Positions 1-64,000 of a stretch of 64,000 nucleotides of DNA are shown here, piece after piece. The position numbers and the translations under genes are program-made. Location: sequence record NC_048054.1; one strand, 5' to 3'. Numbering within the stretch: the stretch's first letter is position 1; each line of letters begins with the position of its first letter. The notes under the pieces were generated by a model, which saw only the letters and a program-made list of their open reading frames with translations, ran no database searches and had not been told where the DNA came from.

Positions 1-1455
1 CCAAAGATTAAAGAAGCGTACAGGACGGCCATGATGGGCCGTCTTGGCGTTTCCCACTTTAGTTCGGAAGTCACTCGCAAGGCATTCCGCCGCATAACTA
101 AGCTGGTGGAAGTCAAGAGCGAAATAATTGAATGGGAAGACTTGCTGGAAGACCCGAACTTGAACGAGGAGTTCAGGGATAGTCTGCGTGAAGCGGAAGA
201 GACTCCAGCAAAAACCATGAAAGGGTTTGATAAGATATACGATAGTCTGGAGAAGTACCGCCAGCGTCGTGATATCATGAATATCGGTAAGATGATTGCC
301 AAAGACTTCGGCGAAGCTGACCCGGAGGAGTTTGACGAGCATGAGTACATGCAAGGGCTGGCAGATAAGCTCGGGCAGGCTCAACGAGGCACACGAACGA
401 CTGAGAAGGTTTGGACGTTTGGTGGTAAGAAGTCGAACGCAACCAAGTTAGCGAAGCAGGTAATCACCAACCCGAAAGAAGTGATGTATAAGACCGGTTT
501 TAACTCATACGACAAGAAGAACGGCGGTTGGCCGACGACTGGCGTAGTGTTGTTAGCTGGTTCTACCTCTGGTGGTAAGTCTGTGCTGTCGATGAACATC
601 GCAGACCGAATGGCAAAGATCAATGGCATTCACTGTCTCAAGGTCACACTCGAAATGACCGCCGAGCAGGAAATGAAGCGTATGCTGTCCATGATCAGCG
701 GCATCGACTTCTGGAAGATCAAGCAGGGTAAACTCTCGAAGCGTGAGCAGAAAGAACTGCTGAAAGCTGCGAAGAAGTACGACAAGCTCATGAGCAAGGC
801 GAAAGGCCGTAACTCGTTTACCAGCCCTGAGCGCGGTATGTCGATTGATGACGTTCTGTATATGTCGATTCCATATGGCGTACACGTAACGTTCATCGAC
901 TACGTTGGTCTGCTTGAAGGTATCGACAATGACAACCAGTGGCGTGAGCTGTCTACCGTTGTGCGTAAAGCAAAAGTACACGCATCGGCGACAGGCCAGC
1001 TCGTTGTTATCCTGTGTCAGTTGGATGACCAGTCTGGTCGTATTCGTTATTCTGGCGGTATGCGTGAACACGCCGACGTTGTATGGGCGTGGAACTACTC
1101 TGACCCTGAGATCCGTGAAGGCAAAATCATTCCTGTTCAGGTAATGAAAGCGCGTGACGGTGAACTGTTCGAGATGCCACTCAAAGATCTCTTTGAGAAA
1201 ATGCGCGTCGAAGATGCAGAAGAAGGGACAGAGGTACCGAAGTCGAAAGCGATATCTGCTGACGATATGGAAGGCGGAGATTCCAAGAAGAAATTCGGAA
1301 AAGGTAATTTCAAGAAGAAAGGCGATAAGATTGAGATTAAGAAGTCTCGTCGTGGCGCTGCTGCGTTCCTCAATTCAGGTAACGATAGCGATGACGACGA
1401 TGACGACGACCTGCCGAAGAAAAAGAAAAAGCGTAAGTCTTATGACGTAGCTTAG
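1..1455 (+). CDS. dnaB: Replicative DnaB-like helicase, 5'-truncated by window edge
   Basis: Frame open from base 1 (track start 31). Walker A AGSTSGGKS, VTLEM, Walker B FIDYVGLL, ILCQL, KARDG arginine-finger region; acidic/Lys-rich C-terminal tail. Confidence 0.85.
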   Translation, partial: PKIKEAYRTAMMGRLGVSHFSSEVTRKAFRRITKLVEVKSEIIEWEDLLEDPNLNEEFRDSLREAEETPAKTMKGFDKIYDSLEKYRQRRDIMNIGKMIAKDFGEADPEEFDEHEYMQGLADKLGQAQRGTRTTEKVWTFGGKKSNATKLAKQVITNPKEVMYKTGFNSYDKKNGGWPTTGVVLLAGSTSGGKSVLSMNIADRMAKINGIHCLKVTLEMTAEQEMKRMLSMISGIDFWKIKQGKLSKREQKELLKAAKKYDKLMSKAKGRNSFTSPERGMSIDDVLYMSIPYGVHVTFIDYVGLLEGIDNDNQWRELSTVVRKAKVHASATGQLVVILCQLDDQSGRIRYSGGMREHADVVWAWNYSDPEIREGKIIPVQVMKARDGELFEMPLKDLFEKMRVEDAEEGTEVPKSKAISADDMEGGDSKKKFGKGNFKKKGDKIEIKKSRRGAAAFLNSGNDSDDDDDDDLPKKKKKRKSYDVA

Positions 1456-1463
1456 GAGTCTTC

Positions 1464-1706
1464 ATGGACAATATCGAGTGGCTAGTCTTTGATGACGAAG
1501 CCCGTAACAACATAGACAAGGATTATGTCTATCACGTTCGCACCAAGGAGGGTGCGGAACTCTCTGGCATGTACCCGAACGGTAATGGGTTCCACTGCCA
1601 GAATCCAGGTGAACCTAATCGCACTGACATGAGTGACGTTTCTCACTATGCGGTGCAGATGACGTTCGAAGATCATGCCGACAAGTACGTGTTTGGCCGT
1701 GAGTAA
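1464..1706 (+). CDS. Hypothetical protein
   Basis: 80-aa ORF with AGGAG SD, packed between neighbours. Confidence 0.6.
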   Translation: MDNIEWLVFDDEARNNIDKDYVYHVRTKEGAELSGMYPNGNGFHCQNPGEPNRTDMSDVSHYAVQMTFEDHADKYVFGRE

Positions 1707-2496
1707 CTTCGAAGGCCCATACGGACTTGTTGAGTCTGATTCAATGGTCCCACGCTGGACGTACCCTGTTAAGCATGGACAGGTGCGTCGTGTAGAAGCG
1801 TGGGAACTCGATAGATTATCAAACGCCACCGCGCCTGTGCGTATGGTGAATGATATCCATGCTATTCATAGTACCCCTGTAGAGGACCACGACGATGTAC
1901 TCGACCTCGACGAAGAAGCCGCAGCGCTCTCGAAAACTGAGTCCAGACTTCTTATCAAGCCTAGACTCAATGAAGTCCGAGCCCGTAAAAACAAAGACCA
2001 CGTTGGTCCAGAAAACGTCTTCTCCGTCGAAAGTGAAGTAATCGACGGTGCGCTTGACAGCATAGACGAACACTCGAAAACCTTCCGTGACTATTTGCTG
2101 CATCAGGTATTCAGCCCGATACTCGGGTTTGATATCGCAGCGGGTGAAGTCGAAGCAATCTCCAAAGACTGCCTCAAAACAGATCTGGAGATTGATAGTG
2201 AACTCGTGCCTTACATTGAACGTGTGGGCTTGGCTAACATCATTGGTGTGATGCTGTCTAAGTCTAATTCGGTTCCAGAGTCTGTGCGTACTGACGTGCT
2301 GAAAGACTGGCTGATCAAATCGTTCGATGATGTGCGAGCGGAGTATAAGTTGAAACACGGAACGAATACCTTACGTGATAAACTGCGCCGCTTGATGCAC
2401 GGTAACGATGACCTTGTTGCTAAAGGCGTTGGGATAGGAACAACGCGTGGTTATACTGAACACAGGAAAAAGCTGACCGAAAATGGCCAAGCCTAA
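1699..2496 (+). CDS. Hypothetical protein upstream of terminase
   Basis: Track ORF 1675-2496; in-frame GTG at 1699 overlaps previous stop; overlaps TerL start. Confidence 0.6.
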   Translation: MSNFEGPYGLVESDSMVPRWTYPVKHGQVRRVEAWELDRLSNATAPVRMVNDIHAIHSTPVEDHDDVLDLDEEAAALSKTESRLLIKPRLNEVRARKNKDHVGPENVFSVESEVIDGALDSIDEHSKTFRDYLLHQVFSPILGFDIAAGEVEAISKDCLKTDLEIDSELVPYIERVGLANIIGVMLSKSNSVPESVRTDVLKDWLIKSFDDVRAEYKLKHGTNTLRDKLRRLMHGNDDLVAKGVGIGTTRGYTEHRKKLTENGQA

Positions 2497-5311
2497 AAAG
2501 GGCCCAGCATTCACGATACGTCCGAAACGAATAGCTGCGTTTGATGCGCTGCTTGGTGACGACGTAGGCGCGACTGCCTCCTCTGACATGGACTTTTTGT
2601 CGGAGAATACTTCGAGTGCGATTAACTTTCTTGAAAAGGGTGAGGTCAACATTGTTGATCTCGTCGAGGGTGCTTTAGAGCAACGCACACTTGTGCCGCG
2701 CGATTTGAAGTTTGATGACAGTGCAATGCCTAAGGCGAAACACTTCCTTGAGTGGTGTACGAGTCCAGACTTCTTAAAAGCAGAACCGTATCTCGAACAG
2801 GCCCTTATTGGCCTTCGCTTATTCGGTGAGATCTGTGTACGCTGTAGTCCTAACTTGCAATGGATGTACACAGAGAACCACGAGCCGCAAGAAACCACAG
2901 CCGCGATTGAGAAGCACCTGCACCTGTTACACAATGGTGTGTGCCCTCATTGCGGCGCTCGTCGTTCTGAGATGATTAAAAAGGGCGAGATGAACTTCTA
3001 CAACGAACTGGCGGTGAACGCCGGACAGCGTTGTGTGATTGCATCTACGCCTGTTGTGACTTCTCGTGGTATTATGCCTATCGGTCATATGATGATTGGC
3101 CACGACAGCCCTGGATTCCACAAGCCGCAGCGTAACTTCAATGCGCATAACGGTCGTGAGATTCGGAGCGTCAGTCAAGTCTATGTGTCCGATGTTGCGC
3201 CAACCAAAGTCGTCATGCTTGCAAATGGCATGTGGATTGAAGCTACTCATGAGCACCCTGTGCGCACTGAGGAAGGCTTTAAGAAAGTGTCTAAGCTGCG
3301 TGGTGGTGAGCGTATCGAAGTCAAACTCGGTACAAACGCATGGGGCAAGATTCAACGGCCTGTCAGTATCTATGACGCTGGCCTGTCTACGCGAGAAGAA
3401 GCGCTGCGTTACATCTCCGAGAGAAGTGTGCCTCTTGGTGATAAGATGCAGTACGTTACTGACGACACAGACGCGCTTCAAATGGTGTGGTCGATTCTGA
3501 TCAACGCTGGTCATATGCCGCAAATCGTTCACGGTACGCGCATGTGGAGCTTGGTCTATGATTTGACTGAACAGCCTGAGTGCCGTTCCGTTCACGTCGA
3601 AGTGATATCCGTTGATGATGGTACGCCTCAGGTTACGTATGACTTGCAGATGGAAGGCCTGCCGCAGTTTGTTGCGTCAGGTATTCTACACCACAACAGC
3701 GGTAAGTCGGTCGTAGTAGCAATGATCTCGACCTATCTGACGCACAGGCTGCTTATGTCGCAGTCGCCTACAGGCATCTTGAGTATCGACAACACAACCG
3801 TATTGCACGGCACGTTCGTCGCGCTGACTCAGAAGCAAGCGTCCGATACACTCTGGACTCCGTACTTCAACTACATCATGGGCAGCCCCTGGTTCCAAGC
3901 CTATCATGATCTGATTCGCAAACACGAACGCCGTTACGGCATCGAGGTGATGAAGATTCGTGATACGTTCGTACTGTACGGACACAGGAACTTTGTTATC
4001 TACCCAGCAGGTCCAGATGGTCGTATTCTTCGTGGTCGAACCCGTGTGCTGGCGGTAATCGACGAAGTGGCGTACTTCGACAACGACGCCCAATCGAAGA
4101 AGATTAAAGTTAGTGCTGGTGCGGTGTACGGAGCACTTGACCGTTCACTCGCTACCGTCCGCGCTAAAGAAAAACGCCAGGTCGAAGCTGGCTATGATGA
4201 AGCGTTCACAGGTTACTTCTGCAACATCAGTAGTCCTGTACACGCCCGTGATAAGATCAACGAACTGCTTCGTATGTCAGTTGGCTCGAAGACGCTGCTT
4301 GGGATTCATGCGCCTACATGGAAGATGAACCCAGACATGCCGCGCAACTCCGAGTTCCTGTTAGAAGCATTTCGTCGTGACCCTGTAGGTGCGGCTCGTG
4401 ACTATGGAGCAGAAGCACCGTTGTCGGCTAACCCTTTCATCACACAGCCTACGTTTATCGCAGATGCTATTCGTGAGAAAGGTCGTTCGATGTGTACCTA
4501 TACCCATCACATCATTCGACACAAGGATGGCGAGCGCCAGCGTTATGGTAGTCTCGTCAAAGCGGCCACAACTACAAAAGCGTCGATACTTGCAATTGAC
4601 GCAGGCTTCTCGAACAACAGTTTTGCTCTGGTCACAGGCTCACGCGATGAAGCTGGGATTATCAGTGTCGATTGTCTGGTAGAGATCGTACCGAAGCCTG
4701 GCATACCGTTGAACTACACCCTCATATTCGATGAACTCCTAATTCCGTTGTGCAGAGCGCGTAACGTGCGCGTAATGCTCGCAGACCAGTGGCAGTCACT
4801 CAAGCTGCTGCAAGATGCGAAACTGAAAGTGGATTCGATTGAGGAGTCTGCACAGTACAGCCTGAAATATCAGGACATGTGGACTGTTAAGACGATGTTC
4901 GAATCGCAGCCGAGCCGCATCAGTCTGCCTCGCATGACTCACGCGAAAACTATTGCGGACACGTTGAAGTATGACGGTGACGAATATCCTCAGTGCTTCG
5001 AGAACAAACCAACAGAGCATTTGATTATGCAGCTCCAGACTGTGCAAGACACAGGCCGCAGCGTAATCAAGAACACAGGGGCAACCGATGACCTGTGGCG
5101 TGCTATGGCACTCATGGTCTACGGCTTCGAGTGTGGTGAGTACGACGAGTATCTGACGAAAGCTCCTGAGGTAGCTATGAATCGTGACCCTAACCGCTTG
5201 GGCCGCGTAGCGCATCGACTTAACTCAGGCACTGCTGGTAGCTCGCGTGTTGCGCTTACTGGCGGTCGTGTTCTTGGTTCTGCGCGTACTCGAATGATTG
5301 GCCGTAAATAA
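2483..5311 (+). CDS. terL: Terminase large subunit with intein
   Basis: After intein removal Walker A reads AGQR-SGKS; Walker B AVIDEVAYF; NISSP coupling motif; RNase H-like nuclease AIDAG...DDLWRA; upstream of portal. Confidence 0.88.
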   Translation: MAKPKKGPAFTIRPKRIAAFDALLGDDVGATASSDMDFLSENTSSAINFLEKGEVNIVDLVEGALEQRTLVPRDLKFDDSAMPKAKHFLEWCTSPDFLKAEPYLEQALIGLRLFGEICVRCSPNLQWMYTENHEPQETTAAIEKHLHLLHNGVCPHCGARRSEMIKKGEMNFYNELAVNAGQRCVIASTPVVTSRGIMPIGHMMIGHDSPGFHKPQRNFNAHNGREIRSVSQVYVSDVAPTKVVMLANGMWIEATHEHPVRTEEGFKKVSKLRGGERIEVKLGTNAWGKIQRPVSIYDAGLSTREEALRYISERSVPLGDKMQYVTDDTDALQMVWSILINAGHMPQIVHGTRMWSLVYDLTEQPECRSVHVEVISVDDGTPQVTYDLQMEGLPQFVASGILHHNSGKSVVVAMISTYLTHRLLMSQSPTGILSIDNTTVLHGTFVALTQKQASDTLWTPYFNYIMGSPWFQAYHDLIRKHERRYGIEVMKIRDTFVLYGHRNFVIYPAGPDGRILRGRTRVLAVIDEVAYFDNDAQSKKIKVSAGAVYGALDRSLATVRAKEKRQVEAGYDEAFTGYFCNISSPVHARDKINELLRMSVGSKTLLGIHAPTWKMNPDMPRNSEFLLEAFRRDPVGAARDYGAEAPLSANPFITQPTFIADAIREKGRSMCTYTHHIIRHKDGERQRYGSLVKAATTTKASILAIDAGFSNNSFALVTGSRDEAGIISVDCLVEIVPKPGIPLNYTLIFDELLIPLCRARNVRVMLADQWQSLKLLQDAKLKVDSIEESAQYSLKYQDMWTVKTMFESQPSRISLPRMTHAKTIADTLKYDGDEYPQCFENKPTEHLIMQLQTVQDTGRSVIKNTGATDDLWRAMALMVYGFECGEYDEYLTKAPEVAMNRDPNRLGRVAHRLNSGTAGSSRVALTGGRVLGSARTRMIGRK
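3032..3697 (+). mobile_element. Mini-intein (222 aa) in TerL Walker A
   Basis: Starts Cys (CVIASTPV), block B TxxH (EATHEHP), ends GILHHN followed by Ser+1; no intact LAGLIDADG motifs. Confidence 0.9.
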
Positions 5312-5313
5312 GC

Positions 5314-5319
5314 TAATTT
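5314..5319 (+). promoter_or_regulatory. TAATTT candidate phage promoter element
   Basis: Recurring motif; 32 nt upstream of ATG 5351, ahead of the portal operon. Confidence 0.4.
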
Positions 5320-5350
5320 AGTAGAGTCAGTTATCATAAGGAACAAGATC

Positions 5351-5566
5351 ATGAGCAAGCATTACAATCCGTTGCTGGACAATAACTCTGTAAAGTCAGA
5401 GTCAGGAGCTAAGGGCACTGTAGAGAGCACAAGCGCATTTGTTGTGGATAGTGCTAACTACTGCCCTAAATGCAGTTCCTCAACCGTGCCGACTAAACTG
5501 CTTTCTGGTGAGGACGTAATGTTCTGCACTGGTTGCCGCGTAAGTCTCGCCATTCCGTTACAGTGA
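5351..5566 (+). CDS. Small zinc-ribbon protein
   Basis: CPKC...CTGC pairs in 71 aa. Confidence 0.6.
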   Translation: MSKHYNPLLDNNSVKSESGAKGTVESTSAFVVDSANYCPKCSSSTVPTKLLSGEDVMFCTGCRVSLAIPLQ

Positions 5567-5573
5567 GGTACAG

Positions 5574-7517
5574 ATGGGTATTCAGGTCGGGCGTCGTCAA
5601 TTGGGCGCCGCACCCTCGGAGCCTGCAAAGAAGAAAACAAACAATTCTCTCGGCGCAGCCTCTTTACCGCGCGAGATAGGCAAAGCAATCCGCAGTGAGA
5701 GTTCGCGTCGTCACACTGACTTCGTATCTCAATCTGCGGGTGGCGCAGGGATGGCTGCCGGTAATATGCAAATTGGTACCGTGCCTCTTGATATCGACTT
5801 AGAGCCGATGATGGAAGGTATGGACTATGATGCTGACGACCGACAGCTATTCAACGTCTACCGCGATATGTATCACTTCGACCCAATCTGCGGCTCTTAC
5901 GTGGACTTGTTCTCAACGCTGCCATTCTCTGATGTGAGTTTCAGTGGCGCGAAAGACAGTGTGCTTGAGCCGTACTACGAAGTGAACGAACGTCTGTCAC
6001 TGACCACCAGTATGCCGAACATCACAACCGATATTCAGGTTACTGGCGCGTTTGTTGGCAGTATGATCTACAACAAAGACCGTAAGAAGTTCATCGACCT
6101 GATGACGCACCGTTACGACAACATCGACGTAACGCCACTGCCGTTTATCAGTCAGGACCCAATGTTCGAGCTGCGTATTCCTCAGTACGTGAAGTCTGCT
6201 TTCGCTAAAGAAGGTAAACGTATTGACGCGCTGAAAAAAGAACTCGGCTCTGGGTTTGTTGAGAAGTTGATGAACGATACGACGATGGAACTCGACCCCA
6301 TCGGCACAATCTACATTCCACGTAAGACGTTCAGCTTTGGCGAAGGTATCTCGGTGTTACGCCGTGTGCTGCCGATTTGGCTGATCGAAAAGAACCTGTA
6401 TCGTGGTACGCTGATTGAGTCGGGCCGTCGTCAACGCGGTATCTTACATGCCCAGCTGGGTGATGGTGATCAGTGGGAACCGTCGCAAGAAGAAATGGAC
6501 TTTATGACCGATCTTCTTCTGTCTGCGGATAGTGACCCGATTGGATCTATCATTACCACGCGTCTGGGTGTGAACATCAGCGAGTTCCGTCAAGGCGGTG
6601 ACTTCTGGAAGATTACGGATATCTGGGACCAGACTGCTCAATTCAAAATGCGAGCTATGGGTATCAGTGAAGCGTTCCTCAGCGGTGAAGCGAACTATGA
6701 CTCAGGAGCTGCTGGCCTGACGATTTTCGTTGAAGCGATGCGAGCGTTCCGTGATCATCTGACGCGTAAAGTCTACTACGAGAAAGTCTTCCCTCTTATC
6801 AGTATGATGAATGGCTTGGCCGTTCAGCGTAACGGTAAGATCATCAAGAAGAACAATCTCATGGAAGGCGGCTTGACCGAAATAATGTACAAACTGAATG
6901 ACGGTAGCAAACTGTTTATTCCGAACGTGCATTGGTCTAAGCAACTGCGTCCTGACGTTGACCAAGCGATGATGGAAAACTTACGTGCGATGACTGAGCT
7001 GGGTGTTCCGGTTCCGTTACGTGCTATCGCGGCTGCTGGTGGGTACAACTTCGACCAGATTCTTATGGATCAGGATGAAGACCTCGCTATGCGTCGTAAG
7101 CTGATGGCCTATCGCAAACGTATGTCTGAAATCGACGCTGAGTTCGCGCCGCCTGAGCCCGGTGCTGGTGGTGATGGTGACAGCTTTAGTTCTGTCAGTA
7201 GCACGTCTGCCGATCGTGACCTACAACGTCGCCGTCGTCACATCGCTGGTATCGGCCTGTCATCTGCTGTTCTCGGTGGTGAGAAGCGTAAGCTGCTTAA
7301 CCGCGACTTCGGTGAACGTTCTGAAATCTTCGAACTGTCCAAGACAGGTAAGAAGAAACACGTCTTCCGTCAGTCTGTGGCGAACAGCCGTGCGAACGAC
7401 CAGATCTGGAAAGCTGCCAAGAACTACGAAGCCAACAAAACGATGCCTCTCGATAACGGCAAGGTTTCATTCAAGCCTACACCGGGTGAGCTTCGTGCAA
7501 TGTCGAGACTCCGTTAA
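5574..7517 (+). CDS. Portal protein (T4 gp20-like, putative)
   Basis: 647 aa downstream of TerL; SVLRRVLPIWLIEKNLYRGTLIESGRRQRGILHAQLG resembles the gp20 core. Confidence 0.7.
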   Translation: MGIQVGRRQLGAAPSEPAKKKTNNSLGAASLPREIGKAIRSESSRRHTDFVSQSAGGAGMAAGNMQIGTVPLDIDLEPMMEGMDYDADDRQLFNVYRDMYHFDPICGSYVDLFSTLPFSDVSFSGAKDSVLEPYYEVNERLSLTTSMPNITTDIQVTGAFVGSMIYNKDRKKFIDLMTHRYDNIDVTPLPFISQDPMFELRIPQYVKSAFAKEGKRIDALKKELGSGFVEKLMNDTTMELDPIGTIYIPRKTFSFGEGISVLRRVLPIWLIEKNLYRGTLIESGRRQRGILHAQLGDGDQWEPSQEEMDFMTDLLLSADSDPIGSIITTRLGVNISEFRQGGDFWKITDIWDQTAQFKMRAMGISEAFLSGEANYDSGAAGLTIFVEAMRAFRDHLTRKVYYEKVFPLISMMNGLAVQRNGKIIKKNNLMEGGLTEIMYKLNDGSKLFIPNVHWSKQLRPDVDQAMMENLRAMTELGVPVPLRAIAAAGGYNFDQILMDQDEDLAMRRKLMAYRKRMSEIDAEFAPPEPGAGGDGDSFSSVSSTSADRDLQRRRRHIAGIGLSSAVLGGEKRKLLNRDFGERSEIFELSKTGKKKHVFRQSVANSRANDQIWKAAKNYEANKTMPLDNGKVSFKPTPGELRAMSRLR

Positions 7518-7852
7518 TGTACAACGTTTCAACGTGTCCAATTGACGGTACTGAGGGGGTGGTTGTTTACCGCCACCCAATCTTTACCGATTATGGCTTG
7601 GGGTTGAAGATTGATCGTAGTGGCGAAATGACTGTCGTTGAATGTAACATCGTTAATGGTGTTATCGACGGTCAGTCTAAGCTGGAAGTAATCACGGACC
7701 ACACCGCACCGTTGGATGTTCAACTGTGGTGTTTTACGTGTATGATCAATCTGAGAGAATCTGTAAATAGACAGAGCCTTTCACTAGATGCCTTATTCCC
7801 TAATAATGGGGGCATCGTTTACTACAATCAAAATCAGGAGAGTACATCGTGA
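7517..7852 (+). CDS. Hypothetical protein
   Basis: 111-aa ORF, TAATG-coupled to portal. Confidence 0.55.
   Translation: MYNVSTCPIDGTEGVVVYRHPIFTDYGLGLKIDRSGEMTVVECNIVNGVIDGQSKLEVITDHTAPLDVQLWCFTCMINLRESVNRQSLSLDALFPNNGGIVYYNQNQESTS
7757..7776 (+). promoter_or_regulatory. CTGTAAATA candidate phage promoter (20-nt exact match to 29227-29246)
   Basis: GAATCTGTAAATAGACAGAG seen twice; upstream of GTG 7849. Confidence 0.55.
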
Positions 7853-8235
7853 GTGGATTATTCCCGCATCGCGTTATCGATCAAAAAGAAGGTTTCGTGT
7901 TCATCGTTCAGCCCGCTGACGACAACGATCCTGACTCGGTAGAAGCCGCGCGTGAAGTCGAAGAAGTGCTGGCAGAAGCATGGCCGACTGCACCTTCTGA
8001 ATTGACCGTCGATGACGTGCGCGATCCAGAAGAAGCCGAACTGATTTACGCTGACGTGGCGCAACTGCTGGAAGAAGCAGAGCGCGAAGAAGCGAAACAG
8101 ATCGTGATCACCAGCGTTGTAGTTGCCGGTAACATGGCTATCGTCAACTGTATGCTGACGGGTGAAGACCTGGAAGAAGAAGACGAAGACGAAGATGATG
8201 ATTCCGTTGAAGCCGACGAAGAAGACTTCGCTTAA
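7849..8235 (+). CDS. Highly acidic small protein
   Basis: 128 aa, about 41 Asp/Glu vs 6 Lys/Arg; AGGAG SD. Confidence 0.65.
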   Translation: MSGLFPHRVIDQKEGFVFIVQPADDNDPDSVEAAREVEEVLAEAWPTAPSELTVDDVRDPEEAELIYADVAQLLEEAEREEAKQIVITSVVVAGNMAIVNCMLTGEDLEEEDEDEDDDSVEADEEDFA

Positions 8236-8244
8236 CGTCTGTCG

Positions 8245-8264
8245 TGAGGACCTTCGGGTCCTCA
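8245..8264 (+). promoter_or_regulatory. cUUCGg stem-loop covering SD and start of next ORF
   Basis: TGAGGACC-TTCG-GGTCCTCA, no U-tract; last base is A of ATG 8264. Confidence 0.5.
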
Positions 8265-8398
8265 TGAATCTTGCCGATACCAACGTAACATACGCAGCAA
8301 AGTTCCTTACTAACAAGACAGACGATGAAGCACGTAGTCTGCTTGCTGCCCTTAACAATGAGGATGTAGAATCACTCTATAACTTCTTGGTGGCATAA
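8264..8398 (+). CDS. Small hypothetical protein (44 aa)
   Basis: MNLADTNVTY...; stop coupled to next ATG. Confidence 0.45.
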   Translation: MNLADTNVTYAAKFLTNKTDDEARSLLAALNNEDVESLYNFLVA

Positions 8399-8895
8399 TG
8401 GAAACAAACTCAGTGGACGAAAGTCCTAATAACGCAAGGCATCGCATTTTCTTCAAGCAGCCGAAACGAGTACCTCCCTTCGATACAGCTTTCGTTCGTT
8501 CCTCAAACAAGGAAGGACTGAAAGTTCTCCTATCGGCTGCTCCTGAACATTGTCAGATTATTTTGTTTACGGACGGCCCCGGCGCCGCTTACGCCCTGAA
8601 ACGCCTCTTTAAGCGCAACTTCAAACTCTGTTCGCAAGCTCCACAACTTGACCTTAGGACACTTACGTTCACCGGTCAGGTCGTTCTACAGTTCGTTCGC
8701 GGTGGTGCAGTCGTCGATCCGCTTTCGCGTTACTTCTGTGCTGGTGATAGCTATCTGCATGAGCTTGCCCAGACAACGAAGATTGCCGAAGTCGATACAG
8801 ATACGATTGATATGTTCTGTTGCGGCTTAGGGTTTCATCGTGCGTTACGCGAACGCGGTCGAGGCCGTTCTCTCGTATTCGCGGAGGAACAATGA
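8398..8895 (+). CDS. Hypothetical protein
   Basis: 165-aa ORF coupled on both sides. Confidence 0.55.
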   Translation: METNSVDESPNNARHRIFFKQPKRVPPFDTAFVRSSNKEGLKVLLSAAPEHCQIILFTDGPGAAYALKRLFKRNFKLCSQAPQLDLRTLTFTGQVVLQFVRGGAVVDPLSRYFCAGDSYLHELAQTTKIAEVDTDTIDMFCCGLGFHRALRERGRGRSLVFAEEQ

Positions 8896-9920
8896 GTAGA
8901 TCGTTCGCCTCTATCGGGAAAACTCCCGTTGCTGGCACGACACCGAAGATGAAAATCAAGTACGGCAAGCTGCCTATGCTGCATGTCGTTGATGCCTCGA
9001 ACTGGATGTGCCGAGCATACTTCGCCACGAACAAGAACCCGACATACGCCAAAGACGGTACTCCCAACTACGGCCTGCGTCAATTCATGAACATGGCGAA
9101 AGACTTGATTGATATTGCGGCGAAAGACCCAAACGGTGCGTACATTGCGTGGTGCTTTGACCCAAGCAGTTCCGCGACATGGCGCTACCGTGCAATACAA
9201 CAATGGGCTGCCGAGCACAAAAAGAAATACGTTAGTCAAGTCTTCAAGAAGTCGACCGATTACAAGGGCAACCGAGATCGTTCGCTGACTGTTGAGCTGC
9301 CTGTGCAAATGGAACTGGCCCAACGTATTCTCGAAATGGCTGGCTACTACGTTGGCATAAAAGCGCCTTACGAATGTGACGACCTCGTTGGAACATTGAG
9401 TGACCGCTTCAAGCACAACTATCTGGTCAAGCTGTATTCGCGTGATAAAGACTACGTGCAACTTGTGGACCACAAGAACGTTGAGCTTATCATGCAGGCT
9501 CAGTCTAATGCAGTCGAACGTCGCTTCACGCTTAAAACTGCCCAAGGATTCTTTGGCGTACCTCCAGATCGCGTTATTGATATGCTGGCACTTTCCGGCG
9601 ATAGCGTTGATAACGTTCCAGGGATTCCGGGCATTGGCGAAAAGACTGCGGCCGAGTTCATTCACCGTTATGGCGGCGCGCTCGAACTTCGAGATGCGTT
9701 GTTGAGCGGCAAGTTGAAGTCGAATGCTCGTTGGGCGCAAGCACTAACAGGCAAGATACCTTCAATGGATATTGAATTGCAAATGGAGCTTGTAACTATC
9801 GACCGTAACGTTCCGACTTTGCCTCGCAAGATCGAAGCGTTCGCACCAGGCAGACCTGATATAAAAGCGTTGAAAGCAACCATGAAACGCTTAGGTCTGC
9901 CGCATCTACTACACGTCTAA
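8892..9920 (+). CDS. 5'-3' exonuclease / flap endonuclease (PolA N-terminal, RNase H type)
   Basis: VVDASN, YKGNR, YECDDLVGTL, SRDKDYVQL, H3TH GDSVDNVPGIPGIGEKTA; start moved to ATG 8892 (GGAGG SD). Confidence 0.9.
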   Translation: MSRSFASIGKTPVAGTTPKMKIKYGKLPMLHVVDASNWMCRAYFATNKNPTYAKDGTPNYGLRQFMNMAKDLIDIAAKDPNGAYIAWCFDPSSSATWRYRAIQQWAAEHKKKYVSQVFKKSTDYKGNRDRSLTVELPVQMELAQRILEMAGYYVGIKAPYECDDLVGTLSDRFKHNYLVKLYSRDKDYVQLVDHKNVELIMQAQSNAVERRFTLKTAQGFFGVPPDRVIDMLALSGDSVDNVPGIPGIGEKTAAEFIHRYGGALELRDALLSGKLKSNARWAQALTGKIPSMDIELQMELVTIDRNVPTLPRKIEAFAPGRPDIKALKATMKRLGLPHLLHV

Positions 9921-9930
9921 TGAGGACATC

Positions 9931-10473
9931 ATGACGGATAAGATTACGCAGTTGGAGAAATGGTACGAAGCGGCGAAAGTCGCGTTCAAGATGGGCACTG
10001 TCAATCCTGATGGTGATGCCGCACTGCTTCTGGCCATCTATAAGCGATTGGCGAAAGCTGCCGAAGATTCGGGTGACAAAGACACTGTGACAGCAGATCG
10101 GTTGAATCTGCAAGAGTTCCTTGAGGACCTACGCAAAGAACTCCGCATGTACGACCTGATCTGCCGCCGTTTCAATACTGACTTGTACCCACACATCAAA
10201 GTCAGTGAAGACGTTAAAATCTATATCGCGCTCATGGCAACAACGCCAGGCAGTGCGGTAATGGCAATGACATATCTGTACCTTGCTCGCTGCTACACGC
10301 TGCAAGACATGGTGCTGAATTTCCTGCCGAGTGGTTACCCTGGTGAAGATGCTCTTGGCCTTACGTGGAGCATTCAGAAAGGGAACAGCGATGCCTTTAC
10401 CGGAAACCTGGTGGACGATATCGAAACTGTAAATAGCCTGTACAATAAGATGTATAACTCGGGAGATAAGTAA
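9931..10473 (+). CDS. Hypothetical protein
   Basis: 180-aa ORF with GAGG SD. Confidence 0.55.
   Translation: MTDKITQLEKWYEAAKVAFKMGTVNPDGDAALLLAIYKRLAKAAEDSGDKDTVTADRLNLQEFLEDLRKELRMYDLICRRFNTDLYPHIKVSEDVKIYIALMATTPGSAVMAMTYLYLARCYTLQDMVLNFLPSGYPGEDALGLTWSIQKGNSDAFTGNLVDDIETVNSLYNKMYNSGDK
10427..10435 (+). promoter_or_regulatory. CTGTAAATA candidate promoter
   Basis: Exact copy 38 nt upstream of ATG 10473. Confidence 0.5.
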
Positions 10474-11066
10474 TGGATTTGTCTGCTATCGGTTACGCTC
10501 CGAAGCAGTTCCGAGTAATCCCCGTTGAGAAGGGTAATCTCGTTACTGACTTCATTCAAGGTAAGTTCCGCGTTATCGGCGTTGAGTGCAACGCTCGTGG
10601 TGCTTACGGTAGTCCTATTCAAAAGAGTATCGCACGTCGCTTCCCGGAAGTTGTGCGCAAGGTCGAATCTATCGACTACGAACACGAACTAACAATCGGT
10701 AAGACGCACATGGTGCGTGTTGGTACTCAACATCGCCGCAATATGTTTGTTGCTAACATGCACATTGCTCGCGGTTTCGGTCTCGGCCTGAATGGTTCTG
10801 CTGAGGGCTTTCATAAGCCTATCAATCGTTTCAGTGAGAAGTTCCTGACGCGAGCATTTGAAGATATGCTGGAGCAGTGCGACAAGCTGAACATCGCACT
10901 CGACAGGCAGATCGCCATTCAGCGTTTCTATGGCGGACTCGGCGGGGTTTCGTGGGAAGAAGTATGTGCTGTCCTTGATGTTATCTGTGAGAAACATCAG
11001 TTCAACATGTACGCATATCTCCCACGCAACTACAACACTAACTATGTGCGGGGCGTTGCGCAATAA
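10473..11066 (+). CDS. Macrodomain protein (ADP-ribose processing, DarG/Poa1-like)
   Basis: KGNLV, CNARGAYGSPIQKSIARRFPE, IAIQRFYGGLGGVSWEEV match the macrodomain pattern. Confidence 0.7.
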   Translation: MDLSAIGYAPKQFRVIPVEKGNLVTDFIQGKFRVIGVECNARGAYGSPIQKSIARRFPEVVRKVESIDYEHELTIGKTHMVRVGTQHRRNMFVANMHIARGFGLGLNGSAEGFHKPINRFSEKFLTRAFEDMLEQCDKLNIALDRQIAIQRFYGGLGGVSWEEVCAVLDVICEKHQFNMYAYLPRNYNTNYVRGVAQ

Positions 11067-11078
11067 CTCTGGGGTGTA

Positions 11079-11423
11079 TTGATGAACACAATACGCGGAT
11101 TTGATTGGCTCTTTTACGGAGATGGAACCGATAGTGGCCAACACTCTATTTTAAGCGTCGTTGTTGAACAAGCAACGAAATCAGTGCAGGTGGAAGTGAA
11201 GCCAGGAATGGCGGTGCCTGTAATTCAAGCGATTCAGGAAAATGAAGTCCTGTACGCTCAGACGGAAGAAGGCTTGTACCGCATTCGCTATAGCTGTTCT
11301 TTCCGTACTCTGGATGCTAACGCATTCCCGAAAGACAAAACTGTTTTCCGCTTGAAGCTGATTGCATGTGACTTCCTTGCGGGTGTAACAACGCACGATA
11401 AGCTGTCGGAGTACGTGCCATGA
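11079..11423 (+). CDS. Hypothetical protein
   Basis: 114-aa ORF in operon. Confidence 0.5.
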   Translation: MMNTIRGFDWLFYGDGTDSGQHSILSVVVEQATKSVQVEVKPGMAVPVIQAIQENEVLYAQTEEGLYRIRYSCSFRTLDANAFPKDKTVFRLKLIACDFLAGVTTHDKLSEYVP

Positions 11424-12181
11424 TAACTGTACAGAAAATTGAAGCCCGTTTAAAGAGACTGGATTATACTCGGCCCTCACCTGATCGTGAGATGCTTGAG
11501 GGACTTATGAAAGATGGGCGCACTCGCATTCTCAGCAAATCTGCTGAAAGTGATTTGTGTGCCGACTCAGATCGTTACTTTGAGTTTTGTCTTTCGCAGG
11601 TCGGCTCTTTCTGTACTGCATCTTACAACGCTGTAGAGATTGGTCTGTCTCTCAACATCCAACCGATTTATATCGCTGCTGCGATTCATCTGTATGGCAG
11701 CGATTGGCAGTTCCGCTTCCTCGAACTTAAACGCTTCGGCCAATTGGCTCGTGGTGATTACTCGGTGTGGAAGTCTGCTGACGCGTGGTTCGGTTTAGGT
11801 GAGTGCCGTCGCCGTCTGGTCAGTGTGGGAGTCTCGTCTGAGATCTCAACCGGTCAATCTATTCTTCGCATGGCTGTACGCAAAGGCGAGATGGATAAGA
11901 TTCGTGAGATTGCTGAGGCGCATCCACATCGCATGATGTCCATTCTCGGCATGAAGCGTGAGCCACTGTATACTGACCCGCGCATCGTCGCATCAAAGAA
12001 AGCGCGTGAGAAAGCAAAAGCAGATGCTGCGGCTGCCGGTAAGAAACTGGCTGAGCCTCGCTCCTATGCAGACCTTACTCCTGTGTTCAACGGCCCCATC
12101 GCTCCTCGTGACGTTACTCGTGGTTTCAGTGATTCATCTGAAACTCGCGGTACGGTTAACGGTCGTCGTTTTCGCGTTTAA
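11420..12181 (+). CDS. Hypothetical protein
   Basis: 253-aa ORF, ATGA overlap. Confidence 0.55.
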   Translation: MITVQKIEARLKRLDYTRPSPDREMLEGLMKDGRTRILSKSAESDLCADSDRYFEFCLSQVGSFCTASYNAVEIGLSLNIQPIYIAAAIHLYGSDWQFRFLELKRFGQLARGDYSVWKSADAWFGLGECRRRLVSVGVSSEISTGQSILRMAVRKGEMDKIREIAEAHPHRMMSILGMKREPLYTDPRIVASKKAREKAKADAAAAGKKLAEPRSYADLTPVFNGPIAPRDVTRGFSDSSETRGTVNGRRFRV

Positions 12182-12194
12182 TAACTGCGAACGG

Positions 12195-12200
12195 TAATTT
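12195..12200 (+). promoter_or_regulatory. TAATTT candidate promoter of the cmoA operon
   Basis: 33 nt upstream of ATG 12233. Confidence 0.35.
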
Positions 12201-12232
12201 CGAGCGTCAAAACAAATAACGGAAATCTAATC

Positions 12233-13003
12233 ATGAGCAACGTTGATAAAACAATGCCAGAAGGTCGCTGGGAGTTTAATGAGCCAGTAGCTTCTGTATT
12301 CGATAACATGCTGCAAAACTCAATCCCATCGTATGACCGTATGCGTGACCTGACGTACCGTCTTGGTCGCCAGTTCGTAACACCCGGTTCGGCCATTGTC
12401 GATCTGGGTGCATCACTCGGTCGTGCTATCGAACCGTTCTGTGCTGAGTTCGGTGAGTATCGTTATCTCCATGCTGCTGATCGCCCTGAGCCAGATCGTG
12501 AAGTAGGTAACCTGTACTGCTGCTACGAAGTCGCACCTGCGATGCTTGAGCGTCTGCGTGAAAACCCTGTACTGAAAACTGCTAAAGCGCAAATCAGTAG
12601 CGAGTCGCTGGTGGAAGTAGACACGTTCCGCTTCGACGAGCAGGTTGAGTGCTCACTGATTCTGTCTGTGCTCACTCTCCAATTCACGCCGATTGAACAT
12701 CGTCAGCACATTCTGGAGAAAGTGTACGACTCGTTGCAGAAAGGCGGCGCGTTTATTCTGGTTGAGAAAGTGTTGGGTGACGACAACTTCCTCGACCGTC
12801 TGCTGGTAGACACCTACTACGGCATGAAAGGCGATAACGGTTACTCGCAAGAATCTATTGCGGCTAAACGTAAGTCCCTCGAAGGCGTACTGGTGCCTGT
12901 GAAAGCTGCATGGAACGAAGAACTGCTGCGTAAAGCTGGCTTCGACCGTGTAGAGTGTTTCTACCGCGACCTGAACTTTGCTGGATGGATCGCAGTCAAA
13001 TAA
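12233..13003 (+). CDS. cmoA: CmoA-like carboxy-S-adenosylmethionine synthase
   Basis: WEFNEPVASVFDNMLQNSIPSY, DLGASLG, TLQF, VEK, NGYS...AKRKSLEGV, AGF...NF match the CmoA pattern including the carboxylate-binding KR arginine. Confidence 0.85.
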   Translation: MSNVDKTMPEGRWEFNEPVASVFDNMLQNSIPSYDRMRDLTYRLGRQFVTPGSAIVDLGASLGRAIEPFCAEFGEYRYLHAADRPEPDREVGNLYCCYEVAPAMLERLRENPVLKTAKAQISSESLVEVDTFRFDEQVECSLILSVLTLQFTPIEHRQHILEKVYDSLQKGGAFILVEKVLGDDNFLDRLLVDTYYGMKGDNGYSQESIAAKRKSLEGVLVPVKAAWNEELLRKAGFDRVECFYRDLNFAGWIAVK

Positions 13004-13014
13004 GGTAAAACGAA

Positions 13015-14070
13015 ATGAGCGTAAGTGGTGATATTTATAACATCCCCCAACCGTTCGCCATGTATTGTGGCAACTGTGAAACTCGTGCTCAGGCAAAAGT
13101 GGCCTCAGGCACAATTGAATGGGCTCCAGAGAAAGTCTGCTGCGTTGTTGCAGACGATAACGGCCTGTTCCCTGATGTTCCCCACGTCAACATCGCAAGC
13201 GTCCACGCTACAGATGCGCGTACTCTCGTAATCGGCTGTGCGCCGTTTGGCGGTAAGATTGACGAGCACATGGACCGCACTATTCGCAGTGCTATCTATC
13301 GTGGTCTGAACGTCGCTGCTGCAATGCACAATCGTCTGGCCGATAATGCCGAATACGTTGCGCTGGCTGAACAGTACAACGTCAAGCTGTATGACTTCCG
13401 TCATCGCCCTGATGCGTACCCTCTCGGTACTGGTGAGAAGCGCAAAGGCATTCGTCTGCTGACTGTCGGCACTGATAGCTCTTGCGGCAAGAAGTTCACG
13501 ACGCTGACGCTGCACCGCGCACTGAAAGAGATTCACGAAGACACCGTGTTCTGTTCAACTGGACAGACTGGCTTCCTGATCAGCAACTGTGGTATCAACA
13601 ACGATACTCTGGTGGCTGACTTCCTTGCTGGCGCTGCCGAGTCATTATCGCCTGACGGTCCTGCTGATCGTATCTATCTGATCGAAGGTCAAGGTGCTAT
13701 CACTCACCCAGCTTATACTGGCGGCAGCATGAGTCTGATTGCTGGCTCGCAGCCTGACTACTTCATTATGTGCCACGCGTACGGACGTAAGAACCAGCTC
13801 GGTGTTAAACGTGCGCCGAATTTGATGTTCGAATTGAGCGCCAATATGGACGCTGCTGCAATTCACGGCCTAACTCCTAAGTATCTCGGTATCAGTGTCA
13901 ACTTCTCTGAAAGCGGCCTGACGATTGCGGAGCAGAACGAAGTGATGTGCGATATGCAGCATATGTACGGTCTGCCTGTATTTGACCCGTCGCGTGATCA
14001 AGAGTATATCGCAGAGATCGCCAATAAGCTCCAGCAGGAAGCAGAGAGCAGGAGCAATGCGAATGGCTAA
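13015..14070 (+). CDS. DUF1611 / DgcN-like P-loop protein
   Basis: TLVIGCAPFGG, MHNRL, RLLTVGTDSSCGK, TGQTG, VADFLAGA, IEGQG, HPAY, QPD, GISVN, LPVFDP. Confidence 0.85.
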   Translation: MSVSGDIYNIPQPFAMYCGNCETRAQAKVASGTIEWAPEKVCCVVADDNGLFPDVPHVNIASVHATDARTLVIGCAPFGGKIDEHMDRTIRSAIYRGLNVAAAMHNRLADNAEYVALAEQYNVKLYDFRHRPDAYPLGTGEKRKGIRLLTVGTDSSCGKKFTTLTLHRALKEIHEDTVFCSTGQTGFLISNCGINNDTLVADFLAGAAESLSPDGPADRIYLIEGQGAITHPAYTGGSMSLIAGSQPDYFIMCHAYGRKNQLGVKRAPNLMFELSANMDAAAIHGLTPKYLGISVNFSESGLTIAEQNEVMCDMQHMYGLPVFDPSRDQEYIAEIANKLQQEAESRSNANG

Positions 14071-14932
14071 ACATCCTCTTCGCAAGCTGTTTGAACAGCA
14101 CGTAAAGAAAGAGGTCAAAGCCAAAGAAGTGGCCGTTCTGCTTTCGAGCGGCCTCGACGGTTTGGTTAGCGCACTCGCCGCGCATGATCTCGGCATGAAG
14201 GTACATGCCTTTACTTTCCAGATGGGCGACAACCAGAGCTTCGATAGCAAACACGCTGCAATCGTCGCACAGAAGATGGGCTGGGAGTTCACGCTCGTCA
14301 AAGTGCCTACCTCTGACAGTGCTATCGCTCAGGGCTGGAAGACGCTGCATAAAAAGTTCCGCTGCATTAAGAAGCGTGACTATGAGTGTGCGTACCCTAT
14401 GGTGTATTGCTACAAGGCGATCAAAGAAGCTGGGTTTAAGTACGTGCTCAGTGGTCTGGTGGCAGACGGTTACTTCCTGTATAACCGCAATACGCACATT
14501 CAGAAAGTAAGCGGCCCGCACTCAGTCGCTGAAAAGTATCACGCGTACCGCACCGAATACTTCCGACCGTGGATCAAAGACGGTAAGAAGTCTCTCGGTG
14601 TTGACGGGTATAACCCAAGCGGTATGCTGCAACACGAAATGCTGTGTGACCACTTCGGCCTTGTTCACGTTAACCCGTGGATGCAGCCGAAAGTATTTGA
14701 TTACTTCATCAAGTACACATGGCAGGAACTCAATCAGCCCAAGCAGAAACAACCTATTACAGAAGCATGGGCTGACCACATCGCTATTGTAGGGCATCGC
14801 CCGCATCGCGGATATCAAACAGAAGCTGGAGTACCTGCGTACTTCGAACGCTTACTGGATAATCCTGAGATCAACTTCAACGGGCGCAAGCGTATCATGG
14901 ATGTTGCCCGTGATTGGTCAACGAGGACGTAA
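14063..14932 (+). CDS. Asparagine-synthetase-like ATP-dependent amide ligase (synthetase domain only)
   Basis: PP-loop VAVLLSSGLDG, VLSGLVADGYF, NP(W) motif; no glutaminase domain; AGGAG SD supports ATG 14063. Confidence 0.7.
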   Translation: MAKHPLRKLFEQHVKKEVKAKEVAVLLSSGLDGLVSALAAHDLGMKVHAFTFQMGDNQSFDSKHAAIVAQKMGWEFTLVKVPTSDSAIAQGWKTLHKKFRCIKKRDYECAYPMVYCYKAIKEAGFKYVLSGLVADGYFLYNRNTHIQKVSGPHSVAEKYHAYRTEYFRPWIKDGKKSLGVDGYNPSGMLQHEMLCDHFGLVHVNPWMQPKVFDYFIKYTWQELNQPKQKQPITEAWADHIAIVGHRPHRGYQTEAGVPAYFERLLDNPEINFNGRKRIMDVARDWSTRT

Positions 14933-14933
14933 C

Positions 14934-15554
14934 ATGTTAGTACACATCATTGACGGTGGCGTAGGCTGCAATTATGTAGCTGAAAAATTGCGTGAGTCGA
15001 ATATCAACTGTCGCACACACGCTCCAAACAATCCGCGCATTCGCGCTCAGTATGCTCCTTACCCTTCACTGTCTATGGGCTTTGAGGCACAGGAGATCGA
15101 GAAACATATCGGTAACGTGCTGGGCACCTATCGCGGACTGTTCCTGATCAGTAGCTACGTCGGCTCTCTTGTCGCACGTAGCATGATTGATCAATGCGGC
15201 CAGAGCCATAACATCATCTATTGCGATGACTTGCAGTGTGGCTCAACGCCTGTTGTTGCTTCCTCAATTTCTGTAAACATCTACAAGAAGCAACGGCAAC
15301 TCGGACGTATCGCTGGGCGCATCAAACACTTCGACCTTGACCACGAATTTATTATCGCTGATAAGTCAGTGCGGTTCGCGTCAGGTTCGGAGTTCGATGA
15401 ACACGGCGCGCGTGAAGAACTGGACGATACGCCTAAGTTCTTATCGAGTCCGTCAATGATTGTTGCAGCACACAAACTCGGTGTGAAGCGCAGCATGTAT
15501 CACAACTATGCAGGGTTGGTGCGAGAGTTCCTCGAAAAGCGCCAGCAGCAATAA
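14934..15554 (+). CDS. Divergent Asp/Glu-racemase-like protein (putative)
   Basis: N-terminus HIIDGGVG...APYPSLS...LFLISSYVGS parallels MurI IGVFDSGVGG...PYG.KS...IVIACNTAS; catalytic CNT not conserved. Confidence 0.35.
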   Translation: MLVHIIDGGVGCNYVAEKLRESNINCRTHAPNNPRIRAQYAPYPSLSMGFEAQEIEKHIGNVLGTYRGLFLISSYVGSLVARSMIDQCGQSHNIIYCDDLQCGSTPVVASSISVNIYKKQRQLGRIAGRIKHFDLDHEFIIADKSVRFASGSEFDEHGAREELDDTPKFLSSPSMIVAAHKLGVKRSMYHNYAGLVREFLEKRQQQ

Positions 15555-15566
15555 CGCGAGGGCACG

Positions 15567-15830
15567 ATGATTAATCGCTTTCAGTTAAAACGAGTTCCAG
15601 TGATTGAAGCCTGTCAGTGGAACGGTGAGAACGTTGAGGAGATGAATAACTTCCTCAACGGCAGCGGTTACGTTGTAGGGCGTTACGTTCAAATCGGTGT
15701 GACTGACCAATACGGTAAGCCTACTCTGGCGAACGTGGCAGTTGGCAACTACGCAGTAAAACACGAAGACGGTAAGTACGACGCGATCACAGCGTCTGAC
15801 CTGCACACCAACTACGTGTTGGCAGATTGA
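15567..15830 (+). CDS. Small conserved-type phage protein
   Basis: PVIEACQWNGEN...GNYAVKHEDGKY pattern seen in many phage small proteins. Confidence 0.55.
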   Translation: MINRFQLKRVPVIEACQWNGENVEEMNNFLNGSGYVVGRYVQIGVTDQYGKPTLANVAVGNYAVKHEDGKYDAITASDLHTNYVLAD

Positions 15831-15834
15831 GGAC

Positions 15835-16293
15835 ATGATGAACCTGTTTTCTATTTTAAAGCAGCAAGTGAAGAAAGCGCTATCTACCGAAGCGAACCAC
15901 GAGCCTGAGGTTCGCTCTCTGTTTGACTGGCGTTACTCTGTTGAAATCAAAGGCCAGATGTATATCGTCGGTAAGACTGGCGCTAACACCTGCTTCTATA
16001 TTGAGCCAGGTACTTCTGAGCCTATCGCTTGTTACCCTGATGCGTTACTCGAAAAGATCGACGAGTGGGGAGCGAGCAAGTACGTGTCGTATTCGATCTT
16101 CTTCAAACGCTTCGATAGCCCTGTTGCCGAGAACATCAAAACTCTCGAAAAGGCAATGAGTGGTAAACCGAAGTCCTTTAAGAAAGGCTACTTCATCTGT
16201 GGCGTGACCCCGAAAGGCAAGCGTGAGAAACTCTATCGCTTGCAGCAAGGTCTGTCTGGTATGCAGTGGGTAGCTGTGGAGAAACAAGCATGA
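15835..16293 (+). CDS. Hypothetical protein
   Basis: 152-aa ORF, GAGG SD. Confidence 0.55.
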   Translation: MMNLFSILKQQVKKALSTEANHEPEVRSLFDWRYSVEIKGQMYIVGKTGANTCFYIEPGTSEPIACYPDALLEKIDEWGASKYVSYSIFFKRFDSPVAENIKTLEKAMSGKPKSFKKGYFICGVTPKGKREKLYRLQQGLSGMQWVAVEKQA

Positions 16294-16499
16294 GTAAGCG
16301 CATTCAATTCCTTTTGTCCTGTAGCGCGTTTGTCTCAGGCTTGCTTCTGACGCTGGTGATCTTCGCTCTGATTGTGTTCAATGTTGTTATGGACATATCA
16401 AAGGAAGTAACCACACCTCTGCTGATCGTTCTCGTTGTTTGTTTTATTAACAACATGTCAACGGCGTTCTTGATGCGGACCAACAACTCTAAATCGTAA
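16290..16499 (+). CDS. Small membrane protein (2 TM)
   Basis: Two hydrophobic segments; ATGA overlap at 16290. Confidence 0.55.
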   Translation: MSKRIQFLLSCSAFVSGLLLTLVIFALIVFNVVMDISKEVTTPLLIVLVVCFINNMSTAFLMRTNNSKS

Positions 16500-16528
16500 C
16501 GCACGGTCTGTCCGTGTGAGGAGCAAGT

Positions 16529-16822
16529 ATGATTAGTGACATTACAGTCGGCCATATCTACAAGTCGCCCAGCGACAAGCCATTTATTGTTGACTGCATT
16601 GCTGCACACGGACAGGATTGCTCACTGCCTATGGTTGTCTACCGTAATCTCGAACCTACGGCAGACAGACCTGCCGATAGCGTGTGGGTAATCCCTGAGT
16701 CGTTGTTTGTGATGCAGTTCTCTGAGTACGAATCAGGAGAGCACCATGAACACAACGAGCTTGTATCATCATCTGGAATCAAGGGGGTTTGCTCCTTCTT
16801 CCTATCACTGTTGGCTAAGTGA
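16529..16822 (+). CDS. DUF1653-like protein
   Basis: GHIYK...FIVDCIAAHGQD...MVVYRNL...VWVIPESLF. Confidence 0.55.
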   Translation: MISDITVGHIYKSPSDKPFIVDCIAAHGQDCSLPMVVYRNLEPTADRPADSVWVIPESLFVMQFSEYESGEHHEHNELVSSSGIKGVCSFFLSLLAK

Positions 16823-17259
16823 AACGCAAATGACCGTGCCGCTGTTTGGCTTTGATCGAGCCATGCGCGGTCTACAGGTCTACACACCCGATGCACCAAA
16901 GCATGATAAGAACCCGAAAGCGTGTCGTTACTTTACGCGAGCATTCGGCGGCAAGCAGTTGGTGTGGGGATCGGAAATTAAACCTGAACGGGTCGACCGT
17001 ATTCTTAACTGAGTCTGTATTCAAGGCGTGTGCTCTGCATCGCGTTGGACTCAACGCTTGGTCCGTTCTAGGTTCGGATGTTAGTCTGCACCTATATCAT
17101 CAGTTGCGTCTGCTTGGTCTACGTTTCGTCTGTCTTGGTGATGACGATGCCGCAGGTGAAAAGTTTAGTCAGACGTTTGGACTAGGCACCACCAGCAAAG
17201 ACCTTGACGAAATGACTGACAGTGAACTTCTCGATTTAACTCTCCCATTCGTAAGGTAA
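16746..17259 (+). pseudogene. Small Toprim/primase-like gene split by a +1 frameshift
   Basis: ORF 16746-17012 (...RYFT...VWGSE) continues in the +1 frame as LNLNGSTVFLTESVFKA...GDDDAAG...KDLDE; one extra A near 16975-16982. Confidence 0.65.
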
Positions 17260-17264
17260 CTGAA

Positions 17265-17717
17265 ATGCCAAACGTAAATGAAACACAAAAGAAGCACAAG
17301 ATCATCGTGCGTATTCTCGGTGATGTTGGTAGCGGTAAATCTGCTGCGTACTGCCGTATAGCCGCGATGTTGAAAGACAGTGGCGCGACCGTTGTTCATG
17401 CTGACGAAAAAGCGTGGAACATGTTGCAGAATGCAGGCGAAGCGGCTTCGGCTCAGGCTGACCTGTATCAATTTGCTCCAGAAGTTGTTCTGGAAGAAGC
17501 CTGCATCCGCTCCGACTGGACCGATTCGAAAAATCAGATCATGCAGTATTTCGCATATGCCCACCTGCCGCCTCATTTGCAGCGTGTCAGTAAACCGTTT
17601 GCGCTGCTGGCTCAAGAGATGGACCTGTATCTGCCTGACGGTGCTGAGAAGTCTGCGGGTCTGCGTAAACTTCTCGAAGCTAAAGACTGCGCTGTTCGTG
17701 CAGTAGTCACCAAGTAA
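17265..17717 (+). CDS. P-loop-like N-terminus fused to helical-hairpin domain
   Basis: ILGDVGSGKS; C-terminal YAHLPPHLQRVSKPF...EKSAGLRKLLEAKDCAVRA. Confidence 0.6.
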   Translation: MPNVNETQKKHKIIVRILGDVGSGKSAAYCRIAAMLKDSGATVVHADEKAWNMLQNAGEAASAQADLYQFAPEVVLEEACIRSDWTDSKNQIMQYFAYAHLPPHLQRVSKPFALLAQEMDLYLPDGAEKSAGLRKLLEAKDCAVRAVVTK

Positions 17718-17731
17718 CCTGGAGCACAAAC

Positions 17732-18115
17732 ATGCCTCGTTTTATTCGACCGCCTGTGATCGTTAAGTCCGTACCTACTGTATCAACTACGTCAGCTACT
17801 GACTTTTTCGGGCAGCTCGCTCCTGTTAACCACGTCATTAATCTGGACGCTGTTCAGGCGTTGCATCGTGAGATGATTGGCGCAGGACACATCGAACAGT
17901 TCACTACTGATATCGGTCTGCACCCAGACGACGTTCTGCCTGATAACGAGAGTCACGTAAGTGTGCCAGCTCTCGCTTTCTTCCTTGAGGGCGGCGAGAG
18001 TGAGATCTGGTACTTCTGCGGTCCTGAGCGTACTCTGGCCGAATGGGCTGCTGTGCGTGATAAGGTTGAGCAGGCTGTGTTCGATAACTCATACTATCAT
18101 GAGATCGAAGCCTAA
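17732..18115 (+). CDS. Hypothetical protein
   Basis: 127-aa ORF, GGAG SD. Confidence 0.55.
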   Translation: MPRFIRPPVIVKSVPTVSTTSATDFFGQLAPVNHVINLDAVQALHREMIGAGHIEQFTTDIGLHPDDVLPDNESHVSVPALAFFLEGGESEIWYFCGPERTLAEWAAVRDKVEQAVFDNSYYHEIEA

Positions 18116-18142
18116 TAACCTAACCAGCTAAAGGAGGCGATC

Positions 18143-18169
18143 ATGAGCGATTGGTTCTACGACTGGTAA
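18143..18169 (+). CDS. Micro-ORF MSDWFYDW (8 aa), putative
   Basis: AAGGAGG at 18131-18137, 5 nt before ATG; followed by terminator; not in ORF track. Confidence 0.4.
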   Translation: MSDWFYDW

Positions 18170-18174
18170 TAATC

Positions 18175-18201
18175 AAAGGGTGGCCATTTGGCTGCCCTTT
18201 T
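18175..18201 (+). terminator. Rho-independent terminator
   Basis: AAAGGGTGGCC-ATTT-GGCTGCCCTTT then T. Confidence 0.65.
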
Positions 18202-18240
18202 CTGATCTTAGACAACTAAAACAAGCCCATAAGGACCATG

Positions 18241-18290
18241 TAGAACCGTGCGTAAACAGTATAGAACCATGCGTAGGCAGCGTAGAAACA
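18241..18290. repeat. Direct repeats with 21-bp period
   Basis: TAGAACCGTGCGTA (18241), TAGAACCATGCGTA (18262), partial TAGAAAC (18283). Confidence 0.5.
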
Positions 18291-18326
18291 CCACCTTTTT
18301 CTTGAGCAATGGGAAGCGCTTAAAAA

Positions 18327-18335
18327 CTGTAAATA
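18327..18335 (+). promoter_or_regulatory. CTGTAAATA candidate promoter
   Basis: Exact copy 19 nt upstream of dam ATG. Confidence 0.5.
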
Positions 18336-18353
18336 CTGATAAAGGAGAGAAAA

Positions 18354-19196
18354 ATGACCGTAATCAGTCCAATCCGTTATCAGGGCAATAAGCGAAGCCT
18401 TATCCCTCTTATTCTTGAGCACACACCAAGCGTACAAGACTGTCCGCGTATGGTCGATGTGTTTGGTGGTAGCGCTACTGTCTGCGCAAACATGCCACAG
18501 AAGTTTCGCGTGTACAACGAGCTTAGTCCTCAGGTGTTTGAGATCGTTAAGATGCTGGTGGAACAAGACCCGAAGAAAACTCTCGGTCAAGTCAAGCGTC
18601 TGGTCAAACACTGGTGCCTGACAAACAGCAACGAAGCGAACTATGATGCGTTTCGAACTGTCGTCCAGAAGAAGCGTACACCGATATTGCATTACGTTGC
18701 ACACAGACACGCACACTCGAACATGCTGCGCTTCAATCAGCAGGGTGTGTACAACGTGGGATTCGGTGATCGTGGTCTGATTGGAAAGTTCGACGAGCTG
18801 GAGCATGAACTCACTACCTTCCACAGTCACATGCAGGGCGTCCACCTGACGAACATGAAGTACGGTAAGTTGCTGAGTCGCTTAGGCCATCAACTGAACT
18901 GCAACACGTTCTGTTATTTCGACCCGCCTTATCTGGCGAGCGGCGCAATGCAGTATGGCAAGTGGACTGAAACGAACGAGCGTAACCTGCTTGCCACTTT
19001 GGAGCAACTCAATCGTTTAGGCGTACCGTGGATGTTGAGCAACGTTACTGAGCACCGTCACTTCTCGAACGACTTGCTAAAGCGTTGGCTAAAGAAACAC
19101 GCGACTACCGTGCTGTACCCAAACAAAAGCTATGCGATGAACAACGGCCAGAGCGGCTCGCATGGTACTGTTGAAATTCTGGCAATGAACTACTGA
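18354..19196 (+). CDS. dam: DNA adenine methyltransferase (Dam/D12 class)
   Basis: SPIRYQGNK, VDVFGGSATV, YNEL, FCYFDPPY, WMLSN. Confidence 0.9.
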   Translation: MTVISPIRYQGNKRSLIPLILEHTPSVQDCPRMVDVFGGSATVCANMPQKFRVYNELSPQVFEIVKMLVEQDPKKTLGQVKRLVKHWCLTNSNEANYDAFRTVVQKKRTPILHYVAHRHAHSNMLRFNQQGVYNVGFGDRGLIGKFDELEHELTTFHSHMQGVHLTNMKYGKLLSRLGHQLNCNTFCYFDPPYLASGAMQYGKWTETNERNLLATLEQLNRLGVPWMLSNVTEHRHFSNDLLKRWLKKHATTVLYPNKSYAMNNGQSGSHGTVEILAMNY

Positions 19197-19203
19197 GGCT
19201 GCT

Positions 19204-19515
19204 ATGACACCTGAACATGAAGCAAATCCCAAACTGAAACGCGTTCTGTTTAGTATCGTGCGTGAACTGGAAAAGATTAGTTCTGTCGCATGGTATGTTT
19301 CGAAAGACGAAAAAGATGCCTGCGGTGTGATCTGTCCTTCGTCAATTCCTGACTGGTCGGACGAGGCGCTGATTGTGGAAATCGAACGGCGCACTCTGCA
19401 AATCGAAGAACGTAAGCGCTACATTGCTGGTCTTCATGGCGGTGCCGAGAGTCATCAACGTGCAGCCGAATACAGAGCCGACGAGCTTTACCAGAAATAC
19501 TGCTCCAAGAAGTAA
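19204..19515 (+). CDS. Hypothetical protein
   Basis: 103-aa ORF, GAGG SD. Confidence 0.5.
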   Translation: MTPEHEANPKLKRVLFSIVRELEKISSVAWYVSKDEKDACGVICPSSIPDWSDEALIVEIERRTLQIEERKRYIAGLHGGAESHQRAAEYRADELYQKYCSKK

Positions 19516-19567
19516 TCTGTAAAACAATAACGTACCAACCATTTGACTACACATTAAGGATATAAAA

Positions 19568-20152
19568 ATGAAAGAGTTCCTGTCTAAGTATTTCGACCTG
19601 CGTGAGTACGATAGCTGGCCACTAGGTCTGATGTTCATCGGCATTCTCTGGGGAATGGCCAGTGACTTCCTGTTCGACTACAACGCCATCTGGCCGTCAA
19701 TCGTTGTTGTCGCAATCTACTCGGTTGCGGTGGTTCTCGATGTTCGTAAGATTATGGACAGCGGCAACACTTCGCCATCGTGGGGCTGGCTGCTGTTCAT
19801 TCCTATCTACTTGTGGAAGCGCGATACACTGACGAAGAAAAAGAATCGCAATATCTTCTGGGCGTGGATGTTGTTGTGCGTAATCTCTTTCGGTACTAGC
19901 TTCCTCGCTATGTCCAAAGATAACAACGTGCAGGTTGAACAAGACGTGTGCCGCATTCTCAATACGCTGGATAGTTTGAAAGAGAATGACGTTACCTGCG
20001 TTCGTGCGTACAACATGGAAGAGCAGTACGACGGCTACTGGAAAGGTAGTGCGCATCTGTCTAACAACCGCGACGTAAACGTAAGTGCCGACTACAATAA
20101 AGAACAGGGCATGGTGTACGTTCAAATCCACAGTCTGCTTGGAGCTTATTGA
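19568..20152 (+). CDS. Membrane protein
   Basis: Several hydrophobic segments then a soluble C-terminal domain; AAGGA SD. Confidence 0.6.
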   Translation: MKEFLSKYFDLREYDSWPLGLMFIGILWGMASDFLFDYNAIWPSIVVVAIYSVAVVLDVRKIMDSGNTSPSWGWLLFIPIYLWKRDTLTKKKNRNIFWAWMLLCVISFGTSFLAMSKDNNVQVEQDVCRILNTLDSLKENDVTCVRAYNMEEQYDGYWKGSAHLSNNRDVNVSADYNKEQGMVYVQIHSLLGAY

Positions 20153-20850
20153 TGGAACAGGAACAAGATCTGCGCGATCTCCCTCAGCACATCGTCAACG
20201 GCTTCTCATTCCGCGAAGGTTCAGCGCAACTCATGTCCTTCGCGTTAGACGTCGTTCGTCTTGGTGGTACAATTGACGAGTCTTTCTGGGAAGACCGCAT
20301 CGTCGAAAATCTCAACAAGATTGATCTCATGTCCGTTGTCCATATCACAGGGCCTGTTATTGATCGCCGTCAGTTTGATTTGTTTGAATCGCTGGAGCGG
20401 TGCCGCAAGAATGCGCACGTTGTTCTTGAGGCTCTTATCTACGGCTTCGATCTGCTGATGCGTGAACTGGAGACTGCATTTCTCGAAGAAGATGGCGCGT
20501 CTACTCTTATTCGCCGCAACAAAACGAACATGTTCAGCCGTGAGCTGATCAAGTATCTGACGCGACCTGCCGAAGAGAAAGACATTCTGATGCTCCACAC
20601 GTATCGCCGTCAAGCCGCCAGTCTGTGTGACGCTGAGCCTGTTGTGCTTGGCATTCATTCGAGCAATAGCCACCAGTTTGTCTGGAACGGTGATTGGCGA
20701 GCGTACCTGACGCAGCCTCTGGAGATGCGTAAGATGCACTTCTCCAGCTGGCGCCACAATCACGCGCTGACTGAGCATCGCATGAAGGAAATGCTCAATG
20801 CGTACCTGTACAACAAATTCCCTGAGCAGTTCGGAGGTAAGAGTGCGTAA
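20149..20850 (+). CDS. Hypothetical protein
   Basis: 233-aa ORF in operon. Confidence 0.55.
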   Translation: MMEQEQDLRDLPQHIVNGFSFREGSAQLMSFALDVVRLGGTIDESFWEDRIVENLNKIDLMSVVHITGPVIDRRQFDLFESLERCRKNAHVVLEALIYGFDLLMRELETAFLEEDGASTLIRRNKTNMFSRELIKYLTRPAEEKDILMLHTYRRQAASLCDAEPVVLGIHSSNSHQFVWNGDWRAYLTQPLEMRKMHFSSWRHNHALTEHRMKEMLNAYLYNKFPEQFGGKSA

Positions 20851-21181
20851 GATCGTTGCTGTACTGAAAATGCGTTTTCTGGAGCAGTTGCGTAACGGCT
20901 ATGAAGATGGTCCTCTGTTCGATATCATCTTCTTTGACGGCGACCCTAAAGCCGCGCCTGACTTTGTTCGCAGCCGCGTGTGCGACAAGCTGTTTCCAAA
21001 CTGCATCGAAGATTCCATCGTAGGTGGTTATGACTACATGGTACTCAACGTTCGTGATATGGACGTTGAAGTCGAACTCAAGCCTGGTGACTTCGTTGTG
21101 TTCCGTGATAACGATAGCTTCACGACTATTCGTGGCTTCGATAAAGCAGAGGTAGTCGATGGCACTCTCGTCCTTCACTGA
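20843..21181 (+). CDS. Hypothetical protein
   Basis: GTG 20843 with GGAGG SD (track start 20798). Confidence 0.5.
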   Translation: MRKIVAVLKMRFLEQLRNGYEDGPLFDIIFFDGDPKAAPDFVRSRVCDKLFPNCIEDSIVGGYDYMVLNVRDMDVEVELKPGDFVVFRDNDSFTTIRGFDKAEVVDGTLVLH

Positions 21182-21638
21182 GTTGCGTGAGCGTCTGATT
21201 AAGGCGCTCGATATGTCCGTAGTAAGCGACGGCCCATCTGCCTGCTACGTCGATGCAACTGGCAAACCAATGGGTCTGGTCAGTCAATGGCGTCCTGAAT
21301 CGGCAGAGAACATTCTGCTTGTGATCGAGCGTTACGGTCTGCATGTCGAGCGCACTGTTGACCCGCGACACAAACCAAAGCCAGGCGAAGAAGACAGAAT
21401 TGTGTGGCAGTTCAACGTATGGTCGCGCAATCCTATCTATCGCACACTGTCTCAGGACTACGGACGTGTGTTGCAGCACGGACCTCGTATCGTTGGTCCT
21501 GATCTGACAACTGCCGTGTTTACGTGGGCGGTACTTCGCGCCGAGCGTGTTAAGCAACTGCGCGAATCCAAAGTAGAAGGGAAGCTCTATCACTTCGGTG
21601 CGCTGCGGGAGAAAGTCTATGTATCGCCAGCTGAGTGA
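21159..21638 (+). CDS. Hypothetical protein
   Basis: 159-aa ORF overlapping neighbours. Confidence 0.5.
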   Translation: MALSSFTELRERLIKALDMSVVSDGPSACYVDATGKPMGLVSQWRPESAENILLVIERYGLHVERTVDPRHKPKPGEEDRIVWQFNVWSRNPIYRTLSQDYGRVLQHGPRIVGPDLTTAVFTWAVLRAERVKQLRESKVEGKLYHFGALREKVYVSPAE

Positions 21639-22029
21639 TGATGCCTCGTCAGATGAAATCCGCCGTTACTACGAGCAGATTCATCGTGATGCCGAAGCGA
21701 TCATGCAGCAGGTGTGGGCGCTTCGTGGTTGGACTGTGCGTTGGGAATGGCACAATGGCATTTGCGACGACTGCGAGTTTGTCTTTGACGAGACAGGCAA
21801 GTGTCGTGGCACTAAGTCTGACTGCATCCCACAGCAAATGGGCATAGCTGATCGCATTGACGAGCTAAAGCTGTTTGTTTCCCACACCAAGAAATCTGTA
21901 AAGATCAGCAACAAGGGCGATGCTAATCCAGTTGAAGGTAAAGGCCGTAATCTTCGGCTTGCTTATCTCGACTGGTTGCTCAACGTCGAAAAGAGAAAAG
22001 CGGAGGAAAGAACGTGCGCTGCACCTTAA
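21619..22029 (+). CDS. Hypothetical protein
   Basis: ATG 21619 in frame with track ORF 21598. Confidence 0.5.
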   Translation: MYRQLSDDASSDEIRRYYEQIHRDAEAIMQQVWALRGWTVRWEWHNGICDDCEFVFDETGKCRGTKSDCIPQQMGIADRIDELKLFVSHTKKSVKISNKGDANPVEGKGRNLRLAYLDWLLNVEKRKAEERTCAAP

Positions 22030-22535
22030 ACGAATTACCGATTAACATCACTCAGGCTGAACACATCATGGCGAGCGTGTTTACTCTTGCTGGTGCGTCA
22101 AAGTCAAAACGCCGTGCGACTGCCGCAATGTTGATTCACTTCCATAATGGTTTTCCTACCATTATCAGCAGCGGCGTGAACGGTACGGAGCCGGGTGCAA
22201 GCAACGTCATGGAAAACGAAGACCTGACGTTATCGCTCGACACCGTTATTCATGCAGAGGTGAACTGCCTCAATCGCATGGAAGAGTACAGCATGTGGGC
22301 TGACGAAGCAGACATTCTGTTTTGCACCGATTCGCCATGTCCTAACTGCTTGGCTGATCTCGAAGCCGAAGGCGTTAAGACCGTTGTGTACGCGCGTGAG
22401 TATCGCCTGACTGATCATCTGGACGCATCTCCCATCAAGATGTTCTGTCTGGATATGGACAGCGTTGTCCAGCGTATGCAGCACGGCATCGACCGCATCA
22501 AAGAAGTGATCGCAACAACACCAGCGTCTAACTAA
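22014..22535 (+). CDS. Deoxycytidylate (dCMP) deaminase
   Basis: SGVNG, HAEVN, TDSPCPNC zinc-deaminase motifs. Confidence 0.85.
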   Translation: MRCTLNELPINITQAEHIMASVFTLAGASKSKRRATAAMLIHFHNGFPTIISSGVNGTEPGASNVMENEDLTLSLDTVIHAEVNCLNRMEEYSMWADEADILFCTDSPCPNCLADLEAEGVKTVVYAREYRLTDHLDASPIKMFCLDMDSVVQRMQHGIDRIKEVIATTPASN

Positions 22536-22560
22536 GACCAATAACTGAGAGGCTCTCAAC

Positions 22561-23328
22561 ATGGAAAAGAAATTCGAATCAGATTTTAAATGCCACCCTC
22601 TGACTAAAGAACAACAGGACGAAGCGTTCCGTGCGTTCGATAGACAGCAACAAAAGTCGCTTGAGCGTCTTGCGCAGATGATTGAATCTGATCCCAAGTT
22701 GAGGGCCCAGCATGAAGCAGCACGTCGTCATGAACACCTGCAAAAGTTTGGTAGCTTGGACTTTTCCAAACTCGAAGATAGGGTTATGGCTAATGCTGTC
22801 ATGGGTAGCATGTCTTCGCCGCGCAGTAACATCGAAGAACCTTTTGGTACTTTTGAACATTCATCCGGTATCGTTCGTGGTGTTGTGCAACGCTATCCTC
22901 GTATGTCAGATAATCTGCCTCGTGATGGTCGCATTAAAGTTGACGTAGCACCAGGGAAACGTGTGATGCAAACTGATATCTACGCAGGTAATGTGAAGAC
23001 CGAAGATTTAGGCGATGCGCTTGCCGCATTTGCGTATGGCCTTAGTGGTGAACAGCTTGGCGTTATTCCTGCTGAGTCTGGCGGCGGCCAATCTACACCA
23101 GAGCATCTCCCTCTGCATTACCTGCATTCCGAGAGAGGTCCTATCGTCGATTTCAAAACAACTGGCGATCCTAAAGGCCCTCAGCCTATTGGTCGTGCGC
23201 TTCGTGTGCGCCGTGATTCTGTCTGGTCTGCTGGACGTCGTGACCGTGCTGCAACATCCGCTTCTGATCGCAAGAAGCTCCGTGCCAAAACACGCGCCCA
23301 GAAGAAAGCGCGTCGTAAACAACGCTGA
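22561..23328 (+). CDS. Hypothetical protein with PolA motif A-like segment and basic tail
   Basis: DFSKLEDRVMA; C-terminal RKKLRAKTRAQKKARRKQR. Confidence 0.55.
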   Translation: MEKKFESDFKCHPLTKEQQDEAFRAFDRQQQKSLERLAQMIESDPKLRAQHEAARRHEHLQKFGSLDFSKLEDRVMANAVMGSMSSPRSNIEEPFGTFEHSSGIVRGVVQRYPRMSDNLPRDGRIKVDVAPGKRVMQTDIYAGNVKTEDLGDALAAFAYGLSGEQLGVIPAESGGGQSTPEHLPLHYLHSERGPIVDFKTTGDPKGPQPIGRALRVRRDSVWSAGRRDRAATSASDRKKLRAKTRAQKKARRKQR

Positions 23329-23338
23329 GGTAACAGCA

Positions 23339-23827
23339 ATGATTGATCTTAAAGAAATTGCGATTCAGCGCTACCGTGCTCTTGGTCTGCCTGATGATTT
23401 TATGAATCTCTTCCCAGACGAAGACGCTACGCGTTTTGTGGAGAGTCTCTCCGAAGAGAAACGTCGCAAGATGGTTGTCGGTCTAGCGCTGCTGCAACTC
23501 CAAATTCCTGATGAAGTTCGTTTTGAGTTACTGACGAACCATCTGGACGAAACTGAGCGTCTGATTAGTACCGCGTTCGAAGATCTTACTGCCTCGCTTG
23601 TGAACAAGTTATCACATGCGAGTGATGCGGAAACCAAATCGACACTCGGTAGTGTTCGTCTGGCTATGCTGATGAACATTCTGGGTTTTGATGACGCTAC
23701 TCTCAAGGGCGTCCTTACCGATCCTATACTCACTCGTCGCGCCAGCCTTGTTGCTGTGACGTGCATGAATGAGATGGGTCAGAAAATCCAACAAATGTAC
23801 GACGAGAAAAACAATGAGCCAACCTAA
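23339..23827 (+). CDS. Hypothetical protein
   Basis: ATG 23339 with GAGG SD; the track's upstream extension overlaps the previous gene. Confidence 0.55.
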   Translation: MIDLKEIAIQRYRALGLPDDFMNLFPDEDATRFVESLSEEKRRKMVVGLALLQLQIPDEVRFELLTNHLDETERLISTAFEDLTASLVNKLSHASDAETKSTLGSVRLAMLMNILGFDDATLKGVLTDPILTRRASLVAVTCMNEMGQKIQQMYDEKNNEPT

Positions 23828-23978
23828 CAATCCATTAGCAGATTACTTCAACGCTGACGCAGTTATCCCAGGTGTAGACGACGCAGAAGATCGTGTCGAA
23901 GCTATGCGTGACGGAGGCGGCGAAGTCGTTGACGATAAAGATGCTGATGGTTGCGAAAGCGGCGCCTGTAAAATCTAA
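23814..23978 (+). CDS. 54-aa acidic protein ending in NrdA-like tail DGCESGACKI
   Basis: ATG 23814; C-terminus matches the class Ia RNR alpha C-terminal Cys pair; followed by terminator. Confidence 0.6.
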   Translation: MSQPNNPLADYFNADAVIPGVDDAEDRVEAMRDGGGEVVDDKDADGCESGACKI

Positions 23979-23981
23979 CTC

Positions 23982-24004
23982 ATGGGGCCTAGTGCCCCAT
24001 TTTT
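23982..24004 (+). terminator. Rho-independent terminator
   Basis: ATGGGGC-CTAGT-GCCCCAT then TTTT. Confidence 0.7.
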
Positions 24005-24016
24005 GTTTTGGGGAAC

Positions 24017-24547
24017 ATGATGCAAACAGCATATCGTTGTAAGCACTGTAAGTATGTCCACATCGGCAAAGTGTCCAGCTGTGACTGTCAAGGTAGTAAG
24101 AAATTCGAATACACGTTGGTGCAAATCATCGACGTGCCTGAGAACGAAGACGGTGTGCCTCCGTTCAAAGATCTCAAACACTCTCGCGCCCAACGTTACG
24201 TCAACGTAAAGAACGGAACGTATGGCAACGGCATTTATGAGCTACGTGAGAAGCGGGAAGGTGAGCGTTACTGGTGGACTCATTTAGGTCAGATGCAGAG
24301 CGGTCTGGATAGCACAGACGCAGGCTATAAGATGTGCGAAGATAACCGCAAAGCTAACTGTGTGTTAGCGGCTGCTGGTCCTGTTATGCTCGAAGCACTT
24401 TACATGACCTATCAGTATTTCCATCGCAAGCGTCTGGTGCAAGGCGATACGCCGCAGACTGCTATGCGACTCTCCATCATCGCAGATGCAATTCGTCAGG
24501 GCACAGACCTGTCTGTGTTCGATACACCGCAAGTACCGAAGGAGTAA
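24017..24547 (+). CDS. Hypothetical protein, Cys-containing N-terminus
   Basis: CKHC...CDC; ATG 24017. Confidence 0.5.
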   Translation: MMQTAYRCKHCKYVHIGKVSSCDCQGSKKFEYTLVQIIDVPENEDGVPPFKDLKHSRAQRYVNVKNGTYGNGIYELREKREGERYWWTHLGQMQSGLDSTDAGYKMCEDNRKANCVLAAAGPVMLEALYMTYQYFHRKRLVQGDTPQTAMRLSIIADAIRQGTDLSVFDTPQVPKE

Positions 24548-25189
24548 GTGATGTTTTACGATATTCTGAAAGCTGTGCCCGCAGTTATCCTGTGCTATCT
24601 TCTCTGGCGTTATGTCACGAACAAGATCGAACGTGACCGCCATCTGGTGAAAGCGCAAGAGCACTACAACTGCGGGCGTCTTGATCGCGGCAACGTCTGG
24701 GTCCACTTGAAGACAGGCCGACCGTACACTGTGTTATGTCTGACTAACACGGGCACCTCAAAGGCTGGGTGGGAAGTCAACGTCGTCTACACGAATGACT
24801 TCGAGCAGATCTACAGCAGGCCGTTCAGCGAGTTCTGCCACAAATTCACGCACGTCAGTGAAGGCCAACCATCTGAGTGCTTCAACACTACCTTGCTCGT
24901 AACTCAGATGATCAATAACACCAAACTGAGACTGCCTAAAGCTGGGGAGATTTGGGTAGAGAGTTCTGTGCGCAGCGCACCTTCTTCTGAGCTGGTCGCT
25001 CAAGGACATGTAGCTAAAGTCTTCCCTCTACGTGTGCGCATTGACCTTGTATTAGGTATGGGTCAAGCCCATCCTGTCGTTGTGTTTACTGTAAATGAAG
25101 ACTATCAAACAGCGATGTTACTTTCGCAGTTTATCTTCGTTTATCACAAAGAGGTCGAAGCCAATGACACAGCAAGCGCTAGTGTTTAA
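24548..25189 (+). CDS. Membrane-anchored protein with DUF1653-like domain
   Basis: N-terminal TM; WVHLKTGRPYTVL...VVY...YSRPFSEF. Confidence 0.5.
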   Translation: MMFYDILKAVPAVILCYLLWRYVTNKIERDRHLVKAQEHYNCGRLDRGNVWVHLKTGRPYTVLCLTNTGTSKAGWEVNVVYTNDFEQIYSRPFSEFCHKFTHVSEGQPSECFNTTLLVTQMINNTKLRLPKAGEIWVESSVRSAPSSELVAQGHVAKVFPLRVRIDLVLGMGQAHPVVVFTVNEDYQTAMLLSQFIFVYHKEVEANDTASASV

Positions 25190-25511
25190 GTACGTGATGT
25201 TCGTCCGCACTCGTAATAAAGAGCGCACGGACGGCGTACACATGCCAGTGATCTTCCCGTCGCATATCATGCACTCTGATATGGACGAAGCCGTGATTGG
25301 CTACGCGGTTTATAACGGCCACGTGGAGAATCACTACTACCAGCAGATGAAAGCTGTGTCTGCTGGCTTCATCGATCTGCGTACACTTCAATGCTTCGGT
25401 GAGTCTGAATCTCTGGAACTCAAATCACGTCCAGAAGACAGTCAGATAATTGCCGAGTATATGAAGACTCAGGGCAAAGGCGCAGAAGCTCCGCCAGAGG
25501 ATGACGCATGA
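25164..25511 (+). CDS. Hypothetical phage protein
   Basis: ATG 25164; KYV...VSAGF...CFGESESL pattern. Confidence 0.5.
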   Translation: MTQQALVFKYVMFVRTRNKERTDGVHMPVIFPSHIMHSDMDEAVIGYAVYNGHVENHYYQQMKAVSAGFIDLRTLQCFGESESLELKSRPEDSQIIAEYMKTQGKGAEAPPEDDA

Positions 25512-25849
25512 TGGACATTCTAAAAGCAATCTGGAACAGTCCTTTCTGGGACGAGCCTATCAGTGCGATGGTTGTGCCTGTTATCGTCATCAGCTATTTC
25601 ATTTTCACCGAATGGCGCGAGCGTCGCACGTTACGTCTTTCCCGTAAAGCATTCGCGGACGGCTGGGATCCAAAGAAGAACACACGCTTTCGTCACAAGT
25701 GGTTTCCATTCATGACGTGTCGCGTTGACTTCTATTCGAATAGTCCGAATGACAAGTTCACGCCGTCTGTGTTCGTACAAAGGGGTGGTGGGCGTTACGT
25801 TGAATTGCCCGCCTCTGTCTTACGTTATCGCTATAACGAGATCAAATAA
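25508..25849 (+). CDS. Hypothetical membrane-anchored protein
   Basis: Hydrophobic N-terminal segment; coupled start. Confidence 0.5.
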   Translation: MMDILKAIWNSPFWDEPISAMVVPVIVISYFIFTEWRERRTLRLSRKAFADGWDPKKNTRFRHKWFPFMTCRVDFYSNSPNDKFTPSVFVQRGGGRYVELPASVLRYRYNEIK

Positions 25850-26199
25850 TGCCTCCTGTAATTCGTTTCAACGAGCAAACCCGTGAACTGCTGAAAAAGA
25901 CTTTCGGCATTGATTCACCTTTCATTGTCGTTCGCCGCGAGCGCATCATCGAAGACGATAAGTCTTTCGGTGATCGTGTTTATTTGAACAACGGCATTCA
26001 TACCGTGACTGTGCCTAACGTACAGGGTCTCGACTTCGGCGATAAGCTGTATCTCGCCGAAGATATGGAAGTGTATGAGTGGCACTCGCACTTCGGCCTT
26101 CATCCTAACATTCATCATTCTGTAAGCAATAACCAGAAGACTGCGCTCTCGTTCGGCCTTCATCCTATTATCTACCACAAAGACAGTCGGAACTCTTAA
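25849..26199 (+). CDS. Hypothetical protein
   Basis: 116 aa, TAATG coupling on both sides. Confidence 0.5.
   Translation: MPPVIRFNEQTRELLKKTFGIDSPFIVVRRERIIEDDKSFGDRVYLNNGIHTVTVPNVQGLDFGDKLYLAEDMEVYEWHSHFGLHPNIHHSVSNNQKTALSFGLHPIIYHKDSRNS
26092..26167. repeat. 16-bp direct repeat, 60 nt apart
   Basis: TTCGGCCTTCATCCTA at 26092 and 26152, encoding FGLHP twice. Confidence 0.6.
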
Positions 26200-27305
26200 T
26201 GAGCAAACAACAAACTCTTGATCTGCGCGATCCAAATCAGTACGAACTCTACTCGTTGCATTGCGTGGACGAGCAGTACATCAATCTGGGCAACGCTATC
26301 ATGATGCACGGTACTGACGAAACGGACCCAGGCCGCACCGAAGATACATGGCGCACTCTGATTGGTATTGGCTTCCAGTTGTCTAACACGCTGATCGCTT
26401 TCCCTGCGCTGGTGTCTGCGCGTAAGAACTGGTACGCTGCTGTAGATGAAATGTGCTGGATGGCGCGCGGCGAAACGAACATCGGCAGCCTCAATTCCAA
26501 AATCTGGAACGAGTGGGCAGACGAAGACGGCGAGTGCGGTCCTATCTACGGTCTGATGTGGCGCATGTGGCCTGATATCAAAACGTTCCCGACTATTGAG
26601 TCGATGAAAGAACGTCAGATCAGCGATGCTGAAATCGAACGTATCTCCAAAGAGATCAATCGCATGAAAGCCGCTGGTTATACCGAAACACAAATGGCCG
26701 ATGGCCGTGTGTGCTACGAAGGTACGATCGACCAGTTCGCTGATGCTCTGCGTCAGGTGATGAATCGCAGTCGTTCGCGCCGCATTCGCGTTCAGGCGTA
26801 CAACCCTGCGTATCTCCACATGCAGGGTCTGCCTCCGTGTCACACCGAGTTTGAGTTCAACGTCACTAAGCCGACGCTGTACGAAGTTGCTCAGATGGAA
26901 GCGCGTCAAATGGCACCTGCCGAAGACACGTTGCATATCACTGTGACCATGCGTTCCAATGATGTGTTGCTCGGGCGTCCCTTCAACATCATCGGCTATA
27001 GCGCGATGCACCAGATGATCGCCAAGTGGGCTGGCCTGAACGTCGGTAGCTTTACGCTGAACACTACCAACACTCACCTGTATACGCATCACTTCGAAGC
27101 GTTTGAAAAGCAACGTGAGCAGTGGGCAGTTCTCGCAGACAACATGAAACGCACAGGCGAACCTGTTGTCTATCCTATGCTGGAAATCAGCGACGACATT
27201 CTCGGCCTGACGCCAGAAGAGTTGCTGGACAACGCCAACGCAGAATGGTTCCAGCTTCTCGATTATGCACCATCACCAGCGGTTAAGGGACGTGTGACCA
27301 AATGA
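26199..27305 (+). CDS. thyA: Thymidylate synthase
   Basis: EMCW, IWNEW, GPIYG, SRR, LPPCH, RSNDVLLGRPFN (dUMP-type Asn), HLY. Confidence 0.92.
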   Translation: MSKQQTLDLRDPNQYELYSLHCVDEQYINLGNAIMMHGTDETDPGRTEDTWRTLIGIGFQLSNTLIAFPALVSARKNWYAAVDEMCWMARGETNIGSLNSKIWNEWADEDGECGPIYGLMWRMWPDIKTFPTIESMKERQISDAEIERISKEINRMKAAGYTETQMADGRVCYEGTIDQFADALRQVMNRSRSRRIRVQAYNPAYLHMQGLPPCHTEFEFNVTKPTLYEVAQMEARQMAPAEDTLHITVTMRSNDVLLGRPFNIIGYSAMHQMIAKWAGLNVGSFTLNTTNTHLYTHHFEAFEKQREQWAVLADNMKRTGEPVVYPMLEISDDILGLTPEELLDNANAEWFQLLDYAPSPAVKGRVTK

Positions 27306-27952
27306 ACAATGATAACTTCATGTTGATTAAACGCCTGAGTGCGTTCCTGTATGTCGGGTATGCAGAGCACGAGCTGCATATCCCGCGTCGCGGCGTTCAG
27401 AGTGTTCACGTTGTCATCCCTGATCCAAAAGGTGATGATGAACCTATTCTGGATATGCAGGCGCGTTGCATTTATCATCTGCCGCACAACTGCTTTATTC
27501 TGCAAGCCAGACCTGGTACAGAAGGCAATGAGACAATGTGTGCTATGAAATCGCATTGTCAGTTCAACGAAGGCCTGTTCCAGAAGTCAGTGCATGGCCG
27601 TGAGCAGGCCGCTCTCAATCTGATCATGAACGAGCTGCGCGACGCAGAAACAGATCACCCGACGTGGCCGGAAGAATGTATTCACGCTGCGTCTATCGTG
27701 GTCGAAGAAGCTGGCGAGTTGCTGCGTGACTGCGCTACGTTTGAAGAAAATGGCGATGAACGTCTTATCGTTAACATGCAGATGGAGGCGGTGCAGACAG
27801 GCGCAATGGCTGTGCGTTTCCTTAAGAATCTGCCGTTCAGCCAGAAGCGCACAATCCCGCACAACGCTTTGCGTTCTATTCTCGATTCTGAAATGTCGCC
27901 AGAAGAACAACTGATCGAGTTGCGTCGTCTGGTGCAAAATGGAGTTAGCTGA
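27302..27952 (+). CDS. MazG-like nucleotide pyrophosphohydrolase domain protein
   Basis: HAASIVVEEAGELL...EAVQTGAMAVRF. Confidence 0.6.
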   Translation: MNNDNFMLIKRLSAFLYVGYAEHELHIPRRGVQSVHVVIPDPKGDDEPILDMQARCIYHLPHNCFILQARPGTEGNETMCAMKSHCQFNEGLFQKSVHGREQAALNLIMNELRDAETDHPTWPEECIHAASIVVEEAGELLRDCATFEENGDERLIVNMQMEAVQTGAMAVRFLKNLPFSQKRTIPHNALRSILDSEMSPEEQLIELRRLVQNGVS

Positions 27953-28842
27953 TGAAGCTATTAGGTTATGCAGCCTGTGGCGGTACGCCGTTTCGTATTC
28001 TGCGCGTAGAAGACTCAGGCCAACTCACTGATGGTACGCATGAACGTATCGACCTGTTCGATTGTATCTTCACTAACGTTGACGTGTCGCATGACATTGA
28101 TACCGGCCATGCGATTCTCGCTCTGCCTCAGGCGACTGATTGGCGGGTTGACCTGACCAGTAAGATGTTCACTAAAGAGTACATGGACTGGTTCAGGGGC
28201 TACTCGCCGACAATCGAAGTTCTGCTCGATGCTCATAAGCTGAAAGCACTTCTGCCGAACATCACTCAGGAGTTTGACCAGTTCGTTGAATGGTTGAAAG
28301 CAGAAACAGCCAAGATGCCTACGCTCGAAGTCACGTTTAAGTACGACACGCTTACGGCAGTTAAGACAGGTGCCAAGTATGACATTTGGATGTTGTACAA
28401 ACACTACCTGATGGTCGAAGGTAATCTGACTGTGACGCGCAACCCTGAAGGTGACGTTATCTTCCACGATGCGCACATCTCAGAAAAGGGTACGCAACAT
28501 TGGTTGCATGAGCATAACAAAGAGATGATGCGTCTTGCGGCAGAAAACGATCTGCTTGCCGCGTACATCACTTTCGGTGTTGATCGTGGCAGGCCTCAAT
28601 ACCAGTACACGTTTGTTGCGCGTGATGGTGGGTATGCGACTCGTCAAGTTGATGATGCAGAGTTCATGCACATCGCACTTCGTGGTCTGATGCCTAAAGT
28701 TCTGATGCAGGATGCTGGCGCAAATCTAAACATGACGGTAAGTATCGAACATCACTTCCCGCAGAAGTATCTGGACTTTGAGCGCAGTGCTCGACCAACA
28801 ATCGGTTATAATCATGCACTGAATCTGATTCGTTTCATCTGA
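27952..28842 (+). CDS. Hypothetical protein
   Basis: 296-aa ORF, TGATG coupling. Confidence 0.55.
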   Translation: MKLLGYAACGGTPFRILRVEDSGQLTDGTHERIDLFDCIFTNVDVSHDIDTGHAILALPQATDWRVDLTSKMFTKEYMDWFRGYSPTIEVLLDAHKLKALLPNITQEFDQFVEWLKAETAKMPTLEVTFKYDTLTAVKTGAKYDIWMLYKHYLMVEGNLTVTRNPEGDVIFHDAHISEKGTQHWLHEHNKEMMRLAAENDLLAAYITFGVDRGRPQYQYTFVARDGGYATRQVDDAEFMHIALRGLMPKVLMQDAGANLNMTVSIEHHFPQKYLDFERSARPTIGYNHALNLIRFI

Positions 28843-28851
28843 CCGGCGCTG

Positions 28852-28887
28852 GTCTCCTGTCAGTAATTTGATTGTCTAACAGGAGAC
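28852..28887 (+). promoter_or_regulatory. SD-sequestering hairpin with TAATTT in loop
   Basis: GTCTCCTGT / ACAGGAGAC perfect 9-bp stem; AGGAG SD in 3' arm; TAATTT at 28864-28869. Confidence 0.6.
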
Positions 28888-28892
28888 TTGCC

Positions 28893-29228
28893 ATGAAATA
28901 TGATCCGAAGAAAGACTTCCATCCGTTCCAATATCTGGGTGCACCTAAAGTCCCGCACACAGGCTTCTTAGGTAACACAGTGAATTTGGTAGAGAACGAT
29001 GTAAACATCGGCAGCGATGAATGCACGTTCGAGTTCACTGTGGCTCAGATGAATCAGATGGATCGAGGTACTGTTACGTTCAGGGCTAAAGACTCTGGCG
29101 GAGGTATCGACATTAAGAAATGCTCTGTCTCAGGTCTGAAAATGGTAATTAAGCTCGACCGACGAGTGATTGAGTTTGGTAAAGTTCAAGTTGAATGGCA
29201 GACCACTCCTCGTCACTACTATTACTGA
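28893..29228 (+). CDS. Hypothetical protein (possibly late-expressed)
   Basis: ATG 28893 after AGGAG; track start 28872. Confidence 0.55.
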   Translation: MKYDPKKDFHPFQYLGAPKVPHTGFLGNTVNLVENDVNIGSDECTFEFTVAQMNQMDRGTVTFRAKDSGGGIDIKKCSVSGLKMVIKLDRRVIEFGKVQVEWQTTPRHYYY

Positions 29229-29246
29229 ATCTGTAAATAGACAGAG
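29227..29246 (+). promoter_or_regulatory. CTGTAAATA candidate promoter
   Basis: GAATCTGTAAATAGACAGAG, identical to 7757-7776; upstream of the ParB-MTase operon. Confidence 0.55.
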
Positions 29247-29273
29247 AAAGAGCAACCGATAAGAGATACGACA

Positions 29274-29984
29274 ATGGCAAAAACTGCTATCAAAGCAAAG
29301 GACGGGAAAAAGAAAAAGAATGACGGACTAAAGTTTGAGTTGAAGAAACTCAACTCCGTCGCTCAGTTGAAAGGTGCGGCGTACAACCCGCGCTTCATTA
29401 CAGACAGTCGCCTGAAAGCGCTCGAAGGTTCTTTGGGTAGTTTCGGCGACCTGTCTGGTATCGTGTTCAACAACAACGTCAAATCGGGCGTGTTGATCTC
29501 TGGCCACCAGCGCCTGAAATCAATCGAAGGCTGGAAGACTCGTATCGAGATCCAGAAGTCTGTTGACAAGCACGGTACAATCGGCCTGGGCTATATTCAC
29601 GCAACGCATCCGAAGAAAGCTGATAAGGTGATCAGCATTCCTCTGCGTGTCGTGAACTGGACCGATAAGAAAGCGGAGTATGCTGCGAACATCGCGGCGA
29701 ACGCTCATGGCGGTGAGTTCGACAACAAAAAGCTCGCCAAGCTGGTTGAACAACTCGACCTCAATACAATCAAGCCTCAACTGCTTGGTCTTGACCCGTT
29801 AGAAATTCGTGGTCTGCAAGCCAAGCTGAAAGTTCAGGCCGTTGTGCAGGACGAGAAACGTGCTGGCAAGACTACTGGCCAGATGAACGGTAGTACCGGC
29901 AAGTTCAATGAGTACAGCCCTGATGATGTGGGCGAAACTCTGAACTGCACCTGCCCGCGTTGTGGATTCAAGTTCGAGGGATAA
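29274..29984 (+). CDS. ParB/Srx-like domain protein
   Basis: AAYNPRFI, LISGHQRL, NIAAN...GEFD, C-terminal CPRCGFKF. Confidence 0.75.
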   Translation: MAKTAIKAKDGKKKKNDGLKFELKKLNSVAQLKGAAYNPRFITDSRLKALEGSLGSFGDLSGIVFNNNVKSGVLISGHQRLKSIEGWKTRIEIQKSVDKHGTIGLGYIHATHPKKADKVISIPLRVVNWTDKKAEYAANIAANAHGGEFDNKKLAKLVEQLDLNTIKPQLLGLDPLEIRGLQAKLKVQAVVQDEKRAGKTTGQMNGSTGKFNEYSPDDVGETLNCTCPRCGFKFEG

Positions 29985-29985
29985 T

Positions 29986-32115
29986 ATGATCATCAAGCCG
30001 CCTACGATGAAGGAAATCAACAAGCTAGATAAACCCTGGCGTGGTATGAGTTTCTTCGCAGGTTGCGGTGGTTCTTCTACCGGTCACAAGATGGCCGGTA
30101 TCAACATCGTGCTGAGTAACGAGTTCGTTGACCCAGCGCGTGAGTCGTATGAAGCAAACCACCCGACAACCAAAGTGCTGCCGCATGACATTCGCCGTTT
30201 AGACCCAGGTAAGTTGTTACGCTTCGCTGGTCTGGCTAAAGGCGAATTGGATTTACTTGACGGTAGTCCTCCTTGCTTTACCGAAGACACTATCATTCAT
30301 ACAGCAGACGGCATGAAGTTCATTTCGGACATGAACGTCGGCGATAAAGCGATGACAAGTATTGGTCAGTATCTTCCTGTGTATGACACTATGGTTAGAC
30401 CATATGTCGGTACCATGCACAAGATTGAAACGCTGATCAGTAGCAACAACGCAACGCCTGAGCACCCGTTCTTCGTTCGTCGTCCGCTTGAATCTGGTGG
30501 CTTCTCTGACCCGTTCTGGTGTGATGCTAAAGACGTGCAGGAAGGCGACTTGGTTGGTACACCACGAACTACTCCTGATATCGGTGCTGATGCAGTACAT
30601 GCGCAAATGGAACAACTGCCAAAGTTGATTCAGCAGTGGGTGTGCATCCCTGAGTTCTGGTGGATGGTCGGTCACTGGTGTGATCGCGGTTCAATCGAGA
30701 CTGTTAGTGGCGTAGAAGTTGTTAGCTTCGAATCGCACACCAGCCTCGAAAATGCGATGATTGAGCAAGCGTTTGATGCGCTTAAACTTAGCAGTCTGAA
30801 TCGTATCGACCGCATGACCGCACAGCGCAAAACGTTCCGCACTGTTATCGACGCCGAGCTGGTGCAGTTCCTGCGCCGCTTCGTCAGTGCTGGCAATAAC
30901 ACGTTCTCTCGCCGTCTGCCTGCTTTGGTGTTCCACCTGAGCACCGAACTGAAACGTCAATTCATTCTCGGCTGTGCTGGGCATGACTACGTTACAGCGA
31001 TGGGCACTGGTCTTGCTATCACGTCTGCAAGCAAACGCTTCCTGCTTGAGCTGAACTACCTGTGCTGTTCAGCTTTCAATCGTCCTCTGTTTGACGGTAT
31101 GATTTGGGGTGACGTGTATTTCGGTAACGCGTTAACTCCTCGTGAGCGTAACAGTTCGCGTGAGCATCTCGGCTATCTGTTCCTGCAGGAAGAGCACAAC
31201 TTCTTCCACGAGTTCGATAAAGAAGACCCGAACCTGTGGGTTGAAGTGATTGAGAACCTTGCGTATCAGGCTACTTGTGACGTCTATAACTTCTCTGTTG
31301 AAGTTGACGAAACCTACGTGGCTAATGGTACTGTGGTGCATAACTGCAAAGGCTTCTCGACTGCTGGCGTGAAAGAAGAAGGCTGGGGCAAAGAAGTTAA
31401 GTACAGTGATAACAAGTATCAGCAGGTTGATGACCTGTTCGATCAGTATTGCCGTATGCTGGAAGGCATGATGCCGAAAGTGTTCACTGCGGAGAACGTT
31501 AGTGGTCTTGTTAAAGGAGCCTCGAAAGGTTACTTCCTTGAGATCATGAAAGAGTTCGACAGGATTGGGTATTACGTCCGAGCGCCGCTGCTTAATGCTG
31601 CATGGCTTGGTGTGCCTCAGTCCCGTGAGCGTATCATCTTCATGGGTGTACGCAAAGACGTAGCACACGCTCTCGGCTATAAGAGCAATCAAACCGCTGT
31701 GCCTGATGTTGTGCCGTGTGAAACAATGGCGTTCCTTGCTGATGCGCTACCGCACATTCAACGGTATAAGTCCACGAAGAAAGATATCATTACGTATCTG
31801 CCTGCGATGAACGGACCGATGCCTACGATTACTGCGGCTGATGCAATCGCATATGAGACTGCACGATTCTCGTCTGCGGGTTTCATTGAAGACAACAAAG
31901 GCCATCGCCGTAAACTGACCATCGACGAACTCAAAGTTGTTTCTGGTCTGCCGTCTGATTATAAGCTGGTCGGCAAGTTTGAAGAACAATGGGAACGTCT
32001 TGGCCGCATCTGTGTGCCAGCAATGACACACGCCGCATCCAAAGCGCTTATCGAACACGTCTTGATTCCTTATGCGAAGAAGCGTAAGAAGAAGCCTGGC
32101 GATATCTTTAAGTAA
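29986..32115 (+). CDS. C5-cytosine DNA methyltransferase homolog with intein; candidate carboxymethyltransferase
   Basis: Motif I FAGCGG, IV GSPP-C(KGFS) after splicing, VI ENV, VIII QSRERIIF; motif X reads GRICVP instead of GN(S/A)VP. Confidence 0.85.
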   Translation: MIIKPPTMKEINKLDKPWRGMSFFAGCGGSSTGHKMAGINIVLSNEFVDPARESYEANHPTTKVLPHDIRRLDPGKLLRFAGLAKGELDLLDGSPPCFTEDTIIHTADGMKFISDMNVGDKAMTSIGQYLPVYDTMVRPYVGTMHKIETLISSNNATPEHPFFVRRPLESGGFSDPFWCDAKDVQEGDLVGTPRTTPDIGADAVHAQMEQLPKLIQQWVCIPEFWWMVGHWCDRGSIETVSGVEVVSFESHTSLENAMIEQAFDALKLSSLNRIDRMTAQRKTFRTVIDAELVQFLRRFVSAGNNTFSRRLPALVFHLSTELKRQFILGCAGHDYVTAMGTGLAITSASKRFLLELNYLCCSAFNRPLFDGMIWGDVYFGNALTPRERNSSREHLGYLFLQEEHNFFHEFDKEDPNLWVEVIENLAYQATCDVYNFSVEVDETYVANGTVVHNCKGFSTAGVKEEGWGKEVKYSDNKYQQVDDLFDQYCRMLEGMMPKVFTAENVSGLVKGASKGYFLEIMKEFDRIGYYVRAPLLNAAWLGVPQSRERIIFMGVRKDVAHALGYKSNQTAVPDVVPCETMAFLADALPHIQRYKSTKKDIITYLPAMNGPMPTITAADAIAYETARFSSAGFIEDNKGHRRKLTIDELKVVSGLPSDYKLVGKFEEQWERLGRICVPAMTHAASKALIEHVLIPYAKKRKKKPGDIFK
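30274..31344 (+). mobile_element. Intein (357 aa) with degenerate LAGLIDADG region
   Basis: CFTEDT start, ATPEHPF block B, VYNFSV...VVHN end, Cys+1 is the MTase catalytic Cys; decayed blocks WMVGHWCDRG and FILGCAGHD. Confidence 0.9.
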
Positions 32116-32125
32116 GGGTCGCTCT

Positions 32126-32230
32126 ATGTTTTATGCCGGGCTGGGAATAGGTATCGTGATTGGCGTCGTCCTCACGATATTCTGTCTGTGGTTTTTCTTC
32201 TTTAAGGACTTCGAGGTGTTCAAGCCTTGA
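32126..32230 (+). CDS. Small membrane peptide (34 aa)
   Basis: MFYAGLGIGIVIGVVLTIFCLWFFFFKDFEVFKP; not in ORF track. Confidence 0.45.
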   Translation: MFYAGLGIGIVIGVVLTIFCLWFFFFKDFEVFKP

Positions 32231-32263
32231 TTCAATCGGACAAGGAAGTCCAGGAGATTTAAA

Positions 32264-32827
32264 ATGTCATACAGTTTAGTCCGTTCAATGATGATTGCGC
32301 ATGTGCAAGAAGGTCAGCTTGTTTGCTCTAAGTACAAGATCAAACTCGGAGGTAAAGACTCCACAACGCTGTTCAACTTCATGCACCGTGTCTTCTTTGA
32401 GTACAACGGGCGCATCCTGCTTGAAGACGAGCAGGACCGTGACCTGATGCCTACGCTTAACTATCGCAAGATGGCCAAAGTGCTGGAAGGTAACGGCAGC
32501 GTGTTCTCTCGCATTCTCCAGCTTGCCCAGAAGCACGGCGTTAACTGCCGTCTGGTCAACTGTTTTAAAGACACAACTGACGTGGCCTCTGTGTTCTATC
32601 TGACGCAGCCTTCGGCAGTTGCCTGTCAAGTTCTGGAGACAGACAAAGAAGACCTCTTCGGTAAGACGTTGTTCGTTGGTGCGGACTCAGACGTTGACTA
32701 CGTTGGCCGCAATGTTGTGCCTGTCGTATGTGATGATAACTTTGACGTGGATGATAAAGTTCTCGGCGTCAACATGTTCTCGCTGTACGATGACAGCAGC
32801 AAGCTGATGGTTCTGGTCGGTAAATAA
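32264..32827 (+). CDS. Hypothetical protein
   Basis: 187 aa, AGGAG SD. Confidence 0.55.
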   Translation: MSYSLVRSMMIAHVQEGQLVCSKYKIKLGGKDSTTLFNFMHRVFFEYNGRILLEDEQDRDLMPTLNYRKMAKVLEGNGSVFSRILQLAQKHGVNCRLVNCFKDTTDVASVFYLTQPSAVACQVLETDKEDLFGKTLFVGADSDVDYVGRNVVPVVCDDNFDVDDKVLGVNMFSLYDDSSKLMVLVGK

Positions 32828-32828
32828 A

Positions 32829-33002
32829 ATGATACGCTACCCGATAATATTCCTCGCTACATGGATTCTGGTAGCGTATTCGTTATCGACAATGGACGTT
32901 ACGTATGAATGGTGTGAGAAGATAGGCATCGTTAGTGCCGCACTCGTCACACACTTCGAAATCAAATGGCAACGTTTTATCAAGAGGCAGATCAATGAGT
33001 AA
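32829..33002 (+). CDS. Small membrane protein (57 aa)
   Basis: MIRYPIIFLATWILVAYS...; fills gap and overlaps next start; not in ORF track. Confidence 0.45.
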   Translation: MIRYPIIFLATWILVAYSLSTMDVTYEWCEKIGIVSAALVTHFEIKWQRFIKRQINE

Positions 33003-33405
33003 GCGCCAAGACGCTCTCAACATTCTGAAAGAGTTCGGCTTCGATCACCAGCGTGGATTTATTCGTTTCGTTCGTGGTGAGTATCTTTCAGCATTCCAGT
33101 TTCATCTGGACGAAATTCGTGAGGTCAACATCCATCGAGGTGATGGCGTCAACAAAAATGACAGCAGCATCGTCACTGTGTGTCGTGTCAACATCGATCT
33201 GATTGGTGGCGGCTCCGCGCATTCGGGTCCTATGCACCCGGAGAACGACAAACAGCATCTGCAAAATCTTGTCGGTGCGTTCCTGTTGCTGCGTGATTCA
33301 GCTAACGGGCTCCCTTACGCTCCCTACGAAGTAAAGATCATCGACACAAAGTTTTACATCGATCAGCCAATAGTTGATTGGCCGGTTGAAACTCCCGCCG
33401 AGTAA
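32995..33405 (+). CDS. Hypothetical protein
   Basis: ATG 32995 with GAGG SD. Confidence 0.5.
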   Translation: MSKRQDALNILKEFGFDHQRGFIRFVRGEYLSAFQFHLDEIREVNIHRGDGVNKNDSSIVTVCRVNIDLIGGGSAHSGPMHPENDKQHLQNLVGAFLLLRDSANGLPYAPYEVKIIDTKFYIDQPIVDWPVETPAE

Positions 33406-33463
33406 TCGGCATTCGGTGTGTGGCACAAACGTGACTACACCCTCTACCTAAAAGGTATGTACT

Positions 33464-34369
33464 ATGTCAAAGCAACATGTGTCTTATAGCAGTGCGTTCG
33501 CAATCGGTGAAATGGCTTTACTGTCTCTCGATAACTTTGGTCAGAACAAAGTACCTTACGGCGTTATCGAAGGTGTGATGTTCTACGGTCGTCAGCGTCT
33601 GTATCGTGTGTCGTTGTTCGTTAACGACGGACCAGAGTCGAACCCATCTGCGTTCTTGCACCAGGGTCGTCCTGTTGATGGCTTCATTGCACAGGACTTG
33701 AGGCCGATTCTTGATCGTCAGTATATCGATCACATCGGTCATGTTGGTAAGTTCGAGCGTCCTGACGAAGCGTACTCAGGTAACACGCAGTTCATTCCTG
33801 GTCAGCTTGTCGAAGTTGATATCGACCTCGAAGGAACTGACGAACAGGATAAGTTCAACATTCCTGTTATGGTTACTGGCGTTACCTACGTCGAAGGTAA
33901 AGTGCTGTACGAAGTGAGCATCCAACGCGCCTACTATGAAGATGGTCGTGTTAAAAACGGTCGTCTGGTGCGCGATACTCTGAGCAATATCGACAGCATC
34001 TACCTGAAACCTGTTGGTGGTTGGCCTGAGACCGTTCTCGATTCTGAGAAAGGTGATGTAGCGCTCACCATTAAAGGTGACGGCACTGTGGCTATCGACT
34101 GTGACGCAGAGTTAGTTATTACTGCCAACTCAATCGCAGTTGAACCTACCTCAGTACCAATCTCCAACGATCTGTTTGACGCTGCATATGAAGCGCATCT
34201 CAACGGTGTGCTGTGTGGCGATAGCAACAAAGATGCAGCACGTAACTTCTTAGGCCAGTATATCCATGAACAGGATAAACGCCTCAGCGCGTTCCGTTCT
34301 CGTGGTGCAGTTACAGGCCGTGTTAGCTGTGCGCATGAAAACCTGAGCGAGATTCCTCGTTCTAAGTAA
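33464..34369 (+). CDS. Hypothetical protein with C-terminal PolA-like motif
   Basis: 301 aa ending GAVTGRVSCAHENLSEIPRSK. Confidence 0.55.
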   Translation: MSKQHVSYSSAFAIGEMALLSLDNFGQNKVPYGVIEGVMFYGRQRLYRVSLFVNDGPESNPSAFLHQGRPVDGFIAQDLRPILDRQYIDHIGHVGKFERPDEAYSGNTQFIPGQLVEVDIDLEGTDEQDKFNIPVMVTGVTYVEGKVLYEVSIQRAYYEDGRVKNGRLVRDTLSNIDSIYLKPVGGWPETVLDSEKGDVALTIKGDGTVAIDCDAELVITANSIAVEPTSVPISNDLFDAAYEAHLNGVLCGDSNKDAARNFLGQYIHEQDKRLSAFRSRGAVTGRVSCAHENLSEIPRSK

Positions 34370-34376
34370 GACCCTG

Positions 34377-34401
34377 TGGGTGGCTTCGGCCGCCCATTTT
34401 T
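34377..34401 (+). terminator. Rho-independent terminator
   Basis: TGGGTGGC-TTCG-GCCGCCCA-TTTTT. Confidence 0.75.
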
Positions 34402-34411
34402 GTATCTAAAT

Positions 34412-34420
34412 CTGTAAATA
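34412..34420 (+). promoter_or_regulatory. CTGTAAATA candidate promoter
   Basis: Directly after terminator, 30 nt before ATG 34450. Confidence 0.55.
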
Positions 34421-34449
34421 TCTGATACACAAACAAAGAGAGAATCAAT

Positions 34450-35109
34450 ATGAATCTTGAGCACGAACAACTAGCCGCATCGGCTGTGGTCAATCTCGTC
34501 AATGAGATGAAAAGCGAAGCAGAGAAACAAGGCTTCAAAGTCAAAGATACAACGAACGGCATTCGTATTCTATTTCCTGGATTTGGCGGCAGTCAGGAAT
34601 ATGACTTCTTACGTCTGTCTCGTATGGCCCTTGTAGGTGCTGCGGCGAAGTGCCCACTCAAAATCAAACTCGACGAGCGCTACGGGCCTGTGATGATACC
34701 AGAAGTTGATCTCAGTGCCTATGATGGCGTCTTCCCAGATAAACATAAGATGTTCAGTACCGTAAACAAAGAGCTACGGGAGTTCTTGGCCGCACAGGGG
34801 GAGCTTGAGCCTGCACATATCTTCTGGACACAATCCGCGCCTCCAGGACTCAACGCAACCAAAGAAGAACACGACTATTTCGCTGTTCTGGGTAACGTGT
34901 ACGAAGACGGACGTTTCCGTAACCTTACCCTCATCCTCAATCATTTCACCTACATCTACCTGACTGATAACGTCAAGTACGCAGTGCTGAAAGATTCAGA
35001 ACGCGGCCAGTATGTCGATCTGCATGAAGACTCAGACAAGGCGTATGGCCTGCTTTGCTTGAAAGTATTCAACCGTGTCAAGCGCGAACTCCACACCGTT
35101 CAATCATAG
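34450..35109 (+). CDS. Hypothetical protein
   Basis: 219-aa ORF. Confidence 0.55.
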   Translation: MNLEHEQLAASAVVNLVNEMKSEAEKQGFKVKDTTNGIRILFPGFGGSQEYDFLRLSRMALVGAAAKCPLKIKLDERYGPVMIPEVDLSAYDGVFPDKHKMFSTVNKELREFLAAQGELEPAHIFWTQSAPPGLNATKEEHDYFAVLGNVYEDGRFRNLTLILNHFTYIYLTDNVKYAVLKDSERGQYVDLHEDSDKAYGLLCLKVFNRVKRELHTVQS

Positions 35110-35117
35110 AGGCCAGC

Positions 35118-35471
35118 ATGGAGCAGGATAAACAAGCAGTTAAACAAATTGCTGACTACATATCGAAGCGCGTTAACGAGAACGCGGTAGAAGGCCTCGA
35201 TATCAGCGATGAAGCGATTAAAAGCCACGTCCGTGATATTGTTCAGGGTGTAGCGAAGTCGCTTGCTTCGCACAATTGCGGTATGCGTGTTGTCTGCGAT
35301 GAATCAAACAATCCGCAGTACAATCTCGAAAACAACATCTTGACTATGCGCTTGGAGATTAACAGACCAAGCAGGATCCGAGTAATTCTCGAAACGGGGA
35401 ACGACAATGCTAAAACGTCTGTTGGCTTTATTCAGCAAGAAGAAGCAGCCGCCGGTCAAAAAGACCTTTGA
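35118..35471 (+). CDS. Small protein resembling the tail-sheath C-terminal segment
   Basis: RVVCDESNNPQYNLENNILTMRLEI; ATG 35118 with GAGG SD. Confidence 0.45.
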   Translation: MEQDKQAVKQIADYISKRVNENAVEGLDISDEAIKSHVRDIVQGVAKSLASHNCGMRVVCDESNNPQYNLENNILTMRLEINRPSRIRVILETGNDNAKTSVGFIQQEEAAAGQKDL

Positions 35472-35931
35472 AGAAAAGCTGGCCGAGATTGCGGATGCGA
35501 CTCAGGAAGAACGTCTGGCCGATCAGATTCGCCGTGACGAGGAACGTCTGCGTCGTGCTCTGCATCCTGGCCATCAGCCTGTGCGTAAGAAAGAGAGACT
35601 GACTGTGACTGTGGTTGATGCCCCTCGTAAGCGGCACAAGCCTAAACGTCCTTCGAGTGATCGACGTCACGTAGATCGTCATGGATTCTCTGCGCCTGCG
35701 CACCGTGGCATGACAGTCAATCAGGCATCTTCTAGTCGCACTCAGACAGAAGATCTGGCTATGGCTGTGATGATGCAGCAGACCTACGTTGCACCAGCAC
35801 CAATTCGTTCCTATGACGATAGCTGCCGCGTAGACCACACGCCAAGTCATCGTCACAGCGACCCTGACCCAAGCCCATCATACGATGGTGGTTCGGATTC
35901 TGGCTATAGCGGAGGTAGCGGCTGTGATTAA
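35407..35931 (+). CDS. Hypothetical protein with Ser/Gly/Asp low-complexity tail
   Basis: Ends SYDGGSDSGYSGGSGCD. Confidence 0.5.
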   Translation: MLKRLLALFSKKKQPPVKKTFEEKLAEIADATQEERLADQIRRDEERLRRALHPGHQPVRKKERLTVTVVDAPRKRHKPKRPSSDRRHVDRHGFSAPAHRGMTVNQASSSRTQTEDLAMAVMMQQTYVAPAPIRSYDDSCRVDHTPSHRHSDPDPSPSYDGGSDSGYSGGSGCD

Positions 35932-36265
35932 ACGTCTAATGAACTGGATAGGCTTGATGCTTATCTCAGACGCAAACAAGCGCAAGCTGCGTCAACACGA
36001 AGCAATGATGCGCGCCTGTACTGACGTGTATGACTGGTGTGGTGCAGACCTACCGCAAACAGCAGAGGCTGTTGAGTATGTTCGTACACGCGCTCTCGGT
36101 TATGAAAACCGATTGAACATTCATAACGGTAAAATCATGACGCCGTATGAGTGTCACACAGGCATAAGCGATTGGCGTGACGCCATGCGTCGTAAATACA
36201 GGGACCTGCCTGAACTTGACTTCGATGGTAAGGACTTCAAGGTCAAATCAGTTTCTGTAAACTAA
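35924..36265 (+). CDS. Hypothetical protein
   Basis: GTG 35924 with GGAGG SD. Confidence 0.5.
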   Translation: MIKRLMNWIGLMLISDANKRKLRQHEAMMRACTDVYDWCGADLPQTAEAVEYVRTRALGYENRLNIHNGKIMTPYECHTGISDWRDAMRRKYRDLPELDFDGKDFKVKSVSVN

Positions 36266-36296
36266 CAGTACGATCAACATATACCGAGAATAAACT

Positions 36297-36764
36297 ATGG
36301 AACGTAACACTGATGAAAAGGTTGTGGTGCTGGATAAAGATGTGTACCGCACCCTTGTACAATACGCAGAGTGCGGTGAACGCGACTGCGGGGAAGGCTT
36401 CTTCGGGAAATCCATGAACGAACTTCAAAAACATGCGCGACACTTCAATCCGCATTTACGTCCTCCGTTCGAGCGTATGCTTGAAAATGAACGCTTAGGC
36501 AAAGCAGAACGTCGTCGTCTGGTTAAGAAAGCGCGCCGCCTGAGTTCACAACGTGAGCCTGTGCGTTTCCTCGTTGACCACCAGCACAAGGTAATCTATC
36601 CGATTATCATCATCGGTGTGTCGTCTGACAATCAACTGCGCCTGAAATATCGCGCACTGTCTGACGGCTGGGAATCGTGTGCTATGGCTGATCTGATCTT
36701 CGAAACACCAGAAGAACTGCCTCAGTCGTATCGTATTCTCAAAGAAGGAGAGAAGGACGAATGA
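36297..36764 (+). CDS. Hypothetical protein
   Basis: 155-aa ORF. Confidence 0.5.
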   Translation: MERNTDEKVVVLDKDVYRTLVQYAECGERDCGEGFFGKSMNELQKHARHFNPHLRPPFERMLENERLGKAERRRLVKKARRLSSQREPVRFLVDHQHKVIYPIIIIGVSSDNQLRLKYRALSDGWESCAMADLIFETPEELPQSYRILKEGEKDE

Positions 36765-36961
36765 TGTGGCATGAAGGTGTCTTCTTGGCAAGCGCTGTCG
36801 CATTTGCTCTGTCTTGGGGTATGATGCGAATTGATGCTTGGTGTGAACAAAATATCACTAACCATAATCGCTCTTACGTGATATGGTGGGCATTCATTGT
36901 CTGTGCTATTATTTTCTTCCTCGTTGTACTCTACAACGCCTGTCTGGAGTGGTCACGATGA
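36761..36961 (+). CDS. Small membrane protein (2 TM)
   Basis: Two hydrophobic helices; coupled overlaps. Confidence 0.5.
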   Translation: MMWHEGVFLASAVAFALSWGMMRIDAWCEQNITNHNRSYVIWWAFIVCAIIFFLVVLYNACLEWSR

Positions 36962-37356
36962 AAGCACTCTCCATCCGCCAACCGTGGGCGTGGCTGATCA
37001 CTCAAGGCCACAAGAAGATTGAGAACCGTACGTGGGACACAAAGAAGCGCGGACGTTTTCTCATTCACGCCAGCTCTAAGCGGCCGAGCGACGATGACAT
37101 GCAGATAGCATCTGAGATTTGCGCTGGTTTGAATATCAAGCTGCCTGAGAAGAATGAGTTCGTGCTCGGCGCTATCGTCGGCTACGCAACATTGTGTGGT
37201 ACGACAACGAAATCTGACGATCCATTCTTCTTTGGCCCTGTTGGCCTGCAACTGAAAGACTGTCGTGCCGTTGAGCCTGTACGTTTCAAAGGTGCTCTCA
37301 GTTTCTTCAACACACCGTACTGTGTAATAGGCGGTAAGCTGGCTAAAACACAGTGA
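36958..37356 (+). CDS. ASCH domain protein
   Basis: MKALSIRQPWAWLI..GHKKIENRTW...RGRFLIHAS. Confidence 0.85.
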   Translation: MKALSIRQPWAWLITQGHKKIENRTWDTKKRGRFLIHASSKRPSDDDMQIASEICAGLNIKLPEKNEFVLGAIVGYATLCGTTTKSDDPFFFGPVGLQLKDCRAVEPVRFKGALSFFNTPYCVIGGKLAKTQ

Positions 37357-37568
37357 GGCCTATACTGGTTGTATTCCGTGGCAAGGTATTGCCCGCACAA
37401 CTGGTTAATGAAGATCGTAATGACGTGTATTTCGTTCGACACATGCAGGTACGTGGCGCAACAATCTACACTACAGGCATTGCACCAGTTGCTGCCGTTG
37501 TCTTTCTCTATGGCTACTCGCCTACTGCCGATGACTATGAAGTTGTTAGACAGATGCGAGGCATGTAA
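37353..37568 (+). CDS. Hypothetical protein
   Basis: 71-aa ORF, GTGA overlap. Confidence 0.45.
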   Translation: MRPILVVFRGKVLPAQLVNEDRNDVYFVRHMQVRGATIYTTGIAPVAAVVFLYGYSPTADDYEVVRQMRGM

Positions 37569-37571
37569 AAC

Positions 37572-37596
37572 AAGGGTGGCCTCGTGCTGCCCTTTT
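37572..37596 (+). terminator. Rho-independent terminator
   Basis: AAGGGTGGC-CTCGT-GCTGCCCTT-TT. Confidence 0.6.
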
Positions 37597-37613
37597 CGCG
37601 TTTAAGGAGCACC

Positions 37614-38039
37614 ATGTTACCGTTTGCACCTAAGACCCGCGTAGTTAGTATGCGCAATGGCAATAAGGACTATGACGTTCGCATTGACCGTGAGACTAAG
37701 TGGGGCAATAAGTTCTACATGACCCATGAGTCTGTCGCAGAACGCAATAGAGTGTGCGACGAACACGAAATAGATTTATGGCTCAAGATATACGACGGTG
37801 AGATACGAATCGGCCATTTGCTTGAACTCTACGGCAAGCGTCTTGGTTGTTGGTGTAGCCCAAAGCGCTGTCACGGTGACGCGTTGGCCAGAGCAGCAGA
37901 GTGGGCGTACAATGCAAACTGTAAATGGGAGCGTATAAAAGCCACTTACAGGAAACGTCGTCGTGCAGCAGCCAAAGCCAATCGTCAAAAAGACGGGAAG
38001 AAAGTTTCTCGCAAAAAGTCCATCACTAAGAGCCGTTAA
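37614..38039 (+). CDS. DUF4326 domain protein
   Basis: RIDRETKWGNKF...LYGKRLGCWCSPKRCHGDAL. Confidence 0.8.
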   Translation: MLPFAPKTRVVSMRNGNKDYDVRIDRETKWGNKFYMTHESVAERNRVCDEHEIDLWLKIYDGEIRIGHLLELYGKRLGCWCSPKRCHGDALARAAEWAYNANCKWERIKATYRKRRRAAAKANRQKDGKKVSRKKSITKSR

Positions 38040-38529
38040 TTGGGAAGTGTACGTTAGTCCATTCAGCGGTACTGCTTACGGGCAGTTCGCTGTAGCGTGG
38101 GGAGATTCCTACGTTGTGATTCACACACTCGATGCAACTGAGGCGATACGTGACAACTGCGATCAGCTATATATCGACAAGCTGACCAAAATCATTGACT
38201 GCCTGAATGCGTTCATGGATCTGTTGGGTACGACTAACACGGGCCACTGCCGTGAGTGGTTGAACCCAATTGAGACAGGAGCCACAGGCAGCGTTGCTTT
38301 CTGCTACTCAGTTACACCAAAAGAGGCCACCATCTATTTTGAACTGGCCTCATGTACAGAGAAGATTCGCTTCTACCCAGCACCTAATGGGCGCAATAGA
38401 CTGCGCAACCTAAAGACCAGTCTGGCGCGTCTGCGTGTAGAACTAACCAACCATAGGCAAGCTATGCTCGATACCATGGGCGTGGTCAACGAAACACGGG
38501 CTATGTTGAAATCTGTAAATAAAGCATAG
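37963..38529 (+). CDS. Hypothetical protein
   Basis: 188-aa ORF; start uncertain. Confidence 0.45.
   Translation: MQQPKPIVKKTGRKFLAKSPSLRAVNWEVYVSPFSGTAYGQFAVAWGDSYVVIHTLDATEAIRDNCDQLYIDKLTKIIDCLNAFMDLLGTTNTGHCREWLNPIETGATGSVAFCYSVTPKEATIYFELASCTEKIRFYPAPNGRNRLRNLKTSLARLRVELTNHRQAMLDTMGVVNETRAMLKSVNKA
38513..38521 (+). promoter_or_regulatory. CTGTAAATA candidate promoter
   Basis: 38 nt upstream of ATG 38559. Confidence 0.5.
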
Positions 38530-38558
38530 AACCACTATACCTAGAATAAGGACCTATT

Positions 38559-38885
38559 ATGGCAATGACAGAATTGCAGTTTGCTCTTTCCCTGTTTGGT
38601 CAGAAATGTACTGAGGCCGCATTGTTAGCCACAGAGGCACAGCAGTTTGGTATGGAGCACAAAGACGGCAGCGGCAAGACAGTCGAGGAACGTCTGTACA
38701 GCAACATGCGCGATATTGACGCGGCTCGCTATCTGCTCGAAGAAAAGACGCGCGGGTTTGAATACGTTCCTGATCTTATTCGTTCTTTGGATCGTACCGA
38801 CGAATTGAGAGCGCTCATAGAACAGGCCAAAGATAGCGGCCATGTTATGCGTGAAGACGAAGCAGACGAAGACGAGGAAGAGTAA
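38559..38885 (+). CDS. Hypothetical protein (possibly degenerate MazG-like helical fold)
   Basis: KCTEAA...QQFGM...ERLYSNMRDIDA pattern; weak. Confidence 0.45.
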   Translation: MAMTELQFALSLFGQKCTEAALLATEAQQFGMEHKDGSGKTVEERLYSNMRDIDAARYLLEEKTRGFEYVPDLIRSLDRTDELRALIEQAKDSGHVMREDEADEDEEE

Positions 38886-39400
38886 TGAGCTATTCATTTG
38901 TTGTTGACTGGAACATACGCTTGAAGCCTGATACACCTAAAGAGGTTATCAGCATGTTGAAGCAATGGCACAACAATCCGCACGGCTTCGACGATTTTCT
39001 GCATCTCGGTATTGATGTTGGTGCCGCGTTGGGCTGCCGTGACAGTGAAGGCTTTGCTGGTGTTGTACCTGAACGTAACTTCATTCATGGTTCTGGCGTT
39101 GTGTCGTATATCCGCACCAGTGCCAACTTCTCTCGTCGCGCTCAAGGCACAGACCGCCTCGTAGGATTTATCAACTGGCTTGAGCCGTACATCGACCATC
39201 GTGATGAAGTGATTGGTATTATGCGAGGCGAAGACGACCTGTATAATATTCACGATGATCGTGTGAACATTTGGTCAGACGAGCCAAGTACTCCATCGCA
39301 CACGTATTTCGAAATCCGTATCGTCAATAACCATGCACAAATCAAATACGTGCGTGGCGATCTCTATAACCTCTACCCGTGGGTACAACATGCTTACTAA
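38885..39400 (+). CDS. Hypothetical protein
   Basis: 171 aa, TAATG coupling. Confidence 0.5.
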   Translation: MSYSFVVDWNIRLKPDTPKEVISMLKQWHNNPHGFDDFLHLGIDVGAALGCRDSEGFAGVVPERNFIHGSGVVSYIRTSANFSRRAQGTDRLVGFINWLEPYIDHRDEVIGIMRGEDDLYNIHDDRVNIWSDEPSTPSHTYFEIRIVNNHAQIKYVRGDLYNLYPWVQHAY

Positions 39401-40064
39401 CATTGCTCGTCTTGTCGCTACACAAGCTCACTCCGGTCAGGTACGTAAGTACACCAACGAGCCGTACATCAACCATCCGTTGCGTGTTAGCGAGTGGTTG
39501 TCTCAGTTTCACGTAGGTGAACTGATCGAAGCTGCTGCTATCTGCCATGACGTTATCGAAGATACAGGCGTCGGCTACGGTGCTCTCGAATTGACGGTAG
39601 GTACGCAGGTTGCTGATCTGGTACTCGAAGTAACTAACAACGAATATCCAGAAGGTACACCGCGCATCGAGAAGTTCTGGGGCAACATCATCAAGCTGCT
39701 GCAAGCGAGCCATCAGGCGCAAACGCTCAAGTGTGGTGACTGCTATGATAACTGCAAAGACGTGTACGAACTGGACCCGTCGTATGCTGCGCGTTACATC
39801 GCAGAGAAGTTCTTCATGATCCGCATGTTTACTCGCGCTCAGGGTGACGTGCGTTCGGCTGTGCTGCAACTGCTGTCTGATATCTACAACAAAATGTCTG
39901 ACGGTCATCGCATCTACTGCCTGGAGTACATGCAGCGTCTGGAACGCGAATGCCCAGACAACCTGTTAATCCACTTCCATAACGCGTTGGCCGAAGCACA
40001 GAACTACAACGGCTACACGCTGCGTATCGGAGATTCATATGGAACTGAAACTGCCTCCGTTTAA
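39390..40064 (+). CDS. HD-domain hydrolase (RelA/SpoT/Mesh1-like)
   Basis: AHSGQVRKYTNEPYINHP, AAICHDVIEDT, VADLVLEVT, KCGDCYDN. Confidence 0.8.
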   Translation: MLTNIARLVATQAHSGQVRKYTNEPYINHPLRVSEWLSQFHVGELIEAAAICHDVIEDTGVGYGALELTVGTQVADLVLEVTNNEYPEGTPRIEKFWGNIIKLLQASHQAQTLKCGDCYDNCKDVYELDPSYAARYIAEKFFMIRMFTRAQGDVRSAVLQLLSDIYNKMSDGHRIYCLEYMQRLERECPDNLLIHFHNALAEAQNYNGYTLRIGDSYGTETASV

Positions 40065-40413
40065 AAGTCGTAGCGTGTTGGTTGAAGACATGGAAGTTAA
40101 AAACAAACACGCTAGTGCAGTTCTATCCGTCAGCGAAACAAGCTGGTGGGGTTGGCGTAAACGCCATTTGCGTGTGGCGATGCGCTGCGATAAGATCACT
40201 CGTAAGGAACCTGAGTGGTCTGCGCTTGTCAAATGGGATGATGGCTTTATCGTCACTCCAATCTGCAAGGACAGTGAAGTCCTGACAGTGGCAACCAATA
40301 CATTACGCGATATGCGCAACATGAACATGACCCATTATGATCAGTTGCTTGCGCACCGCCTTTCTATTCACATGAGGAAGAATCATGGCCGCCTTATCTC
40401 TGCATCTGTTTGA
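40039..40413 (+). CDS. Hypothetical protein
   Basis: 124-aa ORF, GGAG SD. Confidence 0.45.
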   Translation: MELKLPPFKSRSVLVEDMEVKNKHASAVLSVSETSWWGWRKRHLRVAMRCDKITRKEPEWSALVKWDDGFIVTPICKDSEVLTVATNTLRDMRNMNMTHYDQLLAHRLSIHMRKNHGRLISASV

Positions 40414-40768
40414 GAACGTAGCGAACGAACAGGAGTTCGCTGAACGTCGTTTCCACAAAAGCATTATGTTCATGCACGGTGTATCGTCTAACAGCCCGTA
40501 CGCTAAAGACAGCCAGCCTGTAACGTTCGCCGTGTATGAAGTGGGTGATACCCGCACGTATGCTGCAACTGTAGGCCAGAAGCTGCCTGAGCACCTGCAG
40601 GAAGCGATGAACCTTGAACCTGTGCGTGTCTGGCAGTTGATTCGTCGCGGCAACGATGTGTTCTTTGTCGGCGAAAGCTCCGAAGCAATCGTCGCAGACA
40701 ACGTGGTGCCGTTAGAGATTCGTGTTGAGGGAGGGCAAGATGCTGAACGCTGCTGGTCCCGAGCTTGA
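40385..40768 (+). CDS. Hypothetical protein
   Basis: 127-aa ORF, GAGG SD. Confidence 0.45.
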   Translation: MAALSLHLFENVANEQEFAERRFHKSIMFMHGVSSNSPYAKDSQPVTFAVYEVGDTRTYAATVGQKLPEHLQEAMNLEPVRVWQLIRRGNDVFFVGESSEAIVADNVVPLEIRVEGGQDAERCWSRA

Positions 40769-41390
40769 GCTAACAGCCAAAGACGTTGAAGCGTACTGGC
40801 GTGGTCGTGCGTACATTGAAGCTGCTCGTTTGGCTCATGATGCGCACGATGACAAGACTGCCAACACCATGACGTATCAGGCGATTGAGCCTTATCTCGA
40901 ACAAGGCCGTGCTGCTATTGCTGATGAACGGGCGGCGCACACAGGTGATGATTTACCTGATGCTGTGTTTGAAGAAGGGCAGACGCTTGAAGCACGTTTC
41001 GTTGTGCTGCTGGCTCTGATGCTGGACAGTGATCGGCATGAAGTTGGCGGGAAGACGCTTCTTTCTATGGCGCACCTGTCTGCTGCTGCGCGTGACAAGA
41101 AGATCGTGTTGGTGCTTAACGGGCACGGTACTGCGCTGGCTAAACATCTGGCCATTGAGTCTGGTTATGAAGTACGAGAGTCTGGACTCATTGCGGCTAT
41201 CAGCGAGAAGATGGCCAGATGCTCACAAAGCACGGGCTTCTTCGAACTGGACACGCCGCGTATTCGTAAAGAGCCTGACCCTAATCTGAAAGCGGTACGG
41301 CAGAAGCATAATCGTGTAGGCCGACACTCAGGCAATCAGCGTTTCAGCGCGAAGCCTCAGCGTCAGAACTTTAAAGGTCGCGGTCGTTGA
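40740..41390 (+). CDS. Hypothetical protein
   Basis: ATG 40740 with GGAGG SD. Confidence 0.5.
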   Translation: MLNAAGPELELTAKDVEAYWRGRAYIEAARLAHDAHDDKTANTMTYQAIEPYLEQGRAAIADERAAHTGDDLPDAVFEEGQTLEARFVVLLALMLDSDRHEVGGKTLLSMAHLSAAARDKKIVLVLNGHGTALAKHLAIESGYEVRESGLIAAISEKMARCSQSTGFFELDTPRIRKEPDPNLKAVRQKHNRVGRHSGNQRFSAKPQRQNFKGRGR

Positions 41391-41513
41391 CAAACAATCC
41401 ACCATCTCTGCCGCAACATCCACTTGATGCGGTATCGACACGCACACAGGTTTTTCTTGATGTGCTTAATAATGAACGTACACCAGCAGGTCAGTGTATC
41501 AGCCGTGTTGTAG

Positions 41514-41888
41514 ATGCAGAGCTTGCTCAGGGGAATGGCCATGGGTATCAAAGACTGGTTGATAGCGACGGAGACAGTCATCCACAAGATGATTGTTGAC
41601 ACCGAAGAAGGTACAGCGGTAGGTCTAGTGGAGACTGTCTACTATGGACCTAAGCGTACTGGCGGTCGTCGTATTCACGGTTCAAGTCTGTCCTGCATCT
41701 GCCACGATATCTATCGACGCCATCTGACGTGGACTGATACTAACGGCATGGCAGACTTGCTGCCTAAAGATAACCGTGCAAAGTCATTGAGCCGTAGACT
41801 GCGCACTGAACTCAACAAACTCGTTGCAGAAGGTAAAGTAAATGGCGAGTCCATTATCGGAAATCAACATCGGGAGCCCGCTGCCTGA
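41514..41888 (+). CDS. Hypothetical protein
   Basis: 124-aa ORF; start uncertain. Confidence 0.45.
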   Translation: MQSLLRGMAMGIKDWLIATETVIHKMIVDTEEGTAVGLVETVYYGPKRTGGRRIHGSSLSCICHDIYRRHLTWTDTNGMADLLPKDNRAKSLSRRLRTELNKLVAEGKVNGESIIGNQHREPAA

Positions 41889-42567
41889 CAGTGCTGACCT
41901 GATCTACAAACAGATTCTCGATGGTAGCATTGAGATTCTGGACAGCACCCTCGATCTACATCGTCACAGTAGTGTGGTGTTGCGCTCCACAAAAGAGCTT
42001 GGAGTTGATTTGCTCAACGGCACCTGGACGTATACTCCGAAATACACGTATGAGAACAGACACCCTCTGGCTTATACGTTCGGTCATATGCTGGCTGACC
42101 CAAACGCTACATACACGGACCTGTCCAAAGCAATAGCTACGAAAGCGGAGCAAGACCTGTTCTATGCACCGTTGCGCAAACTCCGAGCTTTCTTGATCAA
42201 CCACGATCCAGTAACAGCAAAAACTGAGTTGCGTATGCCAGAGGCGTGGATCGTTAACATCGACGATGCACTCAATATGCGCGACTTTATGGGTGTGATT
42301 GAAGGCTATGTTCACTCAGGTCCTCGCCAAGAAATCTCGTCGGTGGTGTTTGAGAAATACTACGCCACAGGTGAGAGCATGAGAAATGCCAAGGCGCGTC
42401 TGCTGTTTAGCGGTGGAAATCTGATCGTGGTTGACCCAGACAGACACACCGCAGGTATGGCGAATCTGTTTGATATGACGCCTGTATTCAAATTCATTAC
42501 CCAGCCTTGGGATCACGGTCTGACGCAAGAACATCTGCGCGCCTATCGCAAGTTAGTAAATCTGTAA
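41842..42567 (+). CDS. Hypothetical protein
   Basis: 241-aa ORF. Confidence 0.5.
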   Translation: MASPLSEINIGSPLPDSADLIYKQILDGSIEILDSTLDLHRHSSVVLRSTKELGVDLLNGTWTYTPKYTYENRHPLAYTFGHMLADPNATYTDLSKAIATKAEQDLFYAPLRKLRAFLINHDPVTAKTELRMPEAWIVNIDDALNMRDFMGVIEGYVHSGPRQEISSVVFEKYYATGESMRNAKARLLFSGGNLIVVDPDRHTAGMANLFDMTPVFKFITQPWDHGLTQEHLRAYRKLVNL

Positions 42568-42570
42568 ATA
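42562..42570 (+). promoter_or_regulatory. CTGTAAATA candidate promoter
   Basis: Flanked by inverted repeat AGTTAGTA/TACTAACT; 64 nt upstream of ATG 42634. Confidence 0.5.
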
Positions 42571-42633
42571 CTAACTGCTAAAGTTATCTGTCTAAACTAA
42601 CTCTATCTATCAAATATCAGAAGGAACAAAAGT

Positions 42634-43335
42634 ATGGCTTCTAAAGAACGTGGCGGTGCCGTCGATAACTCTGCTAAGTCTATCCGCTCAGGCGGCTCTG
42701 CTGGTAAGCGTGTGACTGCACCCGTATATAACGGTGTTCAAGCCTCGGCTGTAGTAGAAGCCGGTGCTGCCTCCTCAGTCTGCGTCGGTCTGTCTGTAGC
42801 CCAGCAAATCTATGGCCGTATTGATAGCCTGAACTCTGCTCGTTCGCAACTGGCGGACACGCTGATGGCTCTCGGCTTGTACGAACCAGCGCCTGCCAAA
42901 GCAGAAGATCTGGCAACGCAGCCTCACAACAACGTGCTGCGCATTATCAACGAAGATCTGAACGCTGCTCTGCGTCACGCCAACCACCTGGTGTACGAAG
43001 CTGTTAACGGTGACGACGAGCGTGATGAAATGGGCGAAGATGAAGACGTAGCCAAAGAGCCTACTGGCCCGATCATGAAAACGCAGTACGGCCGTAGCGT
43101 GTATCATGATTCGCAGACTGCTATCCTGCGCCTGCTGTCTATTCAAAGCCAGGCTAACCGTCTGAACGCTTCCATGATTGGCGTAGAAGGTCCTGCTGAT
43201 CGCCGCGAAGCTGAGGTGACCGACAGTGTTCACGCTTGCCTGTGTAATCTGGCTGATCATCTGGACGACACCATCTCCACTCTGCATCGCGTTAATGCAG
43301 ACCTGTCTACCAATCTGCTGGGAGCCACTTTATAA
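42634..43335 (+). CDS. Hypothetical helical protein
   Basis: 233 aa, AAGGA SD. Confidence 0.55.
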   Translation: MASKERGGAVDNSAKSIRSGGSAGKRVTAPVYNGVQASAVVEAGAASSVCVGLSVAQQIYGRIDSLNSARSQLADTLMALGLYEPAPAKAEDLATQPHNNVLRIINEDLNAALRHANHLVYEAVNGDDERDEMGEDEDVAKEPTGPIMKTQYGRSVYHDSQTAILRLLSIQSQANRLNASMIGVEGPADRREAEVTDSVHACLCNLADHLDDTISTLHRVNADLSTNLLGATL

Positions 43336-44333
43336 TGATCGACTTTACCGCTGTTAAATTCGATGACGACCGCAACCCGTACATTGTTGTACGTGGTGAG
43401 AAAGGCAAGTTCAAGCGTCACTATCTGACCGACGCAGAACAGCAAGCACACAAAGAGTGGGATGCCGACCGTGTTCGTAAACTAAACTCACAGGCCGTAG
43501 CACCAGCTCGTGGTCAGACACAATCGTTCCAACACGTTGATACTATCGGTACTGATCGCGCCGCTGCGCGTAACTCTACTCTGCGTAATGGTTACGGTCT
43601 GTCTGATGGTCCTACTGGCGCACTCGGCCCAGGACCTTGCCCTGCGGGTGTTGAACTCTCTCACATTCCACCTTCAATCGAAAGTGGTTCAGACACAGAA
43701 GTGCCAATCGGCCCGCGTGTTGCTCGTCGCTCTGTTAACCTGATGTACAGCATTGCACACCTGACTATCGCACTGTATGACTTCGGCGCGATTGACAATG
43801 CCTGTGTTGCTGACCTGCGTTCTCGCATCAACGAAATATTTGAAGGCCAGAACGAAGCAGAGGCCGATGGTGATATTCGCGCAGACGGTGAGCTGGTTCC
43901 TGCATACGACTATGTGCGCAGCATGGCTTACTACATGCACAATGCGTACTTCGAGTCGCGTACTCAATCGCCGTTGAAAGTTGTAGGCTGGCATGCCGCA
44001 CCGATCATCACTCTGACTCAGTTCCTGATGGGACAGGTATTCCCTGACGGTGACATGGCTCGTCGTGCGCAAGAAGGCGTGCTACTGAACCGTGCCGATG
44101 CAGACGTCCGTGAACTGGCTATGGACATGCTGGTGGTCTACAACAACATCCAGGCTGATATCAGTGAAGCTGGTATGCGTCTGCTGGGCGAGATGCCAGA
44201 AGAAATCGGCGAAATCAATGTTAGCTTTAGCGAACTGGCTAAACTCGACGTTGTTCGCGCTGTTGACGAGATGCTGGACTATCTGGTAACTCGTGTTGAT
44301 GGTCTGCGTCAGATGATCAACGACCAGCTGTAA
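43335..44333 (+). CDS. Hypothetical protein
   Basis: 332 aa, TAATG coupling. Confidence 0.55.
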   Translation: MIDFTAVKFDDDRNPYIVVRGEKGKFKRHYLTDAEQQAHKEWDADRVRKLNSQAVAPARGQTQSFQHVDTIGTDRAAARNSTLRNGYGLSDGPTGALGPGPCPAGVELSHIPPSIESGSDTEVPIGPRVARRSVNLMYSIAHLTIALYDFGAIDNACVADLRSRINEIFEGQNEAEADGDIRADGELVPAYDYVRSMAYYMHNAYFESRTQSPLKVVGWHAAPIITLTQFLMGQVFPDGDMARRAQEGVLLNRADADVRELAMDMLVVYNNIQADISEAGMRLLGEMPEEIGEINVSFSELAKLDVVRAVDEMLDYLVTRVDGLRQMINDQL

Positions 44334-44350
44334 TCTGCTGTAGAAAAGCA

Positions 44351-44388
44351 AAAAAGGGCGGCCCTCGTAATTGAGAGTCGTCCTTTTT
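44351..44388. terminator. Bidirectional terminator between convergent gene blocks
   Basis: AAAAAGGGCGGCCCTC-GTAATT-GAGAGTCGTCCTTTTT. Confidence 0.7.
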
Positions 44389-44390
44389 CG

Positions 44391-44855
44391 TTATAGCGCT
44401 AAACCTATACCGATAGCTGCTGCAATGCGCGTCAGCCACAATTGAAAATCGGCAGACTTCTGATCTTCAATACGTGCCTTGCGCTCTGCCGCTAAATCAT
44501 CGGATAGTCCGTTCGCCCTCACCTCTTCGGCTTGAGCCAAACGCAGTAGTTTGTTGCGTTCATCAATCGTCAGGTTCAACACATCGAGTAACTTGTTTCG
44601 TTCTTCGGTGCGCGTCTTGCCTGACTCATACAAATTGATCAAATCAACCATTCCCTTGTTGTCGAGCACTGCAACCTTTTTGTCGTCTACAACTTTGACA
44701 ACGACTTGAGGCTTGGCAGGAACGGCTTCCTTTTCCCACTCAACACGATTGATCTGCTGAATGTCTTGCATGGTTGTTTTCTTGGTTGGTTCGATGCCAG
44801 ACAACGAACTACAACCAGTCACTAGCAAGCACAGGAGTAACGTGATTATTTTCAT
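44391..44855 (-). CDS. Spanin-like lipoprotein (o-spanin or u-spanin architecture)
   Basis: Lipobox LVTG-C, coiled-coil body, hydrophobic C-terminus LWLTRIAAAIGIGLAL. Confidence 0.65.
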   Translation of the reverse strand: MKIITLLLCLLVTGCSSLSGIEPTKKTTMQDIQQINRVEWEKEAVPAKPQVVVKVVDDKKVAVLDNKGMVDLINLYESGKTRTEERNKLLDVLNLTIDERNKLLRLAQAEEVRANGLSDDLAAERKARIEDQKSADFQLWLTRIAAAIGIGLAL

Positions 44856-45148
44856 AGCTTATTGTACCTGTCCACAAGCTCGTCCATGCTGTCTTCTTTG
44901 GTCGGAGGCTTAACATCAGTCTCAGGCTTCCGCGTGTTCAGTTCTTTCACAGCATCGTTAACAGTCTTGCTGTCTTGGACTTGGTTCTCGATTGCTGCTT
45001 CACGCGTATTGTCAGCGGCTTTCTGTTCACCTGTGGTAGTTGAAGGGCTTGTCTTAGGACGACGGAACAACAACGCCGTAACGACAAGCACAATAACAGA
45101 TGCGAAAACCTTCCAGTATTTTCTCACGATCTCAATAGCCTTAGACAT
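44852..45148 (-). CDS. i-spanin-like membrane protein
   Basis: N-terminal TM VFASVIVLVVTALLF, helical periplasmic part, overlaps lipoprotein gene. Confidence 0.55.
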   Translation of the reverse strand: MSKAIEIVRKYWKVFASVIVLVVTALLFRRPKTSPSTTTGEQKAADNTREAAIENQVQDSKTVNDAVKELNTRKPETDVKPPTKEDSMDELVDRYNKL

Positions 45149-45162
45149 AATCACGCACTCCA

Positions 45163-45471
45163 CTATTCGGCTTTGTCTTTGTCCTGCTCCTGAGCTTTGG
45201 TGGTCTGCATGTTGACAAGGTTCTCAACTGTGAACGCCAAAGAGAAGTAGGTAAGATGGTCTGTCTGGCCGTTCATCAGTAAACCAATGAACATACCTGT
45301 AGACACAAACACTGCGGCGACGGAGGAGATTGGGTTCAGTGTCCAATACTCTTTCCAGTTTAAGCCTTCTCGCTTAGTCTTGACCACATAGTTCATCAAG
45401 ACGCCGCCAACATATGAAAGAAAGAAGGCTACGATTTGAATCGTTGGCATTTGTGATAATACATCACCCAT
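45163..45471 (-). CDS. Holin-like membrane protein
   Basis: 102 aa, 2-3 hydrophobic segments, charged C-terminus, upstream of the spanin-like genes. Confidence 0.45.
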   Translation of the reverse strand: MGDVLSQMPTIQIVAFFLSYVGGVLMNYVVKTKREGLNWKEYWTLNPISSVAAVFVSTGMFIGLLMNGQTDHLTYFSLAFTVENLVNMQTTKAQEQDKDKAE

Positions 45472-45492
45472 GTTTAATACTCCCTATTAGAC

Positions 45493-45520
45493 AAAAAGAA
45501 AGGGCAGCCGAAGCCGCCCT
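45493..45520 (-). terminator. Rho-independent terminator
   Basis: Minus strand AGGGCGGC-TTCG-GCTGCCCT-TTCTTTTT. Confidence 0.75.
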
Positions 45521-45526
45521 TATCGA

Positions 45527-45766
45527 TCAAAGTTGCTCAGAAGTAATCTGACCATCTTGATACAGTTCACGCTTACGCGCTTTCCACGAAGAGGAAAGTT
45601 CAGAGAAGAACTCCCTCAAACGATCATCGTCCAGTTCAAAGGGTTGCTGTACGCCATACTTCTCGCACATACCTTTGACCATATCGGCGTATTCTTGCTG
45701 GAGCATTGATTTCTCCGCGCTTACGCTGATATACTGCTTGGCTGACAGAGCTACTGTTAGTTGCAT
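45527..45766 (-). CDS. Small hypothetical protein
   Basis: EYADMVKGMCEKYGVQQPFELDDDRLREFFSEL; own upstream TAATTT and downstream terminator. Confidence 0.55.
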   Translation of the reverse strand: MQLTVALSAKQYISVSAEKSMLQQEYADMVKGMCEKYGVQQPFELDDDRLREFFSELSSSWKARKRELYQDGQITSEQL

Positions 45767-45795
45767 GATACCATCCTCTTATTTTGTACTCGCTT

Positions 45796-45801
45796 AAATT
45801 A
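45796..45801 (-). promoter_or_regulatory. TAATTT candidate promoter
   Basis: 30 nt upstream of ATG 45766. Confidence 0.35.
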
Positions 45802-46401
45802 TCAAGCGAATTTCAAAACGAGGTCGTTAATGATAACAGCTTTCGACTGGTCAGTTGGCGTGGTGTTGTTTGCATATACCTTACCACCAAGCAGCTTCAA
45901 GTCTGCGTTTGAGTTTTCGTCACCAACACTGCACACTGTAAGGAATGCTGCGCCAGCATCGTTGCTGCCTGTTTGCAGGTTAACAGTGTTTGAGTACGCA
46001 CCGATAACGATACACCATGTAGGGAAAGCATCTTTCAGGAAGTAGCTCGCACGGTAATCGTTATAGGTTGCATTCAGACGCATGTTCATCGCAGAAGACA
46101 GAGGAACGATAACGTTATTCGCCATCTGAGTAACTGTGGGCTTGTTACCCGTCACACCACCAACGTAGTCTGCGACGCGAGCAGTAAACAAAGGGCCTGC
46201 TCGCGTATACGCTGCGTTGCCACCAGCCAACTGCGTACCCTCAGCAAGCAGCGACTGAACTTCTGCTTTGGTTGGCATTGTGCCTGTGTAAAACAGAACA
46301 GACACGGTAGTGGTTGTGAACGCTGTTGGTGAGGCATTACCAACTAAGTTGATAAGCGCGTTTCGCATCATGGCATTAGCGGTTGCTGGAAGCATCTTCA
46401 T
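45802..46401 (-). CDS. Virion/fibre paralog, short type
   Basis: LFYTGTMP...CSVGDENSNADLKLLGG shared with neighbours. Confidence 0.6.
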   Translation of the reverse strand: MKMLPATANAMMRNALINLVGNASPTAFTTTTVSVLFYTGTMPTKAEVQSLLAEGTQLAGGNAAYTRAGPLFTARVADYVGGVTGNKPTVTQMANNVIVPLSSAMNMRLNATYNDYRASYFLKDAFPTWCIVIGAYSNTVNLQTGSNDAGAAFLTVCSVGDENSNADLKLLGGKVYANNTTPTDQSKAVIINDLVLKFA

Positions 46402-47303
46402 TATACATTCCCCAAGAAGTTATCAGAGATGCGGATAGTGAAGTCAGACACCGCAAGAGTTCCATACTGACCTATAGACGGTGTACCGAGTACGATGTCC
46501 GTACCTACGTCCAGCACAAGACCGTAGTAGTCTTCTGGCCCAGCACCTAAATAAGGCTGAGTTGTTGAAGGAACTGACGGAAGCAGAGGGACAAGCACCG
46601 CGTGAGTGAATGCAGCAACAACGAAGTCACTGCTTTTCTCTGCATACGGAACAAACATGATTTGGCTGGTGGAGGACGTACCATTCATGTTGATTCGCAA
46701 TTTACGCGCTGTGATATCGACTTCATTCATACCAAGAGCAACTACGATGCGCGTCCATACCAGAGTCGTTGGGTCCTGATACTCAAGTCGAACGTTACCC
46801 GCGTTTATGCCGTTGGTAGCGATCATGAATGAGCGGAAACGCAGAGTACGTCCGTAGTCATACTCCATCATATCATTCGCATCCCACGACTGAGCAATAG
46901 GCAGCGTAATGTCTGAGCAAGAACACACGTTAGCCATTACCTGTTGTGGCGTTTTAGACCAACCAATAGACGGTGTATAGCGCGAGTATTCAGGGAACAC
47001 TGCGTATGTCTGCACAGACTGTTTAGCTACAGGGTCGAATGCAACACGTCCTGGACCGTAACCGCCTATAGGCATCAGGCTTCTGGCCTTGCTGTACTGA
47101 CGACACAGAATACCGTTAGCATCTGCGGTCTGTGTTTGGTACTTCAACTCAACGGCTGCACGAGAAGAAGCCACAAGATCAGTGAACGCTTTCGGTACGT
47201 TGTTGCTGCTTCCGTTTCGGAAGAATGCCGCCCAGCCACTGCTACCTGTCGTACCAACTGTTTGCAGTAGCTGATACAGCGCTTGTTTTTCAGAGACTAA
47301 CAT
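46401..47303 (-). CDS. Virion/fibre paralog, long type with discoidin-like insert
   Basis: MEYDYGRTLRFRSF...ITARKLRI; C-terminal LDVGTDIVL. Confidence 0.55.
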   Translation of the reverse strand: MLVSEKQALYQLLQTVGTTGSSGWAAFFRNGSSNNVPKAFTDLVASSRAAVELKYQTQTADANGILCRQYSKARSLMPIGGYGPGRVAFDPVAKQSVQTYAVFPEYSRYTPSIGWSKTPQQVMANVCSCSDITLPIAQSWDANDMMEYDYGRTLRFRSFMIATNGINAGNVRLEYQDPTTLVWTRIVVALGMNEVDITARKLRINMNGTSSTSQIMFVPYAEKSSDFVVAAFTHAVLVPLLPSVPSTTQPYLGAGPEDYYGLVLDVGTDIVLGTPSIGQYGTLAVSDFTIRISDNFLGNV

Positions 47304-47312
47304 AAGGCCTCC

Positions 47313-47846
47313 TTAGAATTTAATGCGCATATCAGGAACACGCACAGGCTGACCAGCAGTAACAGTACCACCAACGATTTTAAGATCGGCCGCAGAGTTT
47401 TCGTCACCAACAGTACCGATAATGCAATTGTACAGGTTTGTACCCTGCACGAAGCTGGCCCAAGCATCTGCGCTTATCCCAGCCGAGCATTGACGCAACA
47501 TAAACCACGTAGGTGTTCCAGACGTTGCGATAGTGAACAGGTTAGACTGGGCACTTAACGGCAGATTGAACACGTTGTTGTCGAAGTCCATAGTTGGAAC
47601 GAACGCGCCGAGAGAAACGTTACCCAAGAAATTCGTCTGTGTTGCGAACGCAGCGATAAGAGCTGCCGACCATGAGGTCATCGTGTTGGTCGTACCCAAC
47701 AGCGTCTGCAATTGATCATCAGTTGGAGGGGTACCAGAGAACAAAGCAACGTGGGTGGTGCCTGACGTAACTGAGCTGCCAGGCGGCATACGATAAGCGA
47801 GAGCAATTTGGGCCTGGAGCGTGTTGTATGCTTTGGAGACGCGCAT
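47313..47846 (-). CDS. Virion/fibre paralog, short type
   Basis: ALFSGTPP...GTPTWF...GTVGDENSAADLKIVGG. Confidence 0.6.
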   Translation of the reverse strand: MRVSKAYNTLQAQIALAYRMPPGSSVTSGTTHVALFSGTPPTDDQLQTLLGTTNTMTSWSAALIAAFATQTNFLGNVSLGAFVPTMDFDNNVFNLPLSAQSNLFTIATSGTPTWFMLRQCSAGISADAWASFVQGTNLYNCIIGTVGDENSAADLKIVGGTVTAGQPVRVPDMRIKF

Positions 47847-47847
47847 A

Positions 47848-48903
47848 TTAGTATACCTCAGTTGCGACAGGTTTATAGGTTACAGTGAACGAGCTAACAG
47901 CTTGCTCCTGCGCAGGGTAAACAGTGGCGTCGTTTAACACGAGGTCAAAGTTTGCAGCCTGTTTCAAATCATCCGTAATAGTCAGGCCATAGTGACCGAA
48001 GTGGCGTCCATATGCTACTGTGCTGAGGCCGTTAGACATGGCCACTGAGCCCCATACGGTGGAGTAGATAACAGGCATGATCACTGCATGTTGAATCTTC
48101 GCCAGAGTACGAGGAGACGTGCCAGAAGCATAGTCACCATAGAAGTGCAGAATAAACGGACCCAGCCCAGTAGAGAATGGATTGGTTGCTGCTTTAGAAA
48201 CGATACGCCAGCGACGACCTTGAACTGTGGCAGGAAGCTGGAAATACTTCTCAGATTGAGCAGTGGTGACGGATAAGTTCGTGTTGATGTTCGTCACGTC
48301 AACCCAAGAACTGCCCTGCTGCACTTGCAAGAAGATAAGGTTTCCTGCCGGGCCACTGAACAAGTTGTTTGCCGGTATCATACAGATTGAGGCCAAGCTG
48401 TTTACTACTACCTCAGCACCGAAATCATATTCAACAAGAGTCCATGAGCCATCTGCGTTGACAGTCTTAACTGGCGGTACTGCCGAGTTTGTTGATATAC
48501 ACGGCCCAATGTATGCCGCTGTAGTGGATGCAGTACGATGCGCCAGAATAGTGAAGAACAACATATCAAGCTGTTGGCTGTTGAGGGACAAGTTAGCCAC
48601 GAGGTCTTGATAGACTGCGCTGTATGATGCGAACGTCACTTTGGGCAGAACGCGCTTACCACGATAACCCTGCACGGTAGTCCAGGCAGGAGCTGGAGAT
48701 ACTCGGTAACCAGAGACAGCAGTAGGCGTCAGTTGCTGCTGGGAGACACCGATGTTGTTTTGCAGAAAAGCACGACCACTCACCATGTTATTCAACACAG
48801 TCTGGAGATCATAGTTCAGTGTAGTCGGAAGATTCCCTTCCATGAAAGCGCCAAACACAGCCTGAGGTGTGTTCTGATAGAGAGGTACAATTTTCATATA
48901 CAT
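47848..48903 (-). CDS. Virion/fibre paralog, long type with discoidin-like insert
   Basis: WTLVEYDFGAEV...LPATVQGRRWRI...PRTLAKIQH; clear paralog of 49485-50561; start may be 48897. Confidence 0.6.
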   Translation of the reverse strand: MYMKIVPLYQNTPQAVFGAFMEGNLPTTLNYDLQTVLNNMVSGRAFLQNNIGVSQQQLTPTAVSGYRVSPAPAWTTVQGYRGKRVLPKVTFASYSAVYQDLVANLSLNSQQLDMLFFTILAHRTASTTAAYIGPCISTNSAVPPVKTVNADGSWTLVEYDFGAEVVVNSLASICMIPANNLFSGPAGNLIFLQVQQGSSWVDVTNINTNLSVTTAQSEKYFQLPATVQGRRWRIVSKAATNPFSTGLGPFILHFYGDYASGTSPRTLAKIQHAVIMPVIYSTVWGSVAMSNGLSTVAYGRHFGHYGLTITDDLKQAANFDLVLNDATVYPAQEQAVSSFTVTYKPVATEVY

Positions 48904-48934
48904 GCCCTTGGTTTAAAGACAGTTCAAATTAATG

Positions 48935-48958
48935 ACGTGGCAGCCGAAGCCACCACGT
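48935..48958 (-). promoter_or_regulatory. cUUCGg stem-loop without U-tract, followed by TAATTT
   Basis: ACGTGGTGGC-TTCG-GCTGCCACGT; TAATTT at 48926-48931. Confidence 0.45.
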
Positions 48959-48963
48959 AGATA

Positions 48964-49488
48964 TCACAGCTGGATTGTCAGATCGAGGAAGCGATACGCT
49001 TGACCTGTTTTAATCTGACCTCCGATGAACTGGAGTTCGGCATCAGAGCCTTGATCACCGACGGAACCTATCCAGAAGGGACCTGTTAGCATGGCACTGT
49101 ATGCAAAGCCTGCCCAGTTATTCGATGCGTTTGCAGGTAGAATACGTGCAACGTAGAATGTAGGCGTACCGTCAGCAACACCAGTAAGAGTAGCGGCCTG
49201 CCCAGCAAGAGGCAGTGTTACTGTACGTGCCTGTACGTTAACGACAGGTGTGATCGCAGCAGAGGCCAGTACACCAAGAAAATCAGCAGACACAAGCCCC
49301 AGGTTTGCACGCACGGTGTTCCAGTTCAACAGGCTATTGACAGCGCCAGGAGGTAATACATCCAGCGCCTTGCTTATCTTGGGTGCAGTACCTTTGAACA
49401 GACCAATATGCAGAGAGTTGGCTACGATTGATGTGGCTGGAAAGGCGGCATTCATCTGAGCCAAAGAAACGGCTTTATTGCTAATCAT
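48964..49488 (-). CDS. Virion/fibre paralog, short type
   Basis: GLFKGTAP...GTPTFY...GSVGDQGSDAELQFIGG. Confidence 0.6.
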   Translation of the reverse strand: MISNKAVSLAQMNAAFPATSIVANSLHIGLFKGTAPKISKALDVLPPGAVNSLLNWNTVRANLGLVSADFLGVLASAAITPVVNVQARTVTLPLAGQAATLTGVADGTPTFYVARILPANASNNWAGFAYSAMLTGPFWIGSVGDQGSDAELQFIGGQIKTGQAYRFLDLTIQL

Positions 49489-50561
49489 ACGCCCCTCCCT
49501 ACGAGTGCGTCTTGCTTCACACGGAACGTAGGCACAGGCGCTTCACCGAATGCTGTGTTATACGTTGTGTCCAACATAACTATATCGTTACTGGCAGACA
49601 GTTTAACATCGTCAGTGATAGTGAAGTGCGTCATGCTGAAATATCTGCCAGCAACCGTAGCCTCTTGGGCGGGCCAGTTGAAGTGCCACTGAGTGCTGTT
49701 TGCGTAACTGGCACTGGCGATCAGATTGAGCACAGACATGTGCTTATACTTACCTAACGTGCGAGGCTTAACACCTGTATAGTTGCCGTAGAACTGCAAA
49801 CTAAATGGATAGTGGCCAAGCGTTGTCCATGGCCATGATACTGATTTATTGATCAGCCTAAACTTCTGAGCTTTGACAGATGCTGGAAGTGTGTATGCAA
49901 CAGGCGACCAGTTGGTTACTGTGCGAACGTTAGCGTAGCAGTCCACTGCATCCACCCATTGCCCGTTGGCATAGGCTTGCAGTACGGTACCTTGTGTACC
50001 GAGTACCATAAGTGAGTTCACGGCAGCACCCACTGAAACACCAACGAGTCCTTTCAGCTCCATCTCGGCACCGAAATCATACTCGGCGATCAGCCAATTA
50101 CCGGCTTCTGTCAGATTGTACTGAGGACTCAAGTACAGGCTGGTAGTCGTTGAGAATTGACTTGCCGCGTTACCCATCTTGTGCGCAAGGATAGTCGTTG
50201 CCACACTCTCGTTATACTTACCGACAGTTGCAGCAAAACGGTTGTCGATAGCAGGCAGACGTACCTTAGGGATGATACGAGTTAATGCGTTGATCGCCGC
50301 GCCATATCCGAACGCGGCATTAATCTCCACCCAAGCTGGATAGAAGTTATTACCAACAAAGGTCGAGGCTGACACTGGAGTGTACTGCCAACGAAACGGC
50401 GCTGTACTCATTGGCGTCTTTTGAAGCAAACGAATCGTAATAGCATCATTGAACGTGCTATGAATATCACGCTCGCCATTATCGGGCACGTCTGTATCGT
50501 ACAGCAGGCCAAGCGAGAACATAGAAGCTACGTTCACCGCCTGATACGGAAAGAGTTCCAT
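49485..50561 (-). CDS. Virion/fibre paralog, long type with discoidin-like insert
   Basis: WLIAEYDFGAEM...LPASVKAQKFRLI...PRTLGKYKH. Confidence 0.6.
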   Translation of the reverse strand: MELFPYQAVNVASMFSLGLLYDTDVPDNGERDIHSTFNDAITIRLLQKTPMSTAPFRWQYTPVSASTFVGNNFYPAWVEINAAFGYGAAINALTRIIPKVRLPAIDNRFAATVGKYNESVATTILAHKMGNAASQFSTTTSLYLSPQYNLTEAGNWLIAEYDFGAEMELKGLVGVSVGAAVNSLMVLGTQGTVLQAYANGQWVDAVDCYANVRTVTNWSPVAYTLPASVKAQKFRLINKSVSWPWTTLGHYPFSLQFYGNYTGVKPRTLGKYKHMSVLNLIASASYANSTQWHFNWPAQEATVAGRYFSMTHFTITDDVKLSASNDIVMLDTTYNTAFGEAPVPTFRVKQDALVGRGV

Positions 50562-50570
50562 AATGCGTCC

Positions 50571-51149
50571 TTAGCTGAATGTGATGTTGTTGATATTGAC
50601 AGTGCCATTCAGGTTGAACGTACCATCACCGTTATCAGTCAGAGGAACACCCATAGAGATTAAATCTTGTGGTGTGAACTCAACCAAAGATGAAACAGAA
50701 GCTGTATTGTTGTTTAGTGTAGACGAGCTATTGCTCAACAACAAGTACATACGGTTGAACGCCTTAGCATATGCGAAGCGGCCGAGCGCAGTATACAGAT
50801 CGAACATGCGCTTACCGTTCCCAAGATTGACAATGCGTATTGTACCGGACGAGGCGAAGGTTGATTCCATTACGCAGCCCGGAACGTTGGCAGTCAGATA
50901 CGTGCGCAACGAAGTCAGACTAAATGGTGCCTGTGCTTGGTTGTTCCACACTGAATCTGGGATGGTATCACCCGCAGAGAAAACAAGGGCGGCAGTGACC
51001 TCAGCAGAAATTGGAATACCACCAGATTGCAAATTGCCGGAGTTATAGCCAACAAAAGATGCAGGCTGACACGGGTTTTCAACAGTAGGGTTGGCCGTTG
51101 AACCAAGCGAATCACCGCGCATGTTGAGCATTGCTTTAGAGATATACAT
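50571..51149 (-). CDS. Putative virion protein in the paralog array
   Basis: 192 aa, coupled; weak similarity to short-type paralogs. Confidence 0.5.
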   Translation of the reverse strand: MYISKAMLNMRGDSLGSTANPTVENPCQPASFVGYNSGNLQSGGIPISAEVTAALVFSAGDTIPDSVWNNQAQAPFSLTSLRTYLTANVPGCVMESTFASSGTIRIVNLGNGKRMFDLYTALGRFAYAKAFNRMYLLLSNSSSTLNNNTASVSSLVEFTPQDLISMGVPLTDNGDGTFNLNGTVNINNITFS

Positions 51150-52051
51150 CAGCTACTCCTTTGCGTGAAGCGCAGTTTAGGACAGTACATCAACGTCTTC
51201 TGACTTGGGATAACCTGATCCACCAGCTTGAATGGCCCCTGATTACCTACAGCGCCAGCAGTGTACATGATGCTGTCTGAGTAGTCGATATCCCCATGCG
51301 TGAACGTGTTACAGTGTGCAAGCGCGGCCCACGTAGGAGAAGTTACGGCAACAGAAGACGGCACATCAACTGAGCTGAGTAGCACTCGCATGGCAGACAC
51401 TGCGGTTGTGCTCGACACTTTATAGCGATAACGTTTAGAAGCAACAGGAGCCGAGAGAGCCAGACAGGTAGAATCACCCGTGACAGCGCTCGCACTTCCT
51501 AACGTTATTTCTTGGCCCTGATCGTTAACGGCTACCAAGGTCAATGCAGAAGCAGGCGTTGTGTTGTACTTAATGTGCGTCACAGTGACGGCCGTATCAA
51601 ACTCGAAGTCGATATCTGATATAGCCGTACGCGCAGCAGGACTGTTTCCGCTACCTGCACCCATCAGCACTGTGATGTTACGATCAGTAAGGCCTGAACT
51701 AATGATACGATGAGGCACAAGTTGAGATACCACAATAGCAGGAGTGCCAACGGTCCCATAGTACGATACCCCTTTAGGGATGTACTGAGATTGTAAGGCA
51801 AGTGCAATCACGTTGCCGTTCTCAATTCCAGTGATAGGGTTTCGCACAATGCCGATAGCTTGGTTATACATATCAGCAAGTGACTTATTGTTGAAGGCCG
51901 CTTCGAAGCCTTCTTTGGACGTAGGCAGTTTGCCACTAAACGCAAAGATATTCCAGCCAGCACCTACGTTTGGATCGTTGAGTAGTGCTGCCGTGTTTGC
52001 ATTCGTGCCTACAACTGCTTGCGCCATGATACGTGTGTTAATGATCTTCAT
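51149..52051 (-). CDS. Virion/fibre paralog, long type
   Basis: IFAFSGKLPTS...FEFDTAVTV...SKRYRY...SPTWAAL...GAVG. Confidence 0.55.
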   Translation of the reverse strand: MKIINTRIMAQAVVGTNANTAALLNDPNVGAGWNIFAFSGKLPTSKEGFEAAFNNKSLADMYNQAIGIVRNPITGIENGNVIALALQSQYIPKGVSYYGTVGTPAIVVSQLVPHRIISSGLTDRNITVLMGAGSGNSPAARTAISDIDFEFDTAVTVTHIKYNTTPASALTLVAVNDQGQEITLGSASAVTGDSTCLALSAPVASKRYRYKVSSTTAVSAMRVLLSSVDVPSSVAVTSPTWAALAHCNTFTHGDIDYSDSIMYTAGAVGNQGPFKLVDQVIPSQKTLMYCPKLRFTQRSS

Positions 52052-52506
52052 TAGCTCACCACCGGTGCTACAGATTTGTTATTCGCTTTCGTATCAGACA
52101 GGTCAAGTGCACCAACCGTAACACGGAACACAATGTTATCAAACAGAGGTTCAATAGTCTGGTCAGTCACGAATGCACCAGTCGCCAGAGGTACGTCAAT
52201 ACGTCCTGGCGTGATGTTGGAGTTGAACGTGCGTGCCGTAAACTTAGACTGCACCTGACCAACGAGTGCTGCAACAAGCACAAGCTGATCTGCACTTGTT
52301 ATTTGCTGATTGAGAATCTGCGTCCAACGATACGCAGGAATCGTCTGAGACAGAACATCAGCCACACGTTCCTGAGGAATGTACGTGGCTTTCTCGTTCG
52401 TCGTAGGCTTAGACGGCTGCGACGCCGTACTGATTTCAAGCTGCGACATAACGAACACGAAGTCAGCAAAGAGATCAGGATCATACGCAATGACAGGTAC
52501 AAACAT
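52051..52506 (-). CDS. Putative virion protein in the paralog array
   Basis: 151 aa, coupled; RVTVGALDL. Confidence 0.5.
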   Translation of the reverse strand: MFVPVIAYDPDLFADFVFVMSQLEISTASQPSKPTTNEKATYIPQERVADVLSQTIPAYRWTQILNQQITSADQLVLVAALVGQVQSKFTARTFNSNITPGRIDVPLATGAFVTDQTIEPLFDNIVFRVTVGALDLSDTKANNKSVAPVVS

Positions 52507-52507
52507 G

Positions 52508-53596
52508 TTATGCTCCTTGTCTCACGCTGTAGTTATTGATGATAGGCGTATACGATGCGTTGCCACCACCATAGCCACCAGCAACTTGCTGTATTGTTGC
52601 TGAGGCTGGTTTGGTAACGGCGTATGTGAACTGATCAACCTGAGTACCGTTGAAGTACACAGTATGCTTGTTGGTAGTCGCATCATACACATATTTGATA
52701 TGAACGATAGAACCTGACCACAGAGCAGAGTACGCAGAGATAGGACGAGATACTTTGGCCGTAGCAGAGCCACCGTTAGTGTTGTTCCATATACACAGGC
52801 CACGTTCGTTTGAGCGGTCGAATGCAATTGCAAAACGATCAGAAGTGCCTGTGCCTATCCTGAGAAGTGCCCACTCTGCATAATCAGCATTGCCTGACTG
52901 GTGGTAGTCACACTCAATCGTAAAGGACTTGCTTGGGTCAAACCCAGGAACCGATGGTGTGGAGATTACACCAGCAGTGCCCAGGTCAATACCTTGACCG
53001 TCAGTAGCGACTTTGGCACCAGTCGATGTGTATGCTAGGCCAACATAGTCAGTGAATGCGCCTGTGTTGAAACTACCAATATCGAAAGCAGTAGCCTCAG
53101 AGCCAGTTAGCCAAGTAGCGCTTGCTGTCTCAGTCCACATCTGCGTCAGGCTGATAGAGAACGCCAGAATGGTGATCTGGGTCTTATATCCGTTCGGGCC
53201 GTACTTGATGTTGAGGTCAGGATAAAGCAACGTAACGTCAGTGCCTACCGTCAGGCAGATAGGCAGAATGCCACCCAAGATTAAGTGGGTAGGTACACCC
53301 TCAGCCAGAGCCGTAAGCAAGCAATCAGAAATAGACAGCTTGTTACGGTCGATAGTGCGAACGCAGTTGGTGCCTTTGGCCAACACAGTACAGATACCGG
53401 TAGACGCTGCGAGTGACGCATCGAACACATAGCCTGCACCAGTCTGCGCCTGAAAGTTAAGGCACTTGTTAAGGTCTGCTTCGGTGTAGCCCGCATTTAG
53501 CTTTACCAGATAGCAGGACTTATCATCTGCCGTTGACTGAGCAAACAAGCGTGTCAACTGAGGCACAGCAGAGTTAGCAAACAGCTTATAATTCAT
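52508..53596 (-). CDS. Virion protein with C-terminal LamG/ConA-like domain
   Basis: ATG 53596; N-half GVPTHLI...LTVGTDVTL; C-half KSFTIECDY...VHIKYVYD...HTVYFNG. Confidence 0.6.
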   Translation of the reverse strand: MNYKLFANSAVPQLTRLFAQSTADDKSCYLVKLNAGYTEADLNKCLNFQAQTGAGYVFDASLAASTGICTVLAKGTNCVRTIDRNKLSISDCLLTALAEGVPTHLILGGILPICLTVGTDVTLLYPDLNIKYGPNGYKTQITILAFSISLTQMWTETASATWLTGSEATAFDIGSFNTGAFTDYVGLAYTSTGAKVATDGQGIDLGTAGVISTPSVPGFDPSKSFTIECDYHQSGNADYAEWALLRIGTGTSDRFAIAFDRSNERGLCIWNNTNGGSATAKVSRPISAYSALWSGSIVHIKYVYDATTNKHTVYFNGTQVDQFTYAVTKPASATIQQVAGGYGGGNASYTPIINNYSVRQGA

Positions 53597-53597
53597 G

Positions 53598-54554
53598 TTA
53601 TACCTCTGTGGACAAACGAAGCTGGGCGACAGAAGCGAACTCACCAGGACCGAGTGTCACGTTTAACAACTCGATAGGTTTGCCACTGCCAATAGCACCA
53701 ACTTCACAGGCAAAGTAAGTCGGGATGTAGTTGCCGTTAGCAAGAGCACCGTAGTTGGTGTCCTGAATAACAACCAGTGCTGTCTTAATCGTTCTGTATG
53801 CTGCGTTACGTCCAACATCGGATGCGGTAACAGGCAGAACGCGACGAGTACCTGACGTCTGGATGAAGCGATAGCGGTTCGACTGAGGCACGGCAGTAGC
53901 AATCAAGTTGCTTTCCTGATTGGCAGCAATCGACCAAGCGACAGCAGTACCGACAGCACCAGAGCCATCAATAGGAGCAATGGTACCAGCAGCGGCTGTG
54001 CTTGTATCGCCAACGTCAGACAGAACAGCGTCGATAGTAACAGCGAAGTCATACGTCAGATCAACAGACGACAGGTGAATGCCTGGCATCAGTGCGTCGT
54101 GAGGAATACCTGCATAGTCCCACGGACGATAGCCAGCAGGACCAATGCCCCACAGAGCTTTGTTGCCAGCATCGTTGCTGGTGTTGTACGCACTTTGAAT
54201 CTGAGAAGATCCAGCACCGTTGTAACCCACAGGACGCGCTTTAGATGGATAGTGAATGGTTGCACCGTTCTTGATTTCGTACACATGACCAGAACGAGCT
54301 TTCCATCCTTCCTGTTGGTCCATAAGAGGTAACAGGCCTTCTGTGGTCGGGCGCAGTGTGAGTCGAGTAGCAGCGACAGCGTTATCAAACAGGTTACGCA
54401 TGTCCAGAAGATGCTGCGAGAAGTTACCCTGATCTGCCATCTCAGTGTCGAAGAAGAACACGTTAACGGTCTGGCCGTTAGCTGCATTCGACGCCCAACC
54501 AGAACCTAAGTTAAGCACACTGAAAGGCAAAAGGTTATGTCCTAAGATACGCAT
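53598..54554 (-). CDS. Virion/fibre paralog, long type
   Basis: LTYDFAVTIDAV...QSNRYRF...CEVGAIGSGKPIEL. Confidence 0.55.
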   Translation of the reverse strand: MRILGHNLLPFSVLNLGSGWASNAANGQTVNVFFFDTEMADQGNFSQHLLDMRNLFDNAVAATRLTLRPTTEGLLPLMDQQEGWKARSGHVYEIKNGATIHYPSKARPVGYNGAGSSQIQSAYNTSNDAGNKALWGIGPAGYRPWDYAGIPHDALMPGIHLSSVDLTYDFAVTIDAVLSDVGDTSTAAAGTIAPIDGSGAVGTAVAWSIAANQESNLIATAVPQSNRYRFIQTSGTRRVLPVTASDVGRNAAYRTIKTALVVIQDTNYGALANGNYIPTYFACEVGAIGSGKPIELLNVTLGPGEFASVAQLRLSTEV

Positions 54555-55051
54555 TAGAACTCCTTAGAGTCTTTAACAACGGTCGCAAGGAACTTACCGT
54601 TGCGTAGGTTGGATGCAGACAGAATCAGGTCAGCACCAGAGCCAGCAGCACCGATAGTCAGAATCAGGAAGCCACCGTAAGGCGTGCTTGCAATATCTTT
54701 GTTGAAGACAATCACGTTGTACGCGCTCAACAAGTCTGTGATAGTGCCCGCGAATGTACCCTGCAGCGTAGCGCTCAGGCGGAACTTATATTTGTTGTCT
54801 TGACCATGAATCCAGCGCACAGGGTTAACGGTAACAGAAGTCAGGTCGAGCACCGCAGTAGCACCAATAGCAGTTTGCACTGTAGTGCCGTCGGCAACAA
54901 CAATGTTTGCAGGGTCTGGTACTTTAGCTAGGCAGATTGTTTTCTGCATGTTTGATAGGCCATACTTCAACGGCGGATCAGTTACAGGGCGTTTGCCTGC
55001 ATCTGGAATCACAATGCCGTTGGCGACCAAAGGGAATGAAACTATTTCCAT
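54554..55051 (-). CDS. Virion/fibre paralog, short type
   Basis: LTIGAAGSGADLIL. Confidence 0.55.
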   Translation of the reverse strand: MEIVSFPLVANGIVIPDAGKRPVTDPPLKYGLSNMQKTICLAKVPDPANIVVADGTTVQTAIGATAVLDLTSVTVNPVRWIHGQDNKYKFRLSATLQGTFAGTITDLLSAYNVIVFNKDIASTPYGGFLILTIGAAGSGADLILSASNLRNGKFLATVVKDSKEF

Positions 55052-55076
55052 TGTATGTCTCCAGTTAACTCGCTAT

Positions 55077-55082
55077 AAATTA
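55077..55082 (-). promoter_or_regulatory. TAATTT candidate promoter
   Basis: 26 nt upstream of ATG 55051. Confidence 0.35.
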
Positions 55083-55118
55083 CTGAGTACGTAGGTTTCA
55101 TTTGGGCTACGCCGTGTC

Positions 55119-56042
55119 TCACAGCGCCCAACGATCTTTATCGTGCAACTGTATCTGGTTTATTGTCCCTTGAATGGAGGCACGCGGTGCACCTGCAGGA
55201 AATGAGAAGTCTTCATCAGCTTTTATATGGATGACAACCAGCCTGTCTGGAAACGATACGCCGATAATACCCTTTGCAAGACTAATACTGGACTCGCCAG
55301 TTAGAGATGCACTTGCCGTTGGAACAAGAGGTGTGCCAGTGCTTCTGACAGGAGTGTTCCATCGGCCAGACCCATACAACTCTTTTGCCCACTCAAGTAG
55401 AACACTTGTGTTTTGAGCAAAGGACATGTCCATAAACTTGGTGACGGAGTATTCTGTCGAATCGTGCTGCGCTACCTGTTTTACCTCAGACACGCTCTGC
55501 TGGTTGGCTGCATATCTGTATCTTAGGTTGTACATTACGCCGCTAGAAGAACCGCCAAACACACGATATACACCAGCACTGAATCCAGATATATAATAAG
55601 ATGATACAGGCACAGGGTTTCCGCCAACCTGTGTTGGACAAAAGGAAGCTACGCCAGGTGTGTACGATTTGCTGCTGCTAGAAAACGTAAATGGGCTTTC
55701 GTCTGTGTCCGAAACATGATGCTGTTCGTTTCTTCCATTGCACCTGCCATTAACATTAAAACCCACAGATGTGGGAAATAGTGTTGTGGCAAATGCCTGA
55801 TATGAAGATATGTCAGGCTGTACGCCTAGGTTGGTTATGCGAGTAAGAGTTATACCTCCATTCAATGCTCCCATTAGAGGGTTGAGCGTTGCATTGTTGC
55901 CCTGTATTGTGTCAACTGTCGCGCGAGCGTTCCGCAGCAATGACAACATCTGGTCTGGACTTGTGATTGTCGTGTCTATTTGATCATCGAACAACCACGA
56001 ATATAGAGCCAGATTCTTTGTTAAGGGAAGAACCAATTGCAT
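55119..56042 (-). CDS. Putative virion protein, paralog triplet member
   Basis: MQLVLP...FDD...LLRNAR...GN..TLNPLMG shared N-terminus. Confidence 0.55.
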   Translation of the reverse strand: MQLVLPLTKNLALYSWLFDDQIDTTITSPDQMLSLLRNARATVDTIQGNNATLNPLMGALNGGITLTRITNLGVQPDISSYQAFATTLFPTSVGFNVNGRCNGRNEQHHVSDTDESPFTFSSSSKSYTPGVASFCPTQVGGNPVPVSSYYISGFSAGVYRVFGGSSSGVMYNLRYRYAANQQSVSEVKQVAQHDSTEYSVTKFMDMSFAQNTSVLLEWAKELYGSGRWNTPVRSTGTPLVPTASASLTGESSISLAKGIIGVSFPDRLVVIHIKADEDFSFPAGAPRASIQGTINQIQLHDKDRWAL

Positions 56043-56051
56043 GTTAGTGCC

Positions 56052-57002
56052 TCACAATCGTATTGGGTCTGTCGAGTACATCTCAGGCTGCGGCTGGATA
56101 TTGAATGAAGTTGTGTTGCCTACACCCAATGTCTTAACGCCAAAATCTTCTTCGGTGTAAAGCACTGCGCGAATGCGCGTACCTTCCCAAATGAACAGCG
56201 CGAACTTATCTATGGTCTGCGGTGGCTCTGCATAACCACTGTTTCCGTATTGGTTTGAGCAGCATACATACCTTCCTGAATCATACAAGTTTCGACGCAC
56301 TGGCGTTGTTGCTCGCCAGTAGCCGCCGTCAGAGAATGCCTCCAAATAGGCTCCCATACTAAACGCCATCAAATCAGTCTGGTCCGTTGCCCAAGAGGAG
56401 TAGTTTGTGCCCGTGAAGGTGTATGACCATGAGTGTGCAGACTTAGTGACCGTAGTTGCACTCGTTGACGTAAACAGTCTACGCCTGTGCATATAAGCAT
56501 CACCCGTCTGTCTACTGGCAGATGATACAGTGACTTGCGTATCAGGGAATGAAGCCAGGAATGCTGTAGGTAGCGTTGTTCCTTGAAGTGACTTCGGTAC
56601 TAATGCGAAAGGCGTATATGCAAAGTTCGTTGTATTTCCCGTGAATGGTGTGTTCGAGTTGTAGTTATCAACAAAAGCCATCTGGCTGGATTTACGTCCG
56701 TAGCCGTCCTTAAGACCTGTAACCAATAATGTTCGAATGACTCCATCATCCGATGTGAAGTCAGGCGGCTCGGCAACCATGGTTAACTTCGAGTAATAGA
56801 GTCGTGCTTGTGTGTTGTACGCAGCGACACCCATCATTGGCTGACAGGTTATCGTGTTTCCAGAGATACTTGCAACGGAGCTTCTGCTATTACGAATTAA
56901 ATCACGTAGCTCGGATATGCTTTTGAATTGTATCTGCTGGTTCGAGTCGAAGAAGAATCCGTATTTACGAACATCATCCTGCTTCGGCAGAACAAGCAAC
57001 AT
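56052..57002 (-). CDS. Putative virion protein, paralog triplet member
   Basis: MLLVLP...FDS...LIRNSR...GNTITCQPMMG. Confidence 0.55.
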   Translation of the reverse strand: MLLVLPKQDDVRKYGFFFDSNQQIQFKSISELRDLIRNSRSSVASISGNTITCQPMMGVAAYNTQARLYYSKLTMVAEPPDFTSDDGVIRTLLVTGLKDGYGRKSSQMAFVDNYNSNTPFTGNTTNFAYTPFALVPKSLQGTTLPTAFLASFPDTQVTVSSASRQTGDAYMHRRRLFTSTSATTVTKSAHSWSYTFTGTNYSSWATDQTDLMAFSMGAYLEAFSDGGYWRATTPVRRNLYDSGRYVCCSNQYGNSGYAEPPQTIDKFALFIWEGTRIRAVLYTEEDFGVKTLGVGNTTSFNIQPQPEMYSTDPIRL

Positions 57003-57011
57003 ATTGTGTCC

Positions 57012-58055
57012 TTACACTTTGAACAGTGTCTTTGTCCCAAACGGGTTCTCAAATTCGATGTTCAATACAGCAACATCACCAGTGGCCGCGGGTGCGGTCT
57101 GTATAATGTCCTGGCCAATTTTGGCACGAAGCATATACCCTTGACCATTGCACTTAAACATCATCATGCAAGAAGTCAGAAGCACGTCAGGCGTATTGTC
57201 TTTTCCAGTGACAGCCGTACGCATAGGGAAAGCTGCACTGTCACGCACATAACCACCGACGCCATTCGAAACAGTAGGTGCATCCCAAGCAGTAAACTGA
57301 TTAAGTCCACTACAGCTGTAGCGTTTACCAACAGGCCTAATGAATGTGATATGAGGATTAGAAGCAGGGCCACTGAGGACAGAAGGGATGCCTTGCATCG
57401 GCGAAGAGGTAGTCTGAATGTAGGAGTAAGACTGCGCTCCTGATTCTGCCCGCGTATTCAGATTAAGAGAAGCATTCATAAATCCTGCATCATAACCACT
57501 ATACGTTCCCCAGAAACTATCAACGTACCTAGAATACTGACTGCCGGTCTTAGAACTGTATGATTCAATTATGGATGATTCACGCATGTTCTCAGGAAAG
57601 ACGAGCATACAGGATGAGGGCCAATAGTAACCAGTCTCACCCGTATCTCTACTGACGCCGTTCCAGCCATTGAACACAGGATTGCCGTTAGCCCACTGCT
57701 GGCCATTTCCTGCGGCAGTGTCGTACACACAGAAGTAGCGTTCGGCCACAGCCTTATAGGTTTGCACTGCCGTGTAGCTATTGTGAGGAGCAGAGTTGCC
57801 TGAGATTAGGTTAGCACTACGCGCTGGGTAGAAGTAGTTGTCCTTAACACCGCTCATAGGGCTTAAGGTAACTTGGTCACCTTGTGTGTCAGAGCTATTT
57901 CCCCAAGCACGGACAGAAGCAATCTTAGATATGTAATGCTCCTCGTCAACGTGTGCGTCTGATATATCTGTCTGATCATCAAAGTAAAGACCTCGATGTA
58001 CAGCAAGCTTGGCAATCGCATTCGCCTTATTGTTATGGTACGTGGCATACAACAT
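57012..58055 (-). CDS. Putative virion protein, paralog triplet member
   Basis: YFDDQ...GDQVTLSPMSG. Confidence 0.55.
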   Translation of the reverse strand: MLYATYHNNKANAIAKLAVHRGLYFDDQTDISDAHVDEEHYISKIASVRAWGNSSDTQGDQVTLSPMSGVKDNYFYPARSANLISGNSAPHNSYTAVQTYKAVAERYFCVYDTAAGNGQQWANGNPVFNGWNGVSRDTGETGYYWPSSCMLVFPENMRESSIIESYSSKTGSQYSRYVDSFWGTYSGYDAGFMNASLNLNTRAESGAQSYSYIQTTSSPMQGIPSVLSGPASNPHITFIRPVGKRYSCSGLNQFTAWDAPTVSNGVGGYVRDSAAFPMRTAVTGKDNTPDVLLTSCMMMFKCNGQGYMLRAKIGQDIIQTAPAATGDVAVLNIEFENPFGTKTLFKV

Positions 58056-58064
58056 AAAAACTCC

Positions 58065-58700
58065 TTAATCTAATTCGAATGCGCTCGCAGGAGGTACGAA
58101 TGTGGTGTCGTAGCGAGAGAAGTTACTCACACGAATCTGATCCCAATAACTATTCGAGGAACCTTCGTACCCACCAACACGCAGGGGTACAGCAGACATG
58201 CCGAATCCCGGAGCGGTGTCAGTAGTAGTCATTTTAGCAACACCATCAATCCAGATAGTGTATACGTTGCCTTTGCGCGTCAACGCTAGGTGATACCAAC
58301 GGCCAACAGGAATGATCGCAGCAGCAGAAGCCATAGCGTATTGTGTGCGCGTCTGTAGATATACGTTGCCTTGATATGTCTTAAAGCAACTAGACACGCC
58401 ATCACCTTTACTCAACCACCACTGATTGCCTGTGATACTAATCGTATACACCCAGCCTTCAATAGTGAAGTCACCGCTCTCGAATGGCAAATCTGTGGTG
58501 CCGAAGTCAACATAACCGTTGTTCATCAGAAAGGATTTATCGCCAAACTTGGATTGTGCTGTGCTCACGACTGGACTTGTCCACAGTGTCAGCTTTCTTC
58601 CAGGAACGGCGAGATCATTGAATCCGTCTGTAGCTCTCAAGAGCACACGCGTCTTGTCGCCAACATCGAAGTCATACGTCAACGCTTGGACGTAAGTCAT
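58065..58700 (-). CDS. LamG/concanavalin A-like domain virion protein
   Basis: SKFG, DFTIEGWVY, WYHLALTRKG...IWIDG, DQIRVS...RY..FVPP. Confidence 0.8.
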   Translation of the reverse strand: MTYVQALTYDFDVGDKTRVLLRATDGFNDLAVPGRKLTLWTSPVVSTAQSKFGDKSFLMNNGYVDFGTTDLPFESGDFTIEGWVYTISITGNQWWLSKGDGVSSCFKTYQGNVYLQTRTQYAMASAAAIIPVGRWYHLALTRKGNVYTIWIDGVAKMTTTDTAPGFGMSAVPLRVGGYEGSSNSYWDQIRVSNFSRYDTTFVPPASAFELD

Positions 58701-58723
58701 GGTGAAAATCTCCGATAGAAGGT

Positions 58724-58753
58724 AAAAAGGCCCGTACCATTACGATACAGGCC
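58724..58753 (-). terminator. Rho-independent terminator
   Basis: Minus strand GGCCTGTATC-GTAAT-GGTACGGGCC-TTTTT. Confidence 0.7.
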
Positions 58754-58760
58754 ATATGTG

Positions 58761-59342
58761 TTACACTAGCAGACGGCCTGCGATGGTGATTGCCACGCCG
58801 TTCAGTGTTGTATCAGCAGTATCTGGTGCGACAACGCGGAGCTGGTCACCAGCAACCAGAATGATCTCTGTGTCGAGATATGCAGATAACGGTGCGAATA
58901 CGCCAGTCTTAGAACCAGCACCGAACGTGATGGTACCAAGCTGAATAACAGCCTGAGTAACTGTGTCGTATGCGCTTACTTTGAACACCGCTTGGGCGGT
59001 AGCAGCAACATCAGCATTTGCCATAGAGCCAGCGAAATTTTTGATGATTGCCGTGGTACGTACTGACAGGTAACGCGCAATCTCTTGACCACCAGCGTAG
59101 CGCTTGAGAATACTCAGGCCTACATCATATGGATTTACAGACTGCAACTGGTTAACCCACTTAGCTCGAACAGTCGAGTAGACGTACAGGCCAGGTTGGT
59201 TAGCGCCAACAACAGCAGTCAGGTTCCATACACGACCGTTTGTTGGGTTTGAAGGAAAGGTAGGGCCAGATGAATTCGGGTCACCTGGTGCGCGTGTAAT
59301 CTGAGCTTGTTCGCCTGCGAGTTGCAAACCAAAAGTATACAT
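58761..59342 (-). CDS. Tail-fibre-associated structural protein (putative)
   Basis: TFPSNPTNG, LGTITFGAG, LVAGDQLRVVAP...ADTTL patterns common in fibre/baseplate genes. Confidence 0.5.
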   Translation of the reverse strand: MYTFGLQLAGEQAQITRAPGDPNSSGPTFPSNPTNGRVWNLTAVVGANQPGLYVYSTVRAKWVNQLQSVNPYDVGLSILKRYAGGQEIARYLSVRTTAIIKNFAGSMANADVAATAQAVFKVSAYDTVTQAVIQLGTITFGAGSKTGVFAPLSAYLDTEIILVAGDQLRVVAPDTADTTLNGVAITIAGRLLV

Positions 59343-59353
59343 TGTTTATCTCC

Positions 59354-59575
59354 TTAGGCGATCCGCACATGTCCCGTAACTGCATACGGGAATGTTACTT
59401 TGACCGTGTTCATATCCACAACGATAACATCGAGTGGTAGCACTTGATGGAGCTTACCATCAGGCATATTCACGCAAGTTGTCACTGCGACGTAGCGGCC
59501 GAAGTTATGTGCGATCGTCCATTCGGTCGCGGGCGTCTCCTGTTCAAAGGTGCGCCCCATCGAATAGTTGATCAT
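59354..59575 (-). CDS. Small structural protein, single W.I.HN domain
   Basis: ATEWTIAHNFGRY...VTFPYAVTG. Confidence 0.55.
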   Translation of the reverse strand: MINYSMGRTFEQETPATEWTIAHNFGRYVAVTTCVNMPDGKLHQVLPLDVIVVDMNTVKVTFPYAVTGHVRIA

Positions 59576-59586
59576 GCGAATCTCCC

Positions 59587-60183
59587 TTAATACAGAATAA
59601 CAGTACCAGACTGCGCACTGTCAAACGTGATGGTGAGCTGGGTATTGCTATCATGGACGATAGACTTAGGCTGAACTTCTTTCGAGCCCTGATGGACCTG
59701 AACCGCAGGATGGTAGCCGAGGTTGTGTGTAACAACCCACACAGCTTCGTCTGTGAACGAGGCAGTGAATGCGACAGTAGGTGCAGGTAGACCGCTTTCA
59801 ATACCAGACAGCAGCACGGCAGTACCAGCAACAGGCTCAGGGAACAGCACGATTGTGGTGTTAGCGTCTTGCGCTTTGATTGAGGAAGGCATCAGCACTT
59901 CACCATTTTCATCGTAGCACTGTACGATAGGCGTTGCTGTATTCATGTTGTGGGTGATTTCCCAACGAGATGAAGCAGATGCCTGAGCATGACGGTACAT
60001 CGTCATTTGTTGAGACAATGGAACCCAAATAGGCAGGTCCAAAATCTCAACACAGAACATCAGACGCTTATCCATGAAGATTGCCATGCCCGGTTGAGGG
60101 TTATCAGGCCAATCAGTAACTTCTGCAAACTTGAAGTTCTTAATCGAGCCGAACTCTAGGTCTAAACTACCGAGGACTTTCAT
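59587..60183 (-). CDS. Structural protein with two W.I.HN domains
   Basis: RWEITHNM and VWVVTHNLG repeats. Confidence 0.6.
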   Translation of the reverse strand: MKVLGSLDLEFGSIKNFKFAEVTDWPDNPQPGMAIFMDKRLMFCVEILDLPIWVPLSQQMTMYRHAQASASSRWEITHNMNTATPIVQCYDENGEVLMPSSIKAQDANTTIVLFPEPVAGTAVLLSGIESGLPAPTVAFTASFTDEAVWVVTHNLGYHPAVQVHQGSKEVQPKSIVHDSNTQLTITFDSAQSGTVILY

Positions 60184-60201
60184 AAATCTTCTCCTGAAGG
60201 T

Positions 60202-60227
60202 AAAAAGGGCAGGCAGATGCCCACCCT
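60202..60227 (-). terminator. Rho-independent terminator
   Basis: Minus strand AGGGTGGGC-ATCT-GCCTGCCCT-TTTT. Confidence 0.7.
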
Positions 60228-60240
60228 CTTAGTATGCTAC

Positions 60241-61866
60241 TTACGCAGCTGGTTCAACGTAGGCGTTAGTACCAGTTACGAATGCGATTGCGACTTTCTT
60301 CGCAGTAGCCAGCTCAACACGCAGACTGTTTGCGTCGATGAACACAACTTCATCAGGGATGATCTGATAGCCAGTGTCGTCAACAACTGTGACAGTACCA
60401 TACTTCACACCAGCGTTGTGAGTGAAGGTGTGGGCAGTTGCGGCAGCATCACCGCCAGCAGTTTTGTCGTACTGGTACAGTTTAGCAGCAGCGCCACCAG
60501 CAGAACCTGCGATAGCGTCGTCAACGTACTTCTTGCTGACAGCAGAAGCATCGGTCAGAGCGCCAGTACCAGTCAGGTTGATGTGGTCAACGTCACCGCC
60601 GTTTGCGTCGATGAAGCCACCGGCAGTTTTAACCGCAGCAACGTCAACAGCGATTTTGCTGTTAGTGGTGTCCTGTTTCAGGCCATCACCAAGTGCAGCG
60701 GCAGCAATCTGGTCGTAACCAACGCCACCATCAGCAATTGCCAGACCATCAACAGAACGTGCCAGAGTAGCGCCGTCCAGTTTAACGCGAGTGCTGCCAG
60801 CGTTATCTTCCAGGCCGCCAGCAGAGTCCAGCTTCGCAGTTACAGCGTTAGAGGTGATCTGAATACCAGCACCAACTTTCACGTTAACAACGTTGCCAGA
60901 TTTCTCCAGACCGTCGCCTGCGTTGAACTCAGAAGCACCGCCGAACGTGGTCCACACAGTGCCGTCGAAACGACGATACTCTTTGATGGACTTAATCCAG
61001 GTAACAGCACCACCAGCTTCGCTGTCAGTTGGGTCGAACACGATAACGAACGCAGTGCCGTTATAGCGAACGATCATGTTGTCTACCAGACCAGTGATAG
61101 AACCGAAGTTCGGGTTGATCTGGTCAGCAGCCAGAATCAGGTACTGTTTACCAGCTACCAGTTCTGGGTCGAGAGTGCCGTCCTGCTGAATAGCGTCAGA
61201 GTCTTGCAGCCAGTCGATACCCGCGATAGCGTTGTCGATATCGATCTTACGAGCAGCATCGTTCGCGTTAGCTGGAGCAGCCAGGTTAGAAACGGTGTTA
61301 CCGTTCGCGTCGAGGTCGCCAGTCAGTTGGCCGTTAGCGGCGTTCAGCTTACCAGCCAGAGCAGTTTCGTTCGCGTTAGCTTTGTTGCTAACAGCGGTGA
61401 TCTGAGACTGGATGTTAGAGCTTGCGCCAGACAGATAGCCTAGCTCGGCAGCGGTTACGTTTGAGGTTTGCAGTTCGTTATCTGCACCAGCAACTACTAC
61501 ACCGTTTTCAGTCAGGCCGGTCAGCTTGTCCTGCTTGGTAGCAACAACGGTTTCAACGTGTTTCTTAGAAACAGCCGCGTTGTCGCCAGATGCAGACTGG
61601 TCTGGACCAGACAGCAGCAGGTCCGCAGTCATCGGCACAGTACCGTCAGCCAGGATAGCGCCCTCTACAGAACCGCCACCGCCCAGCTCTTTGATTGCAG
61701 TACCGTCGAAGTATTTGTACTTACCTTCGGTGCTGTTGTACCACATACGTGCAGTTTGAGCCTGGACCAGATCACCTACAACTGGATCAGCGGAAAGAAC
61801 CTCTGGACGGAAGTTCTTAATCTGAGCACTGAGCATCAGTTCAATATTACCAGTACGCATTGTCAT
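60241..61866 (-). CDS. Tail fibre-like structural protein
   Basis: 541 aa; AVSKKHVE / AARKIDID / AVSKKYVD motifs, AGDGL repeats, C-terminal HTFTHN domain. Confidence 0.65.
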   Translation of the reverse strand: MTMRTGNIELMLSAQIKNFRPEVLSADPVVGDLVQAQTARMWYNSTEGKYKYFDGTAIKELGGGGSVEGAILADGTVPMTADLLLSGPDQSASGDNAAVSKKHVETVVATKQDKLTGLTENGVVVAGADNELQTSNVTAAELGYLSGASSNIQSQITAVSNKANANETALAGKLNAANGQLTGDLDANGNTVSNLAAPANANDAARKIDIDNAIAGIDWLQDSDAIQQDGTLDPELVAGKQYLILAADQINPNFGSITGLVDNMIVRYNGTAFVIVFDPTDSEAGGAVTWIKSIKEYRRFDGTVWTTFGGASEFNAGDGLEKSGNVVNVKVGAGIQITSNAVTAKLDSAGGLEDNAGSTRVKLDGATLARSVDGLAIADGGVGYDQIAAAALGDGLKQDTTNSKIAVDVAAVKTAGGFIDANGGDVDHINLTGTGALTDASAVSKKYVDDAIAGSAGGAAAKLYQYDKTAGGDAAATAHTFTHNAGVKYGTVTVVDDTGYQIIPDEVVFIDANSLRVELATAKKVAIAFVTGTNAYVEPAA

Positions 61867-61884
61867 TCTCCTGAGTGCGTGGGA

Positions 61885-62628
61885 TTAGAAGAAGTTACTT
61901 TCACAGTCATCGAGGCTACAACGTAGCTTCTGGTAGGCCGCAATTCTTTCTTCTGTTAGATTGATATACTTATCATCAATATTGTACTTCACTCGGATTG
62001 GCACATCGTACCCATCGAGCAAGCCGTGACGTTGATAAACTTCAAGGCGAAGTACCGGTGCGCTGACCCCACCACGTTCCATAATGGTGAGGTCAATCTT
62101 ATCGGCATAAATGAATGGACGTTCGCGCTTACACAAGATGTAGTCAATCTCATGCAAATTAAACAGCGTGAAGTTCATATAGCCGATAATGAACTCGGCT
62201 ATGAGTTTGAACGATTCACTCATGTCCTGCCGAAACTGTTGTGTGAGAATCTGATCAACGTAAGGACGAATCGCCATACGCATCTCATACCAACTCTCAC
62301 AGAACAGCGCGGGAAAGTCTTCAGGATGGTGGGCCATAAGACCCAACACCTCGTTTTCAGTATCTGCAAAGGAACTTAAAATATCAGTGGCATCGTGTTC
62401 CATTTCGACACCACGACCAGTTGAAATGAATCGACGTTCAATGTCTCTCAACCAAGACTCCGACGCAGATAGGTATTGAAGCAATGTTTCTCGTGCGGCA
62501 GCCGTGAAGTTATGCCTGGTAGAGTCTAGGACTTCACCTAGCATAAAGGCTTTCGCTTTGTAGAAATCACCATAGCGTTCGGCGGTGAATCGTCTGAACC
62601 CTATGTTATTCTTCAAATAGCCCATCAT
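61885..62628 (-). CDS. Hypothetical protein
   Basis: 247-aa ORF, coupled. Confidence 0.55.
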   Translation of the reverse strand: MMGYLKNNIGFRRFTAERYGDFYKAKAFMLGEVLDSTRHNFTAAARETLLQYLSASESWLRDIERRFISTGRGVEMEHDATDILSSFADTENEVLGLMAHHPEDFPALFCESWYEMRMAIRPYVDQILTQQFRQDMSESFKLIAEFIIGYMNFTLFNLHEIDYILCKRERPFIYADKIDLTIMERGGVSAPVLRLEVYQRHGLLDGYDVPIRVKYNIDDKYINLTEERIAAYQKLRCSLDDCESNFF

Positions 62629-63143
62629 CGCAATGCCCTCAAATCATTCAACTCCGTGTTGCCTTGAGCATTCGGGGTTGTATAAAGAGAACTGGATATG
62701 CTCTGCAATCGCAGACCGAGCTTCTCAAGTTCTTGTTGGCTCCCACCTAACTTATCAAGCACTTCGCGCATTAGCTCGACTGACACCTGATGGTCTTGGG
62801 ATTGCTGGGATATGATTCGTTCGAAGCGCTGCATCGCACGAAGAACTGAGTTCAATCCCTCTCTCATATCCAAATTATCGACTGGTGCGGAATCGGCGAT
62901 TGACTGAATCAGTCGCATCATCTGCGCTAAGTCGGCTTGCACTATACTGCTATCTGGATTGACAGCAGTAGTTGCGGCTTCCAGCTCTGCATTCCGCTCC
63001 CTCAGTTGCTCCAGTTCTTCAAGCTGAGGCAGTATTTTCCACCAAACATAGCCACCGCCAATGATCAGTAGAACAACAGAGAAGACAGTCGCATAGTTGG
63101 ACGCGAGCAACTTGTCTAAAATTTCCGCCCACATTATATTCAA
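62625..63143 (-). CDS. Membrane-anchored coiled-coil protein
   Basis: N-terminal TM followed by heptad-rich helix. Confidence 0.55.
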   Translation of the reverse strand: MNIMWAEILDKLLASNYATVFSVVLLIIGGGYVWWKILPQLEELEQLRERNAELEAATTAVNPDSSIVQADLAQMMRLIQSIADSAPVDNLDMREGLNSVLRAMQRFERIISQQSQDHQVSVELMREVLDKLGGSQQELEKLGLRLQSISSSLYTTPNAQGNTELNDLRALR

Positions 63144-63424
63144 CCCTTACAGGTGTTGTCGTTCAGATCAACAATAATCCTCTCGGCACCTGGTTCGTTT
63201 ACGTCAGTGGTTTTGTACGTGTGCGCCATCCTAGGCTTGAACTCTAAGCAACTCTGTCCGTACCGACCATCGACGACACAAATGGCAGACAAGCAGCTAA
63301 CATCTTCCTTGAGTATCAAATTTTCAGGAGAGTCGTTGGCACTTCTAACAGCAGTGATCACGAAACCAACCACAGCGAGAGAAACAGCAACGATAATCGC
63401 AATCCTAATTCGCTTGGCTTGCAT
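63140..63424 (-). CDS. Small secreted/membrane protein with Cys residues
   Basis: Basic N-terminus plus hydrophobic segment; four Cys. Confidence 0.5.
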   Translation of the reverse strand: MQAKRIRIAIIVAVSLAVVGFVITAVRSANDSPENLILKEDVSCLSAICVVDGRYGQSCLEFKPRMAHTYKTTDVNEPGAERIIVDLNDNTCKG

Positions 63425-63459
63425 TTCGGGTTCTACCTCATGGTCCTTTTATCTGAGTG

Positions 63460-63465
63460 AAATTA
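63460..63465 (-). promoter_or_regulatory. TAATTT candidate promoter
   Basis: 36 nt upstream of ATG 63424. Confidence 0.35.
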
Positions 63466-63488
63466 GCGAACCACTGATGTACGGAAGG

Positions 63489-63992
63489 TTATTCCTTCAA
63501 TACACCGCCAATCTCCGCAAACATATTTTTGTAGACCAATGAGCCATCCAGCTTATCCAATCGTTCCGCCTGAACATAAAGTCTAGGTGATGTGCGCATG
63601 TTCGCCCACGTCTTTTCATTACGATCAAGTCCACCAAGCATCGGGACAATGACCATACTGAGATTCCTATTTGCTCTGACGAAACCTATGTCAATATGCT
63701 TCCTGTTTATGCTTATGAACAGTCTATTGATTGCGTCCAAACCAACAGGCCGATTGAATTCCGTGTCACTGACAGTATTGACTAAGCTAATGAGAAACCC
63801 TCTCTCCTTGCTTTCAATTTCAAACAGGTCTGCTTTCAAATCACCAACAGTTGACGCAGAGTAATACGACACGTCATGGCCATAGTCTTTGAGGCAAGCA
63901 CCTAGCGTACGGGCTGATTCAATGTGCGCTACGTTATCATCTCGCAGGATATAGACAGGAGCATCGGACTGATATGTCTTCTGCGCAATCAT
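63489..63992 (-). CDS. Hypothetical protein
   Basis: 167-aa ORF near window end. Confidence 0.5.
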   Translation of the reverse strand: MIAQKTYQSDAPVYILRDDNVAHIESARTLGACLKDYGHDVSYYSASTVGDLKADLFEIESKERGFLISLVNTVSDTEFNRPVGLDAINRLFISINRKHIDIGFVRANRNLSMVIVPMLGGLDRNEKTWANMRTSPRLYVQAERLDKLDGSLVYKNMFAEIGGVLKE

Positions 63993-64000
63993 GCTGATAA

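Follow-up and report, generated by a model that had tools for sequence, protein, structure and literature searches.

Which modified base, if any, would be made by four tightly packed genes of a Dickeya jumbo phage that resemble enzymes of both nucleic acid modification and D-amino acid metabolism? The window analyzed here comprises the first 64 kb (bases 1-64000) of Dickeya phage vB_DsoM_AD1 (MH460463.1/NC_048054.1), a jumbo phage whose host genus is a plant bacterium. An earlier note on this DNA had proposed a cytosine hypermodification operon consisting of a CmoA homolog, a DUF1611 protein, an amide ligase and a racemase-like protein, served by a distant C5-methyltransferase. All four open reading frames proved real and lie on the same strand at the positions that the note had assigned to them (Table 1), but its gene set omitted a co-traveling gene, AD1_021, and the ParB-like gene AD1_047. 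AD1_017 and AD1_018 share 8 nt, and dN/dS values of 0.00-0.15 indicate purifying selection on all four genes. The Cmo genes are split over two loci, with CmoX 15 kb away from the others. In agreement with the note, the window contains no CmoB annotated by GenBank or RefSeq, and a phmmer scan of all window open reading frames found no second CmoA-like methyltransferase. In the literature on AD1, we found no report of DNA modification or restriction resistance.

Table 1. Features of the candidate modification system in the AD1 window, with predicted assignments and their basis.
Feature	Coordinates	Strand	Length	Predicted assignment	Basis
AD1_016	12233..13003	+	256 aa	CmoA homolog, predicted carboxy-SAM synthase	TIGR00740, phrog_4752, 4GEK
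AD1_017	13015..14070	+	351 aa	DUF1611 protein of DgcN (D-glutamate N-acetyltransferase) type, recurrent accessory of CmoA/X/Y clusters	NF041892, 7XRJ, neighborhoods
AD1_018	14063..14932	+	289 aa	CmoY-type ATP-dependent amide ligase, AsnB synthetase domain only, subfamily I	SpCmoY homology, TIGR01536
AD1_019	14934..15554	+	206 aa	Orphan protein, directly 3' of the ligase gene throughout this jumbo-phage group	Positional conservation
AD1_021	15838..16293	+	151 aa	Co-traveler of CmoA/CmoX/CmoY clusters	Neighborhoods, phage-record distribution
AD1_047	29274..29984	+		ParB-like protein, immediately upstream of CmoX	phrog_620 (2.7e-32)
AD1_048	29986..32115	+	709 aa	CmoX-type DNA cytosine C5-carboxymethyltransferase precursor, intein-bearing	8YF3 match, motifs
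Intein within CmoX	30274..31347	+	358 aa	Cys97 to Asn454	TIGR01443 (intein C-terminal region) at aa 432-454

The cyanophage route from CmoA through a methyltransferase to an amide ligase, which the earlier note invoked, does exist. In Synechococcus phage S-B43, CmoA generates Cx-SAM, CmoX produces 5-carboxymethylcytosine (5cxmC) and CmoY ligates glycine (Yang et al. 2025, Nat Commun, PMC12783734). To call the AD1 route unrecognised was, therefore, an overstatement, as the core is published and the same study already predicted ligases that use other amines. The new element is the DUF1611 partner; the CmoA-CmoX-CmoY core is already known.

For AD1_016, matches were obtained to TIGR00740 (3e-42; 144.8 bits, under the NCBIfam equivalog cut-off of 193.3), phrog_4752 (3e-80) and, at full length (residues 11-256), E. 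coli CmoA (4GEK; 4.8e-30). The arginine expected of a CmoA is retained, with R213 of AKRKSLE aligned to the Arg in E. coli ISQKRSMLE. This residue contacts the carboxylate of carboxy-SAM. Identity to the experimentally active SpCmoA was 30%, and SpCmoA is active though just 28% identical to E. coli CmoA (Yang et al. 2025, PMC12783734). The AD1 gene showed dN/dS values of 0.03-0.09. RefSeq names its product ‘tRNA methyltransferase’. In other contigs, genes for prephenate supply adjoin CmoA: L100 has one for chorismate mutase and L011 one for DAHP synthase.

Sequence comparison identified AD1_048 as a true homolog of CmoX: among solved structures, it matched SpCmoX best (8YF3; 8e-54), followed by M.HaeIII (3.6e-16), and it also matched TIGR00675 (1e-32). 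The protein contains GSPPC (93-97), ENV (503), QSRER (545) and Arg674 in LGRICVP; an SPPC catalytic motif in a C5-methyltransferase fold is a criterion for CmoX used by Yang et al. (PMC12783734). The motif X arginine reported in the earlier note was confirmed by HMMER against 8YF3, which aligned Arg674 (ERLGRICVP) to R350 (ERVGRMVPP) of SpCmoX, a position held by Asn in M.HhaI (PMC12783734). A basic residue in place of the motif X Asn lets a C5-methyltransferase use carboxy-SAM, as in engineered M.MpeI N374K (cited in PMC12783734); AD1 CmoX shares the basic residue but is a natural enzyme with Arg instead of Lys. Sequence preferences differ between SpCmoX (GC) and M.MpeI (CG) (PMC12783734). 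In AD1, the catalytic motif IV Cys is Cys455, the residue next after an intein and followed by KGFSTAG. The intein junctions read GSPP/CF...VVHN/CKGFSTAG, with canonical Cys1, HN and Cys+1 residues, and the methylase of the metagenomic contig L102 has an insertion at the identical site. Homologs of the preceding AD1_047 (44-48% identity) also precede CmoX in L019, L100-L103 and PaBG, and ParBc proteins occur on many CmoX contigs (Yang et al. 2025, PMC12783734).

The ligase assignment, an AsnB-type synthetase domain without glutaminase, likewise held, as the TIGR01536 match of AD1_018 (5.5e-16) was confined to positions 223-387 of 517. AD1_018 was 34% identical to SpCmoY over 276 aa (full-length, 5e-52) and 56-85% identical to DUF1611-adjoining ligases of other phages. 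Its nucleotide-binding loop reads LLSSGLDG versus LLSGGVDS in SpCmoY; the loops differ at two positions, and AD1_018 also carries an insert of ~20 aa relative to SpCmoY. As the variant loop is conserved throughout ligase subfamily I, we regard it as a lineage trait and not as decay. Because the methyltransferase matches SpCmoX including the R350 arginine and the ligase shares 34% identity with SpCmoY, the AD1 core corresponds to the published CmoA-CmoX-CmoY pathway. AD1 and S-B43 thus share homologs of all three enzymes, a ParB-like neighbor and the absence of CmoB. Unlike in S-B43, the AD1 genes occupy two loci, CmoX has an intein at the catalytic Cys and the ligase belongs to a distinct, DUF1611-paired subfamily. 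No matches to DUF1611, AD1_019 or AD1_021 were found in S-B43.

We then considered the DUF1611 protein. AD1_017 contains both PF17396 (DUF1611_N) and PF07755, in line with the earlier call, and is under purifying selection (dN/dS 0.10-0.15). It matched the DgcN family NF041892 (6e-84, 281.8 bits) and 7XRJ (2.8e-51, about 40% identity over 320 residues), with which it has the stretches GTD..GK, TGQTG and EGQG in common. The NF041892 equivalog cut-off of 480 bits was not reached by AD1_017 or by the phage homologs of L003 and L019 (307 and 355 bits). AD1_017 may therefore differ from DgcN in its substrate and even in its reaction type. In the DgcN-DgcA pathway of D-glutamate catabolism in marine bacteria (EC 2.3.1.312/5.1.1.25; structure 7XRJ), the partner is a DgcA-type N-acetyl-D-glutamate racemase, whereas the phage-borne AD1_017 is placed in a DNA modification setting with a CmoY ligase as partner. 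No family match to a DgcA-type racemase was present among the AD1 neighbors scanned; relatives instead carry a pyridoxal phosphate (PLP)-type alanine-racemase-like gene.

The gene-neighborhood survey that the earlier note had suggested showed that this partnership recurs. In all 24 isolate phages and nine metagenomic contigs examined that have a phage-type DUF1611 gene, this gene is followed by a CmoY-like ligase at a distance of no more than one gene. Within a set of 50,697 phage records, DUF1611 occurred only in the clade of AD1, always between CmoA and CmoY. Five clusters (L019 and L100-L103) comprise compact sets of ParB, CmoX, DUF1611, CmoY and CmoA in varying order, with L019 forming one block in the order just given, while L009, L011 and L013 have the order DUF1611-racemase-CmoY. 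The adjacency of DUF1611 and ligase is kept at 37-59% protein identity, across two cluster architectures and two ligase subfamilies. As a negative control, none of 80 bacterial-type DUF1611 loci had Cmo neighbors. Together, the conserved neighborhoods and this control strongly back DUF1611 as a pathway member, although several loci stem from related, syntenic jumbo phages, so that not all neighborhoods are independent observations. Recurrence in divergent phages, along with the purifying selection on all four AD1 genes, argues against a chance arrangement. CmoA, CmoX and the ligase were found together in all 48 Erwinia, two Dickeya, one Yersinia and two PaBG records, and the related Dickeya jumbo phage JA11 lacks all three (Day et al. 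2018, Table 5). In all phages examined, CmoA was strictly paired with a C5-methyltransferase homologous to SpCmoX, and every methylase adjoining the clusters bears the arginine. The alanine-racemase-like gene of the cassette is present only in relatives, for example pEa_SNUABM_3, and nowhere in the AD1 genome; relatives also add a glycosyltransferase-like gene that AD1 lacks.

AD1_019, the fourth gene of the proposed operon, did not live up to its description as racemase-like: similarity to racemases was seen neither in sequence or profiles nor, at significance, in fold. Searches of NCBIfam, PHROG, PADLOC and PDB by sequence or profile returned zero matches, and homologs formed only five representative clusters among 1.84 billion proteins. 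The AlphaFold model was poor (pLDDT 47), and Foldseek gave no match to it at E<=0.001. The highest TM-score belonged to a glutamate racemase but was only 0.46 (E=0.29) on this model. AD1_019 is 61% identical to Y3_021, from a phage without DUF1611, and homologs with 25-27% identity are found at the equivalent position in pEa_SNUABM_5 and Yersinia phage fHe-Yen9-02. For AD1_021, family and fold searches gave no match. Its homologs (26-48% identity) directly adjoin CmoA or CmoY in L011, L019, L100-L103 and PaBG, and it occurs in 53 of the 50,697 phage records, every one from jumbo-phage groups that also bear CmoA and CmoX. Both proteins probably belong to the modification system.

Taken together, AD1 likely has a system of the CmoA-CmoX-CmoY type, extended by a fourth enzyme, for the hypermodification of cytosines in its own DNA. 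The pathway of the earlier note thus stands with regard to the three homologs, the diagnostic arginine and the neighborhood-backed DUF1611 protein, but not the racemase-like fourth member. By homology to the characterized S-B43 enzymes, AD1_016 would convert SAM and prephenate into carboxy-SAM, and AD1_048, once its intein is spliced out, would carboxymethylate C5 of cytosine in double-stranded DNA. Splicing would be required for activity; the motif X Arg would select carboxy-SAM over SAM, and AD1_047 would accompany the enzyme. AD1_018 is predicted to adenylate the 5-carboxymethyl group and then couple an amine as an amide. AD1_017, as its gene neighborhood suggests, may act together with the ligase. 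In our preferred reading, which draws on the acetyl-CoA-dependent N-acetylation of D-glutamate by DgcN, it would N-acylate an amino group, either of the building block (an amine or amino acid) or of the adduct once attached to DNA. An N-acetylated α-amino acid could not itself serve as the ligase amine, so this reading would have to assume an additional amino group or attachment through a side chain. The resulting base would be an amide of 5-carboxymethylcytosine with an N-acylated and possibly D-configured amino acid, versus the glycine amide of S-B43. In relatives, the alanine-racemase-like enzyme could supply the D-amino acid; AD1 would rely on host pools. Since a DgcN-type partner enzyme beside the published gene set is undescribed, AD1 DNA probably bears a not-yet-characterized cytosine adduct.

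Other readings assign the same genes different roles. DUF1611 and ligase might form a two-part amide synthetase in which the role of the CmoY-like protein is limited to activating the DNA-bound carboxymethyl group. The DgcN-like protein would take up a D-amino acid and catalyze its N-acylation by the activated group, giving a D-amino-acid amide of 5-carboxymethylcytosine that carries no acetyl group. This would accord with the known acceptor of DgcN, the α-amine of a D-amino acid, and with the overlap between the DUF1611 stop and the start of the next gene in AD1, L009, L019, L100 and L102, which suggests coupled expression. It would also account for the alanine-racemase-like gene between DUF1611 and ligase in variant C phages, L009, L011 and L013, and for the changed loop and insert of subfamily I ligases relative to the self-sufficient SpCmoY. 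We nevertheless consider a two-part synthetase rather unlikely, as SpCmoY alone performs both activation and amide formation (PMC12783734), subfamily II ligases retain an SpCmoY-like loop despite their pairing with DUF1611 and we found no earlier example in the DUF1611 family of an acyl donor bound to DNA.

Still less probable is that AD1 runs the plain published pathway, coupling glycine or another simple amine to 5cxmC, with DUF1611, AD1_019 and AD1_021 as unrelated passengers, DUF1611 serving, for example, as an auxiliary metabolic gene directed at the D-glutamate pools of the host. The AD1 ligase resembles SpCmoY to about the degree seen in the rest of that broad group, bacterial DgcN homologs are catabolic enzymes and AD1_019 is found in DUF1611-free phages as well. 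Passengers would, however, hardly be expected to show the conserved DUF1611-ligase adjacency, the absence of Cmo neighbors at bacterial-type loci and the finding of isolate-phage DUF1611 solely inside this cassette. Finally, CmoA might serve tRNA wobble-uridine modification by passing carboxy-SAM to a host CmoB, thereby tuning translation, while its neighbors make a small metabolite instead of a DNA base. The RefSeq label of AD1_016 and the classical role of CmoA in cmo5U synthesis (PMC12783734, introduction) fit such a role. The E. coli CmoA/CmoB pathway relies on a carboxy-SAM synthase of the AD1_016 family that likewise has the conserved Arg. In AD1, however, CmoB is missing from the window and a DNA methyltransferase homolog takes the part of acceptor enzyme; in combination with the strict co-occurrence of CmoA and the Arg-bearing SpCmoX homolog and the experimentally DNA-directed S-B43 system (PMC12783734), this makes a tRNA function highly improbable.

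The preferred pathway, with N-acylation by AD1_017, has a likely purpose in shielding the DNA of the phage from nucleases of its host, an effect demonstrated for 5cxmC with HhaI. A similar logic is known from phage hypermodification of 5-hydroxymethyl-pyrimidines (thymidine), where a C5 handle is installed and then decorated on the polymer by swappable cassette enzymes, including amino-acid chemistry. Such clusters are mentioned in the discussion of PMC12783734. AD1-type systems share with them the handle-then-decorate principle and the amino-acid chemistry, but their handle would be an amide-joined carboxylate instead of a phosphorylation-activated hydroxyl, and the enzyme families are unrelated. 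More broadly, we tentatively raise the possibility, without holding it to be likely, that a widespread CmoA/CmoX/CmoY subgroup represents a six- or seven-gene pathway of ParB-like protein, CmoX, CmoA, CmoY, DgcN-like DUF1611 and AD1_021-like protein, with optional PLP racemase, glycosyltransferase-like and prephenate-supply enzymes. Its product would be a D-amino-acid-containing or N-acylated, and in some phages glycosylated, 5-carboxymethylcytosine amide, and exchange of the cassette between closely related jumbo phages would serve to diversify this adduct. If true, D-amino-acid chemistry would be seen on a DNA base for the first time.

With a genome of 261,658 bp, Dickeya phage vB_DsoM_AD1 (AD1) belongs to the jumbo myoviruses (genus Alexandravirus; host Dickeya solani). 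A 4-kb stretch of the window matched bases 12000-16000 of its record (MH460463.1 / NC_048054.1) at 100% identity, and positions in the window are those of the record. Over bases 1-44,333 the genes form one long + strand array. Within this array, an earlier note had singled out four tightly packed genes at 12233-15554 as a candidate DNA hypermodification operon. These ORFs (AD1_016 to AD1_019) are real, co-directional and densely packed, with an 8-nt overlap between the second and third, and dN/dS values of 0.00-0.15 across AD1 and three relatives indicate purifying selection. Promoter and terminator counts in the 10.5-18.5-kb region were not above those of shuffled sequence and have no bearing on the operon bounds. 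The same array also contains a Dam-family adenine methyltransferase gene (TIGR00571, 2e-29), a gene annotated in GenBank as CMP/dCMP deaminase and one for a thymidylate synthase that is long relative to ThyA models of ~264-296 positions.

Coordinates of the features discussed in AD1 (NC_048054.1) and in comparison sequences
Feature	Sequence	Coordinates	Strand	Length
CmoA homolog AD1_016	AD1	12233-13003	+	
DUF1611 protein AD1_017	AD1	13015-14070	+	
Ligase AD1_018	AD1	14063-14932	+	
Orphan AD1_019	AD1	14934-15554	+	
Co-travelling protein AD1_021	AD1	15838-16293		151 aa
Dam-family adenine methyltransferase	AD1	18354-19196	+	
CMP/dCMP deaminase	AD1	22014-22535	+	
Thymidylate synthase	AD1	26199-27305	+	368 aa
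CmoX-type methyltransferase AD1_048	AD1	29986-32115		709 aa
Intein in AD1_048, Cys97 to Asn454	AD1	30274-31347		358 aa
Glycosyltransferase-like insert	L003, Erwinia phage pEa_SNUABM_3	2534-3796		
Alanine-racemase-like insert	L003, Erwinia phage pEa_SNUABM_3	4824-5759		311 aa
Y3-type region	L004, Erwinia phage Y3	3938-5733		
DUF1611 gene	L006, Erwinia phage pEa_SNUABM_33	10001-11053		
Variant B region lacking AD1_019	MZ475896.1	~16.5-17.0 kb		
Chorismate mutase (CM_2)	L100, metagenomic contig	4622-5089		
DAHP synthase	L011, metagenomic contig	10943-11806		
Intein-bearing methylase	L102, metagenomic contig	3688-5988		766 aa
gp305, hypothetical protein	L104, Pseudomonas phage PaBG	5363-5974		203 aa

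Most of the initial gene assignments were borne out. AD1_016, read as a CmoA homolog that keeps a carboxylate-binding Arg, matched TIGR00740 (3e-42), phrog_4752 (3e-80) and the E. coli CmoA structure 4GEK (4.8e-30), and when it is aligned with 4GEK, the Arg in its AKRKSLE stretch falls on the Arg of E. coli ISQKRSMLE. Going by CmoA structures, we take this Arg to be the residue touching the carboxy-SAM carboxylate. AD1_017 contains both domains of the DUF1611 family to which it had been assigned, aligned with structure 7XRJ at ~40% identity (2.8e-51) and reached 282 bits (6e-84) against the NCBIfam DgcN N-acetyltransferase model, under the cut-off of 480. AD1_018, described as an AsnB-type synthetase, matches the synthetase half of asparagine synthase alone (positions 223-387 of 517), so that the glutaminase domain is absent, as claimed. 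For AD1_048, proposed to be a C5-methyltransferase with an Arg in motif X, the best solved match was the crystal structure of SpCmoX from Synechococcus phage S-B43 (8YF3, 8e-54), followed by M.HaeIII (3.6e-16). Its HMMER alignment to 8YF3 falls into three segments, covering residues 21-98, 462-565 and 629-693, and in the last of these Arg674 (ERLGRICVP) lies on SpCmoX R350 (ERVGRMVPP). According to Yang et al. (Nat Commun 2025, PMC12783734), R350 touches the carboxymethyl group and stands in place of M.HhaI Asn-304.

The cyanophage CmoA, methyltransferase and amide ligase route mentioned in the earlier note does exist. In S-B43, carboxy-SAM is made by CmoA, 5-carboxymethylcytosine is formed at GC sites by CmoX, and CmoY, which is homologous to AsnB but has no amidase domain, performs ATP-dependent glycine ligation; the glycine amide is present in virion DNA (PMC12783734). 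AD1_018 shares 34% identity with SpCmoY along the full length (5e-52) and the AD1 CmoA 30% with SpCmoA, similarities that place the AD1 core, on sequence grounds, within this published CmoA-CmoX-CmoY system. Of the claim of a novel hypermodification pathway, the outline therefore stood, and the novelty of the core route did not. The survey by Yang et al. yielded 5,615 CmoX, 4,257 CmoA and 2,251 ligase candidates, with several ligase clusters predicted to take other, unidentified amines; their paper makes no mention of Dickeya, Erwinia, DUF1611, acetyltransferases or inteins, and its supplement names neither Dickeya nor Erwinia (PMC12783734).

One set of phage records (48 Erwinia, 2 Dickeya, 1 Yersinia and, for Pseudomonas PaBG, 2) contains all three of CmoA, the CmoX C-extein and an AsnB-type ligase. 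In every phage examined, CmoA was accompanied by an Arg-bearing homolog of SpCmoX. As first noted, no CmoB was found in the window: none is annotated, and phmmer with CmoA over all 181 window ORFs of >=100 aa returned no second CmoA relative. A role of CmoA on tRNA was rejected, since no CmoB was found in the window, CmoA keeps company with CmoX, and the S-B43 system acts on DNA. In a published comparison, AD1_016, AD1_018, AD1_047 and AD1_048 are common to AD1 and Erwinia phage Y3, whereas JA11, a related jumbo phage of Dickeya, has none of them, and AD1_017 is present only in AD1 among the three (Day et al. 2018). Like the Cmo genes, the gene for the radical SAM protein AD1_267, which lies outside the window, occurs in AD1 and Y3 but not in JA11 (Day et al. 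2018, Table 5).

The CmoX gene of AD1 is interrupted by an intein, placed by its recognised C-terminal splicing region, and the two extein parts were compared separately, unjoined. The intein sits exactly at CmoX motif IV (GSPP/C...HN/CKGFSTAG), between GSPP and CKGFSTAG, and the first residue past it, Cys455, supplies the SPPC motif with its catalytic Cys. On the unrelated metagenomic contig L102, a methylase carries an intein at the identical site; the CmoX genes of metagenomic contig L019 and of PaBG are intein-free. Directly upstream of AD1_048, AD1_047 encodes a ParB-like protein (phrog_620, 2.7e-32), in agreement with the reported association of ParBc proteins with CmoX contigs (PMC12783734).

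The novel part of the system in AD1 is the DUF1611 gene. Among 50,697 phage records, DUF1611 occurred in 34, representing 24 phages, all of them AD1 relatives, and always lay between CmoA and the ligase. The closest metagenomic homologs of AD1_017 (41-54% identity) all come from phage-like contigs, where they again lie next to a CmoY-like ligase. Their gene orders vary: L009/L010 and L013 have DUF1611, an Ala_racemase_N protein and Asn_synthase; L011/L012 have CmoA, an 84-aa protein, a 398-aa protein, DUF1611, a racemase-like protein, the ligase and DAHP synthase; and the 216-kb IMG/VR contig L019 has an unbroken block of ParB-like, CmoX, DUF1611, ligase, CmoA and AD1_021-like genes. L100-L103 contain the same set as L019 in slightly varied order; a chorismate mutase gene separates CmoX from CmoA in one of them, and one has an intein-bearing methylase. 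The L019 CmoX, which contains ERLGRSVPP, shares 39% identity with SpCmoX, and the SPPC motif and the Arg are present in every methylase adjoining these DUF1611 clusters. As a control, the best 80 metagenome loci of bacterial-type DUF1611 (34-39% identity, flanks of <=6 kb each side) contained no CmoA, CmoX or CmoY homolog (0/80). The possibility that the gene is a decaying remnant in AD1 was ruled out by its intact ORF, the retention of all family-invariant columns and a dN/dS of 0.10-0.15. Judged by gene neighbourhood, DUF1611 genuinely belongs to this DNA-modification system as a recurring accessory.

Two ligase subfamilies pair with DUF1611, each ~34% identical to SpCmoY, and the DUF1611 proteins divide along the same lines. 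Subfamily I (AD1, pEa_SNUABM_3, L009, L011 and L013; 56-85% mutual identity) has the loop LLSSGLD followed by G or A and an insert of ~20 aa. Subfamily II (L019 and L100-L103; 55-70%) has LLS, then S or G, then GVDS, and shares 35-40% identity with the Y3 ligase. Between AD1 and pEa_SNUABM_33, the DUF1611 genes differ with a dS of 0.63, compared with 0.18 for the flanking CmoA and 0.08 for both the ligase and AD1_019, a local excess that points to gene-scale recombination.

The region between CmoA and AD1_019 varies among the close relatives of AD1. Form A, with DUF1611 and the ligase, occurs in AD1, Alexandra and six others; form B, in eight phages such as pEa_SNUABM_7, adds a 411-aa glycosyltransferase-like protein ahead of DUF1611; and form C, in eight phages such as pEa_SNUABM_3, further inserts an alanine-racemase-like protein between DUF1611 and the ligase. 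A, B and C are three nested variants. At least one further ligase type is found in pEa_SNUABM_5, phB78 and others. The racemase-like protein matches alanine/serine racemase models and structures (3e-14; 4QHR, 5.9e-08). The assignment of the 411-aa protein as a putative glycosyltransferase is weak: its Pfam GT1 match is faint, it shares ~25% identity with glycosyltransferases of Xanthomonas phages, and its PDB match has E=0.31. Neither gene is present anywhere in the AD1 genome. Conserved across all cassette forms are CmoA, at 77-99% identity, and the C-extein of CmoX, at 74-97%; the exchanged parts are, by their predicted functions, tailoring genes. Y3 keeps CmoA and CmoX and has a different ligase (22-29% identical) and, in place of DUF1611, a 2OG-Fe(II) oxygenase (phrog_61, 2.6e-30), a gene set that suggests yet another adduct. 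On L100 and L011, respectively, chorismate mutase and DAHP synthase genes lie directly beside CmoA or CmoY, where they would raise prephenate, the CmoA co-substrate; the AD1 window has neither gene. Prephenate supply for CmoA is an open question raised by Yang et al. (PMC12783734).

One label did not hold. AD1_019, called racemase-like in the earlier note, gave nothing significant in NCBIfam, PHROGs, PADLOC or PDB by sequence or profile. Its AlphaFold2 model, built with 17 homologs as input, was poor (pLDDT 47), and Foldseek found no significant match to it, the top TM-score on this unreliable model being glutamate racemase (0.46, E=0.29). A racemase assignment is therefore not supported. The note's observation was thus largely right save for this gene, and its interpretation right in outline. 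Relatives of AD1_019 were detected only within a tiny phage family, with 17 clusters at >=57% identity; an HMM search of 1.84 billion representative proteins returned five representative clusters, and a deeper search with the alignment added no new members. In this jumbo-phage group, AD1_019 is always the next gene after the ligase; this holds for homologs of 25-27% identity and for phages that have no DUF1611. It is missing from the eight variant B phages, which have the ligase and AD1_021, and from the compact metagenomic clusters. In PaBG, gp305 holds the same after-ligase position, with no detectable homology to AD1_019 in profile comparison (hhalign probability 0.8%).

AD1_021 lies outside the originally proposed operon. 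Its homologs (26-48% identity) directly adjoin CmoA or the ligase in L011, L019, L100-L103 and PaBG, the last without DUF1611 and with the order ParB, CmoX, CmoA, AD1_021-like and ligase, and among isolate phages it occurs only in groups carrying CmoA and CmoX. Searches of NCBIfam, PHROGs (unknown family only), PADLOC, PDB profiles and, with a single-sequence AlphaFold2 model (pLDDT 65), Foldseek against PDB and BFVD returned only the PaBG homolog. The AD1_019 and AD1_021 families are candidate further members of the pathway. The literature searched contained no paper tying DUF1611 to DNA modification, and no description of a conserved DgcN-like partner of the Cmo system, of racemase- or glycosyltransferase-like extensions or prephenate-supply genes beside Cmo genes, of an AD1_021-like gene in Cmo systems or of an intein at the CmoX catalytic Cys.

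Three steps are suggested for AD1 by homology to enzymes whose activity has been demonstrated: CmoA would synthesize carboxy-SAM, CmoX would, after intein splicing, carboxymethylate DNA cytosine at C5, and the ligase would form an amide in an ATP-dependent reaction. One DUF1611-family reaction is characterised, the conversion of D-glutamate and acetyl-CoA to N-acetyl-D-glutamate (NCBIfam name; EC 2.3.1.312, cited in PMC11747546), and the DgcN-DgcA pathway is described in PMC10845958. Because of this reaction and the recurring racemase company of the family, in bacteria and independently in phages, we favor N-acyl transfer by DUF1611, either to an amino group of the building block or to one of the adduct on the DNA. 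As the main alternative, DUF1611 and the ligase would form a two-part amide synthetase: the ligase would activate the carboxymethyl group and DUF1611 would present a D-amino acid to it.

Recognition of 5-carboxymethylcytosine as a naturally occurring DNA base dates only from late 2025, and one downstream product, the glycine amide, is known. Cultured, easily grown Dickeya and Erwinia phages carry the system, and in many phages a conserved DgcN-like enzyme accompanies the ligase, giving the DUF1611 family its first non-catabolic context. Close relatives differ only in the tailoring cassette, which ranges from the ligase alone through stepwise additions of DUF1611, the glycosyltransferase-like gene and the racemase-like gene to a different ligase with a 2OG oxygenase. 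Nature thereby offers a series of phages whose comparison by mass spectrometry could reveal new DNA bases, and the enzymes that make such adducts are of interest as tools for site-specific DNA labelling. Adducts of this kind bear on the sequencing behaviour of these phages and on their escape from restriction and other DNA-sensing defences.

Follow-up and report, generated by a model that had tools for sequence, protein, structure and literature searches.

The gene AD1_017 (13015..14070, + strand) of Dickeya phage vB_DsoM_AD1 (MH460463; 261,658 bp; genus Alexandravirus) probably encodes, to judge from its sequence and gene neighbourhood, an accessory fourth enzyme of 5-carboxymethylcytosine (5cxmC) hypermodification that is tied to the ligase step. 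The product belongs to the DUF1611/DgcN family, and within the phage members of this family to a subtype here called 'C/Y'. Not until 2025 was 5cxmC known to occur naturally as a DNA base (PMC12783734). The system described by Yang et al. (Nat Commun 2025; PMC12783734) comprises three phage enzymes. CmoA produces carboxy-SAM. CmoX, which is homologous to C5-methyltransferases and has an SPPC motif and a key arginine (R350), yields 5cxmC in DNA, and CmoY, an asparagine-synthetase-like AMP-forming ligase, couples glycine to 5cxmC. According to the same paper, the ligases of other clusters probably accept different amines, and further amide modifications remain to be found (PMC12783734). DUF1611, DgcN, racemase and glycosyltransferase partners are unmentioned in the text and supplements of PMC12783734, and nothing that ties DUF1611 to DNA modification was found in the searched literature. 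GenBank already lists the gene with its family label, and the 5cxmC system has been published; a DgcN-derived enzyme fixed beside that system, with racemase and glycosyltransferase genes as optional additions, was not previously present in the searched literature. These loci form a conserved sub-family of 5cxmC systems with an extra enzyme, drawn from a family for which N-acylation of D-amino acids is the one chemistry known. In this analysis the sub-family was found mostly on long viral contigs or the genomes of jumbo phages (several of the metagenomic contigs are shorter fragments), and it includes biocontrol candidates against Dickeya and Erwinia.

The gene, its family and its predicted fold

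The window is the whole stretch of 64,000 nucleotides that was analysed, and its coordinates are those of MH460463, which a 5-kb query around the gene (window 11000-16000) matched with 100% identity and unchanged positions. vB_DsoM_AD1 is a jumbo phage, and Dickeya is a potato pathogen. AD1_017 is a stop-free ORF of 351 aa, and the opposite strand is closed over 13015-14070. The gene is labelled 'putative DUF1611 domain-containing protein' in MH460463, and Day et al. 2018 listed it only as unique to AD1 relative to phages JA11 and Y3 (PMC6143709). Pfam DUF1611_N (PF17396) matches residues 53-131 (E 1.5e-17; 64.1 bits, gathering score 22.6) and the DUF1611 P-loop domain (PF07755) matches residues 138-328 (E 7.6e-46; 156.5 bits, gathering score 25). 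The NCBIfam model of DgcN (NF041892) is matched over its full length (model positions 1-317 of 326), at a score of 281.8 bits, which fails the equivalog cut-off of 480. The P-loop-like motif GTDSSCGK occupies residues 152-159 (nt 13468-13491), TGQTG residues 182-186 (nt 13558-13572) and EGQG residues 224-227 (nt 13684-13695), all on the + strand. A full-length family match with these three motifs had been claimed in an earlier, sequence-only reading of the stretch, with Pfam named as a check, and it is borne out by the two Pfam domains, both above their gathering scores, by the NCBIfam match and by the motif positions. No family was found for AD1_017 in PHROGs. Scans for promoters and terminators gave no enrichment over shuffled sequence.

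The AlphaFold model of AD1_017, built with 24 homologues as input, has a mean pLDDT of 93 and a pTM of 0.88. Its top structural match in the PDB is 7XRJ, deposited as 'N-acetyltransferase DgcN-25328' (TM 0.80/0.85), with which the protein is also placed by sequence search (E 2.8e-51). The next matches are the DUF1611 structures 2OBN (Anabaena) and 2G0T (Thermotoga TM0796), both cellular structural-genomics proteins that match in fold and are only 24-26% identical in sequence. The two-domain fold of the solved DUF1611 members is thus present in the model (TM 0.78-0.86 to 7XRJ, 2OBN and 2G0T). Weak matches to the CoA-binding chains of succinyl-CoA and acetyl-CoA synthetases were also obtained, for the N-terminal domain and for the two-domain layout. 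The characterised DgcN reportedly uses acetyl-CoA as donor. Weaker matches of the C-terminal domain are to the P-loop folds of dethiobiotin synthetase and cobyrinic acid diamide synthase and, weakly, to MurD. In enzymes of the BioD/CobQ/Mur type, ATP activation of carboxylates or carbonyls precedes attack by an amine.

These last matches, which include the cobyrinic acid a,c-diamide synthase, are in favour of a reaction in which AD1_017, as an ATP-dependent and ADP-forming ligase, would extend the residue that the CmoY-like ligase has put in place, joining a D-amino acid to its free carboxylate, and so produce a dipeptide-decorated cytosine; the D-amino-acid heritage of the family and the racemase genes of some cassettes (see below) point the same way. 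The sole characterised member of the family is, however, deposited as an N-acetyltransferase (7XRJ title), and the Walker A motif lacks a Ser/Thr directly after GK (GKK in AD1, GKM in 7XRJ), which makes Mg-ATP chemistry doubtful for AD1_017. Such a peptide extension is regarded as very unlikely.

AD1_017 shares with DgcN/7XRJ the two-domain architecture of DUF1611, the motifs GTDxxxGK, TGQTG and EGQG, and 42 common invariant residues. Its closest cellular homologues, which are at most 42% identical, come from Pectobacteriaceae, Vibrio, Sphingomonas, Steroidobacteraceae and others, and in the sampled cellular loci DUF1611 is followed by an enolase-superfamily (DgcA-type) gene, a class IV (D-amino-acid) aminotransferase gene, or both. 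DgcN and DgcA constitute a pathway from D-Glu to L-Glu in D-amino-acid catabolism, according to the passages of PMC12363236 and PMC10845958 in which it is cited. In contrast to cellular DgcN, AD1_017 has neither a DgcA nor a class IV aminotransferase neighbour, and its gene lies inside a DNA-modification operon. No match to the enolase-family partner (MR_MLE_C) was obtained anywhere in the 261,658-bp AD1 genome, while control genomes were matched, so that the absence of the enolase-family epimerase noted in the earlier reading extends to the whole genome. AD1_017 is a member of DUF1611 and not a DgcN equivalog, given its score (282 against 480 bits), the absence of an enolase-type partner and the replacement of four polar residues. 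Unlike DgcN, it falls in a separate, long-stemmed phage clade and has R180, H219, D221 and H243 replaced.

AD1_017 is acidic (pI 5.45, net charge -11). This does not in itself suggest DNA binding and counts against the reading favoured below, although CmoX is acidic too; net charge was dropped as a test of DNA binding for the latter reason.

The 5cxmC genes of AD1 and the linkage of DUF1611 to the ligase

AD1_016 (12233..13003, + strand) encodes a putative CmoA-like carboxy-SAM synthase (PHROG 4752, E 3e-80). Its top NCBIfam match is CmoA TIGR00740 (144.8 bits, under the cut-off of 193.3), and its Y3 homologue, 86% identical, is annotated as a carboxy-SAM synthase. AD1_018 (14063..14932, + strand; 289 aa) encodes a CmoY-like amide ligase ('LigA'), and its start overlaps the stop of AD1_017 by 8 nt. 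The protein consists of the PP-loop Asn-synthase domain alone (Pfam Asn_synthase, E 1.4e-13), without a glutaminase domain, and gives the only Asn_synthase match in the AD1 genome. Over 84% of its length it shares 33% identity with SpCmoY from Synechococcus phage S-B43, to which it is sister in the ligase tree, and it is basic (pI 9.4, net charge +12). AD1_048 (29986..32115, + strand), about 15 kb (15,054 nt) downstream of AD1_018, encodes a CmoX-type DNA cytosine C5-carboxymethyltransferase interrupted by an intein (Pfam DNA_methylase and Intein_splicing/Hint). It contains both features used as criteria in PMC12783734, the SPPC motif and an arginine aligned with R350 of SpCmoX, as do the methyltransferases of two IMG/VR loci (L019 and L020), and its predicted role would be that of the maker of the 5cxmC handle. 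AD1 resembles S-B43 in having a putative CmoA-like synthase, an SPPC/Arg-350 C5-methyltransferase and an AsnB-like ligase; it differs in that its CmoX lies about 15 kb from the ligase and carries an intein, whereas the system of S-B43 consists of three enzymes with a glycine amide as the end product.

AD1_019 (14934..15554, + strand) encodes a conserved protein of 206 aa with no assigned function. Its homologues lie 3' of the ligase, with 0-2 genes between, in Y3, SNUABM_30, SNUABM_5 and fHe-Yen9-02, and the gene follows the ligase with or without DUF1611. No match to AD1_019 was found in Pfam, NCBIfam or the PDB sequences, and PDB and Pfam profile searches were empty to E 10; the predicted model is of low confidence (pLDDT 42). 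There is one weak lead, to alpha/beta-hydrolases. AD1_019 was considered as a substitute for DgcA and ruled out, since phages lacking DUF1611 carry it equally.

For the analysis of linkage, a word-based protein search gave 54 homologues, of which the context was retrieved for ten, in addition to loci from IMG/VR and GenBank. CmoA, CmoX, both ligase types, the racemase and the glycosyltransferase-like gene were mapped by tblastn. In IMG/VR a single-protein scan reached close relatives only, and an alignment-based search reached L019 and L020. In all 22 phage-clade loci for which DNA was available, the ligase gene is located directly downstream of DUF1611 or is separated from it by the racemase gene alone; CmoA, a CmoX-type C5-methyltransferase or both are usually found alongside. 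The earlier reading had proposed that a DgcN-like enzyme is repurposed for DNA modification beside cmoA/asnB-like genes, and had made the idea depend on whether phage homologues are linked to such genes; they are linked, and the general idea is strongly supported. Of the two mechanisms offered in that reading, action on a DNA-linked amine and supply of the amine donor, either may apply.

The order CmoA-DUF1611-LigA is found in AD1, SNUABM_33, SNUABM_22 and Alexandra. A glycosyltransferase-like (GT) gene is added in the SNUABM_7 group (CmoA-GT-DUF1611-LigA), and both this gene and a racemase gene in the SNUABM_23, SNUABM_1 and SNUABM_17 groups (CmoA-GT-DUF1611-racemase-LigA). L003 has DUF1611-racemase-LigA and L006 has GT-DUF1611-racemase-LigA-DAHP synthase. 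A second ligase clade, LigB, is present in the orders CmoX-DUF1611-LigB-CmoA (L019, L110 and L112), CmoX-DUF1611-LigB (L109), CmoA-DUF1611-LigB with CmoX nearby (L020) and chorismate mutase-CmoA-DUF1611-LigB (L111). In P0030, which is outside the 22 loci, the order is CmoX, chorismate mutase, CmoA, DUF1611 and a 271-aa protein. Seven further IMG/VR matches (L021-L027; ~30% identical) have no CmoA, CmoX or ligase neighbour, fall outside the phage clade and were used as outgroup only.

Among GenBank phages, DUF1611 is present in 34 records, and the same 34, with no others, have a ligase at least 83.7% identical to AD1_018. Their sisters without DUF1611 (Y3, SNUABM_30, _5, _2, _35, _36, _39 and _52, phB78 and fHe-Yen9-02) carry a ligase that is 22-29% identical, at the same site, between CmoA and the AD1_019 homologue. 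Since DUF1611 and the AD1-type ligase occur together and the divergent ligase occurs otherwise, the locus is read as a swappable cassette in which both genes move together.

The racemase-like protein of the cassettes retains the PLP lysine motif of alanine racemases and the GYG tyrosine, and alanine and serine racemases are the closest to it in the PDB; the retained residues point to D-amino-acid chemistry. No gene of the alanine-racemase family is present anywhere in the AD1 genome. The gene of about 410 aa upstream of DUF1611 encodes a probable GT4-type glycosyltransferase, with weak Pfam matches and Atlas features (0.97-0.98), of which only the latter support GT4; a PDB profile search with this protein gave nothing useful.

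The same neighbourhoods bear on a role in host metabolism, in which AD1_017 would still act as a D-glutamate (or D-amino-acid) N-acetyltransferase on the host pool and contribute no atoms to the base, for example by draining D-Glu/D-Ala from peptidoglycan synthesis or by removing ligase-competing D-amino acids. An auxiliary metabolic gene of this kind would be in keeping with the full-length similarity to DgcN, with the conserved catalytic core and with the acidic, cellular-like charge, which suits an enzyme of free metabolites. Yet the score against DgcN is far under the equivalog cut-off, AD1 is without a DgcA partner, the AD1 subtype is without the four polar residues of cellular DgcN, and in the 22 loci DUF1611 is never found away from a CmoY-like ligase and is often wedged between CmoX and CmoY, which would be needless for general host takeover. 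An altered host D-Glu/peptidoglycan pool, offered as the alternative in the earlier reading, is accordingly disfavoured by the fixed operon position and by the loss of DgcN-type pocket residues in the AD1 subtype, and it is held to be the least probable of the readings considered here.

The phage clade and its pocket residues

Sixteen phage, 76 cellular and six outgroup proteins (98 in all) were placed in a tree by a quick method without an AU test. In it the phage DUF1611 proteins group together as a single clade (SH-aLRT 99; stem length 0.86), nested among proteobacterial DgcN-like proteins without a clear sister group. DUF1611 appears from this topology to have been captured once by phages from bacteria, with strong divergence at capture. 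The dN/dS of AD1_017 is 0.10-0.15 in comparison with three related phages, and that of the neighbouring genes is similar; a ratio of this size reflects purifying selection and indicates that the gene is functional.

Forty-two positions are at least 95% conserved in phage and cellular DUF1611 proteins alike, and all of them are kept in AD1_017. They include K28, W36, H105, R129, R143, R147, the GTD...GK loop and TGQTG, and further D197, D202, E209, EGQG, H231, D248, C253 and H254. The shared chemistry of the family is therefore probably retained, as far as conservation can indicate. Six changes are common to all phage members relative to the cellular ones (V128F, [P/A/S]195N, [I/V/M]196N, A198T, V237G and G240S). 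Relative to cellular DgcN and 7XRJ, AD1_017 in addition has the replacements R180C, H219R, D221Y, H243A and T297F. The phage proteins divide into two subtypes on this basis. The 'R/H/D' subtype has kept R180, H219 and D221, like cellular DgcN and 7XRJ, and the 'C/Y' subtype, which includes AD1, has R180C, D221Y, H243A and T297F, with position 219 variable (Arg in AD1). In every locus examined, 'R/H/D' proteins pair with ligases of the LigB clade and never with a racemase, while 'C/Y' proteins pair with ligases of the LigA clade, and the racemase is found only in 'C/Y' cassettes. Linkage alone may explain this co-variation of pocket subtype and ligase clade.

In the predicted model the changed positions appear to lie at the C-terminal ends of strands and in the following loops of the P-loop domain, the region of the active site in this fold class. 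R180, H219, D221 and H243 may bind D-Glu in cellular DgcN; the assignment of residues to an acetyl-CoA side and a D-Glu side was made from conservation and secondary-structure position. With an Arg, an Asp and two His lost and a Tyr and a Phe gained, the 'C/Y' pocket reads as one in which recognition of an acidic side chain has been given up for that of a smaller or less polar one.

The proposed reaction and a two-enzyme alternative

The specific reading that is favoured, at about even probability, is that AD1_017 is a neofunctionalised DgcN-family enzyme that would N-acylate the amino-acid moiety joined to 5cxmC by AD1_018. CmoA would provide carboxy-SAM, and CmoX would use it to place a carboxymethyl group on C5 of DNA cytosine, giving 5cxmC. 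AD1_018 would then adenylate the carboxyl of 5cxmC and couple it with an amine. AD1_017 would act as an acyl-CoA-dependent N-acyltransferase on the alpha-amino group of a D-amino-acid-type head group, and would acylate (acetylate) the free amine of the ligase-handled moiety before or after coupling. The end base would be an N-acyl-amino-acid amide of 5cxmC, as compared with the glycine amide in S-B43. AD1_017 is taken to be still an acyl-CoA-dependent N-acyltransferase because the whole invariant core of the family is kept, and D-glutamate would no longer be its acceptor because the acceptor pocket is rebuilt. We infer that CoA is required and that N-acylation takes place, and also which acceptor is used and in which stereochemical form.

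A precedent by analogy for the acetyl-capping of an amine borne on DNA is gp48 of phage PaMx11, a GNAT acetyltransferase that caps 5-aminomethyl-dU in DNA (PMC8989533). As proposed here for AD1_017, gp48 completes the tailoring of a hypermodified pyrimidine by N-acetylating an amine on it; it differs in its GNAT fold, in belonging to a thymidine pathway and in that its activity has been reconstituted (PMC8989533). No free amine is left if the ligase couples an ordinary amino acid through its alpha-amine, as happens with glycine in the SpCmoY reaction, and the N-acylation reading consequently needs a diamino donor. Speculatively, this donor could be meso-diaminopimelate, lysine or ornithine, and host meso-diaminopimelate might suit a cassette without a racemase, such as that of AD1.

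A diamino donor would be unnecessary if the ligase only activated the carboxyl of 5cxmC, as the adenylate or, after attack by a thiol, as a CoA thioester, and AD1_017 itself formed the amide with a D-amino acid. For the AD1 subtype this predicts 5cxmC-D-Ala as the base, and for the 'R/H/D' subtype 5cxmC-D-Glu. Such an acyl relay would yield an N-acyl-D-amino acid, the same class of product as that of DgcN, and since 5cxmC is a substituted acetic acid, its D-amino-acid amide would mimic N-acetyl-D-Glu. The relay would also explain why the alanine-racemase-like gene is optional, D-Ala and D-Glu being already available in host cells, and why the early-branching phage proteins have R180/H219/D221 and the AD1 subtype has Y221 and F297 and lacks R180. 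A set of the changes common to all phage members (V128F, I196N, A198T, V237G and G240S) could correspond to an enlarged acyl pocket. Furthermore, none of 15 DUF1611-associated ligases, from both clades, has the second Gly in its AsnB-type SGxGxD loop, and six of the seven stand-alone ligases, SpCmoY included, keep it. This correlation, however, amounts to about three independent contrasts, with one exception (fHe-Yen9-02). SpCmoY, the sister of the AD1 ligase, completes the ligation alone (PMC12783734), and neither a DNA-tethered CoA thioester nor a DNA-bound adenylate passed from enzyme to enzyme has a known precedent. The acidity of AD1_017 also argues against the relay, and the division into acyl-side and acceptor-side residues on which it draws is guesswork without coordinates. 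The relay is considered unlikely. In its most complete form, to which a similarly low probability is assigned, phages would decorate DNA cytosine with D-amino acids, the ligase activating 5cxmC and the DgcN-derived enzyme adding D-Ala (AD1) or D-Glu (the ancestral state), and in the fuller cassettes a phage racemase would supply the residue and glycosylation would follow. If true, this would be the first nucleobase that bears a D-amino acid and the first two-enzyme adenylate/acyltransferase relay on DNA. The peptide extension and a pure role in host metabolism are less likely.

From the extra enzyme of this sub-family, and the racemase and glycosyltransferase genes of some members, at least three undescribed cytosine hypermodifications are predicted, and DUF1611 would gain a second function. 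The phages provide a natural series for comparison, with the ligase alone in Y3 and SNUABM_30, DUF1611 added in AD1, a glycosyltransferase added in SNUABM_7, and a glycosyltransferase and a racemase added in SNUABM_23. The system is of relevance to the escape of these phages from restriction and as a source of new enzymes for the site-directed derivatisation of DNA. Absent from every run recorded as RNA in a sequencing-run search, the stretch is present in wastewater metagenome runs.

The ligase loop and exchange of the DUF1611 gene

The second glycine of the AsnB-like SGxGxD loop corresponds to residue 133 of the CmoY-like ligase AD1_018 (window about 14459-14461). This glycine is kept in six of seven stand-alone ligases, namely SpCmoY and those of Y3, SNUABM_30, SNUABM_5, SNUABM_2 and Staphylococcus phage F1; the exception, the stand-alone ligase of fHe-Yen9-02, carries alanine at this position. 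It is present in none of the 15 ligases associated with DUF1611, which represent both clades (LigA and LigB). When AD1 is compared with Erwinia phage pEa_SNUABM_33, the DUF1611 gene (window 13015-14070) shows a dS of 0.63 and an amino-acid identity of 89%, and the genes flanking it (CmoA, the ligase and AD1_019) show dS values of 0.08-0.18 and identities of 99-100%. From this sequence comparison, recombination seems to have swapped the DUF1611 gene alone for a diverged allele.

Conserved neighbors and cassette variants

AD1_019, a conserved protein of 206 aa, is encoded 3' of the ligase (window 14934-15554). Its homologues lie downstream of the ligase in all cassette types, either directly or separated from it by one or two genes. 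The N-terminus reads IIDGGVGG, family and structure searches with AD1_019 returned no match, the predicted fold has a pLDDT of 42, and a weak Atlas lead points to an alpha/beta-hydrolase. In Erwinia phage Y3, whose cassette is without DUF1611, a 2OG-Fe(II) oxygenase, Y3_020 (4095-4733 of the Y3 locus), separates the ligase from the AD1_019 homologue, and this arrangement may represent a further tailoring variant of the pathway served by the AD1 cassette. The CmoX-type methyltransferase AD1_048 (window 29986-32115) contains an intein immediately 3' of the SPPC catalytic motif. An intein also follows SPPC immediately in the CmoX-type methyltransferase of an unrelated metagenomic contig (L112, 3688-5988), with the operon order CmoX-DUF1611-ligase-CmoA. 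The supply of prephenate for CmoA was a question left open by the 2025 paper (PMC12783734). On metagenomic phage contigs, a DAHP synthase or chorismate mutase adjoins CmoA (L006, 8943-9806; L111, 36-317; and the contig of the homologue P0030), which looks like a phage-encoded supply of this co-substrate.

Other genes and environmental occurrence

AD1_011 (window 8892-9920) is annotated as a putative DNA polymerase I. Its domain matches are confined to the N- and C-terminal domains of a 5'-3' exonuclease (FEN-type), and a polymerase domain was not found in the ORF. Seven IMG/VR contigs (L021-L027) of 30-58 kb, classed as viral, encode DUF1611 proteins of a distant subfamily, with an identity of about 30%. 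CmoA, CmoX and the ligase are all absent near these DUF1611 genes, which are probably bacterial genes beside prophages. For window 12233-15554, 95% of the sampled words were present in two wastewater metagenome runs of 2025, and AD1-like phages with the AD1 cassette are therefore present in wastewater.

Follow-up and report, generated by a model that had tools for sequence, protein, structure and literature searches.

A free-standing NrdA-type redox tail in Dickeya jumbo phage AD1 and its probable link to the host ribonucleotide reductase

Dickeya phage vB_DsoM_AD1 (hereafter AD1) is a jumbo phage of the genus Alexandravirus with a genome of 261,658 bp, and its host is the plant pathogen Dickeya solani. 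The window analyzed here is a stretch of 64,000 nucleotides from sequence record NC_048054.1. Its 4 kb around the gene studied (22000-26000) match AD1 at 100% identity, and positions in the window are the same as those of the record. Gene 37 (HOU09_gp037, YP_009811469.1) is labelled 'hypothetical protein' in RefSeq. The gene, the parts of its product and the neighbours to which we refer are arranged as follows.

22014-22535, plus strand: gp034, dCMP deaminase (Pfam PF00383, E = 8.6e-10).
23339-23827, plus strand: gp036, annotated gene; the product has 162 residues, is all-helical and has no known function, and the final 14 nt of the gene run into the start of gp037.
23814-23978, plus strand: gp037, a 54-residue acidic mini-protein, stop codon included (open reading frame list and annotation).
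23814-23906, plus strand: N-terminal part of gp037, residues 1-31, an acidic and hydrophobic stretch followed by a short predicted helix (family alignment).
23907-23975, plus strand: NrdA-tail-like part of gp037, residues 32-54, with Arg-Asp-Gly, Gly-Gly-Glu, an acidic linker, Cys47-x4-Cys52 and a C-terminal Lys-Ile.
23913-23924, plus strand: Gly34-Gly35-Gly36-Glu37, a family-specific motif present in 32 of 35 representatives, at which the NrdA sequence differs.
23952-23969, plus strand: codons Cys47 to Cys52, the putative redox-active pair, kept in 35 of 35 representatives.
23982-24010, plus strand: terminator-like hairpin and T-run, with a 7-bp stem (five G-C pairs) and a 5-nt loop, 4 nt past the gp037 stop.
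26199-27305, plus strand: gp043, thymidylate synthase (Pfam PF00303, E = 7.5e-56).

The original prediction had placed a 54-residue acidic reading frame followed by a terminator at this position, and both are found, the frame in the open reading frame list as well as in the annotation. It starts with ATG and ends with TAA, and its product has a pI of ~4.05, with 14 Asp and Glu residues against four Lys and Arg and with exactly two Cys residues, at positions 47 and 52. A 69-residue version reading from the ATG at 23769 is mechanically possible; the relatives conserve the start of the 54-residue form. Comparison with seven relatives gives dN/dS values of 0.08-0.22, and gp037 is therefore a real gene under purifying selection; both Cys codons show synonymous changes among relatives. 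The terminator is statistically unremarkable, as the scan as a whole returned seven sites where 5.4 were expected, which is no enrichment, and the fold z-score of this hairpin is -0.62. Its support is thus positional, and comes from its location directly after the stop codon and from the terminator annotated at the equivalent place after the homologous gene in Klebsiella phage Miami.

Just past the terminator lies gp038 (24020-24547, plus strand), whose 175-residue product begins with Cys-x2-Cys ... Cys-x-Cys in the manner of a small zinc ribbon and has a match in PHROG 1273 (function unknown, E = 5e-9); Y3, pEa_SNUABM_23 and Yoloswag also have a gene at the homologous position. Among the short coding sequences in the RefSeq record of AD1 there are a 71-residue 'DNA ligase' (5351-5566) and a 60-residue 'DNA primase' (16830-17012), and elsewhere in the genome CDSs of 41 and 97 residues are called baseplate wedge and tail sheath. 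Fragments or small open reading frames seem to have been over-annotated here.

The 14-nt overlap between gp036 and gp037 suggests translational coupling, and makes gp036 a possible partner of gp037. The order of the two genes is kept in pEa_SNUABM_23, Y3 and pEa_SNUABM_7, and all 27 homologues of gp036 are of phage origin. A Foldseek search of the PDB with the predicted gp036 structure (AF2, pLDDT 75) gave no match at E <= 0.001. Between lineages the gene ahead of the mini-gene varies. A dCMP deaminase gene is located within a few genes of the mini-gene in AD1, Y3, Yoloswag, JA11, pEa_SNUABM_5 and pEa_SNUABM_7, and a thymidylate synthase gene is a few genes downstream of it in AD1 and Yoloswag. 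AD1 also encodes a dTMP kinase and a dUTPase. In metagenomic jumbo-phage contigs a thymidine kinase, DHFR or dUTPase is found near the tail-module gene, and in contigs of ~105 kb another member of the family is 5 kb from NrdD/NrdG. The thymidylate synthase of AD1 has 368 residues compared with 266 positions in the Pfam model, and its residues 25-366 align to model positions 1-264, which implies ~80 residues of insertions; it may be a plain ThyA or a relative of the hydroxymethylase type. We also note an AcrVA2-like Pfam domain in a protein encoded upstream of the tail module in two metagenomic jumbo-phage contigs, two genes ahead of the module gene in one (L037:7500-8747) and ~9 kb, or some 18 genes, ahead of it in the other (L035:1044-2048).

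The C-terminal tail of NrdA carries a Cys pair that is reduced by thioredoxin or glutaredoxin (Trx/Grx), swings into the active site of ribonucleotide reductase (RNR) and re-reduces the disulfide formed in each turnover (PMC11903788, PMC4078304). The last ten residues of gp037 are identical, end to end, to residues 752-761 of E. coli NrdA (10/10; PDB 2xax_A), the sole RNR match in a phmmer search of all PDB sequences. The E-value of this match is 1.6, which alone is not significant, and the likeness was therefore tested at the level of the family. A profile built from the C-terminal halves of 35 members of the family gives 11.9-17.3 bits at the extreme C-terminus of four diverse NrdA proteins and no more than 1.0 bit on 220 shuffled NrdA and NrdB controls, and these scores together with the ten identical residues bear out the NrdA-like Cys tail that had been proposed for gp037. 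The comparison also took in the NrdA tails of 80 Enterobacterales species. All 80 tails begin with Arg-Asp-Gly after the folded domain and end with Cys-x4-Cys-Lys-Ile. The loop of the tail comes in a Ser variant (67/80 species) and a Gly variant (13/80, including Pectobacterium, Brenneria, Yersinia and Tatumella), and both are found among the phage mini-proteins, in which the variants do not strictly follow the host; several occur among Erwinia phages. Two Rosenbergiella species have an NrdA tail in which Ala replaces the Glu after the first Cys.

With the E. coli NrdA tail (residues ~735-761) gp037 has in common the opening Arg-Asp-Gly, the acidic linker, the Cys-x4-Cys pair with its second Cys third from the end, the closing Lys-Ile and a flexible or disordered character. 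It differs from that tail in a linker that is ~5 residues shorter, in the Gly-Gly-Gly-Glu motif, in an N-terminal part of its own and in being without the catalytic barrel. As judged from its sequence, the end of gp037 is an NrdA-type redox tail, standing alone. With 54 residues and no match to an RNR Pfam domain gp037 has no catalytic domain, and is therefore not a member of the NrdA family; nor is it a redoxin, being too short and matching the fold of thioredoxins, glutaredoxins or NrdH redoxins in neither Pfam nor the PDB. Residues 1-31 are specific to the phage family and are without a counterpart in NrdA in the family alignment. Mimicry of the C-terminal tail of NrdB was considered for this N-terminal half and rejected, as a profile run on seven NrdB proteins performed no better than on shuffles. 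At the DNA level the last 36 nt of gp037 are identical to various nrdA 3' ends at 24-32 positions, no more than the shared amino acids demand. The simplest history is that the 3' end of an nrdA gene was captured and then evolved by itself, in an event that cannot be dated, since the DNA identity does not exceed what the amino acids require.

Similar mini-genes were sought and a family was found. By tblastn there are homologues in 84 phage records, which include Erwinia phages of several genera (Alexandravirus, Y3, Yoloswag and the pEa_SNUABM series), Dickeya phages JA11, JA13 and JA33, Serratia phage PCH45 and Miami-like Klebsiella phages; a few of the weakest of these records, mainly Proteus, Pseudomonas, Escherichia and Cronobacter phages, may be C-termini of phage NrdA. 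A word-indexed protein search yielded only two and five relatives, and only when 1.84 billion representative proteins were searched in full with an HMM were the 31 clusters of the family obtained; the match extends to the last residue in 29 of these and is weak, partial and internal in two. Scans of IMG/VR added only close relatives. Loss of the Cys pair in orthologs had been named at the outset as a possible refutation; in the 35 family representatives the pair is always kept, and its second Cys is always third from the end. The spacing between the two is four residues in 29 representatives, three in three and two in three, the last residue is Ile in 34/35 and the penultimate one Lys in 25/35. 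The Gly-Gly-Gly-Glu motif is placed 7-10 residues ahead of the first Cys, is invariant in three family alignments (A1, A3 and A4) and is preceded by a short helix and an acidic and hydrophobic stretch.

Three of the homologues (Miami gp244, Yoloswag gp34 and pEa_SNUABM_5 gp34) match PHROG 10239, of unknown function, over their C-terminal 40-45 residues with E = 2e-4 to 1e-10. No match between gp037 itself and the PHROG 10239 profile was found at E <= 0.01; it aligns over its full length with the homologues in these three phages, and is tied to the family by tblastn and by the profile search made in this work. Literature on the motif, on phage proteins acting on host RNR and on tail mimics yielded no description of a free-standing tail, and to this extent the earlier statement that such a mini-protein had not been described stands, with the qualification that the family is already catalogued, as PHROG 10239, without an assigned function.

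The tail module is also found as the C-terminus of longer proteins, in which the N-terminal regions preceding it have ~70-250 residues and are of three or more unrelated kinds. These fused domains are without Pfam matches, and Foldseek searches of the PDB with AF2 models (pLDDT ~90 for the domain of P0050) gave none at E <= 0.001. In the model of P0050 the region equivalent to the N-terminal part of gp037 forms one helix within an otherwise low-confidence tail, and the Cys pair lies in the predicted disordered C-terminus. Three homologues of gp037 and gp036 (P0007, P0034 and P0017) are listed in public databases as proteins of Raoultibacter sp. (a MAG) and of Salmonella enterica serovar Infantis; their contigs are ~266-267 kb long, and they are most likely encoded by jumbo-phage DNA that was binned or deposited as bacterial. 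Stenotrophomonas phage BUCTxx100 and Klebsiella phage Miami have equal gene coordinates at the locus, mini-proteins that differ at one residue and nearly identical 164-residue proteins upstream, and the 'Stenotrophomonas' host label of this Miami-like phage looks doubtful.

No RNR is annotated anywhere in the AD1 genome, the neighbourhood of gp037 included. Searching the whole genome by tblastn with four NrdA, one NrdB, one NrdD and one NrdG sequences gave no match at E <= 0.01, the matches obtained with five NrdA sequences are limited to their last 10-35 residues, and an RNR Pfam domain is absent from the ten largest unannotated proteins. Thus the earlier remark that no RNR domain adjoins gp037 can be extended to all 261,658 bp. 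It had also been proposed that gp037 is the split-off tail of a tailless phage NrdA encoded elsewhere, to be recognized by a missing Cys tail on that protein. AD1 encodes no NrdA to which this could apply and no RNR of any class, and the option is therefore excluded for AD1; it is ruled out equally for PCH45, which is also without NrdA. These two are the phages for which whole genomes were checked for RNR. Having none of its own, AD1 relies on the host RNR for new deoxynucleotides. A crude motif scan showed no obvious thioredoxin- or glutaredoxin-type open reading frame in AD1 or PCH45.

A further relationship is seen in Serratia phage PCH45, which carries both the mini-protein and an NrdB, with neither NrdA nor NrdD in its whole 212.8 kb.

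NC_091964.1, 124783-125889: PCH45 NrdB, 80% identical to E. coli-type NrdB, with an intact C-terminus.

Since PCH45 has NrdB without NrdA, it must use the NrdA of its host and gains from keeping that NrdA active. Proteins ~73-76% identical to the PCH45 NrdB are present in many jumbo phages (Ea35-70, OBP, pEt-SU, AH04 and Kc263) and in the 52-kb phiEcoM-GJ1 group.

Taking sequence and gene context together, gp037 probably acts on the redox relay of the host RNR. How it would do so is less certain. The role that we tentatively propose, at chances a little short of even, is that of a free NrdA tail which is reduced by host thioredoxin or glutaredoxin and helps to re-reduce host NrdA, a proposal drawn from motif identity and context. 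In such a scheme gp037 would be produced alongside the phage dCMP deaminase and thymidylate synthase cluster, and would be kept reduced by the host thioredoxin and glutaredoxin, since the substrate motif that it offers them is that of NrdA. Acting in trans as an extra electron shuttle, it could then re-reduce the active site of host NrdA while the enzyme's own oxidised tail is being recharged, with docking perhaps provided by the family-specific N-terminal part, and the throughput of the host RNR would be raised during phage DNA synthesis.

Several observations count in favour of this shuttle role. The mimicry itself, the shared geometry and the shared Ser and Gly loop variants are as expected of a stand-in for the NrdA tail, and the predicted disorder of the tail region is like that of NrdA. 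The variation in Cys spacing (4, 3 or 2) would be tolerated by a redox dithiol and less so by a fixed metal site. The absence of RNR from AD1 and of an obvious thioredoxin or glutaredoxin from AD1 and PCH45 points in the same direction, as does the in vitro finding that a second route for the reductant, operating alongside the tail, increases RNR activity up to 3-fold, an effect explained by the absence of the tail during its recharging (PMC4078304). On the other side, the active site of NrdA has the enzyme's own tail beside it at a very high effective concentration, and without docking a free tail may contribute little; no docking site was found, the N-terminal half being without similarity to NrdB tails, Pfam families or PDB entries. 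That the tail variants do not strictly follow the host also counts against a shuttle, and plain mimicry gives competition, and hence inhibition, more often than help.

This last point leads to the alternative of a decoy or competitor, in which the free tail titrates host thioredoxin or glutaredoxin or plugs the active site of NrdA. Re-reduction of the host RNR would then be lowered, or the two reductants diverted from their other clients, and the redox state or dNTP supply reshaped for the phage. The mimicry evidence is equal for a decoy and for a shuttle, competition is the default outcome for a mimic of a substrate, and gp037 is very acidic, as is the NrdA tail. With its dCMP deaminase, thymidylate synthase, dTMP kinase and dUTPase, AD1 could moreover live partly on salvaged host DNA. 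But it would seem costly for a phage without RNR and with a 262-kb genome to copy to damp the only RNR available, the NrdB of PCH45 works only with host NrdA, the inhibition of which would defeat its purpose, and neither the conserved N-terminal part nor the invariant Gly-Gly-Gly-Glu is needed in a decoy. Given the nucleotide-metabolism context and the NrdB-only genome of PCH45, which favour a helper over an inhibitor, we lean towards the shuttle and consider a decoy rather unlikely.

That the module serves as a portable redox handle, bringing the reducing power of host thioredoxin or glutaredoxin not to NrdA but to a phage protein, such as gp036 or the domains to which it is fused, also seems unlikely. 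The module is always C-terminal and occurs behind no fewer than three unrelated N-terminal regions, a distribution that fits a general handle better than an RNR-specific device. The overlap with gp036 and the conserved order of the two genes would similarly suit a handle for gp036, and by eye alone the N-terminus of gp036 resembles a portion of that of the Yoloswag and pEa_SNUABM_5 fusions; profile similarity between gp036 and the fused N-terminal domains is absent. Against a handle, the partner domains have neither Cys motifs nor a recognisable enzyme fold, the preceding gene varies between lineages, and a tail that copies NrdA to the last residue is left unexplained.

A role outside redox chemistry appears improbable. 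The Cys pair might bind a metal, or gp037 might be the precursor of a peptide that is processed after the Gly run, with the NrdA likeness arising by convergence. The small size, the acidic composition and the Gly run ahead of a Cys-containing C-terminal segment would be in keeping with a peptide precursor, and AD1 does have a radical-SAM protein, but its single gene for one (214742-216229) is ~191 kb away, the neighbouring genes have no Pfam match to a maturase, protease or exporter, and no such gene is found beside the mini-gene in any lineage examined. Two Cys residues at variable spacing make a poor metal site, and an end-to-end NrdA match that includes both loop variants of the hosts would be hard to reach by convergence. 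It is very improbable that gp037 is a functionless, decaying leftover of a lost phage nrdA: the similarity does start at the Arg-Asp-Gly closing the folded part of NrdA, as a retained or captured 3' end would, but this reading is contradicted by the selection and distribution data, in that dN/dS is low and the sequence is conserved in widely differing groups of phages and stays C-terminal in fusions; the gene also possesses a start codon and a family-specific N-terminal part of its own.

The shuttle that we propose can be set beside several known systems. The orphan NrdB of PCH45, Erwinia phage Ea35-70, Pseudomonas phage OBP and the phiEcoM-GJ1 group is similar in that the phage supplies one mobile part of the host class Ia RNR, with the absence of NrdA having been checked in PCH45, in which NrdB and the mini-protein co-occur. 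The two differ in extent, NrdB being a whole folded subunit whose role is known and the mini-protein no more than a tail. Eukaryotic RNR regulators of the Sml1 and Spd1 type are small and largely unstructured and act on the large subunit, and Sml1 acts on regeneration by the C-terminal Cys pair. Like these, gp037 is small and predicted to be largely unstructured; unlike gp037, they are inhibitors and lack a Cys-pair tail, and Pfam and PDB searches showed no sequence relation between them and gp037. In Facklamia ignava a glutaredoxin domain is fused to NrdB (PMC6187632), which is comparable in showing that components of the RNR electron relay can change from one polypeptide to another and remain functional. 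There the reductant was moved and became fused, whereas in gp037 the substrate tail was moved and set free.

RNR is the sole route to new deoxynucleotides, and the supply of phages that lack it is poorly understood. It is possible, although we regard it as doubtful, that some large phages run the host NrdA barrel by loose mobile parts, an orphan beta subunit for the radical and an orphan alpha tail for the electrons, with the latter being the first free-standing enzyme tail to act in trans as an auxiliary metabolic gene. The broader setting, phage genes that tune host nucleotide synthesis, is known, and it is the free-standing tail for which we found no description. If the proposed role is correct, gp037 would represent a new viral way to tune a host enzyme, by supplying or competing with a single moving part of it rather than the entire protein, and would offer a natural trans-acting tail for studying the re-reduction half-cycle of RNR, which is diverse and structurally elusive (PMC11903788). 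If instead a decoy is the correct reading, phages would have in this family a means of acting against the thioredoxin/glutaredoxin system. The proposed role would also provide a function for PHROG 10239, whose members occur in jumbo phages infecting plant and human pathogens; for some of these phages biocontrol use is under consideration.
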